64,000 bases of DNA from a virus. Location of the stretch: IMG/VR virus record IMGVR_UViG_3300032136_000002, positions 38,281 to 102,280 of that record, one strand, 5' to 3'. The position numbers and the translations under genes were made by a program. Shown here piece after piece: positions 1 through 64,000 of this stretch. The notes under the pieces were generated by a model. It was not told the DNA's origin. It made no database searches and saw nothing but the letters and a program-made list of their open reading frames with translations. How positions within the stretch are numbered: position 1 is the stretch's first letter; the number at the start of each line of letters is the position of its first letter.

Positions 1-2
1 TG

Positions 3-3000
3 CAACCGTCCCAGGGTCGTCTTCTTCCCCCCGACCTGGGCTACATCGGTCACGTCCAGCTTTCCTTGTTTGACCGCCTTCTCAAGATCAGCTTGGTTGG
101 AAAACTTCAAGTTGGACTGCTTGCCTACCTCAGTCAGATTGTAGAGCCCGACTTGCATCTCTTTGATGGGCGTATAAGCGACTTTCCCAGAGGCGGGGGA
201 GAAAAGGATGTTCGACGGCTTCATCTTCTCCGCTTCTTCCACAGCCTCGTTTGTCATAGGAACAAACGCTGCCATGGTATCCCCGTCAAAGTCTGCACCA
301 TAAGAGCTGGTCACGAGCGGATGTATTTGAATTGCTTTGCCTTCAGTCAACCGAGGTTTGAAAGCTTGAACTCCGTGTTTGTGAAGAACGGGGTCGCGTT
401 TGAGCAACACTGGTCGCTGTTCAGCCGCGCGCTCAAGCGCCTTATTGGCGATGGCCGTATTCTGTTGGATCTCTTGTTTGGCCTGCATGGGAGTGAGGCC
501 AAAAGAATTACGGATTTCACGGACGACGAACGGCTTGTACATCTCCATCGCCGCTTTACGGGGAATGCCCACCTCATCCAAGCTGAGGGACGGCTCCGGC
601 ACGATGGTCGAGCGCATCGTCATGTCCTGCCGCTTCTTGATGAGTTTCCGCTGGTAGAACCCCGTCTTGGGGTTAGCCCCCGCGATGACGTCGAGGATGC
701 CGGGGTAGTCACGGTTGAGGGTACCTCCAAGACCAGTGAGGCTCTTCATCTCGTCATAGAGCTCGCGACGCAGTGGGGCCCGCTCTTCATCAGGGAGCCC
801 CTTGTGCATGGTGCGGAGCTTCTGGTTGGTCAGTGAGATGTGCTTGTAGAACTGGTTGACATCTTCAAACTGGATGGACCCATCGCCTGAAACGCTCATC
901 GGCCGCATGACGGGGGGCATGACCGGAACGTGCTTGGTCATGTACGCCTCAGTCGGCGAGAGCTTGGCTTTCTTCAAAGCGCTCAGATATTTGATACGCC
1001 GGTTGGCCTTGTTGAGCGGCGTGCCGCGGAGCTTCCCTATCCGCCCCCGTTCGGCCTCGAGCTCTTTGTCGATGTCCACATTCTTGAGCAGCCGACCGAC
1101 CGCACTCGGCCCGTACTGGGCCCCCTCAACGTCAGCATCCACCAACTTGCCGTCAGCGGTCACCCCTTTCTCACCATTGATAACCTTCTGGTACTCCTTG
1201 CGGTCCACCCCAGTGAGTGAGGAGATGGCCCCTTCGAACAGCGGGTTGGGCATGGGCTCGTGCAGCGTGATGTGGCTCCACTTCTTTCCCTCTGTCCCGC
1301 CCGTGGTCTCAGGGTCGAACAGCCCCCCCTTCTCTGGGTCGAGCGTCCCGGCCTTGACTGACTTGCCTCCGTCTTTGATGGCGCCTGAGCTCGTCTCGAG
1401 GACCTGCTTGTCCGTGAGCGGAAGGAGGTTGAGACTGTTGCCCTCCTTCTCGACGTTCACCCCGACCGTCTTGAGCATCCCCTCGAACTTTTTGAAGGCG
1501 AAGGTTGGTTTGGGTGGTGGAAGGAGCTCGCCGGCTTGCAAAGCACCCCAGAGTTCGTCGTTGTCACCGTGTTGACCTCGATCAGCTTTGTACGTGGCCA
1601 TCTCGCGAATATTGTGAACGGCGCCGTGAGATAGCAGGGAGTACAACTCCATCTGTCCCATGGCCTGCCCCCCGTGAGGGTGGCCCGACCGCGGGGCCAG
1701 GTTGCGGTCGTAGGAGGCCCGGGAACGGGCGGTCATCTTCTGGTCGACCTGGTGGTGGAGCTTCAACGTATACTGCTGCCCCGTCATGACGTTAGGAATC
1801 TCTTTGCCCGTCTTGGGGTCAATGAGGTTCTCCGTGTCAGAGAGCTCGGCCTTCTTCAGAGCGGCCTTCACCTCACCCCGCGCATCGTCGAGGGCGAAGT
1901 TCTGCACCTTGAAGGGCTTCCCTTCCTTCTCCGCTATCTTGCCGGCCGCCGTCTCGAGTATCTGGCCTACGTTCATCCGGCCCATGACGCCAAGCGGGTT
2001 ATGGAGGACCTGAATGGGTTTCCCGTCCTTGGTCTGAGGCATCTCTGAGTCAGGAGTCACACGAACGACAATCCCCTTGTTAGCGTGACGACTTACAATT
2101 TTGTCGCCAACTTGCGCGGGTTCCTCGGTCTTGACGTGAACCTTGACCCCGTCACGGGACTTGGTGACCTCGACGACCTCACCGGGGAAATCCTGGTCCC
2201 AGACCTGGCCCTTGTCGTCGTAAGTCCGAAGGAGGCTCTTGTGGATGCGGCCGAGGTCCATCTCCCCCTTGCGGACCACACGCTTGGTCATGCCGGCGAT
2301 GAGCGTGTCTCCGGGCTCCACCCGCTGGCCCACCTTGATGACTCCGTCGTCGCCGAGCTTCTCCTGCTGTTTCACCGTCATCCGCTGGGGGAAGTTGGCG
2401 ACGTAGGACTTCTTCCCCTTGAGCTCACCCTCGGCCTTGTGAAAGCCCTTCTTATACAGGTGTTCCGACGTGAGTTGGCGAGCTGCGGACTCACTGATGA
2501 CGATGCCGTCTTCGACGTTGTGCCCCTTAGCCGGGAGGTAAGCTACGCGGAGGTTGACGCCGGGAGCGTAAGTGCCTCCCTTCGAGAAATTCGTGTCGGC
2601 GATGAGCTGCCCCTCTTTCACTGTGTCGCCGACCTTCACTTGGGGCTCAGAGTTGAGGACCCCCTTTTTCTCGTTAAGCGGGTAGTTGTCGTAGATCGGA
2701 ACGTCTTTGACCTTCCCGTCTGCGCCCTTGATTTTGATCGAGTCCTTCTCGACGCCGACTACCTCCCCTGCAAGGGGAGCCGTTTGAGCGGTGAAGCTTC
2801 CCATCACGTCATCAAAGCTCTTGCCGCCCTGGACCGACTGGACTAGCGGGGCCTCCCGGTACTTGAGGGAGACGGCCTGCTCCTGGTGCCGCCCGCTCAT
2901 GGTCACCCGGTTCTGGGAGTTGTTCCCGAGGAAGGGGACCATGTTGAGGGGGAGTGAGAACATCTGGGCCGCCGAGGGCATGACGTAGTCAGCCTTCTTC

Positions 3001-4415
3001 ATCGAGGTGAGCCCCATCTTCCCCTCTTTGAGGCTGGCCTTAAGCTGGTCCCGCTTGGGGGTGGGCTTCCCGTCCTTCCCCCACGTCACCTCATCGGCCA
3101 TAACCACGACTTTCTCTTGTGCCGTGGCGGGGTCAACTCTCTCCACTTTCCCCGTTTTGGTGTTGTAGAGGGGGATGGTTATGCTACCCTTCTCTTTACG
3201 CATTCCAAGCGCAGTGTGAAGAGTTACGCCTGTCTTCGGACCTTCCGGAGTATGGAGGGGGTCTAGGAACCCCAGGTGTGAAGGGTCAACGAGCTTCACT
3301 TCCTCGGTGAGCTTGTGCTCACTCTGAATGCCTCCCTCGGTCCCAACGACGGTGGTCTTTTGCTGACCGCCCACCATAGCCACGGGGTTTGTGTCGTCGG
3401 CTTGGTTGGCCAGGGAGCTCTTGGCGAAGAATTGGTTGATGGGCCGGTTGAAGTAGTCCGTACCCACGATGTCTTTGATCTTGCCCTTGCGGTCCAGGTT
3501 GTTCAGAACCCGTCGCTCAATGATGGGCTTCTGCTCTTTGATGCGGTTCGAGATGAAGTCCTCAACCCCTTGGAGCTGCTTGAACTGAAGAGACTCCCGG
3601 TTGTCCGGCTCCCGCTCCCCCCGAGACACCTTCAAAAGGTTGGAGCTGGTTTCCATCATGGCCACTGGGCCCAACGTTTTTATGGGCTTACCGAGAGTCT
3701 TCTTGGTAACCTCCGGGTCGAGCTCAGCTCCCTCGAAGCGATCTCGAATCACCTGAGAGGCATCTTCAAAGGTGGTCGCCTTGGCCCGCGGGTTGATCTT
3801 TCCCGCCAGGCGGATGATGTCTTGCTCCACCTTCTTTTGGTCCACCTTGTTGGCAGCGAAGATTTCGCGACCCCACTTCTTCTCGAGGGCCTTATCCCCT
3901 ACGCCCAGGGCCTGCATGACGGAGTAAAGCGGGGGGTTGGACCCACCGATCCGCATCTTGAACTTCCGTTTGCCTGGGTCAAAATCAAGGTGGTAGGACC
4001 CACCCCTGATGTTGATTTGGCTCTCAAGCTCGCCGTTCTGCTTCACCCTCGAGTAGACCCCCGGTCGCAAAGTCCAGAGGTTGTCCGTCTGATACTCAGT
4101 CCCGTTGACGATGTACGAGTACCTGCGGGTGATTTGAGGTAGTGTGGCCACTCGCCTGGTCGAGGTATCAACTACTTTGCCCGTCTTGTTGTCGACTAAC
4201 TCGAAAGAAGCTTTGACGACTGATCCAAAGGTACGCCCGGCCAGCTTCTTCTCTTTCTGCGTCCGAACGTCATGCGTGTCTGGCTCGTCTGTGACCTCAA
4301 CCCCGGTCACCCTGAGAGTCTGAGCACTTCCTTTGATAGGGAATGACTGATGAATCGCCTTGGTCACCCGTTCTTTGAGAGCTTCTTGGCTCTCTCGCGG
4401 GTCAAGTCGCGCCAT
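3..4415 (-). CDS. rpoBC: Fused beta-beta' DNA-directed RNA polymerase (double-psi beta-barrel type); 3' end lies outside the window
   Basis: Hand-translated from ATG 4415 (GAGG RBS upstream). One frame holds beta motifs LPQITRRYSYIVNG, DPSHLGFLDPLHTPEG, VPFLGNNSQNR, GHNVEDGIVISES, GDKIVSRHANKG, NPLGVMGRMNVGQ, KLHHQVDQKMTAR and GGQAMGQME. It then continues into beta' motifs PEKGGLFDP, VPVMPPVMRP, LLKRDPVLHK and catalytic YGADFDGDTM (273-302). The track lists no ORF in this frame, consistent with no stop inside the window. Confidence 0.95.
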   Translation of the reverse strand, partial: MARLDPRESQEALKERVTKAIHQSFPIKGSAQTLRVTGVEVTDEPDTHDVRTQKEKKLAGRTFGSVVKASFELVDNKTGKVVDTSTRRVATLPQITRRYSYIVNGTEYQTDNLWTLRPGVYSRVKQNGELESQINIRGGSYHLDFDPGKRKFKMRIGGSNPPLYSVMQALGVGDKALEKKWGREIFAANKVDQKKVEQDIIRLAGKINPRAKATTFEDASQVIRDRFEGAELDPEVTKKTLGKPIKTLGPVAMMETSSNLLKVSRGEREPDNRESLQFKQLQGVEDFISNRIKEQKPIIERRVLNNLDRKGKIKDIVGTDYFNRPINQFFAKSSLANQADDTNPVAMVGGQQKTTVVGTEGGIQSEHKLTEEVKLVDPSHLGFLDPLHTPEGPKTGVTLHTALGMRKEKGSITIPLYNTKTGKVERVDPATAQEKVVVMADEVTWGKDGKPTPKRDQLKASLKEGKMGLTSMKKADYVMPSAAQMFSLPLNMVPFLGNNSQNRVTMSGRHQEQAVSLKYREAPLVQSVQGGKSFDDVMGSFTAQTAPLAGEVVGVEKDSIKIKGADGKVKDVPIYDNYPLNEKKGVLNSEPQVKVGDTVKEGQLIADTNFSKGGTYAPGVNLRVAYLPAKGHNVEDGIVISESAARQLTSEHLYKKGFHKAEGELKGKKSYVANFPQRMTVKQQEKLGDDGVIKVGQRVEPGDTLIAGMTKRVVRKGEMDLGRIHKSLLRTYDDKGQVWDQDFPGEVVEVTKSRDGVKVHVKTEEPAQVGDKIVSRHANKGIVVRVTPDSEMPQTKDGKPIQVLHNPLGVMGRMNVGQILETAAGKIAEKEGKPFKVQNFALDDARGEVKAALKKAELSDTENLIDPKTGKEIPNVMTGQQYTLKLHHQVDQKMTARSRASYDRNLAPRSGHPHGGQAMGQMELYSLLSHGAVHNIREMATYKADRGQHGDNDELWGALQAGELLPPPKPTFAFKKFEGMLKTVGVNVEKEGNSLNLLPLTDKQVLETSSGAIKDGGKSVKAGTLDPEKGGLFDPETTGGTEGKKWSHITLHEPMPNPLFEGAISSLTGVDRKEYQKVINGEKGVTADGKLVDADVEGAQYGPSAVGRLLKNVDIDKELEAERGRIGKLRGTPLNKANRRIKYLSALKKAKLSPTEAYMTKHVPVMPPVMRPMSVSGDGSIQFEDVNQFYKHISLTNQKLRTMHKGLPDEERAPLRRELYDEMKSLTGLGGTLNRDYPGILDVIAGANPKTGFYQRKLIKKRQDMTMRSTIVPEPSLSLDEVGIPRKAAMEMYKPFVVREIRNSFGLTPMQAKQEIQQNTAIANKALERAAEQRPVLLKRDPVLHKHGVQAFKPRLTEGKAIQIHPLVTSSYGADFDGDTMAAFVPMTNEAVEEAEKMKPSNILFSPASGKVAYTPIKEMQVGLYNLTEVGKQSNLKFSNQADLEKAVKQGKLDVTDVAQVGGKKTTLGRL

Positions 4416-4444
4416 GTGATCCTCACTGTGGTGTGCCTATACGG

Positions 4445-4473
4445 ACTCTAAGGTAGCGAAATTTATAAGTCAA
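4445..4473 (-). promoter_or_regulatory. sigma70-like promoter for the RNA polymerase gene
   Basis: TTGACT-N17-TAGAGT on the minus strand, about 30 nt upstream of ATG 4415. Confidence 0.55.
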
Positions 4474-4489
4474 TGCCCGATATAAGAAC
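4455..4489 (+). promoter_or_regulatory. Candidate phage-specific promoter AGCGAAA-N19-TATAAGAAC
   Basis: The same bipartite motif occurs at 11863-11896; both copies precede the first gene of a plus-strand unit. Confidence 0.4.
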
Positions 4490-4529
4490 TATGGTGCGAG
4501 ACCGTTAGCTCATCGGTCTCTAGGAAGGT

Positions 4530-4745
4530 ATGAGTCAATTGAATCCCAATGGAAGTGGAACCTCTAGCGAGACCGTGTTCTCTGATGCCCTTAGTCTGTT
4601 TGAGGGCGTTGTGGAGAGCATGGTGACTGAATGTTGTAGTGGATCTGGTCTCCTCGGTGAAGTCGGATCGGGAGTAGGCCCTTCAACCTGTTTGGCCGAT
4701 GACATCGATATCGTGTCGTCGTCCCTATCGGATGAGGGGGAATGA
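4530..4745 (+). CDS. Small acidic hypothetical protein
   Basis: ORF track; AGGAAGG upstream of ATG. Confidence 0.4.
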   Translation: MSQLNPNGSGTSSETVFSDALSLFEGVVESMVTECCSGSGLLGEVGSGVGPSTCLADDIDIVSSSLSDEGE

Positions 4746-4748
4746 GCG

Positions 4749-4847
4749 ATGCTTCTCTTCTTCATCAGTGTTTTCGTAGCGACAGTGTTGTCGTGTATTA
4801 CGGAGACTATGGCGGATTGGGAAGCGGGTCGCTTTTGGTGCTGGTAG
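4749..4847 (+). CDS. 32-aa hydrophobic peptide (MLLFFISVFVATVLSCITETMADWEAGRFWCW)
   Basis: Hand translation; GAGGGGG upstream; one hydrophobic segment; followed by a hairpin. Confidence 0.35.
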   Translation: MLLFFISVFVATVLSCITETMADWEAGRFWCW

Positions 4848-4864
4848 GCACCTGAGGCGGTAAC

Positions 4865-4902
4865 AGGTGGCCCTAACCTCACGGGAGGGGCCACCTCCTT
4901 TT
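4865..4902. terminator. Hairpin between convergent genes
   Basis: AGGTGGCCC...GGGCCACCT stem followed by CCTTTT. Confidence 0.5.
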
Positions 4903-7900
4903 AGATTGCCGCCGCTTCCGGACCTCGACGAGGAGCTCTCCCTTCAGGAAGAGGGGCTCCGGCACTTCGAGGACCTTGTTGATTCCCACCGCGGGTGAGC
5001 AGCTCAACGACCATGTCGGCGAGTTGCGGGCTCTGTTGCGCTATCTGTTGCAACGCCACCTGCTGATGCTCTGGGGGCATCTGAGCCATCTGCTGCGCCA
5101 TCTGCTGAGCAATCTCAGGGAGAGGTTGCTGTGGAGGAGGTTCAGCCGCTGGCTGCCCCGGAACACCGCCCTGTTGCACCCCCTCCAATGCCTCGCCAGG
5201 CGCCGCGTCTGTCATCCCCTGCTGAGCTTGCATTTGCTCACGCTGCATGACAGCTTGGCTCCGCGCCTGGTACTTGCTCATGACCACCTGGGCTTCGCCT
5301 TGAACCTCGGCCTGGGCCAACTGGTTCTTTTTTAGCGTCTCCATGCGCCGGGCCGCCTCGGCCATCATGAGCTCGTCCTCCTTCTCCGGAGAGAGGTCGG
5401 CGTCGAGCAAGAGTGTGGAGTCTGACACCTTCTGCGCCTGGTTGTACTGGAAGAGAAGCGCTTTGCGCTGCAGGTCGTCGGCCATCTTGAAGGGCTTGAA
5501 CCTCACTCGAGGCTCGGGCCACTCGAGGTACGTCGCGACGTTCTTCACGATGAAGTGGCGCAGGACATGGGTCATGTCCGAGACATAGCGAATGAAGTGA
5601 TTCTCCAGCATCCGCATCGACACGTTGCTTCCACTAAAGGAAAGCCCTCCGGTGATAAACTCTCGAGGGACGTGCATGCCGGCGATGATGTGGTCGTTGA
5701 GCATCTGCATCTCCTGGAAGGTCAGCAGTGCTCGGCCGTCTCCTCCAATGACCTGATGCCCCAAGGGCAGCGGCATGATGGGGACGTAGGCCCGGTCCTT
5801 GCGCCACCGATTGATCTCAGCTTGCACGTGGTCCCGCCATTTTCGAAGGTCAATGGAGCTGTTATGAGTCGCCACCCCAGCCACACAAAACGATTTGTCC
5901 CCACGCACCTGGAAGCCGCGGACCACGTCAACTCCTTCAATAGCAACTTTGCTCCGAACCCTGAGGTACACATAGCCGTCTCGGAAGAACCCGCACCGTG
6001 AGTGCCCTGGAGGTGCTTCTGGCCCTCGGCCCAACAGGTGGGCCAGATAGTCCGCTTGAGTGCCGTTCACGTTCACCTGGTAGTACGGCAGTTTGGCTAT
6101 CTCGTCCTCTCGCGGGATAGTGCATTGGGTCGTAGGGAGCACTTCGTGGGAGAGCAAGATGGTGCGCGCATCCATCGCAAGTTGAGGGCTTACGGTCTTC
6201 AGCCCAATACGCCTCGTCGCAGTGCTGAAGTCACACCCATCCCCGAGTAACAACCCCTCGAGAGCACTGAGCGCTATGGGGCCTGGTGCCTCCATAATGA
6301 ATCGAGGGAGCCGTTTGCGCTGCGCCCCTCGGCCACATGCGAATAGGACACTGCTGAGGATGACGTCATTGACTACGTACTCAATGCACCCCGGACCATG
6401 AGCGAAGGTCCCACTCGGTTTATGGGCTAGTCCAGCAAGCGCCTGGTCGAGCCTTTGACGTAGGTGGGGTTTGTCGATGTCTAAGGCTAGTGCGGCAAGC
6501 GCGCCCTTGGTCGACCCTTGTGCTGCGTAGAGGCCTATGACAAAGGCCAAGTCACTGGTCACCGGGAGATACCGAGGGGTGCGCTCAATCTGCCCTTGCT
6601 GCACAAAAGCAGCGCGGGCGTTGTTGAACTCCTCAATAGACCACCCCCGATCAGCCAAAAAGTCCATCCGGGGGGAGGCCTGCCGGGACAACCCCACCCG
6701 AGAAAAATCTGGGAGCCCCTCCTGCTCAAAATACTCATAGATTTCGGCTGACTGCTGGTTTATCCGACGATAAACCCAAGACTTAGTGGCTGCCCGCTCC
6801 GGGTTGTACTCCGCCAAATCAAGCTGTAACGCAGTCCACGTTGGCCGGTGGGTGGGATAGCAGACGTAGTCCTTCTCAGCCACATCCTTCGCCTCGACCC
6901 ATGAAGGCTCCCCCAAACTATCGTAACCACGCCATTCCCCAGGCACCCGTTTCACTGCCAATAGGGGGTGCCCTGCGGACAACGTAAAGGGGAAGGCCGT
7001 CAACGAAGCGGCAGTCACCTTGAATACCGGTTCCCCAACCTCAACAGGACGGTCAACTGCGGCCTCTACTTTTTCCCACCGACCCTTATGGGTACGGACA
7101 AAATCACCTTGATCCACTTCCCCCGCAGGTTTAATCCCCTTTCGTGTCTCGATCAGAGTGTCGTGAGTGACACAGTAAGGGTCTGCCTGAGCGGAACCAG
7201 CTGCAGGGTAAATGATAGACAGCGGGTAGATGCGCTCAAGGGCCACGGCCTCATTCGACTTTTTCAACACCTGAAGCAAGAACGCGTCTTTGAGCACTGG
7301 GAGGAGCATGGGGATACCCATCCCTGCATCCTTGGTCCCCGTGAGCATGCTTGGCCGCCGGAGGTGGCAGAAGTTCGTCTTGTAGAGCCGGAGCTGCTTC
7401 TGCTTGCGTACGGCGTCCAACACAATTTGAGGCATCACTTCTATCACGTGGGGCTTGCCCAGCATGATGTCGTTCTTGACCGACCGCGGTACCCGGAAGA
7501 AGTAACTGTCCTCTCCCGTAATGTCGTTGTGCACCACGGTGATGTCTTCCGGATTCCAGATAATCAGCTTGATGTCGCGAGGGCTCTTGATCTGAACATC
7601 ACGGACTTCAGCCTCGCCGCTCACCCCACACTCTGGACAGGGGTTGAGGACGAACTTGTGATGCTGGAATCTGTAAGTCGAATCTTTGATCGCTGTCCAT
7701 TGACCGCAAGAACCGCACTTCAGGTATTTCACGAACGGGTACTGGATAGAAATCATTGAGTTCCCGTACGCGTAGTAGTACAGACCTAAATCGAGGAAGA
7801 ACTTCCGAATCTGGAGAGTGTCTTCGAGGAACTCCTCCCACAACTCTGTGACTTCTTTAGTCTTGTGCTCCACTACAATATCGGTGAGCGGGTACTCAGC

Positions 7901-8107
7901 CATTTTGCTGATGACTGCTGAGACTGTTGGGTTGGTCAGGTAGAAGTAGCGGCACCATCGGAACAGCCGACGGATAGTGTCCGGAAGGTAGGTCTGGGCA
8001 ACATCGAAGAACGGGGATGGGTAGGAAAGTCCACTCGAGCTGCCGCCTGTAATGCGGCTGCGCGCAGGGCTGAAACGCTCGAAATTCCCTTGGTTATAGT
8101 CAAACAT
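4901..8107 (-). CDS. Portal protein (probable), intein-containing, with Zn-ribbon insert and Gln/Pro-rich tail
   Basis: Portal-like pattern (NPTVSAVISKMAEYP; YYAYGNSMIS; IIAGMHVPREFITGG; LENHF...RVRFKPFKMADD); spliced length about 630 aa; position in the head module. Confidence 0.75.
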   Translation of the reverse strand: MFDYNQGNFERFSPARSRITGGSSSGLSYPSPFFDVAQTYLPDTIRRLFRWCRYFYLTNPTVSAVISKMAEYPLTDIVVEHKTKEVTELWEEFLEDTLQIRKFFLDLGLYYYAYGNSMISIQYPFVKYLKCGSCGQWTAIKDSTYRFQHHKFVLNPCPECGVSGEAEVRDVQIKSPRDIKLIIWNPEDITVVHNDITGEDSYFFRVPRSVKNDIMLGKPHVIEVMPQIVLDAVRKQKQLRLYKTNFCHLRRPSMLTGTKDAGMGIPMLLPVLKDAFLLQVLKKSNEAVALERIYPLSIIYPAAGSAQADPYCVTHDTLIETRKGIKPAGEVDQGDFVRTHKGRWEKVEAAVDRPVEVGEPVFKVTAASLTAFPFTLSAGHPLLAVKRVPGEWRGYDSLGEPSWVEAKDVAEKDYVCYPTHRPTWTALQLDLAEYNPERAATKSWVYRRINQQSAEIYEYFEQEGLPDFSRVGLSRQASPRMDFLADRGWSIEEFNNARAAFVQQGQIERTPRYLPVTSDLAFVIGLYAAQGSTKGALAALALDIDKPHLRQRLDQALAGLAHKPSGTFAHGPGCIEYVVNDVILSSVLFACGRGAQRKRLPRFIMEAPGPIALSALEGLLLGDGCDFSTATRRIGLKTVSPQLAMDARTILLSHEVLPTTQCTIPREDEIAKLPYYQVNVNGTQADYLAHLLGRGPEAPPGHSRCGFFRDGYVYLRVRSKVAIEGVDVVRGFQVRGDKSFCVAGVATHNSSIDLRKWRDHVQAEINRWRKDRAYVPIMPLPLGHQVIGGDGRALLTFQEMQMLNDHIIAGMHVPREFITGGLSFSGSNVSMRMLENHFIRYVSDMTHVLRHFIVKNVATYLEWPEPRVRFKPFKMADDLQRKALLFQYNQAQKVSDSTLLLDADLSPEKEDELMMAEAARRMETLKKNQLAQAEVQGEAQVVMSKYQARSQAVMQREQMQAQQGMTDAAPGEALEGVQQGGVPGQPAAEPPPQQPLPEIAQQMAQQMAQMPPEHQQVALQQIAQQSPQLADMVVELLTRGGNQQGPRSAGAPLPEGRAPRRGPEAAAI
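5861..7174 (-). mobile_element. Intein (438 aa) with LAGLIDADG homing endonuclease domain
   Basis: Starts CVTHDTLIET; block B LSAGHPLL; LAGLIDADG-like helices FVIGLYAAQG and LEGLLLGDG; ends SFCVAGVATHN followed by Ser(+1). Confidence 0.93.
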
Positions 8108-9018
8108 CAGCCCTGCGTCCCTTTCCCAGTGAGGCGGCCTATGCCGGCACCTACGCGCTTGCCGACGGAGCCAAGAGTTTCACCTAGAGCGAAATTGCCT
8201 ACGACGGGAAGTGCACCACCTGCGACGTATCCTGCACTGCTGCCGATAGCCTGTCCCACTACTGCCGGGTCACCCGTACGGACGCCTTCAGCTATAGCTG
8301 GGGCGGCCATGATACCCGTCATCCCAATACCGAGCGGCCCTTGTACGCGCCCGATGTTTTTTAGAGTCTCAAGGCGTTTGCCCTTGGTCGCAAACCCCCG
8401 CATTACCCCGGGAATGGAAGTCAGCCCCTCTTGGGCTGCCCGTTGCATCTCAGGGGACACCTCCGTACCTGGAGCCAGCATGCGCTTGTAGGCCTCTTCA
8501 CGCTCCTTGCCCGTCCAACCCCTACCTCCGAAACGACTCTTGCCTGCGACAATCTGCGCCTGCGTTCGAGGGGCGTACCCTGTCAGAGAGTGGGCCTGTC
8601 GTTGAACCGCCCGAGTTACCTGCTGTCGGCCGGCCCGCGTTGCCAACTGCCCCCCAGCCAAACCTGCCGCACCCCCCAGAATGGCCCCCCGCACGGCCCC
8701 GGCTCCCCGAGCTCCCTCCGGGGCAGTTGCGGCACCGTGCGCGGCTCCAACGCCTGCCCCCATCAGTGCGCCCGCCCCACGCCCCGTCCACGCTTCACGA
8801 ACATGGGCTTTCCCAAAATGTTCGCCAACCCCTTTCACCCCAGGGATTTTGCTGACCAGCTGGCCTACAGGACCTGAGGCTCGCCGCAACGTGTCTGACG
8901 CACCGCCTAGTGCTCGGCCGACCGTGCGGAGGCCAGGCAAGAACGCCTCTTTCTGTAGAGCGTCGTCCCAGGTCTCTACAAGGGCCTGACTGAACTCGGC
9001 GCTATTGAGTTTTTGCAT
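8107..9018 (-). CDS. Gly/Ala-rich basic protein, possible internal head or ejection protein
   Basis: Glycine-zipper segments (GAGALMGAGVGAAHG); N-terminal LQKEAF motif; stop overlaps the portal start. Confidence 0.6.
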   Translation of the reverse strand: MQKLNSAEFSQALVETWDDALQKEAFLPGLRTVGRALGGASDTLRRASGPVGQLVSKIPGVKGVGEHFGKAHVREAWTGRGAGALMGAGVGAAHGAATAPEGARGAGAVRGAILGGAAGLAGGQLATRAGRQQVTRAVQRQAHSLTGYAPRTQAQIVAGKSRFGGRGWTGKEREEAYKRMLAPGTEVSPEMQRAAQEGLTSIPGVMRGFATKGKRLETLKNIGRVQGPLGIGMTGIMAAPAIAEGVRTGDPAVVGQAIGSSAGYVAGGALPVVGNFALGETLGSVGKRVGAGIGRLTGKGTQG

Positions 9019-9772
9019 GGAAGGCCTCCAGTTGCTCTCTCAACGTCTTCGTCATCCCACGCGCATACTCGAAAGCCACGAGGAGTTTGCCCACTTGGAC
9101 GTCGACGACACTTTCTTCCAGGTAGTCCTCTCGATCATACCCTTTGGAGTAGACCTCGTGAAACCGCTTGCGCACGGGCTCAGGATCGAAGACGGGAACC
9201 TTTTTCAGCGCCTTCTGCGGCGCACCGCAGGTATCGCACTCCTGGTTGTCGTCATCGGTGTCGATGTTGCCGCACCTCGTGCACCGGTACTCCGCCCGTG
9301 CTGCGTAGGGTTGAGCAAAGTGAATTGGGGGCGGCGTGTAGAACACCCCCTGCTCGAGGGAGCAGGCCGCCGCATACCGTGCAACCTCCTCTGCGAAGAA
9401 ATGCTCCTTGGCCTGGTTCATGACCTGGACACCGGCTATGAGCTGCGCCAGCGTGGGCATATCCAGCACTTTGAAATCCGGTATCTCCCCGTTAAGGCCA
9501 GAGATAGTGAGGGTGAACACCTCCCACTGGGTCCACGGGGTATTGACCAAGTGCATCGTCTTGATGGCGTTGATACGGTTACGGTTCTGCGCGCTCACCT
9601 CCACCCCAAACTCACTTTTGATCTCAGACCAGATGGTAGAGGGCTCCCAGGTCAACCACTCAGGCTTGAAAGCGTCGAGCAAGATGACATCGAGGGCCAG
9701 CGGATGCGCATTGGGATTGGTGAACATCAAACGCGTAGTGGAATCCCCTTCAGCCACCAGGGCCTCCTTCAA
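9002..9772 (-). CDS. Hypothetical protein with Zn ribbon
   Basis: CTRC...CDTC; coupled to neighbouring genes. Confidence 0.7.
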   Translation of the reverse strand: MKEALVAEGDSTTRLMFTNPNAHPLALDVILLDAFKPEWLTWEPSTIWSEIKSEFGVEVSAQNRNRINAIKTMHLVNTPWTQWEVFTLTISGLNGEIPDFKVLDMPTLAQLIAGVQVMNQAKEHFFAEEVARYAAACSLEQGVFYTPPPIHFAQPYAARAEYRCTRCGNIDTDDDNQECDTCGAPQKALKKVPVFDPEPVRKRFHEVYSKGYDREDYLEESVVDVQVGKLLVAFEYARGMTKTLREQLEAFHAKTQ

Positions 9773-9814
9773 TTTGAGGTGTCCTCTAGAGATACCTGAA
9801 GATTGAGGGAAGTG

Positions 9815-10570
9815 CTATGCGAGGACACCGGTGAGCGACTGGGAGCGCACGCCGTCACTCGAGAAGGTGATGGCTACGAGGTCACCAACGGCACGGGCAT
9901 CGGTCTCTGCGGTGAGGTCGGGCACGGTCACAGTGCAGGCCGTCTCGGTCAGAGCGGCTCCGCCGTTGGCGCCAGTGGTGTTGGCCGGCAGACACTCCAC
10001 GCCGCTGACCCAACAGGTCCACCCCTCGCCGGTCCCGCCCGTCAGCGCGGTGGCTGCGGTCACCACGGGGGTTCCCGCGCCGCCGCCGTTGCAGGTCAGA
10101 TAGCCATCCGAGTCCGCCGCGTTGGCGTTGACCGCGGTGGCTATCTGGTCGGCGGTCGAGACACCAGCCTCTACCGTAATGACAAAAGCGTTCCCAGTCT
10201 TGGCCACAGCTTCGGAACCCGCCGTTCCACCGTCCGCGATTGCGACGGTGAAGTCATTGCCCGCAGTACCAGGCTTGAGCGCTGTGAACACGAGCTCAGC
10301 GGTCCCCGTGCCAAGGGTCAAGGCCGCAAAGTCTTGACCTTGTACCATGTTTGAGCCCTTGAGCACGATGTCACCGCCGGCTGCGGCCGGGTGACCGCCA
10401 TCGACCCACTCGAGCTCGGAAAAGGTGCCGGAGCGCCCCTCGAGCACGGAGAAGCCGTTCTCGATGTCACTGCGCAGGTCCCCTATTTCACCGGGAACGC
10501 CGCCTTTGCCATTGGACACCAGATGGGGCCGCCGTGGCGCTTCCCCTCCAAAACTCTTGCTGATAGTCAT
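9815..10570 (-). CDS. Virion structural or decoration protein
   Basis: Gly/Thr/Ala-rich beta-type sequence; STADQIATAVNA module; GAGGAGG RBS. Confidence 0.6.
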   Translation of the reverse strand: MTISKSFGGEAPRRPHLVSNGKGGVPGEIGDLRSDIENGFSVLEGRSGTFSELEWVDGGHPAAAGGDIVLKGSNMVQGQDFAALTLGTGTAELVFTALKPGTAGNDFTVAIADGGTAGSEAVAKTGNAFVITVEAGVSTADQIATAVNANAADSDGYLTCNGGGAGTPVVTAATALTGGTGEGWTCWVSGVECLPANTTGANGGAALTETACTVTVPDLTAETDARAVGDLVAITFSSDGVRSQSLTGVLA

Positions 10571-10583
10571 CGTTCCTCCTCAC

Positions 10584-11795
10584 TCACGTTGTTGTCTGGG
10601 CTTGCGCCAACTGAGCGATCAAACGCTTTTGAACCAGCGGCATTGATTCAAAAATCGCCACCGGACTCTTTGTCATCTCTTTGACCATATCGTCGCCGAA
10701 GTGCTGCAAGAGCACGTCACGGTTCTTCGCCGTCAGCTCGCGCAGACTCCGCTCTTCGAGGACCATGTTACCCTCAGTCCACTTCCACTCAGCCACCTTG
10801 GCCACGCCAAAGGTAGTCTCCCATGGGTCCGGGAGCTGAGAGTCCCACAGTCGGTCGGCATGGTTCATGATGTCCAACTGCGCTAAGACCTCGGCGAAGG
10901 TGTCGGGCTCAAGAGAAGCCTTCTTTTCGAGCAACTCGTCGAGCAGCGACACGCTCTCACTCGCACCATCGCGCCATAGCCGCTTGCGCAAGTTGACAGC
11001 AACCTTGATACCCCCGATGTCACGATACCCATCAGCGCCATAGTCCGAGGCAGTCTTGGACAGAGGGTACCCAATGGCATGGGCCCGAGCCGCGAGCTTC
11101 TCGCAGAAGCTTCGTCGGGTACGCGGGTGGAGGTGACGGTAGTTCTGGTCAAAGTAATCAGCGGCCTCTTTGACCTGACGGTAACTGATCAGAGGAAACT
11201 GTCGATCCCCCTGATCAGAAATCAAGGCATACCACCCATCGTCGTACTCCTCGGCTTCTTTGACAACATCCTCTCCCGTCACGTCGATGTAGGGGTTGGA
11301 GATGGTGTCATCCACAGCCAGCTTGCGCGCTGGCGTGTAGGCCGTGATGGGCATCTGACGGCTCCCCACGAGCTCACTATTTTTCTCGTGGCGCTCACCA
11401 GGAACCACTTTGAGTTCCGCACCATCAGACTTGATTAGCGTCTTGGTGGCCAACTTGATCACCGAGAGCGGAGGCTCAATTTCGTAAGCTCGACAGGCTT
11501 TAAGCAAGTTGGCCGCCACCTTGGTCTGCGCCACCGGAGGGAGTGAGTCCTTCGTGTGGTGGAAATACGCGCAGGAGAGCAAGGCGTGACCCACGTCATG
11601 GCAAGCGAACTTACGCAGTTGCTCATCGCCGTTAACCAACACCCCGGCGAAGGCGTTATCGGGGAGACGGGCCTGCTCCTCAAGGCCCAGCATCTCCAGT
11701 GAAGCGAGCTCATCCGGCAGGGCCGCCCCTGTCTTGGTGAGCAGCGCACCGTTGTCGTCGTAGATATCGAGAACAACCCCAGCGAATTTGTTCAT
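10584..11795 (-). CDS. Head-module protein with two DUF6582-like repeats
   Basis: RLPDNAFA...RKFACHD...YF and DDGWYA...RQFPL...VKEAADYF; many KxA motifs. Confidence 0.6.
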   Translation of the reverse strand: MNKFAGVVLDIYDDNGALLTKTGAALPDELASLEMLGLEEQARLPDNAFAGVLVNGDEQLRKFACHDVGHALLSCAYFHHTKDSLPPVAQTKVAANLLKACRAYEIEPPLSVIKLATKTLIKSDGAELKVVPGERHEKNSELVGSRQMPITAYTPARKLAVDDTISNPYIDVTGEDVVKEAEEYDDGWYALISDQGDRQFPLISYRQVKEAADYFDQNYRHLHPRTRRSFCEKLAARAHAIGYPLSKTASDYGADGYRDIGGIKVAVNLRKRLWRDGASESVSLLDELLEKKASLEPDTFAEVLAQLDIMNHADRLWDSQLPDPWETTFGVAKVAEWKWTEGNMVLEERSLRELTAKNRDVLLQHFGDDMVKEMTKSPVAIFESMPLVQKRLIAQLAQAQTTT

Positions 11796-11840
11796 GCCTT
11801 CTGCTCCCTGGCAGGCGTCCTAGCTGCGGTGAATGCAGTC

Positions 11841-11869
11841 AGCTTACCACGAGACGCAAGCAAGCGAAA
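11841..11869 (-). promoter_or_regulatory. Extended -10 type promoter for the head operon
   Basis: TTTCGC-N17-TAAGCT with TGn directly before the -10. Confidence 0.35.
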
Positions 11870-11896
11870 AGTTGGACCTGCCGCAGGTACAAGAAC
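11863..11896 (+). promoter_or_regulatory. Candidate phage-specific promoter AGCGAAA-N18-TACAAGAAC
   Basis: Heads the replication operon; second copy at 4455-4489. Confidence 0.4.
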
Positions 11897-11928
11897 CCCG
11901 AAGCCAGAAACCTTAGGAGGTTAGTACC

Positions 11929-12417
11929 ATGGCTCTGATTGCAACGAAACCTGCTATGCGCTGTTTCGCCGATGTCGATACATTTGACCCGGCCAAAGAT
12001 CGGTGCGCCGCATGCCACTTCCAGGATGCATGCGAGAAACAAATCGACGAAGACAACGTTGACGAACTCGAGCAAGAGGACAGCGAAGACGAGCTGGACG
12101 GCGTCAGTCGTTTAGCTGGGAGGGCGAATCCGTTTGCCTCCGCAGTGAGCGGATTCGCTCCAGGGGTAACGCAATATCACACAGTGACTCCGACAGCACC
12201 GTATTCCCCGCCCAGTCCCAACCTCTCCTGTGAAGGCGTGTCGCCTGTAGTTCAGGTCCCACGGCAAGAGGGTGAAGAAGTCTGGGGTCGGCTGGCCAAG
12301 AACGTTGGCCTTGGTGCTTTAGCCAGGGCCCTGGTTGAAGCGAGTCTGGTCGCAGAGGACGAGCGAACGCGACCGGTGGGTCAGTGGGGCCGAGTGGATC
12401 GACCACGAAAGAAATAA
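11929..12417 (+). CDS. Hypothetical protein, N-terminal 4-Cys motif and acidic linker
   Basis: AGGAGG RBS; C-x11-C-x2-C-x5-C. Confidence 0.75.
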   Translation: MALIATKPAMRCFADVDTFDPAKDRCAACHFQDACEKQIDEDNVDELEQEDSEDELDGVSRLAGRANPFASAVSGFAPGVTQYHTVTPTAPYSPPSPNLSCEGVSPVVQVPRQEGEEVWGRLAKNVGLGALARALVEASLVAEDERTRPVGQWGRVDRPRKK

Positions 12418-12442
12418 CTAAGAGGGTGATTCATCGTCCGGG

Positions 12443-14365
12443 GTGGAGTACATATTAAGCATGACGCTTCGATTCCCCATCCTGGACGATGAAAAAGCCT
12501 ACCTTGGAACATGGTTGTTCCTGCCCAAGAAGTACATTGCGGAACAGGTCCTCCGCAGTTCATTGACACTGCCCATTGATCAAACCCGTACAATGGTCTG
12601 TTTTCAGGATCATCCCAACCACTTAGCTGTACCCCGATGCCTAATCCCGCGAGCTGAGTTGGAAACTCAGTTCCCTGTGGTGGACCTGATTCCCGCGTCT
12701 CAAGAGCACACCGTCCAGTCGGACATCACCCTCGACATGATGCGGCCCGACAGGAGCGTTCAGCATGACAGTGTTGAGGCCATGATCGAAGCCGGAGGCG
12801 GTATCCTCAACCTCAGCTGCGTAGCAGGAGACACTATCCTGGGCCTCAACCGAGGAGGCAAAGGGTTTTCCATGCCGATCTCCACGGTCTACGAGCGATT
12901 GCGTGGAGGGAGGTACGCTTGGGATACGTCGATACCTACAAAAATCCGAAGTTTGAAGGAGAACTGGGTTGGGCTGCATCGACTCGTAGATGTAGTTTGT
13001 ACCGGAGTCAAAGAAACCGTTGTGTTACGACTAACCAACGGTAAAACCGTTACCCTAACTCCAGACCACCGTGTCCTAACGTCTCAAGGGTGGGTACCTG
13101 CTGGTGAGTTACATTGCGGGGACCTTGTAGTGACCGACGCTACCGCCCCCTCATGCAAAGATTCAAAAATCGAAGACGCGCACTGCGCCCACCACACCGC
13201 CGGATACGTCGGATTCGGTTACGGCATGCCTTTTCAAGTTGAGGTTGAAAGCGTCACCCCAGGGCCTCAAACTCAGGTCTACGACGTAATCTGTGACGAC
13301 CCTCATCACAACTTCGCAGGTAACGGAATAATTCTGCACAATTGCGGAATGGGAAAAACCGTAATCGCCCTCGAGCTCGTCGCCAGGCTGAAAAAGAAAA
13401 CCCTCATCGTCGTCAAGGGTGACGGACTGATTGGGCAGTGGCGGGACCAAATTCAAGACCGCCTGAAATTCCCCACTGAGCTTGGCCTCATTCAGGGGCC
13501 GGTCAACTCTTGGAAGTGGGAGGGGTGCGCTATCACCCTTGCTTCCCTCGACACGCTCGCACGTCACCACGCCAATGTGCCTGCCGAGCTACGACGCAGC
13601 ATGGGCGTAGTGGTGTGGGACGAGTGCCACTCCGTTGCTGCGATGAGCTACAGCAAGACTGCGGCCTTGTTCCCCGGCCAGCGCTTTGGCCTCACCGCCA
13701 CAGTGCACCGGGAGGACGACATGGAGAGCGTCTTCCTCTGGCACATCGGGCCCGTCGCTTTCAGCGACCTCACTCAAGACCTCATCCCGACGGTCACCCT
13801 TCTCCCCTCACCCATCGACCTGCGGTTGAACGACCCCTACGTCTACAGGCAGGTCTGCGATAAGCGGCGAGAGCTCAGCCACACCAAGTTGATGAACTAC
13901 GTCGCCAACCTCGAACAGGAGATCAACTTCGTTGAGCGGCATCTCAGAGAAGCAGTCAACGCCGGGCGGCGCATCCTCGCCATCAGTTGGTCGAAGGACC
14001 AGCTCAACACCCTGCATAAGCGCTTCCCCCAAAGCGGCCTCATCACTGGGGACGTCAAGGGGGCCACTGCTCGACAGCGGGCTTTGTCTGACCACCAACT
14101 CACCTTCGGTATCGCCCAGCTTGCTCGAGAGGCCCTTGACGAGGCCGAGCTGGATACACTGTTCATCCTAACAGAGTACCGCTCAGCCGGTATGCTCCAG
14201 CAATCGGTTGGGCGAATTCAGAGGCTCCTCAAAGGCCGCAAGAAGAGCCCTCGCGTTGTGATCATCCAACACAACCGCGTGCAAGGCATCAGTCATCGAG
14301 CCCGCCATATGATCCGGTATTTCCGTGCCCAAGGCTTCACTGTAGAAGAGGCACCTCAACGATAG
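12443..14365 (+). CDS. Superfamily 2 DExH helicase (XPB/UvsW-like), intein-containing
   Basis: Spliced Walker A LSCGMGKT; WDECH; GLTAT; QQSVGRIQR. The start may be ATG 12461. Confidence 0.92.
   Translation: MEYILSMTLRFPILDDEKAYLGTWLFLPKKYIAEQVLRSSLTLPIDQTRTMVCFQDHPNHLAVPRCLIPRAELETQFPVVDLIPASQEHTVQSDITLDMMRPDRSVQHDSVEAMIEAGGGILNLSCVAGDTILGLNRGGKGFSMPISTVYERLRGGRYAWDTSIPTKIRSLKENWVGLHRLVDVVCTGVKETVVLRLTNGKTVTLTPDHRVLTSQGWVPAGELHCGDLVVTDATAPSCKDSKIEDAHCAHHTAGYVGFGYGMPFQVEVESVTPGPQTQVYDVICDDPHHNFAGNGIILHNCGMGKTVIALELVARLKKKTLIVVKGDGLIGQWRDQIQDRLKFPTELGLIQGPVNSWKWEGCAITLASLDTLARHHANVPAELRRSMGVVVWDECHSVAAMSYSKTAALFPGQRFGLTATVHREDDMESVFLWHIGPVAFSDLTQDLIPTVTLLPSPIDLRLNDPYVYRQVCDKRRELSHTKLMNYVANLEQEINFVERHLREAVNAGRRILAISWSKDQLNTLHKRFPQSGLITGDVKGATARQRALSDHQLTFGIAQLAREALDEAELDTLFILTEYRSAGMLQQSVGRIQRLLKGRKKSPRVVIIQHNRVQGISHRARHMIRYFRAQGFTVEEAPQR
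12818..13342 (+). mobile_element. Mini-intein (175 aa) in the helicase Walker A motif
   Basis: CVAGDT start; LTPDHRVLT block B; VYDV...HNFAGNGIILHN followed by Cys(+1); too short for an endonuclease. Confidence 0.93.
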
Positions 14366-14380
14366 CAATTAGGAGTAGTT

Positions 14381-15115
14381 ATGGATCAAACAGATGCGAG
14401 CTCCTACTTGAGTCACCTCGACTGGGAGCTCGCGTGGTGCAAATGTACGCTGTGCCCTGAACTAGCCAAGCACCGCACCTATGTCATTCCCGGTTGGGGC
14501 AACCCAAAATCCAACATCATGCTGGTCGGGGACAAGCCGGACGAAGAGGACGACGCAGCGGGTTACCCCTTTGTTGGCCGAGTAGGGAACATCCTCCGTG
14601 TGCTCCTCTACTACTACGCCGGTCTGTCCGACCATGAGTACTTCCTCGACTACGTCGTGATGTGCCGTACGGCGCGCGTGGCCGGGGGAGTGCTCAAACC
14701 CCGAGAGCCCAAAGCCGAAGAGGTCAAGAACTGCCAGGAACGGCTTCAGGGCGCCATCTACACCGTCGACCCCACCATCATCGTCGCCCTGGGCCCTCTG
14801 GCCCTGCGGGCGCTGACCGGTGAGGCCGGCGGCATCACAAAGACCCGTGGGTCAGTGTTCACTGCCAAAATCCCCGGCGTGCTCACTGAATCCATCATGT
14901 ACCCCGTACTCGCCACCTACGCCCCCAGCTACCTCGCGGTCAACACAAGCAAGCGAGAAGTAGCTAATGGGCTCTGGGACCAAATGAAAGCCGACTTGCG
15001 ACTGGCAACTCGGCTCAGCGACATAATGAACGAGAAATACTACGGAATCCCCCGGCCAGACCGGGAAGCTCTTGTCGAACAGAGGAAGGAAGAAGCCCGT
15101 GCACAAGATGAATGA
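14381..15115 (+). CDS. Family-4 uracil-DNA glycosylase-like protein with substituted catalytic motifs
   Basis: CTLC...MCR...KNC Fe-S cysteines; GYPFVGRVG; IIVALGPLA. Confidence 0.85.
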   Translation: MDQTDASSYLSHLDWELAWCKCTLCPELAKHRTYVIPGWGNPKSNIMLVGDKPDEEDDAAGYPFVGRVGNILRVLLYYYAGLSDHEYFLDYVVMCRTARVAGGVLKPREPKAEEVKNCQERLQGAIYTVDPTIIVALGPLALRALTGEAGGITKTRGSVFTAKIPGVLTESIMYPVLATYAPSYLAVNTSKREVANGLWDQMKADLRLATRLSDIMNEKYYGIPRPDREALVEQRKEEARAQDE

Positions 15116-15530
15116 AAAGCGTGTTCAGCTCGCCCAGCAGCGCTACGAAGAGACCCGGGAGGCCCGAGACACCTTCTGGGTAGAGAACGCGGAGGTACTC
15201 GAACGCTATCAAGAGCTGTGCGAGCTGAACAACATGGCGCTCAAGCGCCTTGACCAAGCTTGCAGGGAGACCAAGGTCAGTGCAGGCCCGATGAAAGTAC
15301 GCATCGCCCAACACCCGGTCTATGACGTGGACTACCTGGAGAATCTGTTCTCCACTCAGCCCGAGGTGTGCAAACAGCTCATCTCGGTGACCAAGAAAGT
15401 GAACCGGCCCTACTTTGAGAAACTGGCTAACCAAGGCTGCTTTACCGAAGAGACTCTCGGCCGCGCCATCACGCGTGTGGAGGAAAAGGTTCAGCTCATC
15501 GGAGCCCCTAAGCCTACAATTCTTCAATGA
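15108..15530 (+). CDS. Hypothetical protein
   Basis: ORF track frame; ATG overlaps the upstream gene end. Confidence 0.7.
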   Translation: MNEKRVQLAQQRYEETREARDTFWVENAEVLERYQELCELNNMALKRLDQACRETKVSAGPMKVRIAQHPVYDVDYLENLFSTQPEVCKQLISVTKKVNRPYFEKLANQGCFTEETLGRAITRVEEKVQLIGAPKPTILQ

Positions 15531-15877
15531 AAATCAAACACCACATCGAAATCACGATCAAAGGGAAGGAGCCGTTTGTCTTGCCCCAAGAGATACCGAA
15601 ATGGGTTGAAGAGCTCAAAGGTCACGTGGAGTCACTGGTTGGCGACGGGAAGGCCCAAATCTCCAGGAGCCGCCAATTTGGCTTGGCCACTGACTTTTCC
15701 CGAGTCAAAGTGTCCGGGCACTTTGGGGTTACCCTGACGTGCAATCAGGACATCGAAACGATGAAGATGGCTGCTGACCTCGCCGGCTACATCGCTGACA
15801 CCATTGTCTTTGAGGAAGACTACGAGACGATGACCAACGTTTTGAGGCACTACAATGTTGAGCAACAAGCCAAGTAA
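15527..15877 (+). CDS. Hypothetical protein
   Basis: ATGA overlap with the previous gene. Confidence 0.7.
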   Translation: MKIKHHIEITIKGKEPFVLPQEIPKWVEELKGHVESLVGDGKAQISRSRQFGLATDFSRVKVSGHFGVTLTCNQDIETMKMAADLAGYIADTIVFEEDYETMTNVLRHYNVEQQAK

Positions 15878-16178
15878 AATTCGCGGGGTAGCCTGCACCA
15901 AGATTGAGATGAACATTCACCCCGCCCACGGGGCCGCAGTCGAGGTGAGCTACGTGCTACACACTGAGGCCGGGAGAGCCGTGGCCGAGGGGAAGATGAG
16001 TGGGCCCTGGCCACAGGAAGTCGCTACTGCTGTGGACACACTCGTGAAATCAGTAGAGGGCACGATATTGAATAGTATATTTGGAGGTGAGACAAATGAA
16101 CCCGATTTTGGAGGGAGCACACACTCAGAGGGCAATCGTTCCGCTCTCTTTGGAGCTCGAGTCCCAACCCGAGATTAA
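15855..16178 (+). CDS. Hypothetical protein
   Basis: ORF track; GAGG upstream; operon context. Confidence 0.6.
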   Translation: MLSNKPSKIRGVACTKIEMNIHPAHGAAVEVSYVLHTEAGRAVAEGKMSGPWPQEVATAVDTLVKSVEGTILNSIFGGETNEPDFGGSTHSEGNRSALFGARVPTRD

Positions 16179-17190
16179 AATTCACAAGTTCGACGAAGTC
16201 TACTCCGCGGTAGACCAGCTCAACCAGCTGAACATCCCCTCCCCACCTGAAATCAGGACTCTCGCCGACCTTGAGTTTGAGGATGCTGACGTAGTCAACG
16301 CTCCCGGCATCGGCCGGCTGCGCATGACCGACTGGGCCCAGCGGCGTATCGGGAGCATGATGGGGGTGAAATGGTCCAAATTCTTCGGGCCGATGGAACC
16401 TGACGCCATCAAGACGGCCATCACGAGCCACCTCAACGGCGTGGGCGATAAAGGACAGGGTATCAAGCTGGTCAGCCGCGAGCTGATGGAGAGTGAGTCC
16501 TACAAGACCGACGGCATCCTGCGCGGCGTAGTCAGCCCTTCCTACAGTGAGTTCCGCGACGTCCACGCTCTGGACCGCCTGTACGAGGTGGCCGGCAGCA
16601 TACTCGAGGTCGAGTGGGGCTTCACCGAGGTTCACCTCCTCGACAGTGGATCTTACTTCAACCTGATCCATACCTACCCATTCCCTCTCATACCTGGATC
16701 GGGTGACACCGCTTACGTGGGCCTGCAGCTGCGCAACAGCGAAGTAGGCGCGCATTCTTGGGAAGGTATCGCTCGGGTCCTGCGCCTTGTGTGCGTCAAC
16801 GGTATGATGGTCCCCTTGTTCTCAGGCAAAGTGTTCCGGTTCATCCACAAGGGCATGCAGCTGGAACGGATTGACCAGTCAATCGAGGAAGCATTGGATC
16901 AGTGTTACCAGTCAATGGAGCAGCTGCCCCCGATGTACGGGAAGCTCTTGGACCGTCCTATCGACGAGCCCGAAGAGCACCTCCGTTCCTTCCTCGAGAG
17001 TCACAACGTCAGCTTGACCGTAAGGGATGCTGTGGTCGATGCGTACGCTACTGAAGAAATCGAAGGCGACAACGCTTACCGCGCACTGCAAGCCATCACC
17101 CGGATGAGTCCTGCTTTGCGCGACGACCCCCAACGTCAGCGTGACATTGAGATTCTGGCCGGCCAATACACAGAACACATGTTGCAGTAG
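16096..17190 (+). CDS. DUF932/DUF945-family protein
   Basis: LRGVVSPSY; LRNSEVG...LRLVCVNGM; GGAGGTG RBS before ATG 16096. Confidence 0.8.
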   Translation: MNPILEGAHTQRAIVPLSLELESQPEIKIHKFDEVYSAVDQLNQLNIPSPPEIRTLADLEFEDADVVNAPGIGRLRMTDWAQRRIGSMMGVKWSKFFGPMEPDAIKTAITSHLNGVGDKGQGIKLVSRELMESESYKTDGILRGVVSPSYSEFRDVHALDRLYEVAGSILEVEWGFTEVHLLDSGSYFNLIHTYPFPLIPGSGDTAYVGLQLRNSEVGAHSWEGIARVLRLVCVNGMMVPLFSGKVFRFIHKGMQLERIDQSIEEALDQCYQSMEQLPPMYGKLLDRPIDEPEEHLRSFLESHNVSLTVRDAVVDAYATEEIEGDNAYRALQAITRMSPALRDDPQRQRDIEILAGQYTEHMLQ

Positions 17191-17194
17191 GTCG

Positions 17195-17237
17195 AGGGGA
17201 GCGGTGGGCCCGACCTGCCGCTCCCCTTCTGTCTTCT
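17195..17237 (+). terminator. GC-rich hairpin, weak terminator or mRNA stabiliser
   Basis: AGGGGAGCGG / CCGCTCCCCT stem followed by a pyrimidine run. Confidence 0.55.
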
Positions 17238-17250
17238 GAGGAGGTGTGAT

Positions 17251-18648
17251 TTGGCGGTGCACAACGAGCTGCGGCTAATCAGCAAGGTCATTGAGACCGG
17301 AGACGTACGTCCCCTGATTCGTTCCCGCATGACACCATCGTTGTTCCGCAATCCTGAAGCCCGCGCCATGTTCGAGGAGCTGTGGCGCTACTACCACAAC
17401 CAACGCCACTACGGCGAGACCCCCAAGCGTGGGTGGATGGAGTCGAAGTTTCAGAGCTTTACCCTCTTCCCTGGCATCGACGAGTCGGTCACAGAGCTGG
17501 TCGAGTACGTTCGGCGTGACACGCTCGCCCAGCGCATCTACGAAGTGCTCACCTCAACCTATGAGCACATCCACACCGACCCCCATGAAGCCCTCAACCT
17601 GCTCTACCAGCAGGCCGGCGAGCTCAAATCCATCAGTGCCCACAAGGGCTCGAACTTCACGCTACACGAGGTGACTGAAGAAATCTGGGAGCGATACCTA
17701 GAAAAAGAACGTTTACGCCTATCTGGAGGAGTCAGTGGCATCCCATGGCCTTGGGCGCCACTGAACAAAGTAACTGGAGGACTCGAGAATGAACAGCTCA
17801 TCGTCCTTTACGGTCCTCCAAAGTCAATGAAAACCATGTTCGCCGTTCAACTCGCAGTCCATGCCTACCTGTGGAACAACCAGCGGGTCCTTCTCTACTC
17901 CGCTGAGATGCCACGAAAAGATATGCAGGACCGCATGGCGGCGTGCATCGCTGAGGTGGACTACGGTCGCATTGACCTTGGCTACCTCACCGTCGACGAA
18001 AAGGCGCGCTACAAGGATGCTCTCGACTTCATCCGCGACGAGGCCCTGGCCAACCCGTCCGGCCGAGGACCTATGCTCCACTACGCTTCGGACCACGAAG
18101 CAGACGTGCGAGGCAACGTAGCCCTCATCCGGTCCCTGGCCGAAGAGCTCGAAGCCGACCTGGTCATCGTCGACTCCTTCTATCGCCTGGCTGACCGGTC
18201 AGGCCGAGTGGACCTCGACTGGAAGGTCGTCGGCAACGTCGCTCAGGATCTTAAAGCGCTGGCTAAGCACTTGGGCATTCCCGTCCTCGGCATCACTCAA
18301 GCCAACGAGGGCAAGCAGCTGGCCTTCTCAAAGGTTATCAGCATGGAGACTGACCTGGCCATGATGGTGGAGATGGCCTACGAGTGTTCAGAGTACACGG
18401 ACCTCAACCTCACCTTCACCGCGAGCCGCAAGATCAAACAGCCCGGATTTCAACTTCGAGTCCAACCCTACACCCGGTTCTCCTTCCAAGGGTGGTTGGA
18501 GTTCAAGGACGCAGAGTCAAACTACGAGGTTGACCAGGGCACCAAAGCAACCAACTTCGGCAACAAGCGGGCACCCCGTCCCAAGGGCCCGCCTCCCATC
18601 AACAACGACGCCGCGCTCATTCACGACCTGGTAACCCGAGCACACTGA
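17251..18648 (+). CDS. dnaB: DnaB-like replicative helicase
   Basis: LNKVTGGL; Walker A GPPKSMKT; YSAEM; VIVDS; LKALAKHLGIPVLGITQAN. Confidence 0.9.
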   Translation: MAVHNELRLISKVIETGDVRPLIRSRMTPSLFRNPEARAMFEELWRYYHNQRHYGETPKRGWMESKFQSFTLFPGIDESVTELVEYVRRDTLAQRIYEVLTSTYEHIHTDPHEALNLLYQQAGELKSISAHKGSNFTLHEVTEEIWERYLEKERLRLSGGVSGIPWPWAPLNKVTGGLENEQLIVLYGPPKSMKTMFAVQLAVHAYLWNNQRVLLYSAEMPRKDMQDRMAACIAEVDYGRIDLGYLTVDEKARYKDALDFIRDEALANPSGRGPMLHYASDHEADVRGNVALIRSLAEELEADLVIVDSFYRLADRSGRVDLDWKVVGNVAQDLKALAKHLGIPVLGITQANEGKQLAFSKVISMETDLAMMVEMAYECSEYTDLNLTFTASRKIKQPGFQLRVQPYTRFSFQGWLEFKDAESNYEVDQGTKATNFGNKRAPRPKGPPPINNDAALIHDLVTRAH

Positions 18649-18826
18649 ATTGACGTCCTCCCTCGCCTAAAGGCGAGGGATTCTTGAAAGGAAGCAACTT
18701 TGGTTATTAGTCACAACCTATCAAGATGGTTCACGTTTCACCGAGACGCGCAGCGTCGAGGGGAAGCCTCGCCGATGTCTTACCGTCTCTCCGCGTGCTG
18801 CTGGGGCCCGCCCGGCCCCCAGCAGC
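18630..18826 (-). ncRNA. TnpB-type omega-RNA (reRNA) scaffold plus flank-derived guide
   Basis: ACGCGGAGAGACGGTAAGAC...CGTCTCGGTGAAACGTGAA core with nested stems, right-end hairpin, TCAA, then guide TTCAGTGTGCTCGGGTTACC. Confidence 0.7.
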
Positions 18827-18918
18827 GTTCTATCACGAGCGAAGCGCTTTACAACCCAAAAGGAAGGCGCGCTTTCCTCCCCCGGCTAAAGCCGGGGGTC
18901 TCCAGCGCGCAAAATTAG
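18650..18918 (-). mobile_element. Non-autonomous miniature IS200/IS605 element (269 bp, no tnpA or tnpB)
   Basis: Minus strand: left end GAGA-CCCCCGGC-TTTA-GCCGGGGG; right end GAAT-CCCTCGCC-TTTA-GGCGAGGG-AGGACG-TCAA; target TCAT directly 5' of the left end; no target duplication. Confidence 0.88.
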
Positions 18919-19932
18919 ATGAGCGCAGTAGTTGAAACTCTCACCCCCCTGGTGGGCTCTTTCCGCAAGAGCGGGACTGACTGGGTCACCCGGTCGTGTC
19001 CCTTCCACAGCGACCGCACACCCTCATTCGCGGTCAACACGCGGAACGGCTGCTGGGTTTGTCACAGCTGTGGGCAGAAAGGGACGCTGCCCCGGCTGCT
19101 GAAGCTCCTCGGCCTCCCCCGCGAACAAGTCGACCGCATCATGACTCCTCTGCGAGAGCAACTTGAGGAGTACGTGCGGAGACAACAATTTGCGCTCGAC
19201 CACCGGTTTGAGCGAGACCCCTTCCGGGCCGACTACCCCTTGCCTGAGCACCTCTTGGGCCTCTACGACTTCTGCCCAACGCTCCTGCTCGAAAAGGGGT
19301 TCGACCCCGCGGTCCTGCAGTCCCTCGACATCGGATTTGACCGAGGACGCAACCGCATCACCTTCCCCATCAGAGACCTCTACGGGAACCTGGCCGGCCT
19401 CTCAGGCCGCACCACGGTCGGGGCCTATCCAAGGTACAAGGTCTACACCGCCGGCTTCGAGGCAAGCACCGGCTGGGTAAACAGCGACTTCGGGGCCAAC
19501 TTCGATGAGGAGTACCCCGACTACACCATCGACAAGAGCCGCTTTTTGTGGAACGGCCACGAGGCCCTCCCCATCGCAATGGACTCCCCTTCAGAAGAGC
19601 CTGTTATCGTTGTGGAAGGCTACAAGGCGTGTTTGTGGTTGATTCAAGCCGGGTTTCCCTTGACCGTAGCCCTAATGGGCGCCTCGCTGAGCACATTCCA
19701 AGCTGACCTCTTACGCCGCTTGGCCAACCCCATCGTACTGTTCCTCGACAACAATTCCGCGGGTCACGCGGGTACAAGAAGAGCAGTCGATAGTCTTAGC
19801 CGTTCCAACACCGTAAAATCCGTGACATACCCTGACTGGGCAATTTCATCTACGCAACCTGACGACTTTGAGACTGACGTACTTAACCACTTGATACTCA
19901 ACGCAAAGCCTGAGTACTGGAAAGGAAACTGA
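18919..19932 (+). CDS. dnaG: DNA primase (CHC2 Zn finger + TOPRIM)
   Basis: CPFHSDRTPSF...CHSCG; RITFPIRD; VVEGY; FLDNN. Confidence 0.92.
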   Translation: MSAVVETLTPLVGSFRKSGTDWVTRSCPFHSDRTPSFAVNTRNGCWVCHSCGQKGTLPRLLKLLGLPREQVDRIMTPLREQLEEYVRRQQFALDHRFERDPFRADYPLPEHLLGLYDFCPTLLLEKGFDPAVLQSLDIGFDRGRNRITFPIRDLYGNLAGLSGRTTVGAYPRYKVYTAGFEASTGWVNSDFGANFDEEYPDYTIDKSRFLWNGHEALPIAMDSPSEEPVIVVEGYKACLWLIQAGFPLTVALMGASLSTFQADLLRRLANPIVLFLDNNSAGHAGTRRAVDSLSRSNTVKSVTYPDWAISSTQPDDFETDVLNHLILNAKPEYWKGN

Positions 19933-19933
19933 A

Positions 19934-21142
19934 ATGCCTGAGACACGCTACATCACCAAGCCTCGAAGGTTCCATCAAGGCCTCGGCCATCAAATGCGGA
20001 ATGCCGGCAGCGCCTTCGGCAGCTTCTCTGACCGGTGGCAACCACCGGACGCTGGTGAAGCTCCTCCAGCCTTCATCACCCTCATCAACGGGAACTACGA
20101 ACAGGAGGTTGAGCTAGCTGACACCGGAGAAAAAGGAGTCATCACTACTCACTCTTGGACCTACTTCCGCCACTGGATGCCCTTCGCCCACAGGTACGAA
20201 ACTTGCTCTGCCGGGCTGAAACTCTACACCAGCGATACCGGAGCTTGGGTATTCCAGGTAGGAAGTGGGCCCTGTGAGCTATGCAACGCTGACGGAGTGA
20301 ACAACCCTCAGCTCATTCAAGCTGCCACCATCGGTGTATGGGGGTTGCAGCATGAGGTGAAGACAAAAGTCCCTGGCCAAGACCGGGAACGAACGAGCTG
20401 GGAGCTTTGCGCCAAGCGGGGCTGTCCCCATTGCGACGCAGGGAATACCCCTGTCCCCGTCCGACGCGCCTGGTGGCCAGCACGATCGAAGGATATGGCC
20501 GCCCTGGGCATCTACGAAGCGGAAAACTTGGGGCTCAAGTGCAGTGCCGGTTGCGACGAGGACATGCACACGGCAGGCAGTCAATGCGGAAACTGTCCGC
20601 ATATTTTCATCGCACTCGAAGAGACGAGCATGACTGAAGCAGAGTTTCAGAGCCACTTGTCTGCCGCTACCACTTGTCCGGACTGCAACTCTTACGAGTA
20701 CCCTCAGCCAATTCGAGAATGCCCCACTTGCGGGAACACCGAATCCCCTGAGATCTATGACGTGCGTATCAAACTCGTTATGAAGAAGGAGTCAACCACT
20801 AATCGTCGAGGTAGGCAGCAAAATCGTTACGAACTTCAGCTTCTAGGTGACCGCAAGATCACTGCAGAGCAGCAAGCTCAGCTCGCGGAAATAGCTGTTC
20901 CTTACGATTTCGACCAGATTGTTGGTCCATCTTCTCTTGACGAGCAGCGGGCATTGCTCAACGAACCTACTCGAGGAGGGCAAGGGCAACCGAGCCAACA
21001 GCTCCCCGCCTCCTCCCAGAACCAGTACGTTGACTATAACCGCGCTGGTGGGCAACATCCCGCTGCGCCTCCGACGGCCCCGCCGCTTGCAGGGCGACCT
21101 GACTTCTTCCGGAAGCCCAACCTGACCAGCGGCCAACGATAA
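19934..21142 (+). CDS. Cys-rich protein, putative single-stranded DNA-binding protein
   Basis: Several CxxC pairs; HW...ETC...CELC pattern recalls gp32-like SSBs; lies between primase and polymerase. Confidence 0.5.
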   Translation: MPETRYITKPRRFHQGLGHQMRNAGSAFGSFSDRWQPPDAGEAPPAFITLINGNYEQEVELADTGEKGVITTHSWTYFRHWMPFAHRYETCSAGLKLYTSDTGAWVFQVGSGPCELCNADGVNNPQLIQAATIGVWGLQHEVKTKVPGQDRERTSWELCAKRGCPHCDAGNTPVPVRRAWWPARSKDMAALGIYEAENLGLKCSAGCDEDMHTAGSQCGNCPHIFIALEETSMTEAEFQSHLSAATTCPDCNSYEYPQPIRECPTCGNTESPEIYDVRIKLVMKKESTTNRRGRQQNRYELQLLGDRKITAEQQAQLAEIAVPYDFDQIVGPSSLDEQRALLNEPTRGGQGQPSQQLPASSQNQYVDYNRAGGQHPAAPPTAPPLAGRPDFFRKPNLTSGQR

Positions 21143-21153
21143 CCTTCAACCCA

Positions 21154-21187
21154 GTCTCCCCCAGGGGCCGAAGCCCCTGGGGGAGAC
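21154..21187 (+). promoter_or_regulatory. Perfect 15-bp stem-loop without a U tract
   Basis: GTCTCCCCCAGGGGC-CGAA-GCCCCTGGGGGAGAC. Confidence 0.65.
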
Positions 21188-21200
21188 GTCTACCTACGAG

Positions 21201-23237
21201 GTGACCATGCATTGGACCATCGACCGGCCCGACCCCGTACGCATATGCACTGATTCAGATTTGAGAGCCCTCAAAGACAAGCTGGCCAACAACCCGGTGG
21301 CCGCCTTTGATACTGAGACCACTGGCCTTCACCCCACTGACGACCACATCCTGTTTTGGTCTCTGTCGACCGGCGACGACCGTTACTTCCTCGAGCGCCA
21401 GCACCTCGAACCCATGCGCCAGGTGATGGAGGACCCTGAGCGGACATGGATAGGGACGCATACCAAGTATGACGCCCACATGATGGCCAACGCGGGCATC
21501 ACTTTAAGTGGTCAGTGGTACTGCACCCTGGTCATGGACCGGATGGTGGACTGTGACCAGCCCCACGGTCTGAAGGACGTCTACGAGCGAGAGTTCGACG
21601 AACACGTCTTGTCCTTCGGGGAGGTGTTCTACCCGCGCAACGCAGTGGGCAAGCCGGCAAAACCCAAAGGTAAAGAGATGGGTGAGATCCTTCTCGAAGC
21701 CTGGGACAGCCGACCCGACGAAGTAATCGAGTACGCCTCCCTCGACGCCTGGATGAGCTTCAGGATTTTCAGGGTCCTCCAACAGCGCCTGAAAGACACG
21801 GTGACCTGGAGAGGACAGGACATGTGGGACCTCTACCTCGACATCGAGGAGCCCTTCACTCACGTCCTGCACGGGATGGAGCGGCGAGGCATGGTCCTCG
21901 ACGTGCCCTACCTCGAAGCCCAGGGCAAGAAGATGGAGGAGGAGGTTGACCGGCTCAAGCGCAAGCTAGCCAAGGTGGCCGGCCGAGTCATCAATCCTGG
22001 CAGCACCAAGCAACTCGTTGAGTATTTTTTCGAGGTCAAAGGCCTCCCCGTCACCAAGTACACGGACAAGGGAGCCCCTGCCGTCGACAAGCATGTCTTG
22101 GCCGAACTCACCAAGATGGGAGTGGAAGAAGCTGGAATCGTCGCTGAAATACGGAAGGTCGACAAAACCCACAGCGCCTTCGTCACGGGACTCGTCAACA
22201 AGATCAGCCCCGACGGCCGTATCCACAGCACCTTCAACCAGCACGTCGCAGACACCACCCGCCTGAGTAGCAACAACCCCAACCTCCAGCAAATACCCAA
22301 CCCCGAGAACGACCCCTGGAACATCCGCAAGGCCTTCATCGCCCCTAAAGGGCACGTCTACCTCGCCTGTGACTATGATCAAATCGAGCTTTACATCACA
22401 GCCCACTTCAGTCGAGATCCCGCGTTACTCGACGCCATCTCCAAAGGTCGAGACCTGCACGCTGCTACAGCCGCTTTTGTATGGAACGAGAACTACGACG
22501 ATATAGTTGCCGCCAAGAAGAACAAAGAGGACACCGGTGAACGCGCAAACTTCTTACGAAGTATACGTCAGTTTGCGAAAGTTGTCGGGTTCGGTTTACT
22601 TTACGGGAAAGGGCCGAATTTACTAGCCTCCGAGCTAGGGTTCTTCGACAAAGTAAAGGCAAAACACCCCAAGGCCACCGAGAAACAAATTACGTCAGAG
22701 GCCAAGAAGATGGCCATAGAATTGACGGAAAAGTATTTCGACCGCATGCCTCTCGTTCGAGACTTCATCAAGCGCACCCACGAGATGGCCGCGGACTTCA
22801 AGTACGTGGAGACGTGGATGGGCCGGCGGCGTTGGCTGCGTCAGGTCGCTGACCAGGAACTGATTGACGCTCACCAGGCCCACGCCATCGAGGTAGCTAT
22901 TCGGCGGCACCGTGACCCCTCACAGGCCCTTTGCTGGTGTGACATCTGCAGAGACACCCGCGCTGGCGAGAGGCGGGCCACCAACAGTCCAGTCCAAGGT
23001 ACAGCCTCCGACGTCATCCAGTGCGCCCTAAACCAGATGCATTATGATAGTCAGTTAGGGGGTATCGGACTCATCCTTCAGGTCCATGACGAGGCTGGAT
23101 TTTACGTGCCAAAAGATATCGTGCAGGATGTGAAACCGCGCATACAATGGCACTTAGAGAATCCCGGGATCGACGACCTGCAAGTCCCCCTCCGTGCAGG
23201 CCTAGAGACAGGGCCAAACTGGCAGGAGGCCAAATAG
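21201..23237 (+). CDS. polA: Family A DNA polymerase with 3'-5' exonuclease
   Basis: FDTETTG; RLSSNNPNLQQIP; DYDQIEL; RQFAKVVGFGLLYG; NSPVQGTASD; QVHDE. Confidence 0.96.
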   Translation: MTMHWTIDRPDPVRICTDSDLRALKDKLANNPVAAFDTETTGLHPTDDHILFWSLSTGDDRYFLERQHLEPMRQVMEDPERTWIGTHTKYDAHMMANAGITLSGQWYCTLVMDRMVDCDQPHGLKDVYEREFDEHVLSFGEVFYPRNAVGKPAKPKGKEMGEILLEAWDSRPDEVIEYASLDAWMSFRIFRVLQQRLKDTVTWRGQDMWDLYLDIEEPFTHVLHGMERRGMVLDVPYLEAQGKKMEEEVDRLKRKLAKVAGRVINPGSTKQLVEYFFEVKGLPVTKYTDKGAPAVDKHVLAELTKMGVEEAGIVAEIRKVDKTHSAFVTGLVNKISPDGRIHSTFNQHVADTTRLSSNNPNLQQIPNPENDPWNIRKAFIAPKGHVYLACDYDQIELYITAHFSRDPALLDAISKGRDLHAATAAFVWNENYDDIVAAKKNKEDTGERANFLRSIRQFAKVVGFGLLYGKGPNLLASELGFFDKVKAKHPKATEKQITSEAKKMAIELTEKYFDRMPLVRDFIKRTHEMAADFKYVETWMGRRRWLRQVADQELIDAHQAHAIEVAIRRHRDPSQALCWCDICRDTRAGERRATNSPVQGTASDVIQCALNQMHYDSQLGGIGLILQVHDEAGFYVPKDIVQDVKPRIQWHLENPGIDDLQVPLRAGLETGPNWQEAK

Positions 23238-23238
23238 T

Positions 23239-23628
23239 ATGACTCGGATACAACTGAGGAAGAGGGTGTTAGCGACGGTGCCCGTGGACATCCGAAAAGC
23301 CATGGGCGAGCTGAGCGAGCCCATCACGAACCACATCGTCGACGCTACGCTCGAAGCAATCATGGACGCCACGGTTGAGGGAGAGAAAGTGCGGATTTAC
23401 GGGTTCGGCTCGTTGGAGACGAGCGTTCGCCCACCTCACCTGGTGTATTGCAACCTCAGCCACGATCCGGGTTTCAAAGTGACCAAGCCCCACGTTCGAG
23501 TCTACCTGCGGCCCTGTACCGCCTGGAAAGACCGGTTATCCTGTCAGGTCCAAAACCAGTTCGACGAGATAGCTGAACAGCAGCTTAGGCTCGCAAAACA
23601 AAAGACCAAAGGAGTTCGCAATGGATAA
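23239..23628 (+). CDS. HU/IHF-like DNA-binding protein
   Basis: GEKVRIYGFGSLE...R motif; size. Confidence 0.75.
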   Translation: MTRIQLRKRVLATVPVDIRKAMGELSEPITNHIVDATLEAIMDATVEGEKVRIYGFGSLETSVRPPHLVYCNLSHDPGFKVTKPHVRVYLRPCTAWKDRLSCQVQNQFDEIAEQQLRLAKQKTKGVRNG

Positions 23629-23794
23629 GTACGGGTACGTTCCGGAGGACCCATCTGACCTCGAGAAGCGCGCCGGCAAAGAGGCTGTCTGCCCTGTCTG
23701 CGGCGCCCAGTTGAGCGGCACCCCGCCGGTCTGTCCTTCCTGTGGCAGCCGGCCCTTCGAGAAAAGGAACACTGATGGGCAAAAAGACAGCTGA
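23621..23794 (+). CDS. 57-aa Zn-ribbon protein (not in the ORF track)
   Basis: GGAG RBS; MDKYGYVPEDPSDLEKRAGKEAVCPVCGAQLSGTPPVCPSCGSRPFE...; fills the gap between HU-like and RecA-like genes. Confidence 0.75.
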   Translation: MDKYGYVPEDPSDLEKRAGKEAVCPVCGAQLSGTPPVCPSCGSRPFEKRNTDGQKDS

Positions 23795-25025
23795 GCCTGA
23801 ACTCACACGCCAAGAAGTGATTGCCCGCACCCTCCAAAACATCAACACGACGCTCAACGCCGAGACGGCCAAGAGCGAGTGGAAGGAGTACGTGGTCCTA
23901 GCCAAGGACGTGACAAGCCCCTTCCTCCTCCGCCGGCCGACCGGCCTTGCCAGCCTCGACATCTGCCTGGGGGGCGGCTTCCCTGCGGGAGGCTCCATCC
24001 AGATAGGGGCCAAGGACGGGGTGGGCAAGAACGCGCTGACCTTACAGACCCTTGCCATGAACCAACGTATCTACGGCAAAGAGTCAGCCGTCGCCTGGTG
24101 CCCCACCGAGGTGAAGTTCGACAAGCCCTTCGCCCACATGTTCGGCGTGGCCGTGCCTATGAGCACTGAAGAGGTCGCTCAGTACGCAACTGCTCGAGAG
24201 GGGTTGGGCTACCCCCCAATGAGCAAGGACGAACTCAAGATGTGCAAGCGGTCTGTAGGTACCTTCGTCGTCATCGACCAAGGCTCCACAGCCCAACGAC
24301 TTGATGCCGTAGCCCAGCTCGTCCAGAGCAATGCCTTCCAAATCATCGTCATAGACTCTGTCGCCGCCATCTTGACTAATCAGAGGGACGACACCCCGCT
24401 CGACGAGTTCGCCCAGCAATCCAGCGAGGCCTTCCTCCTGAGCGAGTGGCAGAAGAAAATGTACGGCGCCTACAACTCAGGCTCCCCTCGAGACCCGAAC
24501 TACACCACGACCATCATGATCAACCAGGTACGGGCCAAGCGGAACAGGAAGGGCCCCTTCGACCGAGACTGGGAGATCAAGGGGGCTCACGCGCTACGCC
24601 ACGCCAAGCTCGGAGACATCGTCCTGTCCCGCGGAGAGATACTGGTCTCCACGGAGAAGCAGAAGGAGGACCCTGAGGACCTCACCGCCCGCAAGAAGGT
24701 GAAGCACCAAATCGGCAAGAAGGTGAGGTGGGAGATAGCCAAAGGCAAGGCTGGCTTCCACGAGGGACCCAAGGGCATGGTGGAGTACCACTACGACACC
24801 GGCTTCTATATCGAGAAGGACCTGGTAGACACCGCTTTCGGGCTCGGCCTCATCGTCCAGGTCAAGCAGGGCACCTACGCCCTGATAACTCCGGACGGAG
24901 AAGTGGTAGAAGAAGTACGAGGCAGGAAAGGTTTTTACGAAAAGGCGTATGACATCGAATGGTTTGACAAGGTGTACAAGATGATTTTGCGGAAGGCTGA
25001 TATCACGTGCTTGTTCAAGCTGTAG
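23775..25025 (+). CDS. recA: RecA/UvsX-like recombinase
   Basis: PTGLASLDICLGGGFPAG; AKDGVGKN; VIDSVAA; INQVR; GAHALRH. Confidence 0.9.
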   Translation: MGKKTAEPELTRQEVIARTLQNINTTLNAETAKSEWKEYVVLAKDVTSPFLLRRPTGLASLDICLGGGFPAGGSIQIGAKDGVGKNALTLQTLAMNQRIYGKESAVAWCPTEVKFDKPFAHMFGVAVPMSTEEVAQYATAREGLGYPPMSKDELKMCKRSVGTFVVIDQGSTAQRLDAVAQLVQSNAFQIIVIDSVAAILTNQRDDTPLDEFAQQSSEAFLLSEWQKKMYGAYNSGSPRDPNYTTTIMINQVRAKRNRKGPFDRDWEIKGAHALRHAKLGDIVLSRGEILVSTEKQKEDPEDLTARKKVKHQIGKKVRWEIAKGKAGFHEGPKGMVEYHYDTGFYIEKDLVDTAFGLGLIVQVKQGTYALITPDGEVVEEVRGRKGFYEKAYDIEWFDKVYKMILRKADITCLFKL

Positions 25026-25522
25026 CTCGGTTCCGCGGGGAGACCTACTGCGCTCAATGCCAACGGCTCAAACCCTGTACCACCCTCACCATGCAATGCA
25101 AGGAACGGGGAACGACGGTCAGCCATGCGTTCTGTGAGCAATGCGTCCGCGAGGGCATCGGCATTGAGGTCGCTCTCCCTGACCCGCAAGTCCAACGTTC
25201 ACTCGCTCGCCGGCGGCGAATGTCCCGCCTGGGTGAGCGCGCTACCGCTCGAGAGATTGGAGGGAAGCTGACCCCCAACTCCGGAGCAACGAGAGGAGAC
25301 GGAGATGTTTTGACCGACCAATGGATGGTCGAAGAGAAAAAGACCACGAGCAAGAGCTACCGCTTGTCAGTGAACCAGCTGGACAAGACCAAGGCCCAGG
25401 CTCACGCCCATCAGCGGGATTGGGTGATGCGCATTCGCATGCCCGAGACAGACCTTGCCGTGGTCGACTGGAATGTCTTGAGAGGACTGGTGATCGAGCG
25501 TGAACCGACTGACCGAGAATGA
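25007..25522 (+). CDS. PD-(D/E)xK nuclease (Hjc-like) with N-terminal Zn finger
   Basis: CAQC...CEQC; GER...TPNSGA..GDGDV...VEEK. Confidence 0.7.
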   Translation: MLVQAVARFRGETYCAQCQRLKPCTTLTMQCKERGTTVSHAFCEQCVREGIGIEVALPDPQVQRSLARRRRMSRLGERATAREIGGKLTPNSGATRGDGDVLTDQWMVEEKKTTSKSYRLSVNQLDKTKAQAHAHQRDWVMRIRMPETDLAVVDWNVLRGLVIEREPTDRE

Positions 25523-26234
25523 GTTCAATTTCATCGAAATGTGGGAAATCGAGAAAGAACTGGACCAATGGGCTCGTCATCTCGACGACAACCCCATCCC
25601 CTGGAAGACTGAACACGAATGGAACGCCCACCGAGCTGAGCACTGTTTCCACCCCTCCGCCCTGGCGCGCTACTTATGCGGCATTCAGCCCTGCAAACTA
25701 TACCTCTGGCACATGCTGATGGGTTCGCCTGGCGGCGTGCGCCTTGGGTTGAGCGGGCGCAAACGAGCCGACATGGGCACGGCCGCCCACCTCATGATGG
25801 ACTACTACATGGGGACGCGGGCCCAGCACCACGGCTACGAATACCACTGCGAGCTCAAGGTGCATGAGCCCAACCTCTACATCAAAGGTGCCGTCGACGC
25901 GTTGACCTACTGGCCGCTGAGGCAGCCCATCATCTGGGACTACAAGTCCATCGCCTCTACAGCGTTCCAGCGGCTCAAACGCCCGCACGCTCACTACATC
26001 GCCCAGGTCAACACGTACATGGGCGTGCTCAAAGTGCCGCTCTGCATCCTCCTCTACGTGGTGAAGGATTCATCACAGTTCTTCGCCTGCAAGATTCACT
26101 TCGACGAGGCACTATGGGACCGGACGGTGGAGGAGCTCAACGAGATCATCGAACTCAACTGGGACCACCCTGAACCCCAAACGGGCTCCTACTGCAAAGG
26201 TTGCCCTTACTACTACGCCTGCTTCAAGGAGTAA
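25500..26234 (+). CDS. Cas4/RecB-like PD-(D/E)xK exonuclease
   Basis: HPS...C; GTAAH; GAVD...WDYKS; QVNTY; C-terminal CxxCxxxxxC. Confidence 0.85.
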   Translation: MNRLTENEFNFIEMWEIEKELDQWARHLDDNPIPWKTEHEWNAHRAEHCFHPSALARYLCGIQPCKLYLWHMLMGSPGGVRLGLSGRKRADMGTAAHLMMDYYMGTRAQHHGYEYHCELKVHEPNLYIKGAVDALTYWPLRQPIIWDYKSIASTAFQRLKRPHAHYIAQVNTYMGVLKVPLCILLYVVKDSSQFFACKIHFDEALWDRTVEELNEIIELNWDHPEPQTGSYCKGCPYYYACFKE

Positions 26235-26237
26235 CCA

Positions 26238-26852
26238 ATGGCTGATGAAGCACCTGATTTTGATCAACTAATCCCCATTCACAACCAACACGTCTATACC
26301 AACATCATCCGCAAGGTCGACGACGAGTTGCGGGCCAAGGGTTTCTACGTCGCCCCACCCCCAGTGGACCAAGAGGGTAACGTCATCCGCCCCATCATGC
26401 CTGAACGGCTCAGCATCCTGACTCGAGAGCAAATACTCGACTTGCTCGGCCAATACACGGCCTATCTCGAGTACGTCACCCCTTCCGCGGCGGACTACGC
26501 GCTGACTCACGACGCCTGGGTCCGAGCGAAGACCCATCTCACCTCCACGCTGAGGGGTAATCTGCGAGGCAACGCCACTCAGGTCAAAGACGGAGTTGAG
26601 ATGGACCCGCGATTTCGATCCATGGACGAACAGGAGTTCGAGGCCCTCGCCATATACCGACGCGTAGCTGCTATCGAACACGGCGCAGAAACATCTCGTC
26701 AGACGATCTCACGGGCGATAACTTCCCAGGGCCAAGAGATAGACAGGACTGTGCGCGAGCACAACGTCGCAACCAACAGGAGCGGTCAATATGGCGGAGG
26801 ACGGACAACAGGGGTCCAGAGCAGATTCTTTCGGCCCGGACAAGGAGGGTAG
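26238..26852 (+). CDS. Helical hypothetical protein (possible recombination mediator)
   Basis: AGGAG RBS; position in the recombination cluster. Confidence 0.65.
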   Translation: MADEAPDFDQLIPIHNQHVYTNIIRKVDDELRAKGFYVAPPPVDQEGNVIRPIMPERLSILTREQILDLLGQYTAYLEYVTPSAADYALTHDAWVRAKTHLTSTLRGNLRGNATQVKDGVEMDPRFRSMDEQEFEALAIYRRVAAIEHGAETSRQTISRAITSQGQEIDRTVREHNVATNRSGQYGGGRTTGVQSRFFRPGQGG

Positions 26853-26859
26853 GCTCAGC

Positions 26860-27309
26860 ATGCAGGTCACGCTGCGCATGCCCCCCTCAGACAACAAACT
26901 GTACTGGCCGACCAAGTACGGCGGCCTCAAGCTCACGCCTGAAGGCCACCAGTACAAACGCTATGTCTCAGCCCACGTTGCACAGTTAGTAGCCAGGAAC
27001 TTCAGGCTGGCCAAAGACTTCAAACAGAACGTACCCTATGAGTTCTTCCTCGCTGTCTATTTCGACCAGATCGAGCTGAAGAGCTGGAAAGGTGAAAGCG
27101 CCAAGCAGAGGTACAAAAAGGTGGACCTGGGCAACCGACAAAAATTGATCATTGATGCGATGACCGAAGCCGTGGGGGTCGACGACCGGCACATCTTCAA
27201 AGAGGTGCTCGTCAAACGATGCGACCCGGAGAACCCACGAATGGTGGCCTTGCTGCGAGAACAGGAGACAAGGGATGGAGAGCCTTCTCCCGCAGTGCAA
27301 TCTGACTGA
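26860..27309 (+). CDS. rusA: RusA-family Holliday junction resolvase
   Basis: PPSDNKLY; DLGNRQKLIIDAM; GVDDRHI. Confidence 0.8.
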   Translation: MQVTLRMPPSDNKLYWPTKYGGLKLTPEGHQYKRYVSAHVAQLVARNFRLAKDFKQNVPYEFFLAVYFDQIELKSWKGESAKQRYKKVDLGNRQKLIIDAMTEAVGVDDRHIFKEVLVKRCDPENPRMVALLREQETRDGEPSPAVQSD

Positions 27310-27592
27310 GCTGGTGGCCATCGCCGCCAGCAAGGGTATCCGCACCCACAGAGGTGTCGGGCGCGAAGCGTTAACCCGAGCAATCATTGAGAATGACAAC
27401 AGCCTCCCAGCCAACCCCCTCGACAAGGAGCGCGATGACGTGATGTGGGCGTTAGAGGAGTACAAGACCCGGCTGAGGAGTCAAATCCAATGTCACATGA
27501 ACTGCTACCTGCACTCGGACGGGCACGTAGCACGGTGTGCCATCAAAGCTGAAAGAATCCTGGATAAGGCGCGTAAGGAGGGAAAGAGATGA
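27275..27592 (+). CDS. Hypothetical protein
   Basis: ORF track; C-terminal C/H cluster; operon coupling. Confidence 0.7.
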   Translation: MESLLPQCNLTELVAIAASKGIRTHRGVGREALTRAIIENDNSLPANPLDKERDDVMWALEEYKTRLRSQIQCHMNCYLHSDGHVARCAIKAERILDKARKEGKR

Positions 27593-28458
27593 GTGCGGAT
27601 TACTCGAATGTGAATCCTGTCGTGAGAGCCGATGAGGAAATGTTTGGTGTTCTCAGTAAGTTGATGGCTCACGTGTCCTCTGTAGCGATCAAACGGCAAG
27701 CCCAAACCCTGAAACTCGATATCTCCGCTCCAGAGTTTCAGGGTCCAGGTAGTCGAGTCCCGTTAATGGTAGCTATCTTCAAGAAGAAGTTCCCCGACGT
27801 GGAGCCCTTCATCGATACCGCCGAAGTGAATGGGCCTGTACCCCTCCCCTCCTCCGAAGACGCGCCTCCCGCCGAACCCCAGGCCGCTGCTACTGAGCCG
27901 AAGCCCGAACCAGCACCCGCTGCTGAGCCTGCCCCTCCCCCCAAGAAAGTCCCAGCCAAGAGCAAGGCCAAGGCCAAAGCTGCCCCAACGGTAGCCAAAA
28001 AGCGTACGACCAAAACCAAGACCAATACAAAGACCAATGGGACCGCCCCCAAAGGCCGGCTCAACTTCGTGGACGACGAGGACGAGAACAGTGAAAAGGA
28101 CACCCCTGAAGGGGCACCCCCTGTAGCCGCAGCTCCCGCCCCTCAACCCTCACCCGTAGCAACGCCAGCTGCGCCTGACTCTCGTATAGACGAACTCATC
28201 GAGTACATGGCCCGCGTCGACGCCAAAATGACCCACCTGAGTGAACAGAACGACCGGATCGTGGAGGCTCTGGCGTCACTCGACCCCATCCTCAACATCG
28301 TGGTGGCCTCTGTTCAAAACGGCCTCCAGCGGCTGGGCAAGGAGTGGAACATCTCCAAAGTTATGGGGAACTTGTTCGACAAGATCACTGAGACCTACCT
28401 GCCTGCAACGGAGGACCAACCTGAACCGGAAGAAGAGGCAGAGGAGACTCCAACTTGA
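27589..28458 (+). CDS. Hypothetical protein with Pro/Ala/Lys-rich disordered centre
   Basis: ATGA overlap; AGGAGG RBS. Confidence 0.8.
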   Translation: MSADYSNVNPVVRADEEMFGVLSKLMAHVSSVAIKRQAQTLKLDISAPEFQGPGSRVPLMVAIFKKKFPDVEPFIDTAEVNGPVPLPSSEDAPPAEPQAAATEPKPEPAPAAEPAPPPKKVPAKSKAKAKAAPTVAKKRTTKTKTNTKTNGTAPKGRLNFVDDEDENSEKDTPEGAPPVAAAPAPQPSPVATPAAPDSRIDELIEYMARVDAKMTHLSEQNDRIVEALASLDPILNIVVASVQNGLQRLGKEWNISKVMGNLFDKITETYLPATEDQPEPEEEAEETPT

Positions 28459-28629
28459 CTGACCACACCTGCCGTGGCAATTGCTCCCGACGAGTTCAAC
28501 CGGTTGTCACTGGAGGAACTCGTCGGGCTGACCCACCAATTAGGGTTGGCTCCCCCTGAGGACCTCACCGCAGATGAGCTGCGGCAGTGGCTACTTACCT
28601 TCGAGCTCACTCTCCCAACGCTGAATTGA
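28459..28629 (+). CDS. Small helical ORF in frame with the upstream gene (own start at GTG 28474, or read-through)
   Basis: EFNRLSLEELVGLTHQLGLAPPEDLTADELRQWLL; ends just before the hairpin. Confidence 0.45.
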   Translation: MTTPAVAIAPDEFNRLSLEELVGLTHQLGLAPPEDLTADELRQWLLTFELTLPTLN

Positions 28630-28633
28630 GAAA

Positions 28634-28655
28634 CCCCCCGGCCGCGGCCGGGGGG
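28634..28655. terminator. Perfect 22-bp palindrome at the convergence of replication and structural operons
   Basis: CCCCCCGGCCGCGGCCGGGGGG. Confidence 0.65.
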
Positions 28656-28710
28656 ACTCATCCGTCGGGGCACCCGACAAGACGGTTGTACCACCCGCCT
28701 TTTCTTTTAG

Positions 28711-29232
28711 CTACGTCTCCGCCAGCTGAGAGACCCCCCAGATTGAAACGCCAGCCAAAATCACAGCTACTACCGCCCCCGTCACGAAGCCGAACCAGAA
28801 AGAGCTGTACCACTTCAGGTCACCTCGGGCCTGCTCAGCTGCGGTGCGGTAGTAGTCCCGGTGGGCGATGAGCTGTCGCTGCTGCGCATCGTGCACCTGG
28901 GCAGTCGCCGTCCCTCGAATATCCGCCCGCTGCTGGGCGTAGCGCCCGTCCAGCCAGCGCAACCGGCGCACAGCACGCAACCGAACCCCCATGAGCTGAA
29001 GGCGTTCACGGGCGACGAGCGCCCCATCAAAAGGGGCCTCTATAGTCTGGCCCGCCCTGATGGGTAACGAGTTGGGCATCTCGAGCTGAGGAACAATGGT
29101 CTCCTCCCCCGGCGAAGGACAATTGAAGTCTGGGGCTGAAGTGCCGTCGTACGCTTGAGGGGCGCATGCCTGAGCCCAAGCCGGCCGAGGCATGAACAAG
29201 ATGATCAAGATGACGAGAGCTTGTCGAACCAT
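28711..29232 (-). CDS. Exported protein with C-terminal TM helix (spanin-like candidate)
   Basis: Signal peptide ending AWA; C-terminal FWFGFVTGAVVAVILAGVSIWG. Confidence 0.6.
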   Translation of the reverse strand: MVRQALVILIILFMPRPAWAQACAPQAYDGTSAPDFNCPSPGEETIVPQLEMPNSLPIRAGQTIEAPFDGALVARERLQLMGVRLRAVRRLRWLDGRYAQQRADIRGTATAQVHDAQQRQLIAHRDYYRTAAEQARGDLKWYSSFWFGFVTGAVVAVILAGVSIWGVSQLAET

Positions 29233-29555
29233 TGGACCACCTCATCGAGAGGCTTGGCCTCGAGCTCGGTTAGCTCCTTCCGCTGCTCAGTCGATAACCT
29301 CTGCAGCTCTTCGGCGTGCTCCTGCTTGAGCTCGAGGAGCTTCTCATCACGTTCAATCAATACATTGCGGATCTCGTAGAGGGTATCGTCCGGCGCCGGA
29401 AGTTCCAACTCCTCATCGTCAAACAGCGCATCAACAACTTGGCGGCCAACGAACAAAAAACTGAGGATACCAATGGGAAAGAGCACCCACTTCCACCACC
29501 TCTTCCACCAGGCCCAGACTTTAGAGAGAACTGCGAGGATCGCGACGGCCATCAT
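29205..29555 (-). CDS. Membrane-anchored coiled-coil protein (i-spanin-like candidate)
   Basis: Trp/Lys-rich N-terminus, TM helix, acidic coiled coil. Confidence 0.6.
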   Translation of the reverse strand: MMAVAILAVLSKVWAWWKRWWKWVLFPIGILSFLFVGRQVVDALFDDEELELPAPDDTLYEIRNVLIERDEKLLELKQEHAEELQRLSTEQRKELTELEAKPLDEVVQWFDKLSSS

Positions 29556-30064
29556 TTTGCCTGTTTGACTGGAAGGGCAAACTCTCTCAACGGGGGGACG
29601 TACTCCTTTTGGAAGCGCTTGATCAGGGCAGGTATCCCCTCAGTAAGACCGTGGACTACAGTTTTGATCCCCTCGGGTGGCATCTTGTCGTGGTGGAACA
29701 GCGTAAGACCTCCGACCTGATGCCCATGGACTCTCCCCTTGCGATAGCTCACCGGGAAAAGCCCCTTCTCTCCTGAGAGGGGTACTGCCAGCCGGGTAGG
29801 CTTGAACCCCATCGTCTTGACCGACGGCATCTGTGACGTGCGCACTGCCACGGTCTCGTGGCCCAAGATCCGCCCTCGAGATTTATCAACAGCTTTCGAT
29901 ATACGGGCCAAAGCCTTATCCGGCGCCAGCTTACGATTCATGCTCACCAGGGGGATATCGCTGCGAAGCTCACTCCGCTCCCCCCGCACTTTGCGGTAGG
30001 CCACGTCAATCGCGATCTTGAAGAGCTCCTGAGCAAACCCCTCTCCGTTCAGCCATTGAGCCAC
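29552..30064 (-). CDS. Basic hypothetical protein
   Basis: ORF track; FAQELFKIA motif. Confidence 0.65.
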   Translation of the reverse strand: MAQWLNGEGFAQELFKIAIDVAYRKVRGERSELRSDIPLVSMNRKLAPDKALARISKAVDKSRGRILGHETVAVRTSQMPSVKTMGFKPTRLAVPLSGEKGLFPVSYRKGRVHGHQVGGLTLFHHDKMPPEGIKTVVHGLTEGIPALIKRFQKEYVPPLREFALPVKQAK

Positions 30065-30447
30065 AGTCCCCTCCTCAACTCCTTCTGCTTCCTCGGGTCG
30101 TCATCAAGGTCAATCTTGATGCCGCGGCTCTCGATGTACTTCTTCACCCCCTTGACGATCCACTGGGAACACAGACCGGCGACGGAATAAAGGAGCGCCA
30201 CTGTGAACTGGCTCGACTCGGTCAAGGCCTCGGGCCGGGGGATGGCGGGGACCCAACCGAGGGCGAAGCCAATGATGGGCGGCCACACCAACTTGGTCCC
30301 ATCCAGCTCCCTCAGAATGGTGCGCAAGGAGTTGATGCGCCACAGCTGCCCGCCCACGAACCGGTTGAAGAACCCAAAGACGAGGAACACCACGACGCCT
30401 ATGAGCAGGAACTGCCAAGAGAAGAAGACACCGCCTATCGCATCCAT
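30049..30447 (-). CDS. Holin-like membrane protein
   Basis: Three hydrophobic segments and a charged C-terminal tail. Confidence 0.55.
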   Translation of the reverse strand: MDAIGGVFFSWQFLLIGVVVFLVFGFFNRFVGGQLWRINSLRTILRELDGTKLVWPPIIGFALGWVPAIPRPEALTESSQFTVALLYSVAGLCSQWIVKGVKKYIESRGIKIDLDDDPRKQKELRRGLWLNG

Positions 30448-30504
30448 GCTGCCGCCTTGGTTGTGGAATTAGTATCGCTGAGGAGAGGACAAGGGGGCAA
30501 GGGG

Positions 30505-32409
30505 CTAGACGGTCGCGCCTACGACAGCAGACTCCTGTGCTTTGGAAATCCACACGCGGGTGTCTACCGTCCCCCCTGTAGGCTGAATAAACCTCCCCCC
30601 TAGATAGCGTAACGTTGATGGAACCGATACCAGTCCATAATCCGTTGGTTGAACCTGATCTTCCATACCAATGAGATTCCACGTAGTTCCGTAATCTGTT
30701 GACCAACGAACCACACCGGTAGTTCCCGTCAGTATGATAAGCCCCCGCCCATCACACCCAACATTGTTAAACTGACGCGTTGTAGACCCTGAAGACACAA
30801 GAGACCATGTTGCCGCAGTTGCATCATCAGAGAGATAGAAATCGTGCCACGTAACGTTCGGAGTAAGACCCGCCCATAGCCCTGAGCGCGCATCATGCGC
30901 TACGTGTACCAACGGCTGCGCGATGTCTGTCCAGGTGTCACCGCCGTCTGTTGAGCGCGCTAGACCGGCACCACCATAAACTAGAATCGTCCCGGTACCA
31001 TTCGTAACGAGTTTGACTGGAACATTCGTCATTGGCGTAGTGACAGTCGCCCAAGTCGTACCGTCGTTACTGCGAAGAACTACTACACCGCCGCCGCCAT
31101 CAGTACCAACAAGGATAAAGTACCCGGTGTTATCGTCGTAAACGACGTCCGTAAAAACCCAAGCGCCCGTGTTATACGGAGCCGGAACAGTTGCGTTTAA
31201 CCAAGGACCGGGTAGTGCATCAACTGAGTACTGGATGACAGCACCGTTCGCGCCCGGTGCTGGACCATTTTTACCTACGGCCACCCAAATACCGTTGGCC
31301 GTAACCCCCATTCCCCAAGCGACACCCCAGAAGATCTGAGGGGTGGGCGCTGCGGGAGAAATACCACTCCAGTTGTTGTACGGCGTTGACCCTTGAACGA
31401 GCGGGTACCCTCCAGCAATAGTAGCACCGGTCCCGTCACCCCCAACCATTACCCACATCTGTCGTTCGATGGTGCCCGTTCCCTTCCCATTCCCTACAGC
31501 TATTCCGTACTGAGGTGTACCGGGGCCAAAAATGTGCGTGGACTCCGGGCTAAGCTCCCAATCCAGCGCACGGTACACCGTGTCCCTCCGCTCCATCGCA
31601 TCGAGCCGCGCTGTGAGCGTAGCCACCTGGTCCTCAATGGAGCCTGCCGCCATCGGCTCAAAATCTGAAGTCTTGGCCGTGGCCCCAATACGGTCAGACC
31701 CATCGTCCGACGTGAGGTCCGTGATGATCTTGTCGAGCTGACTCTCCACATCCGTAGCTGGGTTGGTCGTGCCGTCGTGCCAGGCTCCGCCACCCGAGTA
31801 GGCGATGTTCGCCGCAGGGATGTCCTCGCCAGGCACCTCTTCCAGCCCGCGGAGGCCGGCGTGGGTGAGTGCGTAGACCGGGAGCTCACCGATGGTCGTA
31901 CCGATGTAGTAACCGATGCGGTAGTTGGCCGAGGGCAGCGTCTCATTGAGGTTGAGGGTGGTTGCTGTGGCCACGAACTCATCACCGAGGCTATTGTCTG
32001 AGAGGCTTGTGACCTTCACCTCATTGCCGTTGACCCGAACCTCGTTGTAGTCCTCATCCAGGAGCTGGAAGAGCTGGTCCAGCCGCTCTTGTCCCGTCCA
32101 GCCCGTCTCACCGCAATACAGCGTGCCCGTGTAATTGACGTCTCCCGCGGCTCCGCCACTGGGATCGATGACAATGGTCGTACCGCTGTGCCCTGTCAGC
32201 ACCCCGACCTCGGGAGAAGCGATGTCCCGAGTCATCCGGGTGTCGAGGTCGTCCGTGTTCTCGGCCAGGGCGGCGAAACTCCGATTGAGCACCTCGCCTT
32301 CAGCATCCTCACCGTTGTCGATGAAACGTGTCCCCGCAGGATATGTCGGTGTGTCTCCGGCCTGGATGGGCAGCGTGCTCAGCAATGTGGCTCGGCTACG
32401 AAAAGTCAT
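30505..32409 (-). CDS. Tail fibre/receptor-binding protein with Asp-box (BNR) beta-propeller
   Basis: RSNDGTTW, RSTDGGDTW, WSTDYGTTW; AGGAG RBS before ATG 32409. Confidence 0.75.
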   Translation of the reverse strand: MTFRSRATLLSTLPIQAGDTPTYPAGTRFIDNGEDAEGEVLNRSFAALAENTDDLDTRMTRDIASPEVGVLTGHSGTTIVIDPSGGAAGDVNYTGTLYCGETGWTGQERLDQLFQLLDEDYNEVRVNGNEVKVTSLSDNSLGDEFVATATTLNLNETLPSANYRIGYYIGTTIGELPVYALTHAGLRGLEEVPGEDIPAANIAYSGGGAWHDGTTNPATDVESQLDKIITDLTSDDGSDRIGATAKTSDFEPMAAGSIEDQVATLTARLDAMERRDTVYRALDWELSPESTHIFGPGTPQYGIAVGNGKGTGTIERQMWVMVGGDGTGATIAGGYPLVQGSTPYNNWSGISPAAPTPQIFWGVAWGMGVTANGIWVAVGKNGPAPGANGAVIQYSVDALPGPWLNATVPAPYNTGAWVFTDVVYDDNTGYFILVGTDGGGGVVVLRSNDGTTWATVTTPMTNVPVKLVTNGTGTILVYGGAGLARSTDGGDTWTDIAQPLVHVAHDARSGLWAGLTPNVTWHDFYLSDDATAATWSLVSSGSTTRQFNNVGCDGRGLIILTGTTGVVRWSTDYGTTWNLIGMEDQVQPTDYGLVSVPSTLRYLGGRFIQPTGGTVDTRVWISKAQESAVVGATV

Positions 32410-32417
32410 GTCTTCTC

Positions 32418-33224
32418 CTATGCGAAGCGAAGCTCCCAATCGACCTGGAGCACGAACTCTGACGTCTTGGACAGGGTGTCGAAGGTGTTGTACGCCACCA
32501 TGTAGCGTACCCCAATGGGCGGGTTGGCCGGCACAGGCGGCGTGACCTCACGATCGCTGGCGAGTGGTGGGAGGTCTTGGCTCGTCACCGACTCAGTAAA
32601 GAGCCCAATCTCTGACAGCGGCACTGAGGTCGCTGTGCCGAAGCTCACCTCATTGTAGCCCAGGACCGCGGTGAACCGGGCTGTGCCCGCCTCAGGGAAC
32701 ACAGCGGGGGCCACAATGCCGTCGTAGTAGTCCGAGGCCAAAACCTGGACCGGGTACTCGAGGCCGGTCACGTCGGGGTCAGCGTCAGTCTGCGCCGGGT
32801 TCCCGCTGCCGGCCGTCCCGTCATCACCGTAACCCCCCGTCGTCGTATCTGATGGAGTAGAGTATCCCCAGTGGTTGGGGTAACCCGCCCACGTCCCCCG
32901 AATGGTGTCGGAGGCCACCAGCTGCCGCGTGCCTCCAATGCCGAAGGCCATGTAGCGAATCCGGTCATCACGAAACGACGCGTAGCCCGTGTCGAGGGAG
33001 ATGAGCTCGCTGATCCACTCTCGCCCGTAGTCGACGAAAATGTTGTGGTCTTCGCGCTGCTCCACGATGGGCCCGTCTTGGTAGGGGCGAAGCGTAAGGC
33101 GGACGTTGGAGCCGACGGTGATGGGGGGCGCCCCTCCCCCATCCCGCCAGCTCCCTCCTCCGTCTCCTCGCTTGAGCAGCCTCACCCGGTCGGTGACACG
33201 GATATCGTCCCGAAATCTCGTCAT
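32418..33224 (-). CDS. Baseplate/tail-collar protein
   Basis: HNIFVDYGRE; YMAFGIGG; LSEIGLFT; FDTLSKT; ATGA overlap at 33221-33224. Confidence 0.7.
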   Translation of the reverse strand: MTRFRDDIRVTDRVRLLKRGDGGGSWRDGGGAPPITVGSNVRLTLRPYQDGPIVEQREDHNIFVDYGREWISELISLDTGYASFRDDRIRYMAFGIGGTRQLVASDTIRGTWAGYPNHWGYSTPSDTTTGGYGDDGTAGSGNPAQTDADPDVTGLEYPVQVLASDYYDGIVAPAVFPEAGTARFTAVLGYNEVSFGTATSVPLSEIGLFTESVTSQDLPPLASDREVTPPVPANPPIGVRYMVAYNTFDTLSKTSEFVLQVDWELRFA

Positions 33225-33496
33225 GTTCGCCTCGTGTCCCGCCGAATCACGGTGTACCAACCCGCGGGGATATCGCTGCCGAACTTCCAGCTTCGGTTCG
33301 GGGGCGAGTAGTCCGCCCCGTACGTCCCGGCGTCCCAATCTTCAATCGTCAGCCCAAACGGGCCATCCCATTTTTCGGTCCCACTGGTGAATCCTGCTGG
33401 AGGAGCGGCCGGCGCAGGGCCGGACAACCGTTGGGCGTGATCACAACTAGCCGCCCCGAATTGTAGGAAGGGCATGCCGAACTTCAATTTTGGCAT
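33221..33496 (-). CDS. Small structural-module protein
   Basis: GAGG RBS; coupled to the downstream gene. Confidence 0.55.
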   Translation of the reverse strand: MPKLKFGMPFLQFGAASCDHAQRLSGPAPAAPPAGFTSGTEKWDGPFGLTIEDWDAGTYGADYSPPNRSWKFGSDIPAGWYTVIRRDTRRT

Positions 33497-33503
33497 CTGA
33501 TCC

Positions 33504-36500
33504 TCAGCTCAATTCCATAGAAATCTGAAGGGTTACCACGTCGTCGGGACACCCTCCGTCAGTGAATCCGCCAGTGCGCCCCTCATAGTACCTGTGGAAC
33601 CCCCACTGTTGCCAGCCCATCTCCTGCTGATACATCTCAACGTTATCGACGTAGAAGGTCCCGCCTGCGGGTCCAGTTTTGATGTGCAGCTGTGCAGCCT
33701 GGGTCGTCCCCGAGAGCTTCCAGGCGTGGAGCACCACCTCGAGCCACCCGCCCCCCGACGTGCCCTGGCGGGCCTCGGCAATGACCGTCGAGCCGTCTTG
33801 GTCGATTATCTCGAAGTGGGCCTGGCCAGATTCCACGTAGACCTGGAGCCGGGCCCCTACCTGGTGGCCCTCGTCGACCTGGACGAACTCACGATAGACC
33901 CCTTGACCGGCAGCAGTGTCCTCGATCTTGAGGCTCTGCGTGCCGGCATAGACGGTTACAGCGTCCTTCGCCTTGGTCGTCGGACCGGCCGCCGGGATGT
34001 CGGGCCAGTTAGCCACGCCCGCAGTCTCCATGTCCCGATCTCCCGACAGGTCAGGGTCGAGCACGCCAAACTTATGCACTGTTCGACCGCTACCGTCCCG
34101 GGACCCAATGCGAAACGACCCAAGCGATATGACCCGTGCGCTCGTGGCCGGGTCTGCAGTGGGCACGCGACCCGTCACGTCAACCAGGTGCAGGTTGCCT
34201 CGCTCCTTGGCCAGCAAGAAGTTGTCACCCACCGGCCGGTCAGTGGGCCAGCGCTCAGCGATATCGTAGGTCGGCGTCGCCACCCGGGTGACCCGCGTCT
34301 CGTAGGGCGAAGTCACCCAACCCAGCGGCGTGGGGTAGCTCCACGTGTCGTAAAGGCTCCCGTCTGACACCGGACCCAACGCTAAAGCGTCCGAGACATT
34401 GATGTCCCGCAGGTGCTCCGCGGTGACCACAAACCAGGGCTTGGTGTAGGGCGGTTTGATTCGATTCACATATTCCAGAACCAGCTGGAGGTTCGTCAGG
34501 TCAAAAATGGACGAGTCAACCAGGATGCCGAAGGTATGCACCTTCCACAGCTCCAGGAAGTCCCCTGAGCTGACGTAGGGGGCAAACCAGTCCGGGTCCG
34601 AGATGTAGTCCTGATACTCCACGCCTGTGCACAGCGGAGCGAACTGAACCACGGTATCGCCCAGGACGTAGGCCACTCCCGTCTCCGGGTTGGTCTCTAG
34701 TGACAAGCCGCTCGGGTAGAAGTAGGACCTCACCGTAGTGGAGTTAGCCGCGTCCCGAATGAGGACCCGGGCCCGGGTCGAATCGAAAGACCCGTTGATG
34801 TCCACAATCGTCCCCTTTACCTCAGCAAAGGGTAGGCCCAACAGGACCTGAGCACCGATACGCATGTTGTAGGGCCGGGGACCAAACCAGTACGCGTACC
34901 AAAGCCCCTGAACCGCTGATAGGTAGTCAAGCGAGTCCGTCCGGGCCTCCAAGTCCTCCTCGGTGAACCCCACCAAGCGACCGAAGTTAGCCTCGATGGT
35001 GGGCTTGTTGTCGAGATAGGTGACCTCAGCCCAAAGATACGTCGGCGGGGTATCAATCTCGAGGATGCGCCAGGATAGCCCCGATGCTGAGGCCAAAGCC
35101 TCGTCTTCGAGCTCTACTCGTGTCGCCGAAACAACCTGGAAGAGACGATAGCGGATACCCCCAATCTCTAGCACGTACCCGGTCAGGTCGGCGCCCGCGC
35201 CGAACAGGGTCTCGAAGTTCGTGCCCGCTGAGTCAAAATATCTTGGGCCGGCCGTAGTATCTCCGTCCAGCCCCCGGACGGCTTCGGTGAACCAAGCATC
35301 GCGGAACAGCAGCGTGTTGACCTCAGTCCCCTCGATATCACGAGTCTCGATGATGTGGTTGAGGTTCTCGTAGAGGTACGGGGCCGTGAGGTCGAGGTTT
35401 CGGTCGACGTACTGCTGCAATCGAGGGAGCCCCACCACACAAGCGTTGAGCCGCATAGCGCCGCGCCGAACTACGGAAACCAAGACTACCGTCTGGTCCG
35501 GGTCAGCCAGTGGGCCTGATATGGGGGAGCTGTCGAAAGAGAGCCGTTTTCGGCGGACCCCGTAAACAAAGCACTCCTCTTCCCGCACGTTCCCGTCAGC
35601 GTCGGTCACCTCGAACACCGCGCTGTCGCCGTAGGTCACCCCCTCGTACTCGAGGTTCTGGCTGTTGAGTACCGCCGTCGGTTTAATCAAGAATGAGGTT
35701 GGCCGGTCAGTCGTAGGTAACGGATCGACGGTGACCACCTTGGTCCCGTTAGCCCGAGCAATACGGTAGGCCGTTCCTTCGAGCACCAGGAGATACTTCT
35801 CAAGCGACGTCGTCGGAACGGTGACCCCTGTCTCATAGCTGTACGCGTTCGTCCCGGGGCTCGCGGAGTAGCCTGCCAAATCGTGGGTTGTGTAGAGCAC
35901 CGCTGGGAAATCGTCCCGATCAGGGTCATCACTCCGCGAAGCGTAGGCTAACCATCGACGCTGGAAGATACGTTGGATATCGAGGATGGCCTTGGCGTAG
36001 TCGTGCTGCCAGAGCTCGAGGAGGAGTCCTGCTACCACCTGGGCGAAGGCATTCCACGACGTCTCAATCTTGTCCCGGTCAGCGACGAGAGACCAGAAGT
36101 CCGATAGGTAATTCCAAATCCACCCCTCATCCGGAACAAAGCCAAAGGGGACCGCTGTCTCCTGAGCACTGATGACGACCTCAGCGGGCAAACTCATCAC
36201 CTCGCCGTCATGAACCAGGAGCTCTACTCTGTAAGAGCCGGCGACGTCCGGCAGCATCGAACCGATGGAACTGATGCGCCCAGACCAATGATCCATCTCC
36301 CACGGCAAAGCAACAGTCTCTTCCCATTGGCCGGCGGGGTAGTTGCCCCCGAGATAGCGGTAGTGTTGCCGCGTGTCGATATCAAAAATAAGGTCGTCAG
36401 CTTCAGGGCTCGTGAAAGACCACGACCCATTCCACGTCGCCAACCGGTCCTCTTGACCTGTGAAAGCCCCAGAACCCGTAGCTACGACCAGGTATGTGGC

Positions 36501-37670
36501 GCTAATGGTAGGGCTTCCAGGGGGAGCAGAGACCTGCTCGACTACCAGCGTACGTTCGGTGGAGAGGAAGCTGCCGCCCCAGTTGAGCTGTTTGAGGGCT
36601 CGCCATTCAGCGGAGGCATCGCCTGCGGTGAAGACTTTTTCCGCCACCACGAGGAAAGTCGATTCGAGGTAGACAACGAGAGCACCACTATCTCCAACGT
36701 ATACAAAGTCGCCCACGTCAAGGTCGTCAAAATCACCTGTGTTACCCTGTAGCTCATCTGTATAGCCTGACGGGTCAGCCGGTGTTTGGCCAGTCCCCCC
36801 GTACCACAGAGCCGAACTCTCAGGCGCGCTGAGCAGCGTCCACCAATAGTCCAGCGGCGTTACGCCCTCAGGGTCATAACTCTCTCGGCCATCCAGCCCT
36901 GCGTAACTCCCGATGACTACACGTTGGTCCGACCCTGGGACCGCAACGGGCCGAGCATTGGGGATGCGGGCCTCGCCCGACAGCCGAATGCAATCCAACA
37001 GGATTTCGCTGGGAGCCGCCGCTGTCCCGATAACCTCGACGACGACCCGGTCGACGATGCCAATAGGCGTCTCGAGCAGGTCAAACGTGTAGCGGAGCTG
37101 GTGACCGATAGTGGCGATCAAGTCTGTGCGCGTGAGATACAGGTGAGCCCGGCCCGTGGCAGCGTTACCCACGAGCCGCATGGTGTAGTAGTCGGTCGAG
37201 CTCGCGTCGAACAGCTCATCGCTGCCTGTCAGCGGCGTCAGTGGGCCTTCGCCGGTCTGTCCAATGGCCAAGCCCTGGTTCTCGGACAGAGCCACGCCAA
37301 TACAGTTGCTATACCTGTTGTAGACGCCGAAGAACACACGGTTTGTGCCGAGGGCCGAGAAGTCGTCTGGGAGCTGCTCAGGGATGAACGTGACCTGCAG
37401 AGAGAAGCTGTCAGCGATGGTTGTATCGACGTAAAACCCGCTGGCCGCCTCATCATCCGAGAGGATGTTCAGGTCGTTGTTCCCGTCGAACCACAAGTGC
37501 GGCGCCCCAAAGATCCGGTAAGGCGTCGTCTCAGAGAAAGAGAACAGCGCGAGCATCGAGGCGTCAGTCGGCTCACAGAAGTCGAACACTTCCCACGTCG
37601 TGCTGGCCGGAAGAGCCGAACCAAACCCGTAGAGTGCGCCGCCGTAGAGAAATGAGCCGTAAGTCGCCAT
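33504..37670 (-). CDS. Large baseplate/tail protein (1388 aa) with PKD-like and carbohydrate-binding-like domains
   Basis: PVAVPGSDQ...LDGRESYDPEG...YWWTL (PKD-like); C-terminal GTQSLKI...FYVDNV (CBM-like); VNRIKPPYT. Confidence 0.7.
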   Translation of the reverse strand: MATYGSFLYGGALYGFGSALPASTTWEVFDFCEPTDASMLALFSFSETTPYRIFGAPHLWFDGNNDLNILSDDEAASGFYVDTTIADSFSLQVTFIPEQLPDDFSALGTNRVFFGVYNRYSNCIGVALSENQGLAIGQTGEGPLTPLTGSDELFDASSTDYYTMRLVGNAATGRAHLYLTRTDLIATIGHQLRYTFDLLETPIGIVDRVVVEVIGTAAAPSEILLDCIRLSGEARIPNARPVAVPGSDQRVVIGSYAGLDGRESYDPEGVTPLDYWWTLLSAPESSALWYGGTGQTPADPSGYTDELQGNTGDFDDLDVGDFVYVGDSGALVVYLESTFLVVAEKVFTAGDASAEWRALKQLNWGGSFLSTERTLVVEQVSAPPGSPTISATYLVVATGSGAFTGQEDRLATWNGSWSFTSPEADDLIFDIDTRQHYRYLGGNYPAGQWEETVALPWEMDHWSGRISSIGSMLPDVAGSYRVELLVHDGEVMSLPAEVVISAQETAVPFGFVPDEGWIWNYLSDFWSLVADRDKIETSWNAFAQVVAGLLLELWQHDYAKAILDIQRIFQRRWLAYASRSDDPDRDDFPAVLYTTHDLAGYSASPGTNAYSYETGVTVPTTSLEKYLLVLEGTAYRIARANGTKVVTVDPLPTTDRPTSFLIKPTAVLNSQNLEYEGVTYGDSAVFEVTDADGNVREEECFVYGVRRKRLSFDSSPISGPLADPDQTVVLVSVVRRGAMRLNACVVGLPRLQQYVDRNLDLTAPYLYENLNHIIETRDIEGTEVNTLLFRDAWFTEAVRGLDGDTTAGPRYFDSAGTNFETLFGAGADLTGYVLEIGGIRYRLFQVVSATRVELEDEALASASGLSWRILEIDTPPTYLWAEVTYLDNKPTIEANFGRLVGFTEEDLEARTDSLDYLSAVQGLWYAYWFGPRPYNMRIGAQVLLGLPFAEVKGTIVDINGSFDSTRARVLIRDAANSTTVRSYFYPSGLSLETNPETGVAYVLGDTVVQFAPLCTGVEYQDYISDPDWFAPYVSSGDFLELWKVHTFGILVDSSIFDLTNLQLVLEYVNRIKPPYTKPWFVVTAEHLRDINVSDALALGPVSDGSLYDTWSYPTPLGWVTSPYETRVTRVATPTYDIAERWPTDRPVGDNFLLAKERGNLHLVDVTGRVPTADPATSARVISLGSFRIGSRDGSGRTVHKFGVLDPDLSGDRDMETAGVANWPDIPAAGPTTKAKDAVTVYAGTQSLKIEDTAAGQGVYREFVQVDEGHQVGARLQVYVESGQAHFEIIDQDGSTVIAEARQGTSGGGWLEVVLHAWKLSGTTQAAQLHIKTGPAGGTFYVDNVEMYQQEMGWQQWGFHRYYEGRTGGFTDGGCPDDVVTLQISMELS

Positions 37671-37679
37671 GATGCCTCG

Positions 37680-38762
37680 CTATAAAAGAAAGTTGTCCGT
37701 CTCGTAGAACCGCACAAAGTCTACGCCGCCGATCATGACACCTGGGGCGGCCGTTGAGTTATTACCAAACTCTAGGGCCACCATGTCCGGGGTGAAGTCC
37801 AACCCACTGTAGCTACTGAAGTGAATCCAGTTACCAGCAGATGTCCCCGCCCAAGCGTGGAAAGTGGTGTTTATCTTGTGAATAGCCACGTACTCCAAAG
37901 CCTGGCCCTGCGCATCTACGTCTGTGGCTTCCACCACACCGGAAATGGTACCCCCTGAGGTCTGATACTGACTCTGAGCCTGAACAGCGCCAGTGTCCTG
38001 TTCGTTGAGACACATACACACTCTAGAATTATACTCAGGTTTTCCCGCTGTAGCCTCCACAAGAGCTAAACCAACTATGGAGTCATTATCTACCGCAGAA
38101 GACACGTTGGTGTTGAACTTCATACGGGCAACTACCAGCAGGTTCGTTGGCAGAGTGTAAGCTTTGTATATTGAATAAACCTTGTTCCTACTAGGAACTT
38201 GGACCAACGCCCAAGATTGCCGACTGCCGTGTGCGTTCACTCGCACCACATTCCCAGAATTAAACGTCGTATCGTAGGCATCCACAGCGTCATAAGAAAA
38301 AGTACCATCCGTCGCGTCTTGGAGGTTCCTTACCCCAGTCCAGCCCGACAGGGTGGTCTCTTCAAACTCATCGTCCTCAACGTGCGCAGACGTAGGAAAA
38401 GACCAGAGATTCGACGCAACCCCCGAAGCCACCGCTGCTAAAATTTCTTCAGTCCCCGAAAACTTATACGTTACCTTAGCTAAGGTATCAGCGTTTCCTG
38501 TATACTTTCCGCCATCTTGAACCACATCGCCCGCACCCGCCAAGTTCAAGATAAACGAATCATTGGCAGCGATGGTTTGCTTCAATATCTGGTGCTCGCT
38601 GGTGCCATCATAGTAGTTGAGCACGACTGTTTCATCTGACGTATTGGTATTGTGGAATACGATGTTCTGCACGTATCCCTTACGCCCACTATCCGGAACG
38701 TAGAGGTCGCCCTTCGTCGCGGGGAGCTGCCCAAAAGCCATCGGTTTCCTATCCAGCTGCAT
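37680..38762 (-). CDS. Receptor-binding protein paralogue C (shared adaptor domain + beta-sandwich head)
   Basis: N-terminal ~105 aa similar to 38771-39880 and 39880-40212. Confidence 0.75.
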   Translation of the reverse strand: MQLDRKPMAFGQLPATKGDLYVPDSGRKGYVQNIVFHNTNTSDETVVLNYYDGTSEHQILKQTIAANDSFILNLAGAGDVVQDGGKYTGNADTLAKVTYKFSGTEEILAAVASGVASNLWSFPTSAHVEDDEFEETTLSGWTGVRNLQDATDGTFSYDAVDAYDTTFNSGNVVRVNAHGSRQSWALVQVPSRNKVYSIYKAYTLPTNLLVVARMKFNTNVSSAVDNDSIVGLALVEATAGKPEYNSRVCMCLNEQDTGAVQAQSQYQTSGGTISGVVEATDVDAQGQALEYVAIHKINTTFHAWAGTSAGNWIHFSSYSGLDFTPDMVALEFGNNSTAAPGVMIGGVDFVRFYETDNFLL

Positions 38763-38770
38763 AGCGACCC

Positions 38771-39880
38771 CTAGAGCAAGAAGTTATCCGTCTCGATAAA
38801 ACGTATAAAATCCACACCAACCACACGGGGACCTGGAGTGGTATCGACATTACTCAAATGTACCCACAGCAAATCGGGGGTATAGGGCACATCTCCGCTG
38901 TCGTAGGTGGCGACATGAATCCAGTTTCCCCCAGCGGTTCCCGCCCAAGTATGGTAATCCGTCCCCACCTTGTGTATAGCGACGTACTCCAGCGCTTGGC
39001 CCTGGAAGTCCACATCCGAAGTGTTGGTATTACCCCCAGCCGAACCGGTGCCTGTCCTAAACCTGGAATTCGCCTTGACCACCCCCGAGTCTTGCTCATT
39101 GAGAAACATCTCTACGGTGTTCTTGAGTTCCGCAACCCCTGCATTGGCTAGACTTAGCGTTAGACCTGCGTACCCATCCTCTGCTGTAGCAGACGTTGCG
39201 CGTTGGCCAAATTTCATTCGCGCCCAGATGAGCATGTTAGTCGTCAACGTGATAGGGCGATACACGGCGAAGCGTCGATACGGACTGCGGCTAGGAGCTT
39301 GCAGGAGCATCCAAGACGGTCTATCCGCAGGATTCTGGTTGATCCGCACCGCCGTCCCCGAATTGAACGTCGAGTCGTAAGCGTCCACCGTCCCGGATGA
39401 GATACTCCCGACCGCAGGTGTCTCCACCTCCTGCACTGACCACGCTGCGTCAATAGTGTCTGTGTCGAACTCCATGTCCAACGCATGCGGGCTAGCCGGG
39501 GGAGCCCACAGGTTAGAGCTTACGCCCACAACTGAGCCTCCAGCAGACGCAGCATTTGGGGTCTCCTCAGTCCCGTTGACCTTGTAGGTGACCTTGCTGG
39601 CTGTCGTAGTGTTGCCTGTGTACTTCCCGCCGTCCTCAACGACGTCACCCGCCCCGCGGAAGTCCCAAATCAGGGTCTCATCGACGGCCAACGACTGGTT
39701 GAAAATCTCATACTCATTGGTGCCGTCGTGGTAGTTGAGAACCACCGTCTCAGCCGTCGTGTTCGCGTTGTGGAGGACAATGTTGTGTACCAAACCTTTG
39801 TTGCCGGTGGCCGGGGAGTACAGGTCGCCCTTGGTACTTGGGAGCTGGCCAAAGGCCAATGACTTTCGGTCGAGCTGCAT
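38771..39880 (-). CDS. Receptor-binding protein paralogue B
   Basis: Full-length paralogue of 37680-38762 (QGQALEYVAIHK, GNWIH, ETDNFLL shared). Confidence 0.75.
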   Translation of the reverse strand: MQLDRKSLAFGQLPSTKGDLYSPATGNKGLVHNIVLHNANTTAETVVLNYHDGTNEYEIFNQSLAVDETLIWDFRGAGDVVEDGGKYTGNTTTASKVTYKVNGTEETPNAASAGGSVVGVSSNLWAPPASPHALDMEFDTDTIDAAWSVQEVETPAVGSISSGTVDAYDSTFNSGTAVRINQNPADRPSWMLLQAPSRSPYRRFAVYRPITLTTNMLIWARMKFGQRATSATAEDGYAGLTLSLANAGVAELKNTVEMFLNEQDSGVVKANSRFRTGTGSAGGNTNTSDVDFQGQALEYVAIHKVGTDYHTWAGTAGGNWIHVATYDSGDVPYTPDLLWVHLSNVDTTPGPRVVGVDFIRFIETDNFLL

Positions 39881-40212
39881 CAGTCGGGTATCTCCTCAGT
39901 GCCAGAAAACTTGTACGTCACCTTGGACGCGGTATCAGTATTGCCAGTTATTTTAGCCCCACCCTCGTCGACCACCTCGCCCTCACCCCGCATGTCCAGG
40001 TAGAGCGAGTCCCCGGCAGCGATGGATTGGTTGAGGATGGTATGCTCGCTGGCTCCGTCGTGGTAGTTCAACACAACCGTTTCAGCCGTCGTGTTGGTGT
40101 TGTGCAAGGTGATATTGTGGATGAACCCCTTGCGACCCGTAGTGGGGACGTAAAGGTCCCCCTTGGTCGAGGGGAGCTGCCCGAAAGCTAGATTCTTCCT
40201 GATGAGCTGCAT
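39880..40212 (-). CDS. Stand-alone adaptor-domain protein (paralogue A)
   Basis: MQLIRKNLAFGQLPSTKGDLY...KVTYKFSGTEE. Confidence 0.8.
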   Translation of the reverse strand: MQLIRKNLAFGQLPSTKGDLYVPTTGRKGFIHNITLHNTNTTAETVVLNYHDGASEHTILNQSIAAGDSLYLDMRGEGEVVDEGGAKITGNTDTASKVTYKFSGTEEIPD

Positions 40213-40215
40213 TGC

Positions 40216-40992
40216 CTAAGCTTCCTTGGTCCAGGGGTGACTGAGAATCTGCATCTCACCTACCCATGAGGTCGCAGCAGTCCCATTGCAAGTAAACATC
40301 ACACCTGGATTTTTAATGGTGCCCCCCGATTGCCAGCTCGAGTGGTAGGCCGCCGAAGACCCGTTCCATGTCGTCCAAGACACCCCACCACGCGGGTAAC
40401 CAGGTACAGCGATGGCCTGATTAATGACTGAAGCGTTAATTTGTGGGTCAACCCCAGTATCTGGATCTCTGAGCATGACATCAAATTCAAAAACCACCCC
40501 GGAATCGACAGTTTGAGGACCACCAGACCGAAGGTAAATTCCGGCCTCGAATATGCCCGAGTTATTATTTCCGATTTGCCAGGTTGTCTGGGTTGAAAAC
40601 CAAGCAAATGCAAGCGAGTGCAATTCATCTTGGCCCGCCAAGTAGGCTATGGGGGCACATCCCGCCGAATATGGCCCTAGCCGTATTCGGTAAATGAACC
40701 TCTCGGGTAATGCTGGCAAATCGTTGATAAAGAACACTGCGGCAGCACTGGTAGCGGTTCCTGTGGTGTACTTCAGGACGTTCCCACTTGGCGCATCTAT
40801 GCTGGCTGTATGAGGAGCGCCAACGGACAGCGTCCCATCTGGGGACCCATAGGTGTGATCAGGCGTACCGGCCCCATTACCAAACTGCGTGATATCTGTA
40901 CCGTTCCACTCCCATAAGACCTCAGCTCCACCCCCACCACCACCAGCTATTTGGGCCGACGCCGTTAAATTCGATGCACTCCTGATACCCAT
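40216..40992 (-). CDS. Putative receptor-binding protein
   Basis: Short anchor, GGGGGG linker, aromatic beta-rich domain. Confidence 0.65.
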   Translation of the reverse strand: MGIRSASNLTASAQIAGGGGGGAEVLWEWNGTDITQFGNGAGTPDHTYGSPDGTLSVGAPHTASIDAPSGNVLKYTTGTATSAAAVFFINDLPALPERFIYRIRLGPYSAGCAPIAYLAGQDELHSLAFAWFSTQTTWQIGNNNSGIFEAGIYLRSGGPQTVDSGVVFEFDVMLRDPDTGVDPQINASVINQAIAVPGYPRGGVSWTTWNGSSAAYHSSWQSGGTIKNPGVMFTCNGTAATSWVGEMQILSHPWTKEA

Positions 40993-41002
40993 AGTCGTTC
41001 CC

Positions 41003-42364
41003 TCAAGCGTTCAGGCTCATCGCGATGGCCTGCACGTAGTCAGCCGCCACGATAACGACGTCAGCGTTCCCCGTGGCGATGAACCCGGCTGTTCGCACCT
41101 CTGTCGTATCGCCCGACGTGGCTGTGTTCTCCACCACTACCCGGTAGACCCTGGCCTCTGACAGGATTTCATTCGTCGACGCAGACGAAGCCACGATCGT
41201 TAGCGCCTGCTCGAAGACCTCATAGGTCGAGGCGTCACTGGTCTGGGACAGCGTGGCCACAAGCCGTGGAGTCCCTGGTGTGCTCGTCGACCCGTCATCA
41301 TAGAGTTTGACCTCCGAGGTGCCCGTCGAAGCGAAGGTGGAGCTGATGGCAGCCCGGAAGGTCACAGCGTTATGGAGGCCGGCGTCGAAAATTCCACCGC
41401 CAAAGGTCTCAGTGTCCGGAGAACCGCCAGCGCTGGTCAGCGTGTGGTTCTCCCCCAGCTCCATATAGGCTGTCCCCTCGTCAGGACTCGAAGCTGTCCA
41501 GTGGGTACTCCCGTTGTCCCAGGTCAACACCTGCCCGTCTGCGGGGGCAATAGACGCGTCAATGTCGTCGCCCTGGAGAGACGTAGCGTCGCTGGGAAGG
41601 TTCCCTACCTGCACCCGCTTCTTGTTGTTGCTGTCCGCCGAGTCCTCGATGAGCAGGAGGTCCGCTGCAACCGGAACGGTCTTCTCGGTAACCGCGGCAA
41701 TCTCCCCCGCCGCATTGTCGTGGATGGCATCCGCATCAGCCCCACCGGGCAGGTTGGTTATCTGGACCCTCTTCTTGACGTTGGCCGCCGCCGAATCCTC
41801 AATAACGAGGAGGTCCGCGCCAACGGGCGACGCCTTTTCTGTAAGGCCGCTGATTTCAGCCGAGCCGTCCGTGTGAATGGCTGTAGTGTCTGTCCGGGGG
41901 TCCGACGAATCATCAAGCGTTGCATCCGAGACCAGCGCATTGACCTGAGCCAAGGTTGACGAGCTGTGTTCAGATCCACCAAGCGCATGTGACGCCGGGG
42001 TCGCAGCCGGGAGGTCCCCAATTGTAATGGACTTCTTGTTGTCCGAGTCGGCGGCATCTTCAATCACCAGGTAGTCTGACGTGGTCGGCGTGGCCTTGGC
42101 CGCAATGGCGGATATCTCTGCGGCAACGTTGTCGTGGATGGCATCAGCGTCCGTACCGCCTGCCCCTCCCATCGCCGTCCAAACAGCTGACCCAACAGTA
42201 GCTGTAGTGCACTGATATGAAGTGGAATCACTGATCGAGTAGCACTGGTCCCCAACCTCTACGGCCGCGTTTTGGATGGAGGCTCCGGACACATTAGGCA
42301 GTTCAGTTGGGTCTGAGACGTTCGACCACTGATTGTGTGTCTCTGAAGGACTTCTTAACGCCAT
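41003..42364 (-). CDS. Tail fibre protein with three ~50-aa repeats
   Basis: DAIHDNxAxEI...D(Y/L)L(V/L)IED...KK repeats; DGQVLTWD...W; C-terminal AIAMSL. Confidence 0.75.
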   Translation of the reverse strand: MALRSPSETHNQWSNVSDPTELPNVSGASIQNAAVEVGDQCYSISDSTSYQCTTATVGSAVWTAMGGAGGTDADAIHDNVAAEISAIAAKATPTTSDYLVIEDAADSDNKKSITIGDLPAATPASHALGGSEHSSSTLAQVNALVSDATLDDSSDPRTDTTAIHTDGSAEISGLTEKASPVGADLLVIEDSAAANVKKRVQITNLPGGADADAIHDNAAGEIAAVTEKTVPVAADLLLIEDSADSNNKKRVQVGNLPSDATSLQGDDIDASIAPADGQVLTWDNGSTHWTASSPDEGTAYMELGENHTLTSAGGSPDTETFGGGIFDAGLHNAVTFRAAISSTFASTGTSEVKLYDDGSTSTPGTPRLVATLSQTSDASTYEVFEQALTIVASSASTNEILSEARVYRVVVENTATSGDTTEVRTAGFIATGNADVVIVAADYVQAIAMSLNA

Positions 42365-44040
42365 GACGCCTCCTAGACGTTGTGGGCGACCTCGTTACGG
42401 TCCCCCAGATCCTCAACACCGTAGCCGGCTACGGTATTCACGTCGTTGCCAATTACAATGTTATAACCAGTATTTGCGGCCAAGTGGATAGCCTCGGCGG
42501 GAGTACCGGTACCGTAGTTCCTGATATGGTTGTTGCATACCCTCCAACCCTTGCACCAAGTCAAAGCAATACCGTACTCAGCATTGGACGGGTTGTTCCC
42601 ATCGTTGTCTATATGCACATTCGAGATAGTCCCGGGCAACACCCCCTGGGCGGTAACTCCCTCTACGCTGATCCCTCGATTAGCAATAGCTGCCGTAACC
42701 TGCCCATTCAGCCGAGAGTTGGAGATGCTGGACTCACCTCCATTCGTTGACCACACTTTTTGAGTAATCCCGGTATGCGTGTAATTCAACAACTCCAAGT
42801 GCTCCGCCCACAGGCCGCCCCTGTCCACATAGACCGCGTCATAGCCCCCGGAGACAAGTATTCGACGCGCCCAGGCCCTATACCCTTGAGCCACAGCCAA
42901 TCCGTAGAACTGAGGTGTGGTGCCCGTGCCGTCAGGTACAGAATCCATGAAGCAGTTCTCTATTTCAGTGTCATCCCCAAAAACCCCAATAACCCCCTTT
43001 ATAACGGTATCAGCGGCGGTCCAAACTCCTGAAAATCCAAACTGCAGGCGAAACAGGTGGCTACGAATACCGGTGACAATAATGTAGCTCGCGATGGTCT
43101 GCGTCACAGTCGGAGCTACGATAGTGAACTTCATGTCCGAAAGCGTACTGAAATTATCCACGTCGAAAGCTCTGCCGTCAGTCCCGGTTGGTGTACTGAT
43201 GATGGTCCCATCACCTCGCCCCGCCCCAGCAACACGAACATTCGCAGGAATAGAAATCTGGGCATTAGGGCCGCTCGCGAGGTTATAGGTTCCCGCTCGG
43301 ACAGACACATAGTCTCCGGCCGAGGCCGCCTCGATAGTAGACTTGAGCAGCACCCCATCTCCAGCGTCCAAGACATCACAGTCTGCCAACGTATCCCCAG
43401 CAGCAGAGTTCCCGATGATGACGTTGGAGTGACGGGGTACAGTTATGCTACCGAAAGTAACCGACTTCTTGTTGTCGCTGTCTGCCGCATCCTCGATAAG
43501 CAAGTAGTCGGCCGCTGTCGGACTCGCTTTTGAGGTAACTGCTGATATCTCCCCAGCAACGTTGTCGTGGATAGCAGCGGCATCGGTGCTGGACAGACTC
43601 GAGATTTGTACTTTCTTCTTGGACCACTGCGTGGGGAACGGGTCCGAGTCCTCGATGAGGATCAAATCTGTACCTACGGGGGACACCTTCTCCAAAATAG
43701 CGTTGATTTCGCCGTCCACGTTGTCGTGAACGGCGTCGTTATCGGTGCCTGAGCCCCCAGGGAGGTTGCCTACCTGGACGCGCTTTTTGTTATTCGAGTC
43801 CGCAGAGTCCTCAATAAGCAACAGGTCTCCTGAGACGGGAGTCCCCTTCTCCGTGACCAGCGCTATCTCACCAGCGACGTTGTCATGAATCGCGTCAGCG
43901 TCGGTTCCACTACCCCCAGGCAAGTCCCCAATGGTGATGGACTTCTTGGCGTTGGCTGCGGCTGCGTCTTCAATGATGAGGATGTCGCTGATAGTCGGAG
44001 TAGCTTTTGCGGTCAGCGCAGCAATCTCACCTGCACCCTC
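41590..44040 (-). repeat. Seven degenerate ~150-bp coding repeats spread over two adjacent genes
   Basis: Consensus DADAIHDNVAGEIxAxTxKxxPxxxDxLxIEDxADSxNKKxVxxGxLP; boundaries approximate. Confidence 0.85.
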
Positions 44041-44397
44041 GCTCAAGACCTTGGACCCGGCGGTGTAGACCGCCCCCAGGTAGTCGACATAGAACTTCTC
44101 TGAGAAGACGTTGTCGAAGTCGTCACCGACCGACAGGAGCTTACCCGAGGTGAAATCGTTACGGGCCGCTATTTGGAAAGCGGTCCCCCCATCCGCTTCG
44201 GGACTTACCGCACCGGAAGGACCCGCTCCGCTGATGTCTTCACCGAGGAGCTTACCCGTGGCCCCGATCCACAATTGAATCCTGCGTATCTGCTCATCTT
44301 GGTAGTCATAGTCGGCGGCAAAGACGGTATCGACCCCATCAGTCCGGTCCTCGGTACTGTCGACGCTCGTCGGCCAATCCGTATTGGGAAAGGGCAT
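42373..44397 (-). CDS. Tailspike-like protein: four ~50-aa repeats + right-handed beta-helix
   Basis: Repeats shared with 41003-42364; VSVRAGTYNL...IPANVRVAGAGRG then beta-helix-type repeats. Confidence 0.75.
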   Translation of the reverse strand: MPFPNTDWPTSVDSTEDRTDGVDTVFAADYDYQDEQIRRIQLWIGATGKLLGEDISGAGPSGAVSPEADGGTAFQIAARNDFTSGKLLSVGDDFDNVFSEKFYVDYLGAVYTAGSKVLSEGAGEIAALTAKATPTISDILIIEDAAAANAKKSITIGDLPGGSGTDADAIHDNVAGEIALVTEKGTPVSGDLLLIEDSADSNNKKRVQVGNLPGGSGTDNDAVHDNVDGEINAILEKVSPVGTDLILIEDSDPFPTQWSKKKVQISSLSSTDAAAIHDNVAGEISAVTSKASPTAADYLLIEDAADSDNKKSVTFGSITVPRHSNVIIGNSAAGDTLADCDVLDAGDGVLLKSTIEAASAGDYVSVRAGTYNLASGPNAQISIPANVRVAGAGRGDGTIISTPTGTDGRAFDVDNFSTLSDMKFTIVAPTVTQTIASYIIVTGIRSHLFRLQFGFSGVWTAADTVIKGVIGVFGDDTEIENCFMDSVPDGTGTTPQFYGLAVAQGYRAWARRILVSGGYDAVYVDRGGLWAEHLELLNYTHTGITQKVWSTNGGESSISNSRLNGQVTAAIANRGISVEGVTAQGVLPGTISNVHIDNDGNNPSNAEYGIALTWCKGWRVCNNHIRNYGTGTPAEAIHLAANTGYNIVIGNDVNTVAGYGVEDLGDRNEVAHNV

Positions 44398-44463
44398 GGG
44401 CTCCCCTCAGTTGAGTTTGCCTAAGTATACCTTGGCGCCACACATTGAGGTACTCTCAGCTCA

Positions 44464-44778
44464 ATGCCACACAAACCGGCCGACCAAAGCAAGCTCGCTG
44501 AACTGATCAACGACTACGAGGATGCCATCACCGAGCCTTTTCACCAAGAGGTTGAAGCGGTTACTCGGTTTAGCTGTCCCCGTTGTGGCGGAAACGTCCA
44601 ACCCGAAGCCGACATTCAGCGCATGCTTCGCCAAGGGTCGACCCGCTACGGCCTCCTCAGCCGTTGCACCACTTGCGGCTGCCTCACTGAGCCTGACATG
44701 GGGATTATCGTAGAATTAGGTAACCTTGGGAGAGTTGAGCCCGCCATCCCCCTCATCCACCCCGACGACGAATACTAG
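44464..44778 (+). CDS. Zn-ribbon protein, lone plus-strand gene in the tail region
   Basis: CPRCGG...RCTTCG; stop overlaps the baseplate gene stop (CTAG). Confidence 0.75.
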   Translation: MPHKPADQSKLAELINDYEDAITEPFHQEVEAVTRFSCPRCGGNVQPEADIQRMLRQGSTRYGLLSRCTTCGCLTEPDMGIIVELGNLGRVEPAIPLIHPDDEY

Positions 44779-47700
44779 GCTCGATGGACCACAATGAGGC
44801 TGGCCCCCTCAGCCGTCCCCTCATCATCCGGCAAAAACGCACTGAGACGGTCAGCAACCAAGCTGTCCTCTGACCGCTCCACGGTAATGCTGCGGTCCTC
44901 CTGGTAGCTCAACCCTACCAGCTCCACTGGAAGCCCCACGTGAGTTGCCCCTTGTCGGGTGAGGATCGAAATCAGGTCAGATGCCTCAAGCCTCTCCTCA
45001 GGCGCCACATCGAGGATGGCACTGGCGATATCTGCTCGCGCCGTGGCCTCTGTCGGCCCCTCAGCGTAGTTGAAGACCGCCCGCACAAACACTGGAAGCA
45101 GAGTCCTTACCAGAGGGTTCTGGCAGGTCACCCGCTCTTGCGTGCTGTCCACCAAGGCCTGCACGTTCTCAGTGAGGTCGCTGCGCTCATAGCTGATTTG
45201 ATAGCTCGCGCCAGCGAGAGACTGCTCATTGGCTGGATCATCGAGTTCACCTGAGATGAGCACCCACGGCGTCACCGTGAGAGTGACCTCTTCCGCCATT
45301 GAGTATGAAAGCCGCTCATCGGCCACAGTCAGGTTGTAGCCCTGCGAGGTATAGCCCGTGACGGTTCCCCTCAGCTCGGCCGAGATGTTCCACGTGTCCC
45401 CGTACCCCTCGCTGATGCACTCCACATCGAAGTAGTACAGGCTCACCGCGTCTTGCTGGTCGGCCATCGCTGTAGCGCTGATGCGCTGCTCGCCCAACCG
45501 AGTAATAACGGCGTAGTGCCCCGTGGCTGCGTAGGTAGTGTAGGCCCCTGAGCCCAAGGCCGTCCCGTCGACGTCCTCCAGGTCAAGGGTGTCATCACTC
45601 AGCGCTGAAATGAACCACAGGCCCTTGTTTGGCGCATCGTTCGAGATGGTTTCACCAGCGAAGGTGGGCACCCCAGACAGCCAGGGGTTGTTCGTCACAG
45701 GTGTGGTGCCCATGACCACGTCCGTAACGTCGCTTCCATCTGCGCTGTTGTCCTGAAGCACCACCTCTTCAGAGGAGTCGATGCTGACGTACTTGGCCCC
45801 GCCGGTGTCCAACACTGCAGCAACGTCCCGAGAGAGCTGCGTGTTGATCTCGTCGACAATCTCATCGATGGTCAAGTCGTCGCTGAAGCGCACACGCTCA
45901 GAGCCCAAACCCAAATCAAAAAGCATCGTCCCGTTGGACGTCCCATGACTCGAGGAGCCCATGTTCTTGCTCCCCACGATGGGGGCGAAGGTGATTTCAA
46001 CTCGATCACCAACCGCCAGACTGTGAAGTTCAGCGTACACCGCATTCGTGGTGTCGTGGTTAGTCATCGTGACCTGGGCCGAAGCCACTGTCGTCTCGAA
46101 AACCAATTTCGTTGCGTCAGTTGGCAGAAGCCGCCGTCGAACCTCCGGGTCCGGCCGAAATCTCCGGGAGACGCCAGAAGAGGTCACCTCAATGAGCGTG
46201 TCCGCCGAAGTAACCGAGAACGAAACGGGGTCCCGGAAATACAAACGGAACGACCCATAGCTCGGCTCACCCACGGCGTACTGCATTGCCGCATCATCCC
46301 AAGCCAAGTCCTCCGTCAAAAGCAACTCGTAGTCGGTCAACCCATTGGCCGCACCCGCAACAGAACCCCCCACGCCGCCCGTGGCCACCGTGTAGTAACC
46401 CGAGTTGTCTCCAGTCAGGATGTTGACCAGGTCCCCCGCCCGGACGCCCAGGTCGTAGTAGTTCGCGCTGGTCAGGCTGCTCGTCAGTATCCTGGGGTTG
46501 GTCGACTTGACCACAGCCACAGTGTCGTTGGTCACCGTCGTATCCGAACCGGCTTTTGCCCCCCGACCAGGATTCTGGAAACTGAAACTCCGCGCGTCCA
46601 CAGGGTGACGGTAAGGAATGAAGTCTCCCGTGGGCTCAAGGTCAGCGTCGAGCAGCTCAACCGAGGTCACCCGAGCCAAGGGCAACTCCACCCCCGCAGT
46701 TTGCCGTCGCACTACCTCGTATTGAATCGGGCTGGCCGTCTGGCCCAAGGTCACGTTGAGGAACAGGGTTGAGCCTGAAACCGTCGCCAACGAGTAGAGG
46801 CCCTCGTCGTCGCCGTTGAGGATGCGCAAGAAATGGTCGGTGGTCACCCCGTAGTCACCCCACACTGTGCCCGCCGTTGTGTCGACCAGGTCAGACCCAG
46901 CAAAGGTCTGGAGGTCTGTCCCTGCCACCAAGACCTCTTCCGGATCGTTGAGCGATAGCGTCAGATCGTTATGAAGCTCATAGAGGACGCCCGTGTCCGT
47001 AGTGCTGAGCGCCTCAGGCAAAGTCACCGTGAGGTTTGGGCTGGCATAGCTCGAAGCGATAATGCGATACGTCCCCGTGTCCGCCCCGCTGACGAGCCGA
47101 AGGACTGTGGTCCCCGCCGCCACCACATCTGCGACGTCCTGGCTGACATTCGACAGGACCACAGTGCGGGCCGTGGCCGTCGTCGCCGCTCCGGGCTCTC
47201 GAGAAACGGCCGTGTCCCCGGCCACCTGGTCGAAAGCCACCGTCTTGTCCTCAAAGCTCGAGCCAATGACGTAAATGTCGGTGCAACCGCCGACGTGGAC
47301 CTCATCAGGCTTAATCGTGAGCTCTTGGGCCTCCGTTGGGTTGAGCAAGCCTCCCGGCACACCGTTGAGGAGGATTTCGCGCTTGCGAACTGTGTAGGGC
47401 ACCGAGGACTCGCCAGAAGGGAAACGAAACGCAGCGCGTAGCCCCGATGATATCTCAAGCTGTGTTGCGCCTTTCACACTACCAAGCTGATAGTCCTCAG
47501 GCCCCGTCGACCAGAATGCCGTAAGCGTGTAATAGGTCAAGTCCGTGCCCACTGGACCTAACTCCGTCGTGAACAAGGCCCCCGCGGAATCGAAATAGGG
47601 GGTGTACCCATCGGCGTCCCCATCATCGACTGTCGCACCGTCAACACCCCACACCTCAATCGCGCCCAAGCTGCCGCCTGAGATGACGTCCCGTTGCATC

Positions 47701-48527
47701 TCTTCATCGCCGAAGCCGATGACCTGGAGAATGCGGAGCGCGGGGAAGAGCTCGAACAGACGACTCACAATACCAGACGAGGTGGTGAGGCTCCGCTCAC
47801 CAATGCTCTTCTCCGCCCGGGTGACGAGCTCGACCGTGGTCTCTTCGTCCTGGCCCAAGCTGGCCTTGCTCATGTTGGTAACACGGACCGCGGCCGGCAT
47901 GTTGGTCATGCCTAGGATCTCAGAGGCACCGATGTTGTACGCCGCTCCGCGCCCCTCAGCCACGTAGTCCGCATCGAAGTAATAGAGGTCGCCGTCCTGG
48001 TTGAACAGCATAGCCTCACTGGTGATGCGCTGAGCCCCCAAGGGGACGAACCGTCGACCCGAAGAGGTGAAAGCCACATGGAAGCTGCCCAGGTTCACGC
48101 TCGTAGCGTGCTCGAAGTAGAGCCGCACTCGAACCCTGGCGTAGTCACCCCCCAGACGCGTGACAAACACGTTGGACACCAAGGAGTCCGCCTCGTCCTT
48201 GTTGAGCACCGTCGGGTCCAGAAGCGTTTGCTGCCGCCGAATGGCGCGGATTTCACGAATGAGAGGTTCAAGGAGCAACTGCATCGCCTTGACCAAGAGG
48301 TCCTTGACTGGACTTCCCTCTCCTAGAAAAAGGTCTGGATACTCCTGAGAGAGCCGCTCGGTAATGAACAGGTCAACGTCCATCTCGAGCGGGTCAGGCT
48401 CAAGGCGGCGAACGAGAGGCTGCACCACTTGAATGTCCGCCGGCGTCCCTGTCTCAAGACGAATCGTGGAGTCATAGGCGCGGAGCCGTTCTTGGATGAG
48501 GAGCTCGAGCTCTTCCGCACTCGACAT
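44775..48527 (-). CDS. Baseplate wedge protein (gpJ/gp6-like), enlarged
   Basis: GSPVKDLL; VAEGRGAAYNI; VTNMSKASLGQDEET...RA. Confidence 0.8.
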   Translation of the reverse strand: MSSAEELELLIQERLRAYDSTIRLETGTPADIQVVQPLVRRLEPDPLEMDVDLFITERLSQEYPDLFLGEGSPVKDLLVKAMQLLLEPLIREIRAIRRQQTLLDPTVLNKDEADSLVSNVFVTRLGGDYARVRVRLYFEHATSVNLGSFHVAFTSSGRRFVPLGAQRITSEAMLFNQDGDLYYFDADYVAEGRGAAYNIGASEILGMTNMPAAVRVTNMSKASLGQDEETTVELVTRAEKSIGERSLTTSSGIVSRLFELFPALRILQVIGFGDEEMQRDVISGGSLGAIEVWGVDGATVDDGDADGYTPYFDSAGALFTTELGPVGTDLTYYTLTAFWSTGPEDYQLGSVKGATQLEISSGLRAAFRFPSGESSVPYTVRKREILLNGVPGGLLNPTEAQELTIKPDEVHVGGCTDIYVIGSSFEDKTVAFDQVAGDTAVSREPGAATTATARTVVLSNVSQDVADVVAAGTTVLRLVSGADTGTYRIIASSYASPNLTVTLPEALSTTDTGVLYELHNDLTLSLNDPEEVLVAGTDLQTFAGSDLVDTTAGTVWGDYGVTTDHFLRILNGDDEGLYSLATVSGSTLFLNVTLGQTASPIQYEVVRRQTAGVELPLARVTSVELLDADLEPTGDFIPYRHPVDARSFSFQNPGRGAKAGSDTTVTNDTVAVVKSTNPRILTSSLTSANYYDLGVRAGDLVNILTGDNSGYYTVATGGVGGSVAGAANGLTDYELLLTEDLAWDDAAMQYAVGEPSYGSFRLYFRDPVSFSVTSADTLIEVTSSGVSRRFRPDPEVRRRLLPTDATKLVFETTVASAQVTMTNHDTTNAVYAELHSLAVGDRVEITFAPIVGSKNMGSSSHGTSNGTMLFDLGLGSERVRFSDDLTIDEIVDEINTQLSRDVAAVLDTGGAKYVSIDSSEEVVLQDNSADGSDVTDVVMGTTPVTNNPWLSGVPTFAGETISNDAPNKGLWFISALSDDTLDLEDVDGTALGSGAYTTYAATGHYAVITRLGEQRISATAMADQQDAVSLYYFDVECISEGYGDTWNISAELRGTVTGYTSQGYNLTVADERLSYSMAEEVTLTVTPWVLISGELDDPANEQSLAGASYQISYERSDLTENVQALVDSTQERVTCQNPLVRTLLPVFVRAVFNYAEGPTEATARADIASAILDVAPEERLEASDLISILTRQGATHVGLPVELVGLSYQEDRSITVERSEDSLVADRLSAFLPDDEGTAEGASLIVVHRA

Positions 48528-48529
48528 AG

Positions 48530-49183
48530 TTACACCTCCAGCGCCACCACCGAGCTGGCGAGCGCTTGGCTGGCAAGGTCAATCTTGGTGAACAGGGCCC
48601 CGGCCTGAGCGTTAAACTCCGCTTGGAGGAGCCGGGCATAGAGCAATCTCTCGTCAGCATGCAGATGGGGCTGCCGACTTTGGAGCGCCATGAGCTGCTG
48701 ACGAGTCCGGTCGACCCCCACTTGAACCGCAGCGACCATACCGCCGGCTCCTTGAATGTTTCCGCCCCCGCCGACCGCCCGCAACACCCCACCCCCGATG
48801 TTCGGAGCGAAGGCGTCGGTCCCTGGCGTTTGGAGCAGAATCTTGAGGAAGGACTGCACGAGCCGCTCCCGGCCCGACACGTACCCTGGGGTATTGCCGA
48901 TGGCGAAGGTGATAGTACTCCGATCCGTCCGCGTCAGGCGCTGACTGATGGCCTCCACCGTCTTGATCGGGGCGCCCTCCATCACGGTCGGCACTTGAGC
49001 CAGTATCTCCGTCGCACTCACGATCACGATGCTGGGCGAGGGACTATCGTTGATATAGAGCTCGTGCACGTTCGACAGGTCGCTACCTCTCACCCGCACC
49101 GTCCGAGGGGAGAATCCCACAATGGGTTCCACCGACGTGACGGGGAGGACGTCTCGAATTTCAATCACCCTGAGGTCAATCAT
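48530..49183 (-). CDS. Baseplate protein, IPT/TIG-like N-terminus + gp25-like domain
   Basis: VSGRERLVQSFLKILLQTPGT...PNIGG; next to the wedge gene. Confidence 0.7.
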   Translation of the reverse strand: MIDLRVIEIRDVLPVTSVEPIVGFSPRTVRVRGSDLSNVHELYINDSPSPSIVIVSATEILAQVPTVMEGAPIKTVEAISQRLTRTDRSTITFAIGNTPGYVSGRERLVQSFLKILLQTPGTDAFAPNIGGGVLRAVGGGGNIQGAGGMVAAVQVGVDRTRQQLMALQSRQPHLHADERLLYARLLQAEFNAQAGALFTKIDLASQALASSVVALEV

Positions 49184-49542
49184 GGCTCGTCCTCCTCAAG
49201 AGCATCCGTCGGCTCCGTACCGTCCTGATACGTGTTGGCCGTCCCTTGCTCACTCCTGAGCTCGAACAGCTCGGCCGGCAGCTGAAGTGCTTGATCCACC
49301 GCAGCAATGACCTGCTCTTTCAGCGTGGTGACTCGAGTAATCTTGGAGGGGCGAATATCAGAACGGTCGACAGTGATGTCCTCAATGGCCTGAGCCAACA
49401 CCTCCTCAAGGGTGATAGAGGCCACTGACCGTGCGTTTTCACTCCCTCGGACAGAGGCAACACCGTCGGCCAGGGTCGCTCGTAGTCGGTCAACTGTACT
49501 TCGTTGATTTTCGGTGCGCTGGTCCTGGTCCTGTCCTGGCAT
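49180..49542 (-). CDS. Hypothetical protein
   Basis: Coupled on both sides. Confidence 0.65.
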   Translation of the reverse strand: MPGQDQDQRTENQRSTVDRLRATLADGVASVRGSENARSVASITLEEVLAQAIEDITVDRSDIRPSKITRVTTLKEQVIAAVDQALQLPAELFELRSEQGTANTYQDGTEPTDALEEDEP

Positions 49543-52506
49543 CTAGCGCTTGCCTCCCCGTGCTGTGGGCGTGTACTCGAGTTCAACCGCGCTGGAGAGC
49601 TGTTCTGGATAGGAGGACAGCGGACTGTCCGGCCACTGTTCTTCGTCCTCTACCTCAAAGGCTGGGTTGTCGTCCTCTTCATAACCCACCATGGCCCGCT
49701 CAAAATTGCCCTCTTCCTCGTCGTCATAACGAGTTGGCTCGTTTACATCGGCTGTGGCCACCGTGTTGAGCTGCGTCATCAAATGCTGACTCTTCGACGC
49801 CCCCTCACGTGACAACCCCAAGAAAGTGCCCAAATCCCCCTGGAGCAACAGCTGGCGGGCCCGGTCATGCCCGTGCTCTTGCATCACGCGGAACGCCTGC
49901 CTGACCACCGAGGGCTGAGTCACGCTGTAATCCGTGAGCACCGTCTCCAAAGCCGCCAACTCGGTATCGTACTCGTCCAACTTGGTCCCCACTGCGATGA
50001 CCTGGTCTCGCGCCGGCTGTTTGTTCCTCAGCTGCGGCAGCAAAAGGTTCCCGATGACGGACAACGTGTCGTCCTCAAACGTGGTGAATCCGCGCCTGAA
50101 GGCAGCAAGGGCCAGAGCGAAAGCCCGATACGCCTCCTGAGACCCGCTCTTGATGGTGAACCCCGTGGTGAGCGAGAAATCTGAGTCAACCGCGGTCACT
50201 GACAGCAGCCCCTGGTCCACCTGACTCACCCCGGTCACCGTAGCTACCAAGGTGCCTGAGACGTTGTAGACGGTGTCGCCCGACCGAATGGAGTACGGCC
50301 GCAAATCCAGTGCCGTCCACCCCTTCACCGGGTCATCTATCTCGATGAGCACCGTAGTGGTCGTCCCCGTCACCCGGGTCAGCGCAAACCCGAGCTTCCC
50401 GTCGGCAGAGGCCGCCGGCGATTGCACCTGGAGGTATGTCCCCTCCGTGGTGTCCAGCGACGTCAGCTTGAGCCGCTCACTGATGACCGATACATTGAAG
50501 CGACTCGCTGCCGTCTGGTCTCTCAAGTCCCGGTCCAGCGTCAATGTGAGGTACGGAGTCGAGTACGAAACCGAGTCCACGGTGTACGTGCCCTGGTTGC
50601 CCCCCGTAGCAATGGCGGCCTTGATTGTCGATACGTCCCACCCGGTCGACGGGTTGAAGGTACCCACGTCAAAACGCAAGGTGTTGGACCCCGTCACCTC
50701 GGCCGCCCGTGCCTCGTACAACGTCGTCCTCAAGCTCGAGGCCACCGCCTCCGCAGTAAAGGCCGTATTCGCGTTGAGTACAGCGAGGACCTGCGACATG
50801 GGGATGTCGCTCTGTCGAGACTCAAGGTACTCGACGAAACCCAATTCCTCGAGCGTCCGCTGACTGACCGACTTCGAGTCACCGCTCAACCCATCAGTGG
50901 CGATACGGATCAGAGAGCCCTCGCCCTTGAGCTTGCTCTTGATTGTGATGCGGTCACCAGTAGAGACCGCCTCAAAGGCTGTCCCGCCCGCCGTGTTGAT
51001 GTCGTCTCGCACCTCATCGGCCGTTCGTTCGTAGTCCGGCCACACCCCGGGGGTCAGCGTGATCGTTGTAGTCGTCGCATCATCGTTAGCATAGAGCTTC
51101 AGTGTGTTGCGCTGGTCAGCCCCAAACGAACGCGTCCCCGCAACCTCTCCGGAAGGCCCATCCAGCCGCCAAGGCGCCAAGTCCGTCGCATCGTTGAGCC
51201 CACTGACCACACTCATAGACCGCTGATCATACTGGTCGGGCGGCGAAGGGTTGATGTAACTGATCCGCACCCAGTCTTGACCACCCCCAGTCGTCGCTAT
51301 CGCAAAGACGTCGCTCAACGCGCCATTGATAGTCGACGCAACCTGAGCCGCTGTCTGATTGGAGCCAAAGGCCACGGTGTGCGTAGCCCCGTCCACCATC
51401 AGATAGAGGTTGGTCCCGTTGACCGAGTACGTGCCTCCCGACGTGATCTTCTTCGTAAACAGCGCCACAGGGTTCGTGTTCGCTGAGACCACACGGAAAG
51501 GCTCAAAAGTAGAGCCCACGAGCTCCGCGGCCTCAATCCCGACCTCGTTGTCCGTCGCCGAGACGAGGTCCACGCTTACCGTGGTCCCGCTGAAGTCAAC
51601 CTCGAGCACGTCACTCGCCGCCTGCTCAAGCGGCCAAGGGGAACTGACCGACCCTGTGATCGAGGGCGGGGTGGCCGGTGTCGACGCAGTGAGGCGGTAC
51701 CCGGCCGTCACCTCTATCCGCGGCTCTGTGGGGCTCCGTCTCTCTTCCAGCCGGCGAGCAATAGCTTGACCGCCCAACAAGTCCAGGAAGTACTGCCGCA
51801 TGACCTCGCGGGAACCTGCGTTATCCAACGTCTCCAACGCCTCAACGACGTCACCTACCATATCGTCGAGGCGCTCAAGCTGCGTCAGCGATAGCTTGGC
51901 CAAAGCCTCTGAGCTCACATAGGCCTCGAAAGCGCCAGCCAAGTAGTCCAGCCCGTCCCGCAGTGTGGCGTGGCTCCCCTGAAGGGCCCTAAAGTCTGAG
52001 GCAAGGCTACGCTGAACAGTCGTCCGAGCTTTGACCACCTGGCGGCCCTGGCCGCTGTCTATGGCCGCCCCAGACTGGACCGTCTGCTTAGCCATGTCCT
52101 GCAAGGCAATGTCGACCAACCGACGGTATCGCTCGAGCGGCCTCGTCCCCACCTTTGCCTGCGCCGCCGCTGTCACTCGCGCTCGACCTACCGTTGTCTT
52201 GGCCCTGCGCAAGACGTCGAGACGTTGAAAGGTCCGATCCTTGGTCAGGAGGTAGGACACGTCCTGGCGCAAGTTCGCCACTCGGGTGCGCTGAGCTGAG
52301 ACCTGCGAGGCCCAATAGTCGGCCGCCACGTCAATTAAGGCGAACACGGCGTCAGGCTCGTAGTAGAGCCCCGTCAACACCAATTCACGGAGCTGGCTGT
52401 AAGTCGAGCTCGTGTTGCGCCCTTGAAAGGCGTTGCGGGAAAACGTCAAGTCCTGTTGGGTCAGAGCCGATAACGCCGCCCGCTTTTCTGCTGTCGTGTA
52501 GCCCAT
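49543..52506 (-). CDS. Large tail/baseplate-associated protein (987 aa)
   Basis: Helical termini flanking beta-rich modules (TAAQVASTIN, TADEVRDDIN). Confidence 0.7.
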   Translation of the reverse strand: MGYTTAEKRAALSALTQQDLTFSRNAFQGRNTSSTYSQLRELVLTGLYYEPDAVFALIDVAADYWASQVSAQRTRVANLRQDVSYLLTKDRTFQRLDVLRRAKTTVGRARVTAAAQAKVGTRPLERYRRLVDIALQDMAKQTVQSGAAIDSGQGRQVVKARTTVQRSLASDFRALQGSHATLRDGLDYLAGAFEAYVSSEALAKLSLTQLERLDDMVGDVVEALETLDNAGSREVMRQYFLDLLGGQAIARRLEERRSPTEPRIEVTAGYRLTASTPATPPSITGSVSSPWPLEQAASDVLEVDFSGTTVSVDLVSATDNEVGIEAAELVGSTFEPFRVVSANTNPVALFTKKITSGGTYSVNGTNLYLMVDGATHTVAFGSNQTAAQVASTINGALSDVFAIATTGGGQDWVRISYINPSPPDQYDQRSMSVVSGLNDATDLAPWRLDGPSGEVAGTRSFGADQRNTLKLYANDDATTTTITLTPGVWPDYERTADEVRDDINTAGGTAFEAVSTGDRITIKSKLKGEGSLIRIATDGLSGDSKSVSQRTLEELGFVEYLESRQSDIPMSQVLAVLNANTAFTAEAVASSLRTTLYEARAAEVTGSNTLRFDVGTFNPSTGWDVSTIKAAIATGGNQGTYTVDSVSYSTPYLTLTLDRDLRDQTAASRFNVSVISERLKLTSLDTTEGTYLQVQSPAASADGKLGFALTRVTGTTTTVLIEIDDPVKGWTALDLRPYSIRSGDTVYNVSGTLVATVTGVSQVDQGLLSVTAVDSDFSLTTGFTIKSGSQEAYRAFALALAAFRRGFTTFEDDTLSVIGNLLLPQLRNKQPARDQVIAVGTKLDEYDTELAALETVLTDYSVTQPSVVRQAFRVMQEHGHDRARQLLLQGDLGTFLGLSREGASKSQHLMTQLNTVATADVNEPTRYDDEEEGNFERAMVGYEEDDNPAFEVEDEEQWPDSPLSSYPEQLSSAVELEYTPTARGGKR

Positions 52507-52557
52507 TTTGATCTGTTGGTCGACATTACCACGGGGGCCCAGTAGAGGGCGAGCAGC

Positions 52558-53478
52558 CTACGCCACCATGACCGAAAGAGAATCAAGGGTCACTGCGGGC
52601 ACTGTGACGATGGTCGTGTCCGTAGACTCCACCATAATTGTCGTTGACCCAACGGCCCTGCCTGTAACCACAAGCTCGCCGTTGCTGATAGCCACCGTAG
52701 CAATATCAGTATCACTTGAGGTAAACGTGAGAAGCGAGTCAGCCAGGTCATGAGTTATCCCTGTGGTATCAGTCACAGTGACCGCCACGTTTGCGCTGTC
52801 ACCCACGGCGACCGAGACTGACGTCGGGTCGTAGACCACGGACCCAACCACGGGGAAGAGAAGGTTGACCAGGTTGACGGCCGTCGAATCAGGAACAGTG
52901 ACACAACGCTGGTGCTCAATTGATTGGAGCTCAACCAGGTATTCCCCCCCGCGGTAAAGATCAACTTCAAAATATCCGGATGCGTTCGTGGTTCCATAGA
53001 GATGGAACCCCAGCACCCCATATCCATCGACCAAAAGAGGGTTCCGCTGGAGTCGGAAATGAAGGTCGGCATTAACCAGCGAAGCTCCAGAAGCGTCCTT
53101 AAAGAATCCACTTGCCCGGCATAGGCGGGGGTCCGCGGCCACTGGCAGGGTGAAAGTCTGGCCTTGTACCGTAAAGTCATTAGTTGCCGAAGGGGCTAGC
53201 GACGCCGGGGAGTAGATGTCGATAGACTGCGGCGTGGCCGAGTCATCCCCCAGCGTACTGTCAAAAGCAACCCCCGTCTTGCTGAGCCTCACCGAGTACG
53301 TGATGGCCGGGTCGTCCCCGTCAACCGTCACCTCAGCGTAAGCATCACCCCCCACCAAGGAGGAGTACTGCTGCGTGACGAAGGTACCTACGTCATCAAA
53401 AAAGCGGACGAGCACCCCCTCCAGGGCGCCGTCGTTCTCATCCACAGTATAGACACGCACAGTCTCGGGAGTCGCCAT
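52558..53478 (-). CDS. Virion protein with C-terminal Ig-like (Big_2) domain
   Basis: PTSVSVAVGDS...FTSSDTDIATV...VTGRAVGSTTI. Confidence 0.75.
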   Translation of the reverse strand: MATPETVRVYTVDENDGALEGVLVRFFDDVGTFVTQQYSSLVGGDAYAEVTVDGDDPAITYSVRLSKTGVAFDSTLGDDSATPQSIDIYSPASLAPSATNDFTVQGQTFTLPVAADPRLCRASGFFKDASGASLVNADLHFRLQRNPLLVDGYGVLGFHLYGTTNASGYFEVDLYRGGEYLVELQSIEHQRCVTVPDSTAVNLVNLLFPVVGSVVYDPTSVSVAVGDSANVAVTVTDTTGITHDLADSLLTFTSSDTDIATVAISNGELVVTGRAVGSTTIMVESTDTTIVTVPAVTLDSLSVMVA

Positions 53479-53490
53479 CAGAGCCTCGAT

Positions 53491-53796
53491 TCAGAAGGGC
53501 CGGTCGCCGGCGCCCCGCGCCGCTGCTTCCGCTATGTAGGGGGCGCTCGTGGGGTCACCGTACGCATAGATGCCACGGTCCTGCAACGCCATATGCATCC
53601 GGGCCTGGGTCATCTGCCGCTCACGCTGAAGGAGCTCCCCCCGGCGCTGGGCCTGCTGCATTTGGCCCTCCATCTCCCGCTGACGAGTCTGTTGGACCAA
53701 GCGCTGCGCATCCCGTGAGGCCTGCTTGCCCCGATGCCGAAGCAGCGCAATAACTGCGCCGATGGTAACCACTCCCGCAACGGTCGGACTAGGCAT
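53491..53796 (-). CDS. Small protein, hydrophobic N-terminus + Gln/Arg coiled coil
   Basis: ORF track frame; TGATG coupling. Confidence 0.6.
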   Translation of the reverse strand: MPSPTVAGVVTIGAVIALLRHRGKQASRDAQRLVQQTRQREMEGQMQQAQRRGELLQRERQMTQARMHMALQDRGIYAYGDPTSAPYIAEAAARGAGDRPF

Positions 53797-54734
53797 CAAG
53801 ACCTCCGGACTGCGGCTGGGATGGTGGGGACTTGCAACTGGAACAGGTCATCCGCCGCAGCCACAGCGCCCAAGACGTCAAACTCGGTTCCAGTAGTCGG
53901 CACAGCAATACGCCGAATGATCCCAGTGTCGACCACAACGACGTCCACAATTGCCCCTTTGACAAGCGTCACCTCCGCATAGCCCGCGCTGTTTGTCGTG
54001 GCCTCCACAGTACCGCCCAAGATGCCGTATGTCTCCACCACCAAGGGCGGGACCATAACGTGATGGAACACCACATCCTTGTCGGCGTAGGGCTGTCCTG
54101 AGATGTTGGCTAACCGAATCTGACCCGTGATGAGCGAGCTAGCAGTGAGGACGGACCCAACGGACCCTTGCACCGCGGTCGACAACGTCGAGATGCCGCC
54201 GCTCCCCGTGTTGTAGTACTGGGTCTTGTACCAGTAGGAGGCGTCACCGCTCTGGTCGTCGTACTCGTAGCGCGTCTGGCCTAAGGCAAGGGTGATGTGC
54301 TGGTCCAACCCGTTGACCACACCCACGGTGAAACCCAACTCGGTCAAGCCAGTGCCGCCGGTTATCTCGAGCAACGATGACGTGCCAGTCGTGTCCGACG
54401 TAAGCAGGAGCTGGCTCCCTGAAGCTGAGGCAGTGACCCCCGTGGTCTGGTCATTGACCTCATCGACCACAGAGTCGATGTAAACCGGATTGGCCGTGGC
54501 GAAGGTCACCTCCTGCTCCGACCCCCCATCGATCTTGAACTTCAGCGTGAGGCCGTTGAGCGTGAAGGGTGCAGACTCGGTGCCCAAGAGGAAGGCGGCA
54601 CTGGCCGTGTCAGCCGTGGTCAGCGCATAGGGCCCAGCCTCATCGACCTCACTCCGATACACTCGGATGACGTCAAAAAGGGAAAGGACGTTCGTCAGGT
54701 CGGTAACATCAACCTTGAGCTTGATGATCGCCAT
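53796..54734 (-). CDS. Virion structural protein
   Basis: Shares modules with 49543-52506 and 52558-53478. Confidence 0.75.
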   Translation of the reverse strand: MAIIKLKVDVTDLTNVLSLFDVIRVYRSEVDEAGPYALTTADTASAAFLLGTESAPFTLNGLTLKFKIDGGSEQEVTFATANPVYIDSVVDEVNDQTTGVTASASGSQLLLTSDTTGTSSLLEITGGTGLTELGFTVGVVNGLDQHITLALGQTRYEYDDQSGDASYWYKTQYYNTGSGGISTLSTAVQGSVGSVLTASSLITGQIRLANISGQPYADKDVVFHHVMVPPLVVETYGILGGTVEATTNSAGYAEVTLVKGAIVDVVVVDTGIIRRIAVPTTGTEFDVLGAVAAADDLFQLQVPTIPAAVRRS

Positions 54735-55165
54735 CAGAACCGCCTCTTCTTCGCGGCCTCAAGATCGGCCGCACGAATAGCACCCGGGGCGAGGCCGTAG
54801 AACGTGCCCCCCATCGCTACGTCAGCGGCAAGGTCTCTCGGCGAGAGAAGGCGGCCGACCCCCTTGATTCCCTGCTTCAAAGCACCAGGATCTTTGATCA
54901 CCCGCCGAACCAACCCTGTCCCCATGATGAGGCCCGTCCCGATGCCCACTCGACGCTTGATCTGCCCCGGGGTGAGCCCTCGACCAGCCACGGACTCTAC
55001 TTCATCAGGCGTCCGATCCAGCTGACGGGCCACAGCCCTTATGTTGCGCCGCTCGCTGCGCGTGAACTTCTCTTCGGCCAACTTGTCGAAATCAACAAGG
55101 AACTCTCCAACAGCCGTCCCCTGACAAAATGCCAACGCCCCTTGGGCAATTTTGTTCATGATCAC
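54734..55165 (-). CDS. Basic hypothetical protein with KxA motifs
   Basis: MNKIAQ, FDKLAEE; GAGGAG RBS. Confidence 0.7.
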   Translation of the reverse strand: MIMNKIAQGALAFCQGTAVGEFLVDFDKLAEEKFTRSERRNIRAVARQLDRTPDEVESVAGRGLTPGQIKRRVGIGTGLIMGTGLVRRVIKDPGALKQGIKGVGRLLSPRDLAADVAMGGTFYGLAPGAIRAADLEAAKKRRF

Positions 55166-55455
55166 TCCTCGTCTGCTGAAACTATCACTGGTTTCAGGGG
55201 CGTTGCAGCAGCAATCGCTGGAGTAACGTCCTGAGTCGACGGGCTGTCCGTCGCACTCTCTACGAGCGGTGCCACTGGATTGGCCTCAGCCACCTGAGGC
55301 ACAAGCTCCTCAGCGTCCGGCTCGAAGTTGGCCCTCAACGTCGGCCGCACCTCAACCACAGTGATCGTCGACGGTGCGTCGCAGGTGATGGCCTGGATGA
55401 AGTCCTTGGGTGGAGGGCAGATGTACCCTCGGGTCGCGATACACGTTGCGTGCAT
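55162..55455 (-). CDS. Hypothetical protein
   Basis: AGGAG RBS; coupled. Confidence 0.6.
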   Translation of the reverse strand: MHATCIATRGYICPPPKDFIQAITCDAPSTITVVEVRPTLRANFEPDAEELVPQVAEANPVAPLVESATDSPSTQDVTPAIAAATPLKPVIVSADEE

Positions 55456-55458
55456 TCT

Positions 55459-55998
55459 CTACTCCTTGAGCATCCGGTACTGCCGCATCTTGCCCACCGC
55501 CTCATACTCCGACTCAATCGTGTAAGTCGCCACCAATCCAGTTGTTTCAGCTCCACCGTAGGTTGCCGCCTGAGTATTGGCCTTGCCATCGTAGATGCGC
55601 AGCCGAGCCGTAAGTAGTTGATTGCTCTCGTCGAAAGTTGTGTTGTCGATGAAAGAGTTCTCGTGCACAAGTCCGAGAAGGCGCGTGATCGACACCGCCA
55701 AAGCATCCACCGAACTCCCTGAGACAAAAACCTGCTCAGCCTCCCGGCTGTAGACGATGCTCTCTACGGTGTGCCCCACATCGGCATAGACGAAAAACTG
55801 CGCTGTATACGTCCCCACCGTAGAAGGGACCCAGCTCCCCTCATACCTGCCCTTGGCCTGGTGAACCAGGTCTACCGTTGCCGTCGGCGTCCCCGCCCCA
55901 CTCGCATAGACCTCGGCTTGTGGGTAGAAATTGCCCTCGCCGTTCTCGAGGACCATTACCAGTATAACCGTCTCACCTACCGTGGCTGGTGTGGACAT
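55459..55998 (-). CDS. Structural-module protein with Ig-like N-terminus
   Basis: GRYEGSWVPSTVGTYTAQF. Confidence 0.7.
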   Translation of the reverse strand: MSTPATVGETVILVMVLENGEGNFYPQAEVYASGAGTPTATVDLVHQAKGRYEGSWVPSTVGTYTAQFFVYADVGHTVESIVYSREAEQVFVSGSSVDALAVSITRLLGLVHENSFIDNTTFDESNQLLTARLRIYDGKANTQAATYGGAETTGLVATYTIESEYEAVGKMRQYRMLKE

Positions 55999-56765
55999 TA
56001 CTCCTCCCGACAGGCAGGCGGTACCTCAAGCCGGAGCTGTAGCAGTTGCCTGCGCATCAACCGTCGCTGACCTACCGAACTCTCACTGCAAAGTGCTGAA
56101 AGGTCATCATAGCGCGCTGGCGTGCGCTGCTCCAGCGCGTGGCGAAGTTGTTTCAGCTCTTGATTCACTGCGCGCTGGTTACGCATCGACGAGCTCTCGA
56201 CCTGTTTTTGCAGACGGTTGTACTGCTCTTTCTGAACCGTCTCGTTGTATTCCACCCGTTGGGCCAAATTGGAAAGAAGCCAAACCCCCGAACCGGCTGT
56301 GGTAACAATGGTTAATACTAATCCTATCACCACCTTAGCCCACTCCCGGCGGGTTTTATGGATATCCTTCACGTCGAGTTGCAGCGTTTCCTGATCCCCA
56401 GACACCTCCGTGACCATCTGAAGCGTTTTAACACTCTGGCGACATTCAGCTTCGATTCGAGCAGACACGTTCCGCTGCATCTCCTTGAGCTGATCGATAG
56501 TGGAGGTACGGATACACCGATGGCCCTGGTCTATCTTGTCCTCAGCCTTTGCGATGCGCTCACGCACTGCCTCGAGCGTGGTATCAAGGGCCACTACATG
56601 CTTGCTCGTCTCGGTCACATCCTTCTGGATATTGGGCAGCTCCTCCACGCGAGTACCCACCCGCTGCAGAAGACGGTCAATCTTATCAATACGTTCAATA
56701 ATACTCGAGCCCTGCTCCGGTGTAGGTGTGAACACCGGAGGCGGCGGTCGCGACTGCCTAGTCAT
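55998..56765 (-). CDS. Coiled-coil protein with one TM helix
   Basis: Heptad-rich; VVIGLVLTIVTTAGSGVWLL. Confidence 0.7.
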   Translation of the reverse strand: MTRQSRPPPPVFTPTPEQGSSIIERIDKIDRLLQRVGTRVEELPNIQKDVTETSKHVVALDTTLEAVRERIAKAEDKIDQGHRCIRTSTIDQLKEMQRNVSARIEAECRQSVKTLQMVTEVSGDQETLQLDVKDIHKTRREWAKVVIGLVLTIVTTAGSGVWLLSNLAQRVEYNETVQKEQYNRLQKQVESSSMRNQRAVNQELKQLRHALEQRTPARYDDLSALCSESSVGQRRLMRRQLLQLRLEVPPACREE

Positions 56766-57007
56766 ATTTTAAGGTTAGCACCCCGAAACGCCATAATGCG
56801 GCAGACGATTTGCGAAGCCAGCCCCAGCGCCTCCGCTGCGCGAGCAATTTCCGCCGTCGCCTCAAGAAAATCCCCCCGAGCAGCGTGGTTGTAGTCGATA
56901 CCGTAGTCGTCGCCTGCTAGAAATTCGAGATTTCCACACCAGCAACGCAGCCGGTCTGACTCGCGGTCTAGCTCGTGGAACAACCGTTCGAGTTCAAGAT
57001 GGTTCAA
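56762..57007 (-). CDS. Hypothetical protein
   Basis: TTG start with GAGGGG RBS; ATGA overlap downstream. Confidence 0.45.
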   Translation of the reverse strand: MNHLELERLFHELDRESDRLRCWCGNLEFLAGDDYGIDYNHAARGDFLEATAEIARAAEALGLASQIVCRIMAFRGANLKI

Positions 57008-57337
57008 CCTAACCCCCTCATCCCTCAAGGACCACAATGGAAAATCGCCTGCTTGATTTCAACCTTACCCCTATGGTACCCCGTCGACAGCCAGGGAGAG
57101 AGCGGAAATGGCAGAGAGGAAGCAGTGGCCAAGAAAGTACGCTGCTCAAACGCATCGACGAGCTGCTCCGTGCTACAAAGAAAGCTCACCAACGGGGTGG
57201 CGTTCGCCCGCTGGTCAGGATGCAGGTAGGACAGAAGTTGATGGATTACATTCTGAAGGGTGTGTGACTCCGCACATGCGCAGGGTAGTGCCGACCGTCA
57301 AGACGCGCAGGTAGGCAGGGAGGCCTACCCCCTTCTC

Positions 57338-57386
57338 CCCCTGAGTTTGGGGAGCTTCCCGGTTCAACTCCGGGGCTCAGGGGCCG
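57338..57386 (+). ncRNA. tRNA-like minihelix (acceptor-type stem + T arm, no anticodon arm)
   Basis: CCCCTGAGT / GCTCAGGGG stem stacked on CCCGG-TTCAACT-CCGGG. Confidence 0.5.
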
Positions 57387-57480
57387 CTGTACACTCCACG
57401 GGGGTCAGGGTTGGCAGCTCCACCATTGCCAAACCCCCTTTCAAACCGCACACTCGTCCCCATCAGCGAAGAGGAACATC

Positions 57481-58356
57481 GTGGATCGACGCATTTGCTT
57501 CTACCATTCCGCCGATCTGGACGGGAAATGCTCCGCGGCTATCGTACAACGCTACTTCGGCGCAAAAAACATCGAGCTCTACGGATTCGACTACGGCCAC
57601 CAATTCCCCTGGGAAAAGGTTGACGGTGAGACTGAGGTCATCATGGTCGACCTGGGGCTCCAGCCCTTTTCCCAGATGCTCGAGCTGAACCGTGTGGCCA
57701 AAAGCTTGACCTGGATTGACCACCACAAAAGCGCTATCGACACCTACCTCGCACAAGAGGAACGATGGCAGGGGGAGCTCCAAACAGACCGGGCCGCCTG
57801 TGAATTGGTCTGGGAGTACTACCACGACGACCAACCCATACCCCGGGCTGTCTTCATGCTTGGCGTCTACGACACCTGGCGCTGGCAGGACGTGAGTGGC
57901 GCCCTCGAGTTTCAATACGGCATGCGCTCTGTCGAGAACGCCCCATCAGGCGCCATCTGGGATTCCCTGTTCTGCGCCGGCCACGAGGTCAACCTAGTCA
58001 CCGAGAGCATCATCAGCGCCGGCCGAAACATCCTGCGCTACACCAAACGCCAAAACGCCATCTACGCCAAAGCCACTTCGTCCGTGCTGCACTGGGAAGG
58101 GCTGACATTCATCGCCTCCAACGCCCAACTCACCAACAGCGCCCTGTTCGACAGCGTGTACGACCCTGAACAACATGACGCCATGCTTACCTTCGGCTGG
58201 AGGAACAACTCCTGGACAATCAGTATGTACGCCCCCAAAGAGGTCTGCGAAGAGCGAGGCTTCAACCTGGGGGCCCTCGCCAAAAAGCACGGAGGCGGAG
58301 GTCACGTCGGAGCGGCCGGCTTCCAAGCCCCCCTTCTGCCCTTCGACCTCGTGTAA
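57481..58356 (+). CDS. DHH/DHHA1 phosphoesterase (NanoRNase-like)
   Basis: YHSADLDG; MVD; WIDHHKS; GGGGHVGAAGF. Confidence 0.92.
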   Translation: MDRRICFYHSADLDGKCSAAIVQRYFGAKNIELYGFDYGHQFPWEKVDGETEVIMVDLGLQPFSQMLELNRVAKSLTWIDHHKSAIDTYLAQEERWQGELQTDRAACELVWEYYHDDQPIPRAVFMLGVYDTWRWQDVSGALEFQYGMRSVENAPSGAIWDSLFCAGHEVNLVTESIISAGRNILRYTKRQNAIYAKATSSVLHWEGLTFIASNAQLTNSALFDSVYDPEQHDAMLTFGWRNNSWTISMYAPKEVCEERGFNLGALAKKHGGGGHVGAAGFQAPLLPFDLV

Positions 58357-58365
58357 GGAACCAAG

Positions 58366-58557
58366 TTGAAAGCCGACCTCCAACGCGCAGCTACCCTCCT
58401 CGGCGTAGCTGTATCCACCACCTCCGACAAACGAGTGCTCATCACCTTCGATAAGTGCGTTAGCTCAATCGAGATGAGCCAAGAAGACGCGCAGGACTTT
58501 GCCCTCTCCATCCTCGATCAGGTCGAGAACGCGGGCCAACAACAACAACTCAACTAG
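58366..58557 (+). CDS. Small hypothetical protein
   Basis: AAGGA RBS, TTG start. Confidence 0.5.
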   Translation: MKADLQRAATLLGVAVSTTSDKRVLITFDKCVSSIEMSQEDAQDFALSILDQVENAGQQQQLN

Positions 58558-58808
58558 CTAAAAAGAAACCGGATGCCAAGCATCACAGCAGGAGCTGAAC
58601 GTCGTCTGCACGGGACGAACAAGTCTTGGCACCCGGGTGGTCACCTTAGTGCGACCTGGCCCGATCCTACCCTGATCGAGAGAAAGGAAAACCTGCGCCG
58701 GACAGAAAATCAATCAAGTAGCCGCATCGACGCGATAGCTACGAAAAGGGCACCTACGAGGAGCACGAAATCACGGGGTTCAAGCACCATGGCGGAAAGT
58801 CTACACAA

Positions 58809-59801
58809 TCAAATCAGAGTCTTGTAGTAACCAACGAGCGCGTCAGCGATGTCCTCCCAATAATCGCGCCGAGCCGAGTAGGGCAGCTCAAGCTGAACGC
58901 CAGTCGAGCTGTAGCGGTTGACAATGTTATCTGGGTCAACCCCAGCGTAGCTGTCTCCCGCACCGACCACAGTCACCGTGTAGCTCCACGAGATGGCATC
59001 CAGGGCGTCCTTGACATCCTCCTTGAAACTCGTGGAGGCCCCGCCACCGACGAGTACCTCAGAGCCGCTGTAGCCGTGCACAGTGACTGCGTAGTCATAG
59101 GTCCGACCCGAGAGGTCATTCAGGTAGCCGAAGTTGGCCTCGTTGATGTCAGTCGACGTAATGTGCCAAGCGTCGAAGGCCCCGATGGCGTCCTGATGAC
59201 CAATGCAGTACCAAAGGCTCGCGTCCTTCGAGTTGGTTGTGACCAGCCCATCGTAGAACCGGGCGGCGAGCTCATCGGTGTAGCTCTCAATCGCACCACC
59301 GTGAGGGGCCATGATCAACATATCGGTCTGGCTCGAACTTGACTCCTGCTTGAACTCGCCCATCTGGTCGTTGTCATTGAGCCAACTGTCGGTCTTCCCC
59401 TGCAACGCTGTCCAGGGGTCGATATAGGCGTCAAAGGCATCGGACTGGTCAAACCTCTGCCGGCCCGACAACCTCATGCGGATGTCGTCGTTATCCGTGC
59501 CGTCTTCGTAATCAGAGTGAATCGTAACAAGACCGTACTTCGAGGTGGCCCCGTACACCGTCAACAAAAACTGCTCCCCGACGGCGAGCCCCTCGGAAAC
59601 ACGCAGCTCATCATCGATGGTGCAGTTCTCCTCCGTCAGATACTCCAGCATCTCCGTCTTTGCTTTGAGGACATCGATCTTCGTTCCCAAGGCGAACCTC
59701 CCTATTCCTGGGGTTGTCCCCCCAAGATCTCCATCGGATGGTCCGCTGGAAACACAAGTCGCCCCAAACACTAGCGCCGCAAGTGCTACAAATCCCTTCA
59801 T
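58809..59801 (-). CDS. Poly-gamma-glutamate hydrolase family protein (PghP/YjqB/DUF867) with N-terminal signal-like peptide
   Basis: APHGGAIESYTDELA; WHITST; TVHG; LVGGG; GVDPDNIVNR; GVQLEL; start ATG 59801 (MKGFVALAALVFGATC). Confidence 0.85.
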   Translation of the reverse strand: MKGFVALAALVFGATCVSSGPSDGDLGGTTPGIGRFALGTKIDVLKAKTEMLEYLTEENCTIDDELRVSEGLAVGEQFLLTVYGATSKYGLVTIHSDYEDGTDNDDIRMRLSGRQRFDQSDAFDAYIDPWTALQGKTDSWLNDNDQMGEFKQESSSSQTDMLIMAPHGGAIESYTDELAARFYDGLVTTNSKDASLWYCIGHQDAIGAFDAWHITSTDINEANFGYLNDLSGRTYDYAVTVHGYSGSEVLVGGGASTSFKEDVKDALDAISWSYTVTVVGAGDSYAGVDPDNIVNRYSSTGVQLELPYSARRDYWEDIADALVGYYKTLI

Positions 59802-59878
59802 TTCTCTTGTCGCCTTCTCCCCCCACTGGTTTGGTAGAGATTTCATTTTACAACACAGGGAGAGGGCAGTGGTATGGA

Positions 59879-61327
59879 CTATTGGCCCGATTGGCCGGCG
59901 AAGGACCAGCCGGTGTACCTGAGCTGCACACCATGCACAAAGAAGCTGGTAGTACACGTATCCCCAGCGTCGTCACCCAGGCGGTCAAAGAAGAAGCTCA
60001 GCCAGTCATCGTCTTTGGAGAAATTTGCTGCGGCCAGGGTCAGGTCGAATCCGTAGGGCTGATCCCCGATCTGACTCGACACGTCGTAGTTATCCTGCTC
60101 GTTGTGCATCGTTTCAAACGTTGTGCCGATGGCATCACCTCGCCAGTAGAAGTCGTAAGCAACCGCCCGATTGGATGCTTGTGTGGCACTAACTGTGTAA
60201 AGGATACGGAAAGTTAGATCACCAGAAGCGTAGTTCTGCGGCACAGGCAGAGCAGTGCGGAAACCCTGCGTAAAACCATTCTCCAGCCGAATACACAAAC
60301 GATCGTTGTTGCTGTACCAGCTCCCCCCGGAGACCGCGAGGTACCCCGCTCCATAGGTGGCCTTGCACGTGGTCTTCTCGAGAATGGTATCGCCGAGGAC
60401 TATGATTTTGCCGTCATGGTGGAACTCGATATCCTTATCAGCTGAAGAACCCCCATCCCTCAGCTGGATACGAGCCTTGCTGTGCAGCGTGCCCGACGAC
60501 GGGTCATCCCACCGAAAATGCAATGACCCCACATCCCGAAGTGTCCCACCGTCATCATCGAGTTGGAAATAGAGCCCGGTGCCGAATCCTGCATCAACCT
60601 CACCACTACTTCGCCGAGCCAGCCGCAACAGGCTCGTAACCGTCGATGTATCACTCGTCAACTCTTTGATGGTGGCGGCCTTCGAGCTGCTCACGGTGCC
60701 CGTCCCAACCACTAGGGCACCAGACAGATCCTCACTGGGCTCTGAGCCCGAAGCAGCGTTGCCGATATCCGCATAGGTCAAGCCCGCCACCTGGGCTACA
60801 AATCCCGTACTACTCGGCGTACCGCCCGCCGTCGTCCGGTACACACCATAGGACGTCGCACCGTCAACCGCTGACCAAGAAACCTCATTGAAGTTCGTAG
60901 TGCTGAGTGCTGCGTTCCCATCAGTGATCTGCGTCTCGCCAGAGGCTAACGTCTCCCCCGTATCGCTGAAAGCAGTGACCTTGTACCCCCACGTTGTGCT
61001 GCCTGTTGTCCCTTGAGCGGAAACTGTAGGTACTTCCGGGTCGGACAAATCCTCTACGATTAGACCACCACCCCTACGAACAGTCCCAACCGAGGAATAC
61101 CCCTCATGGGCGGCCAAAACCACATCCAGCGCAGTGATCTCACCCGCTGATAGCTCGGAAACGAAATACACCGAACACGTACCAGATTCCGCGTTTATGA
61201 AGTCTAAATCCGTAGTAATTCCAACGTCACTCCCAATCTCCTCAGTCAGCGCGCTCAGGGCGACAACTCCACGTTTTGTTTCAGTAGTGATGTCATACGT
61301 ACGGGGCTGTCCATTGCCGCTAGCCAT
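59879..61327 (-). CDS. Virion fibre/structural protein
   Basis: YKVTA...GETLAS...VSWSAVDGATSYGVYR (Fn3-like); TGATG coupling. Confidence 0.7.
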   Translation of the reverse strand: MASGNGQPRTYDITTETKRGVVALSALTEEIGSDVGITTDLDFINAESGTCSVYFVSELSAGEITALDVVLAAHEGYSSVGTVRRGGGLIVEDLSDPEVPTVSAQGTTGSTTWGYKVTAFSDTGETLASGETQITDGNAALSTTNFNEVSWSAVDGATSYGVYRTTAGGTPSSTGFVAQVAGLTYADIGNAASGSEPSEDLSGALVVGTGTVSSSKAATIKELTSDTSTVTSLLRLARRSSGEVDAGFGTGLYFQLDDDGGTLRDVGSLHFRWDDPSSGTLHSKARIQLRDGGSSADKDIEFHHDGKIIVLGDTILEKTTCKATYGAGYLAVSGGSWYSNNDRLCIRLENGFTQGFRTALPVPQNYASGDLTFRILYTVSATQASNRAVAYDFYWRGDAIGTTFETMHNEQDNYDVSSQIGDQPYGFDLTLAAANFSKDDDWLSFFFDRLGDDAGDTCTTSFFVHGVQLRYTGWSFAGQSGQ

Positions 61328-63435
61328 CAGCTCACCCTCCAAATCTCCAGTCGCGCCCGCCGGATGTACGTTGTGCCACCCGTAGCTGCCCAGTAGTCAA
61401 GATCGATATTGACCGATGCACCCGCCCCCGTCACATAGTAGAACCCTCCGACAGGATGCCAGTTGCTCACATCCTGCGGCTCCATCGTTGCCTCCATAAT
61501 TGATGTCGTGTCGTTTATTTGCACGCGGTAGTCGGCGTTGGTCGAGCCTGACCCGTGCTGCCACTCAAAAGACCACCCAATTCGGTAGACGGCGGCTGAT
61601 ACTAGCGTGCCCGTGGTGAGACGCACTTTCTGCACTGGCGTGGTCGAGGTCGTCGACGACTGACTATCGCTGCTCGTCTGCGAAAACCCAGGACTGACCC
61701 GTGCATCAGAGAGTCGTGCGTCATTCCCCTGACAAAAAGTCCCTGAAGCCGTTCCGAATGCAGGCAGCCCGTGGGCGTGATCAGACCGGGCCAGGCTCGT
61801 CGCCGACCCCTCCCCAGCAGAATCTCCGGGCGTGATGGACGCAGCCGTTGCCGTTGTCACGTCGTGCTTGTGGTCCTGACGGCTCGCCTCCGTGGCCGTG
61901 CCCGCCGATGCTGCCGCCTTGGTGACGTTGACGGGAGCGGTGTCAGAGAGGTCAATATTGGACTCCCCGGCCACCGTCACATTGACGGTGCCGGTCTCGG
62001 TCTGTGTACCCTCCACCGACCCGACAAAAGCCTCAAGTGTTGCCCCGCTTGCGACACTCCAAGCCGTGTCACAGTCGATATGGGTCACGCAGGCACGGAC
62101 TGTCCCAGTCTGCACATCAATTCCGGTGGTTGCGCCAGCACCCACATCCTCAAGCTCCTGGACTATCGCATAAACCCCCCCAGCGCCCCCCGCTGTGACA
62201 AGGCCCCTACCGTCCCCGTTGATGTAGATGTCCCCGATAAGAACATGAATGTGACCATCACCGCTCGAATTGTCGTGGATTGCGTCACCGTCCTCCACTC
62301 GGATGTAATCAAGTTCTGCAATAATGACGCTATCGGTCCCATCATTTTTGATGGCATTGCCGCTTCCAGTGCAAGAAATACCCGACGCCTTTACAGAGCT
62401 TGTCTCAGTGCCCGACGACTTTTTGACAGCCGTCTCGCCAGCACCAACGCGAATCTGGAGAAAATCAATTCCCGAGTAATCTTGAAGGGTTACTTCTCCG
62501 ATAATAGTGGCCCCGGGAGCAGTCACCAAACAGTAGCTATAGACTGTGATATCTTCGACGTACCCCCCAGCGTCAAAGCACTGAATACTGAAGGCATTGA
62601 CCGAAGACGGCGTCTGGGAAAGCGCCTCAGCTAAAGCGGCCCCGAAAGTCAAAAATGCTTCTTCTAGCGTCTTGCCGCTATTCGAGTCATTCCCGTGTTT
62701 GCCCACATAGTAAATCTGGGCCTGGTCAACCAATTCGGTCGGATGAACATGGTCAGAGGCGCTCGACGTGTTGGCCGTGCCTGTCGCTGCTACTCCAAGA
62801 GCTTGGGGCGCCGTCGTGTACTCGATGGCTCGGAATCCGAGGATATTCACCCCGACATGCCCATCAGAAGCGTCGACGCTTAGTATCACTCCAAGCGCCT
62901 GCGTCACGTACGGCCCGGGCGGAGGGGCACCCGCTATAGCCCCGGCAGTGGTGTGGGACACATAAATCGGCTGTTGCGCCGAAAACGCCGAGGTATCCAC
63001 TCCGTCCAGCACACCGACAATTATCAGGGTACCAGTCGAGGAGTCCGTACACTCCTGGTCGATGATGCCGACGGCTGGCAGAGTCGAGGCAGAGTCCGCC
63101 TTGGCCGCCTCGACCAACGCCCTGGAGTTATCGTGGTCGTAGCCCGTGGCGTAGACGACAGTGCCAACACTCAATGTGCCCGCCGAGGTCTTCCGGCACT
63201 GGATACGCACTTTGTTGAGCTGGGCGGTTGCCCCGGCATCAAACGTAGCCCAGGTAATCGGGTCGTCTTTTACCAGCCAGTTGAGATTATTCGTATCGAG
63301 GTCGATTGCCACCTTGCCGACGTCCGCCGCAGTGAAGCCGGTAGCCGCCAGCCGAGCCGTAGAATCAGCGTAGGCGTACGCGATAATCGTGTGGACGCCT
63401 TCGGTCCTCGTTTGTGCGCTGTGAAGTAAGCTCAT
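61327..63435 (-). CDS. Fibre protein with HxH shaft motifs and beta-helix-like domain
   Basis: SASDHVH, SRQDHKH, ARSDHAH; YYVGKHGNDSNSG...AFLTFGAAL. Confidence 0.75.
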   Translation of the reverse strand: MSLLHSAQTRTEGVHTIIAYAYADSTARLAATGFTAADVGKVAIDLDTNNLNWLVKDDPITWATFDAGATAQLNKVRIQCRKTSAGTLSVGTVVYATGYDHDNSRALVEAAKADSASTLPAVGIIDQECTDSSTGTLIIVGVLDGVDTSAFSAQQPIYVSHTTAGAIAGAPPPGPYVTQALGVILSVDASDGHVGVNILGFRAIEYTTAPQALGVAATGTANTSSASDHVHPTELVDQAQIYYVGKHGNDSNSGKTLEEAFLTFGAALAEALSQTPSSVNAFSIQCFDAGGYVEDITVYSYCLVTAPGATIIGEVTLQDYSGIDFLQIRVGAGETAVKKSSGTETSSVKASGISCTGSGNAIKNDGTDSVIIAELDYIRVEDGDAIHDNSSGDGHIHVLIGDIYINGDGRGLVTAGGAGGVYAIVQELEDVGAGATTGIDVQTGTVRACVTHIDCDTAWSVASGATLEAFVGSVEGTQTETGTVNVTVAGESNIDLSDTAPVNVTKAAASAGTATEASRQDHKHDVTTATAASITPGDSAGEGSATSLARSDHAHGLPAFGTASGTFCQGNDARLSDARVSPGFSQTSSDSQSSTTSTTPVQKVRLTTGTLVSAAVYRIGWSFEWQHGSGSTNADYRVQINDTTSIMEATMEPQDVSNWHPVGGFYYVTGAGASVNIDLDYWAATGGTTYIRRARLEIWRVS

Positions 63436-63806
63436 CCCTGCACCACCATGTGCCCGTCCCCATTGGTCAGCATCCCCCCTAAGTCAGACACAAGCGGAGA
63501 GACCAGATCAAAAGTCGAACCGTCCAACGATGCTAGCACCTGACCAACAGCTGTAGCAGGAGGCAAAGCCCCAGAAGCAAGCTGCGTCAAAGTGAGCGGG
63601 GTTGTGTTCTCCGAGTCCTTGAACGTCATCCTGTCAGATGAGTCCCTCGTCCACAGAACACTCTCATCATCGGAGGTGTTGTTCTGGATGAACACCCCAC
63701 GCACATCAATGTGATCCTCGTTAGGGTCCAACTCAGTGGGCGTTGTGTCCAGCTGCGTGCCGTAACCGGGAGTCTCAAACTTGAGAGGATAAACTCGGTC
63801 AGCCAT
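63432..63806 (-). CDS. Structural-module hypothetical protein
   Basis: ATGA overlap; PPATAVGQVL. Confidence 0.7.
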   Translation of the reverse strand: MADRVYPLKFETPGYGTQLDTTPTELDPNEDHIDVRGVFIQNNTSDDESVLWTRDSSDRMTFKDSENTTPLTLTQLASGALPPATAVGQVLASLDGSTFDLVSPLVSDLGGMLTNGDGHMVVQG

Positions 63807-63818
63807 TCACCGAGTATA

Positions 63819-63998
63819 CTACGGAGCGCGGCGACGACCCATGTTCACGATTTGAAGAGCCAGGTCGTTGGTGTTGAGGCCGTAACCCATACGCACGACG
63901 TAGCTGGAGCCTGTGGTGGGAATCGACGTCGAGAGCACGCCGGCAGCTCCCATAAAGTACTGAGCTCCCGCAGTACCCGTGCCTCCCAACACACCACG
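63819..63998 (-). CDS. 3' end of a decoration/fibre-type gene (partial)
   Basis: ...GAQYFMGAAGVLSTSIP...VRMGYGLNTNDLALQI...stop; resembles a domain in 61327-63435. Confidence 0.6.
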   Translation of the reverse strand, partial: RGVLGGTGTAGAQYFMGAAGVLSTSIPTTGSSYVVRMGYGLNTNDLALQIVNMGRRRAP

Positions 63999-64000
63999 AG

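Follow-up and report, generated by a model that had tools for sequence, protein, structure and literature searches.

The window analysed here is a stretch of 64,000 nucleotides (positions 38,281 to 102,280 of IMG/VR record IMGVR_UViG_3300032136_000002) and belongs to a 102-kb contig of an uncultured large tailed phage with a CheckV completeness of 56%. At its beginning, on the minus strand, lies a gene for a bacterial-type RNA polymerase (RNAP), which starts with an ATG at position 4415 and leaves the window at base 3 (Table 1). The gene is missing from the default ORF list only because the window edge cuts through its frame. On the parent contig, the ORF extends beyond window base 1 by 1,707 nt more (568 codons plus stop) to contig position 36576 and encodes, without internal stops, a protein of 2,039 aa (contig positions 36576-42695) with a complete beta' part.

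The initial annotation had described a phage-encoded RNAP in which a single frame runs from beta straight into beta', and both statements were borne out. Pfam profiles placed beta domains ahead of beta' domains in the one frame, with Rpb2_3, Rpb2_6 (residues 585-903, E 5e-54), Rpb2_7, Rpb1_1, and Rpb1_2 (1314-1398, E 6e-28) in the part covered by the window, and the frame stays open through residue 2039. The outcomes that the initial annotation had named as refuting did not arise: the frame is unbroken, its junction recurs in hundreds of independently assembled sequences, and the protein is nested in no sampled bacterial clade. The contig also carries genes for TerL, an intein-bearing portal, baseplate-like and sheath-like proteins, PolA, and a helicase.

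Table 1. Positions of the RNAP gene, its modules and the adjoining features in the window.
Feature	Window position	Strand	Description
RNAP gene, first 1,471 of 2,039 codons	3..4415	minus	Pfam beta and beta' domains in one frame
Beta-like module, residues 1-~993	1437..4415	minus	aligns to Salmonella RpoB up to 1340/1342
Beta active-site lysines K772 and K780, RHANKG motif	2076..2102	minus	correspond to E. coli K1065 and K1073
Junction, residues ~991-1005	1401..1445	minus	beta C-terminus directly onto beta' N-terminus, no added linker
Beta' N-terminal part, residues ~994-1471	3..1436	minus	clamp helices, lid, rudder, catalytic double-psi barrel
Beta' zinc-ribbon deletion site	1272..1325	minus	short loop GGLFDPETTGGTEGKKWSH instead
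Catalytic loop GADFDGD	279..299	minus	Asp triad kept; E. coli N458 replaced by Gly (codon GGT, 297-299)
Stretch upstream of RNAP start	4416..4534	minus	hairpin, then TTGACT-17-TAGAGT
Portal gene	4901..8107	minus	directly upstream of RNAP; homologous to Arash gp204 and D69_0259

Domain architecture and active-site residues

In the chain, beta (residues 1-~993) is followed by beta' (~994-2039), and both are complete though trimmed. It is ~700 residues shorter than E. coli beta and beta' together and 28% identical to Salmonella RpoB plus RpoC. Compared with Salmonella RpoB, the beta module lacks residues 2-38, 215-357 (SI1), 934-1037 (SI2), and 1147-1188, and SI3 is absent from beta'. The counterparts of the E. 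coli zinc-ribbon cysteines C70, C72, C85, and C88 are missing as well, a deletion common to the whole family including the phages Arash and D69. The bridge helix, the trigger loop, and the second zinc site with its four Cys are all retained, as are the beta' residues corresponding to Salmonella RpoC R425, D460/462/464, C814/888/895/898, M932, R933, and H936. In the residue map against Salmonella RpoB, H888 aligns with beta H1237. The near-identical strain P0003 carries a 330-aa intein inserted at the lysine site of the RHANKG motif. Also present are the usual docking sites of sigma factors, i.e., the clamp helices of beta' and the flap tip of beta.

The peptide FEGMLKTVGVNVEKEGNSLNLLPLTD spans the junction (residues 977-1002, window 1410-1487), a region that AlphaFold predicts to be well ordered (pLDDT 81-94). 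The predicted model of residues 560-1500 (941 aa, including both barrels and the junction) reached a pLDDT of 84 and a pTM of 0.70 and matches bacterial beta' chains at E 1e-34; the phage RNAP itself is matched by PDB beta' chains at E 1e-105.

The catalytic Asp triad corresponds to D1375, D1377, and D1379, and the Gly at the leading position of the loop is G1373. In bacterial RNAP, N458 contacts the ribose of the incoming NTP, and its replacement might thus alter activity or sugar selectivity. Among 120 family proteins, this position is occupied by N in 114, three lack an intact ADFDGD, and the three with Gly are exclusively those of this phage. The rifampicin pocket shows the changes H526G, R529K, and S531T, which suggests that the enzyme is rifampicin-insensitive.

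The fused RNAP belongs to a separate phage clade

A 201-aa query covering the junction found matches that span it in at least 150 protein clusters (50% identity); the number of clusters retrieved was 211 with a cut-off of E<=1e-30 and 903 with one of E<=1e-10. All of the best 120 homologues are single proteins with Pfam domains of both beta and beta'; they measure ~2,040-2,100 aa, or more where inteins are present, and are encoded on contigs of up to 215 kb. The identical RNAP protein occurs on two contigs and a near-identical, intein-bearing copy on a third. Far from being a one-off, the beta-beta' fusion is what this large phage family normally has. In a full-text literature search and in the mReC supplementary tables, we found neither the family nor a comparable fusion of beta and beta' in phages described.

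A search of 185,579 species genomes returned split rpoB-rpoC genes at each of the best 80 loci, with 27-31% identity to the phage protein. In a tree of bacterial and phage RNAPs, which contained no Helicobacter or Wolbachia sequence, the phage proteins formed a clade of their own (32/32, support 1.0) on a stem of 1.37 substitutions per site, and the phage RNAP was nested in no bacterial clade sampled. The initial description of a minimal, divergent viral RNAP of the cellular type thus stands for a compact in-frame fusion that lies outside the sampled bacterial clades.

Genome neighbourhood and intergenic signals

The RNAP gene follows the portal gene and is itself followed, just downstream, by a baseplate-hub-like gene, and the order portal-then-RNAP is common to this contig, Arash, and D69. 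The portal gene contains an intein of ~438 aa (window 5861-7174) that begins with Cys and ends in THN, with S following. A 119-codon ORF between portal and RNAP (window 4535-4894) is of low complexity and has no homology to the small conserved protein encoded at this place in Arash (gp205) and D69 (0260), and is therefore probably not a gene. No tRNA genes were found in the window.

The TTGACT-17-TAGAGT element upstream of the RNAP start matches the sigma-70 consensus at 9/12 positions, which is not above chance, and scanning window positions 1-20000 with this consensus gave 4 sites against 5.2 expected, i.e., no sigma-70 promoter signal. A k-mer search of the relative G001, a complete 178-kb collinear DTR genome, detected a (T)CGGTATAAG element in 13 copies, ~25-40 nt ahead of many start codons. 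Since our contig holds only two good copies of it, both outside the window, no promoter class was assigned to the enzyme. A hairpin of the form CCCTCGCC-TAAA-GGCGAGGG is enriched in intergenic regions, with one window copy at <=3 mismatches (18660-18685).

Sigma, alpha, and omega

Genes for alpha, omega, or sigma are not recognisable in the window, as had been noted initially, nor in the whole 102-kb contig with its 56% completeness. For sigma, the contig gave no match to the Sigma70_r2, r4, and r4_2 HMMs, to the sigma-like protein of G001, or to Arash gp10 in phmmer searches. The absence of sigma holds for this fragment only. G001, which has one RNAP locus, encodes a sigma-like protein with a Sigma70_r3 match above the cut-off and weak but correctly ordered r2 and r4 matches, and this protein shares 29% identity with the virion sigma of Arash, gp10 (E 2e-19). 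Its gene is located in the region past the end of our contig. The earlier suggestion that the RNAP works without sigma or borrows factors is not upheld, since the contig ends before the region that holds the sigma-like gene in G001. Because collinearity with G001 breaks in the last ~8 kb of the contig, placing a sigma gene in the missing genome part is an extrapolation.

The absence of alpha and omega extends to the complete relative: G001 showed no match to PF01000 (alpha) or PF01192 (omega), although these Pfam profiles could miss divergent forms. With its single chain and no such matches in G001, the enzyme departs from the canonical alpha2-beta-beta'-omega composition. The chances are about even that the core is sigma-dependent and free of both alpha and omega. 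Divergent alpha- or omega-like proteins, or the host alpha or omega, may be used by the phage core.

Discussion

The closest cultured systems are those of the Salmonella phage Arash (Gp206 and Gp216, with the sigma Gp10) and of the Vibrio phages D69, D181, and D148, which fall into the same clade as the sister group (support 1.0). They share with the phage RNAP the beta-beta' junction, the zinc-ribbon deletion, and the position of the RNAP gene after the portal gene, and the two Arash proteins show 33% and 26% identity to it. However, these phages make two chains, one of 1,525-1,527 aa comprising beta and the N-terminal half of beta' and one of 606-609 aa with the C-terminal half of beta'. Between the two genes lie small ORFs in D69, a homing endonuclease in D181 and D148, and nine genes in Arash. 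The Arash paper labels the proteins as beta and beta' subunits and makes no mention of a fusion (PMC10585845).

Among cellular enzymes, fused rpoB-rpoC genes are on record for Helicobacteraceae and Wolbachia (Zakharova et al., 1999; Lane and Darst, 2010, both as cited in PMC7483510). There, too, beta is joined head-to-tail with beta' in one polypeptide, but these enzymes are ordinary cellular ones, come with alpha and omega, retain the zinc ribbon and every insert, and are nested in their own bacterial lineages, whereas the phage RNAP lies outside all sampled bacterial phyla. The phiKZ/AR9 RNAPs of jumbo phages are likewise two-barrel enzymes without alpha and omega, one form of which is packaged in the virion (PMC7598289; PMC7824862). 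They differ in having beta and beta' each divided into two or three polypeptides (four or five in all), two paralogous sets, and no sigma, whereas the RNAP described here is one chain and G001 encodes a single RNAP together with a sigma-like partner; their similarity to our protein is also far lower and consists of partial tblastn matches only. The beta and beta' of the mReC group, which are large, uncultured tailed phages, branch deeply, resemble those of bacteria, and are recognised by standard HMMs (Weinheimer and Aylward, 2020; PMC7481178). The group is defined by beta and beta' as two ORFs of >=800 aa each; in the mReC table entries examined, the two are different ORFs, and the text mentions fusion for crAss only (PMC7481178), so that our RNAP differs from this group in ORF architecture. 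Both barrels on one polypeptide are also found in the crAss-like gp66, YonO, and the tape-measure-fused RNAP of P23-45, some of which are delivered with the virion. While these single-chain RNAPs are too diverged for detection with beta/beta' HMMs (PMC7481178), the phage RNAP has the full bacterial domain set, with Pfam and PDB beta' matches at E 1e-54 to 1e-105. The 'Moraphage' paper (PMC12619734) proved unrelated, as those phages have no RNAP.

We propose that the ORF encodes the catalytic core of a DNA-dependent RNAP belonging to the phage itself and assign the explanation as a whole a probability of about 0.72. Its most secure part is that the protein is very probably an active phage RNAP core. 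It would be a bacterial-type two-barrel enzyme with beta and beta' as one 2,039-residue polypeptide that has dispensed with lineage-specific inserts and the beta' zinc ribbon. The covalent beta-beta' link would stand in for the alpha-dimer scaffold, so that the core would need neither alpha nor omega. Promoters would be chosen by a phage sigma-like protein related to Arash gp10, whose gene would lie in the part of the genome absent from our contig. The RNAP, and probably the sigma as well, would be packaged in the virion and injected, and would transcribe the early genes; since relatives have one RNAP gene only, the same enzyme may serve later gene classes too.

Packaging of the single-chain RNAP in the virion appears somewhat favoured by analogy with Arash: in purified virions of that phage, the homologues rank among the most abundant proteins, with Gp206 first of all by spectrum count, and Gp216 and the sigma Gp10 were also detected (PMC10585845). 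The virion mass-spectrometry evidence is from Arash only, a distant two-chain relative (33% identity), and for our phage the evidence is the position of the gene. Conversely, the enzyme could be made only after infection and serve middle and late genes, with the host RNAP transcribing the early ones. Its location in the structural block would then reflect late co-expression rather than packaging, in keeping with a late-type structural operon, and the promoter-like GGTATAAG elements (2 on the contig, 13 in G001) could be host-type. The Arash authors themselves caution that enzymes may end up in virion preparations by carry-over simply because they are abundant (PMC10585845). However, the top rank of Gp206 and the co-detected sigma in Arash argue against such a role, as does the single RNAP gene of G001, which leaves no separate virion enzyme, and we consider it unlikely.

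The loss of the invariant Asn of NADFDGD raises the question of whether the protein is an impaired derivative or has been repurposed, e.g., as a structural or ejection protein, given that Gly at this position is confined to this phage's three proteins and N is present in 114 of the 120. This is very improbable, because all other catalytic and structural determinants are intact, there are no signs of decay, and the protein is 80% identical over its full length to NADFDGD-bearing relatives. That the fusion arose through faulty assembly or a frameshift, or that a bacterial rpoBC fragment was wrongly binned with viral sequence, has nothing in its favour here beyond the general risk of metagenome assembly. 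Such an artefact is effectively refuted by the continuous junction in at least 150 independent clusters and the identical protein on two contigs, by the low identity to cellular rpoBC and the separate phage clade, and by flanking phage genes that are collinear with a complete DTR phage genome.

To our knowledge, bacterial-type RNAPs have been taken as obligate multi-chain assemblies on an alpha dimer, and of the phage RNAPs we know of, some (phiKZ, AR9) are divided into still more pieces and the others (crAss, YonO) have diverged too far to be recognised. The uncultured phages of the family described here are numerous and diverse and have cultured cousins in Salmonella and Vibrio; they make a fully recognisable beta-beta' enzyme as one compact chain. 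Tentatively, and at somewhat less than even odds, we suggest that the core without alpha and omega and a small sigma form a two-protein system, both packed and injected, by which these ~180-kb phages would, from the first minute, transcribe host-independently. On this view, the clade would have started out with the one-chain form, and the split in Arash and D69 would be secondary, resulting from mobile-element insertion. If true, the enzyme would be the smallest natural enzyme that keeps the full bacterial RNAP architecture. If active alone or with a sigma, the proposed phage core would offer a minimal model with simple genetics for studying how two-barrel polymerases assemble and evolve, and possibly an orthogonal transcription tool. 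According to a 2026 review, phages below the 200-kb jumbo threshold have single-subunit RNAPs only (PMC13282480); an enzyme active in this way would represent a new case of virion-delivered transcription below that threshold.

A single frame encodes beta and beta'

Pfam domains of both subunits lie in a single frame of the minus-strand RNA polymerase (RNAP) ORF at the window edge: Rpb2_3, Rpb2_6 (E 5e-54) and Rpb2_7 occupy the first half, Rpb1_1 and Rpb1_2 (E 6e-28) the second. Following this frame into the parent contig, a linear IMG/VR record of 102,280 bp with a CheckV completeness of 56%, reached the C-terminus with no stop in between. The window spans positions 38281-102280 of this record. 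The domains and the unbroken 2,039-codon ORF confirm the initial annotation of one frame with beta followed by beta' motifs, and the open end at the window edge was the sole cause of the ORF being hidden from the ORF track. The peptide cited in that annotation corresponds to RNAP residues 977-1002.

Coordinates of the RNAP ORF and of other features (G000, parent contig)
Feature	Location	Strand	Remarks
RNAP ORF, window part	window, ATG at 4415, exits at base 3	-	1,471 codons
RNAP ORF, full	G000 36576-42695	-	2,039 codons, stop-free continuation on parent contig
Catalytic loop GADFDGD	window 279-299	-	E. coli beta' N458 equivalent is Gly, codon GGT
RHANKG motif, beta active site	window 2076-2102	-	without intein in window copy
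Portal gene	window 4901-8107	-	flanks of insert align to Arash gp204 and D69_0259
Intein-like insert in portal gene	window 5861-7174	-	~438 aa
Superfamily-2 helicase (ResIII/DEAD)	window 12443-14365	+	Intein_splicing domain, residues 183-300
244-aa ORF	window 14381-15115	+	matches middle of family-A DNA polymerase PHROG
Main PolA gene, 678 aa	window 21201-23237	+	6 kb from 244-aa ORF
Hairpin CCCTCGCC-TAAA-GGCGAGGG	window 18660-18685	+	followed by ATTCTT
(T)CGGTATAAG copies	G000 28234 and 7751	+ and -	both outside window
Break separating the two beta' halves in D69	L020 10543-11180		small ORFs

We compared the ORF product with Salmonella RpoB and RpoC using BLASTP and a MAFFT family alignment (28% identity, 2,002 aligned columns); as these proteins have the E. 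coli lengths (1,342 and 1,407 aa), E. coli numbering applies. Beta sequence extends to about residue 993, opposite RpoB residue 1340 of 1342, and continues directly into the beta' N-terminus without an added linker, 18 beta' N-terminal residues being gone. Compared to the enterobacterial enzyme, beta lacks residues 2-38, 215-357 (the lineage-specific insert SI1), 934-1037 (SI2) and 1147-1188, and beta' lacks 64-88 (the Cys4 zinc ribbon), 950-1170 (SI3, which lies in the trigger loop of enterobacterial beta') and the last 29 residues. Retained residues are K1065, K1073 and H1237 in beta and, in beta', R425, the Asp triad, the second zinc site with its four Cys, and M932, R933 and H936 in the trigger loop. 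Among structural elements, the bridge helix, lid, rudder and flap tip are likewise present, as are the clamp helices, shortened by 7 residues. The rifampicin pocket carries the substitutions H526G, R529K and S531T. PDB beta' chains were matched at E 1e-105, and an AlphaFold model of residues 560-1500, covering both barrels and the junction (mean pLDDT 84, pTM 0.70), showed an ordered junction (pLDDT 81-94) and matched bacterial beta' chains (E 1e-34). Judged from its sequence, the ORF very probably encodes an active phage RNAP core (probability about 0.9). In bacterial RNAP the zinc ribbon contributes to the RNA exit channel, and its absence here suggests that termination or antitermination is handled differently.

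The first position of the catalytic loop is Asn in 114 of the 120 family proteins examined; three have no intact ADFDGD motif, and Gly occurs in only three, all from this phage (the window fragment P0001, the full-length P0002 and P0003, a copy from another contig). The Gly codon is two base changes away from AAY. In bacterial RNAP, N458 touches the incoming NTP at its ribose, so sugar discrimination by the GADFDGD enzyme may differ from the usual.

P0003 (2,369 aa) is a near-identical RNAP with a 330-aa intein at the RHANKG motif, and in other relatives inteins immediately follow NADFDGD, making the catalytic motifs of this family recurrent intein sites. The portal insert, in which no Pfam family was detected, shows the intein hallmarks of an initial Cys (CVTHDTLI...) and an end in ...ATHN followed by Ser. 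The helicase, with its Intein_splicing domain, is the second gene of this phage to carry an intein.

Origin and reality of the fusion

The phage origin of the gene is supported by TerL, portal, baseplate-hub-like and sheath-like genes on the contig, which also encodes the family-A DNA polymerase and the intein-bearing helicase, and by collinearity over ~85 kb, in inverted orientation, with IMGVR_UViG_3300017987_000006 (G001). This relative is a complete phage genome of 178,259 bp with direct terminal repeats, and its RNAP is 50% identical to that of the window phage.

A fusion in a single contig could be an assembly artefact. However, all of the best 120 protein homologues (120/120) combine the Pfam domains of beta and beta' in a single chain of ~2,040-2,100 aa, or longer where inteins are present, and the contigs concerned (JGI, ENA, Logan, Tara and NCBI) reach 215 kb. 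A query of 201 residues spanning only the junction matched 903 clusters (50% identity) at E<=1e-10, 211 of them still at E<=1e-30. Among 150 clusters listed, nearly all aligned over the entire query; the match lies near residue 930-950 in proteins of ~2,000-2,100 aa, and longer proteins, most of which contain inteins, have it at a later position. The identical RNAP protein is present on two contigs and a near-identical intein-bearing copy on a third. This recurrence across clusters and separate contigs argues against an artefact, which we regard as ruled out. Nor is the gene a close relative of a bacterial rpoBC: the best 80 loci from 185,579 species genomes were only cellular rpoB-rpoC loci from many phyla, with 27-31% identity, and B and C were separate ORFs in 64 of the 64 with both genes complete. 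A FastTree phylogeny (LG+gamma, 1,989 columns) comprised 30 single-chain proteins, Arash and D69 (two chains each concatenated) and 27 bacteria, without archaeal outgroup, Helicobacter, Wolbachia, phiKZ or mReC (multisubunit-RNAP-encoding Caudovirales) sequences. All 32 phage sequences formed one clade (support 1.0), within which Arash plus D69 were sister to the single-chain proteins. The stem of the phage clade, at 1.37 substitutions per site, exceeds the mean bacterial depth of 0.78. On this tree the family does not nest within any sampled bacterial phylum, the root position being outside its scope; together with the low identity, this agrees with the earlier view of a divergent viral RNAP.

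The initial annotation had further suggested that the enzyme may assemble without alpha, omega or sigma, or borrow host or novel factors. None of these was detectable on the window phage's contig, itself 56% complete. In G001, which has a single RNAP locus, alpha (PF01000) and omega (PF01192) gave no match (control genomes positive 14/14), so their absence holds as far as the HMMs reach. The same cannot be said of sigma. In a 263-aa ORF of G001, Sigma70_r3 passes the curated cut-off, and r2 and r4 match weakly, in the correct order; this ORF shares 29% identity with Arash gp10 (E 2e-19) and lies directly downstream of Arash gp6 and gp8 homologues, as gp10 does in Arash. This region (56-63 kb) maps past the end of the window phage's contig, by extrapolation, as collinearity is lost in the last ~8 kb. 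Because the contig is incomplete and G001 carries this sigma-like ORF, a sigma-free enzyme is unsupported.

Other sequence elements

G001 contains 13 sites of a promoter-like element, (T)CGGTATAAG, ~25-40 nt ahead of a ribosome-binding site and start codon, often with CCGAAT or GAAAT ~17 nt upstream and clustered at 167-175 kb. A stretch of ~60 nt, with a CCACCCCC...GGGG hairpin in it, is common to the two copies on the parent contig. K-mers of the CCCTCGCC-TAAA-GGCGAGGG hairpin are enriched in the contig's intergenic regions (4 regions), possibly as a common terminator or regulatory stem-loop. The 244-aa ORF may represent a split or duplicated polymerase fragment.

Cultured relatives and proposed mechanism

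Among 50,697 phage records, the only family members are Salmonella phage Arash and Vibrio phages D69, D181 and D148, and none of the four has the one-ORF form. Instead, chain 1 (1,525 and 1,527 aa) joins beta to the N-terminal half of beta', whereas the C-terminal half of beta' forms a separate chain 2 (606 and 609 aa). In D69 two small ORFs lie between the genes for the two chains, in D181 and D148 the intervening space holds a homing endonuclease, and in Arash they are nine genes apart. This occupancy of the break by small ORFs (D69) or a homing endonuclease (D181, D148) suggests that the two-chain state arose through mobile-element insertion into a one-chain gene. The RNAP gene follows the portal gene in all four and in the window phage. 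In purified Arash virions, Gp206 yielded the most spectra (3,516), and Gp216 (1,210 spectra) was detected as well, together with the sigma Gp10 (100% coverage); the authors label the RNAP proteins beta and beta' subunits and do not mention a fusion (PMC10585845).

By analogy with Arash, we lean towards an enzyme that is packaged in the virion and injected. The covalent beta-beta' link would stand in for alpha-dimer scaffolding, a gp10-type sigma would dock on the clamp helices and flap tip that the chain has kept, and the single-chain enzyme would act as the sole phage RNAP for the whole infection.

In the parts of the literature covered, including those of the mReC paper, jumbo-phage reviews and the Arash paper, we found no recognisable bacterial-type beta-beta' fusion in phages. 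Beta and beta' are different ORFs in all rows examined of the mReC supplementary table (PMC7481178), whereas the window phage has one ORF. While beta-beta' fusion itself is already known in Helicobacteraceae and Wolbachia (PMC7483510), a recognisable bacterial-type fusion of this kind appears to be new for phages in the literature covered.

Follow-up and report, generated by a model that had tools for sequence, protein, structure and literature searches.

What occupies the gap of about 270 bases between the helicase and primase genes of a compact phage genome? The question is raised by a window of 64,000 nucleotides, i.e., the whole stretch of DNA analysed, which covers bases 38281-102280 of the 102,280-bp IMG/VR record IMGVR_UViG_3300032136_000002. 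The record is rated about 56% complete. A first-pass annotation, made from the letters alone, had read the gap as a mini-element of the IS200/IS605 family which encodes no protein, expresses a guide RNA for a TnpB nuclease and is directed against the empty version of its own insertion site. All sequence features named in that annotation are located where it had placed them. Their coordinates, together with those of features found subsequently, are collected in Table 1.

An exceptional gap in the replication module

The element at 18650-18918 (269 bp) makes up the entire space between the two genes. Among 17 distantly related viral contigs, 16 have a spacing of 0-15 nt or an overlap between the end of the helicase gene and the start of the primase gene. 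Thus, the two genes are tightly packed in relatives and the 270-bp gap is the exception. The alignments of primase relatives begin at residues 1-4, and a gene for a family A DNA polymerase is located further downstream of the primase. Excision of 18650-18918 in silico yields TGA-A-ATG, the very arrangement of the next junction at 19930-19936; the restored spacing which the first-pass annotation had pointed out is borne out by the sequence.

A blastn search of GenBank phages with the element as a query gave no match. The DNA polymerase reaches a best identity of 30% when compared with phages, a value at which no host can be inferred. Of note, in four distant relatives (L013, L022, L023, L024) about 1.2 kb separates two blocks of the DnaB-like helicase match, which suggests an intein, an intron or a homing-endonuclease insertion in their helicase genes.

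Table 1. Features in and around the helicase-primase gap (positions of the window)
Feature	Position	Strand	Basis
DnaB-like replicative helicase gene	17251..18648	+	Pfam DnaB_C 1.8e-19; PHROG 19, 4e-48
Predicted 20-nt guide, taken from the sequence which adjoins the right end on its 3' side; antisense to the 3' end of the helicase gene	18630..18649	-	Right-end boundary common to three copies
Weak matches to Rfam HgcC (RF00062) at both hairpins	18640-18720 and 18862-18942	-	20.6 and 18.5 bits; gathering score 50
OmegaRNA scaffold, terminated precisely by the cleavage motif TCAA	18650..18798	-	Covariance model R1
Right-end subterminal hairpin, 8 bp, loop TTTA, 4-nt guide GAAT at 5' foot (18683-18680)	18660..18683	-	IS608 geometry; ssDNA fold
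14-bp G+C-rich hairpin directly 5' of the scaffold	18797..18826	-	Inverted repeat, RNA fold; partly conserved in the diverged L004 copy
Candidate promoter TTGTAA-N16-TAGAAC, TG upstream of second hexamer	18827..18854	-	Sequence (18854-18849, 18832-18827)
Left end: 16 nt, GAGA, 8-bp hairpin (18898-18879) within a 7-bp outer stem	18855..18918	-	Sequence; ssDNA fold; 77% identity over 66 nt to left end of the L029 tnpB element
TCAT, target and TAM motif, complementary to the primase ATGA	18919..18922	-	Left flank common to copies (TCAT, TCAT, CCAT)
DnaG-like primase gene, ATG abutting the left end of the element	18919..19932	+	Pfam Zn_ribbon_DnaG and Toprim

The ends and the target

In IS608 the left cleavage takes place about 19-20 nt from the hairpin foot, TCAA is 10 nt from the right foot, and 4-nt guides are positioned at the 5' feet (PMC3201880). 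The minus strand of the gap is built accordingly. As characteristic of non-autonomous IS200/IS605 elements (PATEs), it has subterminal imperfect palindromes at both ends on one strand (18898-18879 and 18679-18660), with GAGA and GAAT as guides at the feet of the hairpins and a spacing like that of IS608. The left end reads TCAT (18922-18919), 16 nt, GAGA (18902-18899) and an 8-bp hairpin with the loop TTTA; as single-stranded DNA it folds with -20.1 kcal/mol (z -4.25). At the right end the hairpin is followed by 10 nt ending in TCAA (18653-18650), again with a pronounced single-stranded fold (z -3.2). GAAT pairs with TCAA 10 nt from the foot and GAGA with TCAT 20 nt from the foot. Guide and cleavage site reportedly pair position by position, a rule which is said to stem from Barabas and colleagues (2008).

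With IS608 of Helicobacter pylori the element thus shares the subterminal hairpins, the 4-nt guides at the 5' feet, the TCAA at 10 nt and the left site at 20 nt, as well as insertion 3' of a tetranucleotide without target duplication. It differs in its target (TCAT versus TTAC), in its left guide (GAGA versus AAAG), and because neither tnpA nor tnpB is present inside. The pairing of GAGA with TCAT and of GAAT with TCAA, as proposed at the outset, fits this geometry, and TCAT, the complement of the primase ATGA, is indeed placed exactly at the left boundary.

When sibling elements from other viral contigs are examined the same tetranucleotide emerges. The left flank is TCAT in seven of eight siblings whose 4-nt left guide is GAGA, GATA or GAAA. 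In L029, L039, L041, L050, L053 and L110 it precedes the 4-nt left guide by 12-15 nt, a distance of 16-19 nt when counted from the hairpin foot. Three copies with different flanks are present in L050. These sibling flanks support a dual role in which TCAT would be target and TAM alike.

Both hairpins are picked up weakly by the Rfam family HgcC. The terminal hairpin and its following tail resemble the 3' end of the HgcC consensus, and conversely the 3' end of this archaeal RNA family resembles the terminal hairpin plus tail of omegaRNAs. Membership was rejected since the scores remain below the gathering score of 50; all other Rfam matches were noise.

Three copies at start codons

Two further copies with about 99% identity are present in the record in opposite orientation, at C1:13127-13395 (copy B) and C1:155-423 (copy C). 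The region common to the copies is bounded abruptly by the TCAA end on one side and by the left end on the other. Their right flanks are unrelated, and no target is duplicated. The left flanks of the three copies are TCAT, TCAT and, in copy C, CCAT. Common ends, differing flanks, a conserved target and the absence of target duplication are what is expected of a multi-copy PATE. Each flank is the complement of the ATG which opens the downstream reading frame, a clear gene in two of the three cases. The combination of a TCAT target with a TCAA right end renders insertion at stop/start overlaps nearly silent. The only open reading frames in the element, of 72 and 69 aa, run antisense to the RNA and have no Pfam match at E values up to 1. 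With IS608-type ends, three copies about 99% identical and no coding gene, the description as a protein-less IS200/IS605 mini-element is confirmed.

Two observations concern the individual copies. At copy B (flanks L002:1770-2666 and 1178-1504) the TGA stop of the upstream gene now resides within the terminal TTGA of the element; without the element the upstream gene would end in an ATGA stop/start overlap. Copy C (scaffold at L003:275-423) carries a cluster of three substitutions by which two pairs in a conserved stem of the omegaRNA are broken, and the changed bases are the exact complement of the neighbouring hairpin arm, as if templated. At least one copy, namely copy C with its lowered covariance score of 69.6 bits, may be decaying, to judge from these substitutions.

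The distribution of the copies bears on an altogether different reading, a domesticated regulatory spacer. It would uncouple translation of helicase and primase, pause transcription at its three hairpins, or supply an antisense RNA against the helicase 3' end. The location between genes which are translationally coupled in relatives, the strength of the three hairpins and the fact that a minus-strand transcript would be antisense to the helicase agree with such a role. Yet the same element occupies two unrelated gene junctions and contains nothing specific to replication genes. No hairpin followed by a run of T is present in it; a single terminator-like site was detected in 18400-19100, beyond the limits of the element, and this number is what chance would give. 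We regard a regulatory spacer as very improbable.

An omegaRNA scaffold derived from a tnpB gene

The element had been claimed to contain an omegaRNA-like scaffold on the minus strand, and a covariance-model search was proposed as a check. We built such a model (R1) from an alignment (A1) of 27 TnpB-linked omegaRNA regions, all of them from other viral contigs and none from this genome. The consensus structure of A1 has 17 pairs, 11 of which show compensatory changes. R1 matches the minus strand from 18798 to 18650 over its full length (model positions 1-135 of 135) with 86.5 bits and an E value of 1.7e-20, a score which falls among those of the sequences used for training (71.9-108 bits). The scaffold was thereby verified. 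The model also recognizes copy B (86.5 bits), copy C (69.6 bits), the 3' end of the tnpB gene in the record (71 bits) and a fourth locus at C1:21375-21522 (51.5 bits). When 18826-18630 is folded as RNA, the z value is -4.25. The 14-bp hairpin which precedes the scaffold may form a stable 5' end of the transcript.

The right-end motif, AATCCC-hairpin-GGGAGGAYGTCAA, is present in more than 116 viral contigs. A TnpB-like match ends at most 600 nt upstream of it in 83 of 121 viral matches, and 18 of 88 right ends in a sample of viral contigs have no long open reading frame. The decisive relative is contig L029, in which TTCAT, the left end, a strong sigma-70 promoter, a tnpB open reading frame and the omegaRNA follow each other on one strand. 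A related full-length insertion sequence, the existence of which was the point of another proposed check, was therefore found in the form of a tnpB-carrying relative. The 3' end of L029 tnpB and the region downstream are 64% identical over 150 nt to the scaffold of the mini-element, and the left ends are 77% identical over 66 nt, which indicates descent of the scaffold from the 3' end of a tnpB gene. Because similarity is evident at both ends, the mini-element can be described as a deletion derivative in which the left end and the promoter region were fused to the omegaRNA.

Other elements of this kind exist. L037, L049 (at its second right end), L107, L124 and L089 each contain a protein-less element in which a left-end hairpin precedes an omegaRNA scaffold terminated by the same right-end motif. 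Those of L037 and L049 contain a promoter-like TATAAT.

Searches with shorter sequence signatures yielded little. A first pattern for the long-type scaffold found nothing in bacterial genomes; a relaxed version returned 18 bacterial loci (Streptomyces, Bifidobacterium and assorted MAGs), which gave no clue to the host. A 17-mer from the core of the element had a single match among viral contigs (L028), without further similarity.

An ordinary intergenic region with hairpins and motifs thrown up by chance is refuted by the three near-identical copies, by the E value of the covariance match and by the tight junctions in relatives; its probability is negligible. One can confidently conclude that the gap is, almost certainly, an omegaRNA-bearing PATE.

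Promoter, guide and empty site

The candidate promoter with its extended TG, as noted in the first-pass annotation, exists, and what speaks for it is its location at the position of the strong TTGACT-N17-TACAAT promoter of L029. Nevertheless, a sigma-70 consensus scan of 18400-19100 returned no site, i.e., the candidate TTGTAA-N16-TAGAAC fails.

The predicted guide is complementary to the last 17 nt plus the stop codon of the helicase. The guide had been said to border TCAT only in the uninterrupted junction. This is true by construction of the 20 nt which follow the right end. None of the guides of the three copies matches elsewhere in the 102-kb record at up to three mismatches; self-targeting of other phage sites by these guides was dismissed on that ground.

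The search for an empty allele had been proposed as a check. The exact 19-mer of the predicted junction is not contained in the viral contigs, a search of little power as the closest IMG/VR primase is only 45% identical and near-identical records may be missing from the collection. Three matches of the 19-mer in metagenomes are chance hits lacking any flank similarity and any helicase or primase homology. Thus, the check turned up no empty allele among viral or metagenome contigs.

TnpA and TnpB in trans

Mobilization by a TnpA acting in trans had been suggested. The 102-kb record, about 56% complete, has no match to Y1 or serine transposases (PF01797, PF00239), and thus no TnpA gene was found in it.

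The situation is more intricate for TnpB. The record has one tnpB gene, at C1:4177-5403, which encodes 409 aa from its likely ATG (region L005:1353-2616, corresponding to C1:4143-5406). The RuvC residues D-E-D and the zinc-finger cysteines of this resident TnpB align with those of the best-matching solved structure, a designed TnpB-type nuclease, and ISDra2 TnpB structures match at E values of about 1e-55. Its right end carries the family motif and an omegaRNA. A left-end hairpin like that of its right end was not found within 590 nt upstream, and judged by its sequence the gene looks immobilised. The guide belonging to this gene matches nowhere else in the record.

The omegaRNA of the resident tnpB is of a short type without the GUAAGAC-plus-hairpin insertion, like those of L049, L067, L082 and L131, the TnpBs of which are 46-50% identical to it. 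The scaffold of the mini-element is of the long type and has this insertion, as do elements whose TnpBs are 22-35% identical to the resident protein. The left flanks of the relatives of the resident TnpB are TTAT (L049, two copies) and, by the guide rule, TGAT (L120, L131), not TCAT; these relatives probably read a TAM other than TCAT. Because of the short-type omegaRNA lineage and the TGAT/TTAT flanks of its relatives, it is unlikely that the resident TnpB is the partner of the element. As to the proposal of a TnpB supplied in trans, the only TnpB encoded in the record has aligned D-E-D residues but belongs to another lineage with a short-type omegaRNA and TGAT/TTAT-flanked relatives. A TnpB reading TCAT may be encoded in the uncovered 44% of the genome or in the host.

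A fourth omegaRNA locus was observed at L004:1538-1742 (C1:21375-21579). It is diverged, with 81% core identity and 51.5 bits, and has no left end. Two right-end tails 39 nt apart would specify two guides. Each guide has a match with two mismatches within about 330 nt, adjoining CCAT or TCAT, and both are mismatched at guide position 4. The downstream 409-aa gene has its first six codons duplicated in a synonymously recoded form, and it is to this duplication that the second guide corresponds.

These data frame the main rival to RNA-guided cutting, that of an inert hitch-hiker. It holds that the PATE is spread only by TnpA in trans, that no compatible TnpB is present and that neither RNA-guided cutting nor homing occurs; the scaffold would survive since the copies are young and because it overlaps with the right end needed by TnpA. 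The other lineage of the resident TnpB and the different TAM which its relatives probably read are as expected from such a passenger, as are the weak promoter which failed the sigma-70 scan and the stem-breaking substitutions of copy C. Further, at about 99% identity between copies, conservation of the scaffold cannot be read as selection. Against this stand four long-type omegaRNA loci in a single compact phage genome. The fourth locus, in spite of its divergence, is still recognized by the model, and its guides retain two-mismatch matches beside YCAT, which suggests a longer period of use. In addition, 44% of the genome and the entire host are outside the data. On balance, we consider an inert hitch-hiker somewhat unlikely.

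Discussion

The reading we favour, with moderate confidence as an explanation of the whole, is an omegaRNA-bearing PATE with TnpA-type insertion and TnpB-dependent cutting of empty sites. Its identity, boundaries, copy number and scaffold are established by the data; transcription, TnpB loading, cleavage and homing are steps which we infer. The element is a non-autonomous deletion derivative of a tnpB-carrying insertion sequence; of its parent it retained the left end, the promoter region and, up to the right end, the omegaRNA gene. It would have entered by single-strand 'peel and paste' of the TnpA type, 3' of TCAT on the minus strand. At this point the element falls precisely into the space after the helicase stop and before the primase ATG, and both genes stay intact. 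A minus-strand transcript would give rise to an RNA of about 170-200 nt, the last 16-20 nt or so of which would derive from the helicase 3' end. The element, when in place, separates TCAT from the guide-matching sequence by 269 bp, whereas in its absence the two adjoin; only the empty site would be targeted. A TnpB which reads TCAT and binds the scaffold in the infected cell would then cut the genomes of element-free siblings. Repair of the break by recombination with an element-bearing genome would result in homing, and failure of repair in loss of the rival genome. Homing or exclusion of sibling phages is plausible, though unproven. That the omegaRNA is currently used by some TnpB has, in our estimate, slightly less than an even chance.

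How does this compare with known systems? PATEs often encode omegaRNAs which need a TnpB in trans (Meers et al., 2023, PMC10055086). Like the PATE-like elements of Geobacillus stearothermophilus (PMC10055086), the phage element has both ends, no protein gene and an omegaRNA which depends on a TnpB from another locus; the right-end flank determines the guide, and mobilization would be by TnpA in trans. Unlike those, it resides in a phage genome, its copies are positioned at start codons, and neither a TnpA nor a TnpB of matching lineage is found in 102 kb. Mobilised standalone omegaRNAs reportedly work in trans when paired with compatible effectors (Altae-Tran et al., 2021, as summarised in PMC10691335). 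As far as that summary describes them, the OMEGA standalone omegaRNAs resemble the present case in having neither effector nor transposase while an effector-containing locus is present in the genome. They differ in that compatibility with the resident effector is doubtful here, as the scaffold subclass is different and probably also the TAM. OmegaRNA-bearing PATEs and trans-acting standalone omegaRNAs are already published, and nothing was found which sets the element apart as a new kind.

A further comparison is with the free-standing homing endonuclease genes of T-even phages and with 'transposon non-restorative homing' (PMC13565253). In each case a selfish insert is located between conserved, essential phage genes and could cut the insert-free allele of a co-infecting relative, to be copied in by repair. 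The difference is that recognition here is predicted to proceed via an RNA guide plus TAM and that the nuclease is not encoded in the insert. Homing into co-infecting phages is listed as a theoretical mode in a 2026 review (PMC13565253).

One may go further and view the three mobile mini-elements and the immobilised two-guide locus as a joint armament, used with the left-end-less resident TnpB as a weapon or homing drive against sibling phages. We hold this to be quite unlikely. If true, such a distributed set of guides would represent a natural intermediate stage on the way from a one-guide omegaRNA to a multi-guide, CRISPR-like array.

For annotation, this means that a mobile element, and not a regulatory region, accounts for the odd gap of 270 bp in the replication module. 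The pairing of a TCAT target with a TCAA end allows entry at stop/start junctions free of damage, which may explain why such elements are tolerated in compact phage genomes. Should the element be active, it would act as the RNA-guided equivalent of the T-even free-standing homing endonucleases. Flanked by two essential replication genes, it could then skew inheritance in mixed infections, an idea which for phages has so far been mostly theoretical (PMC13565253).
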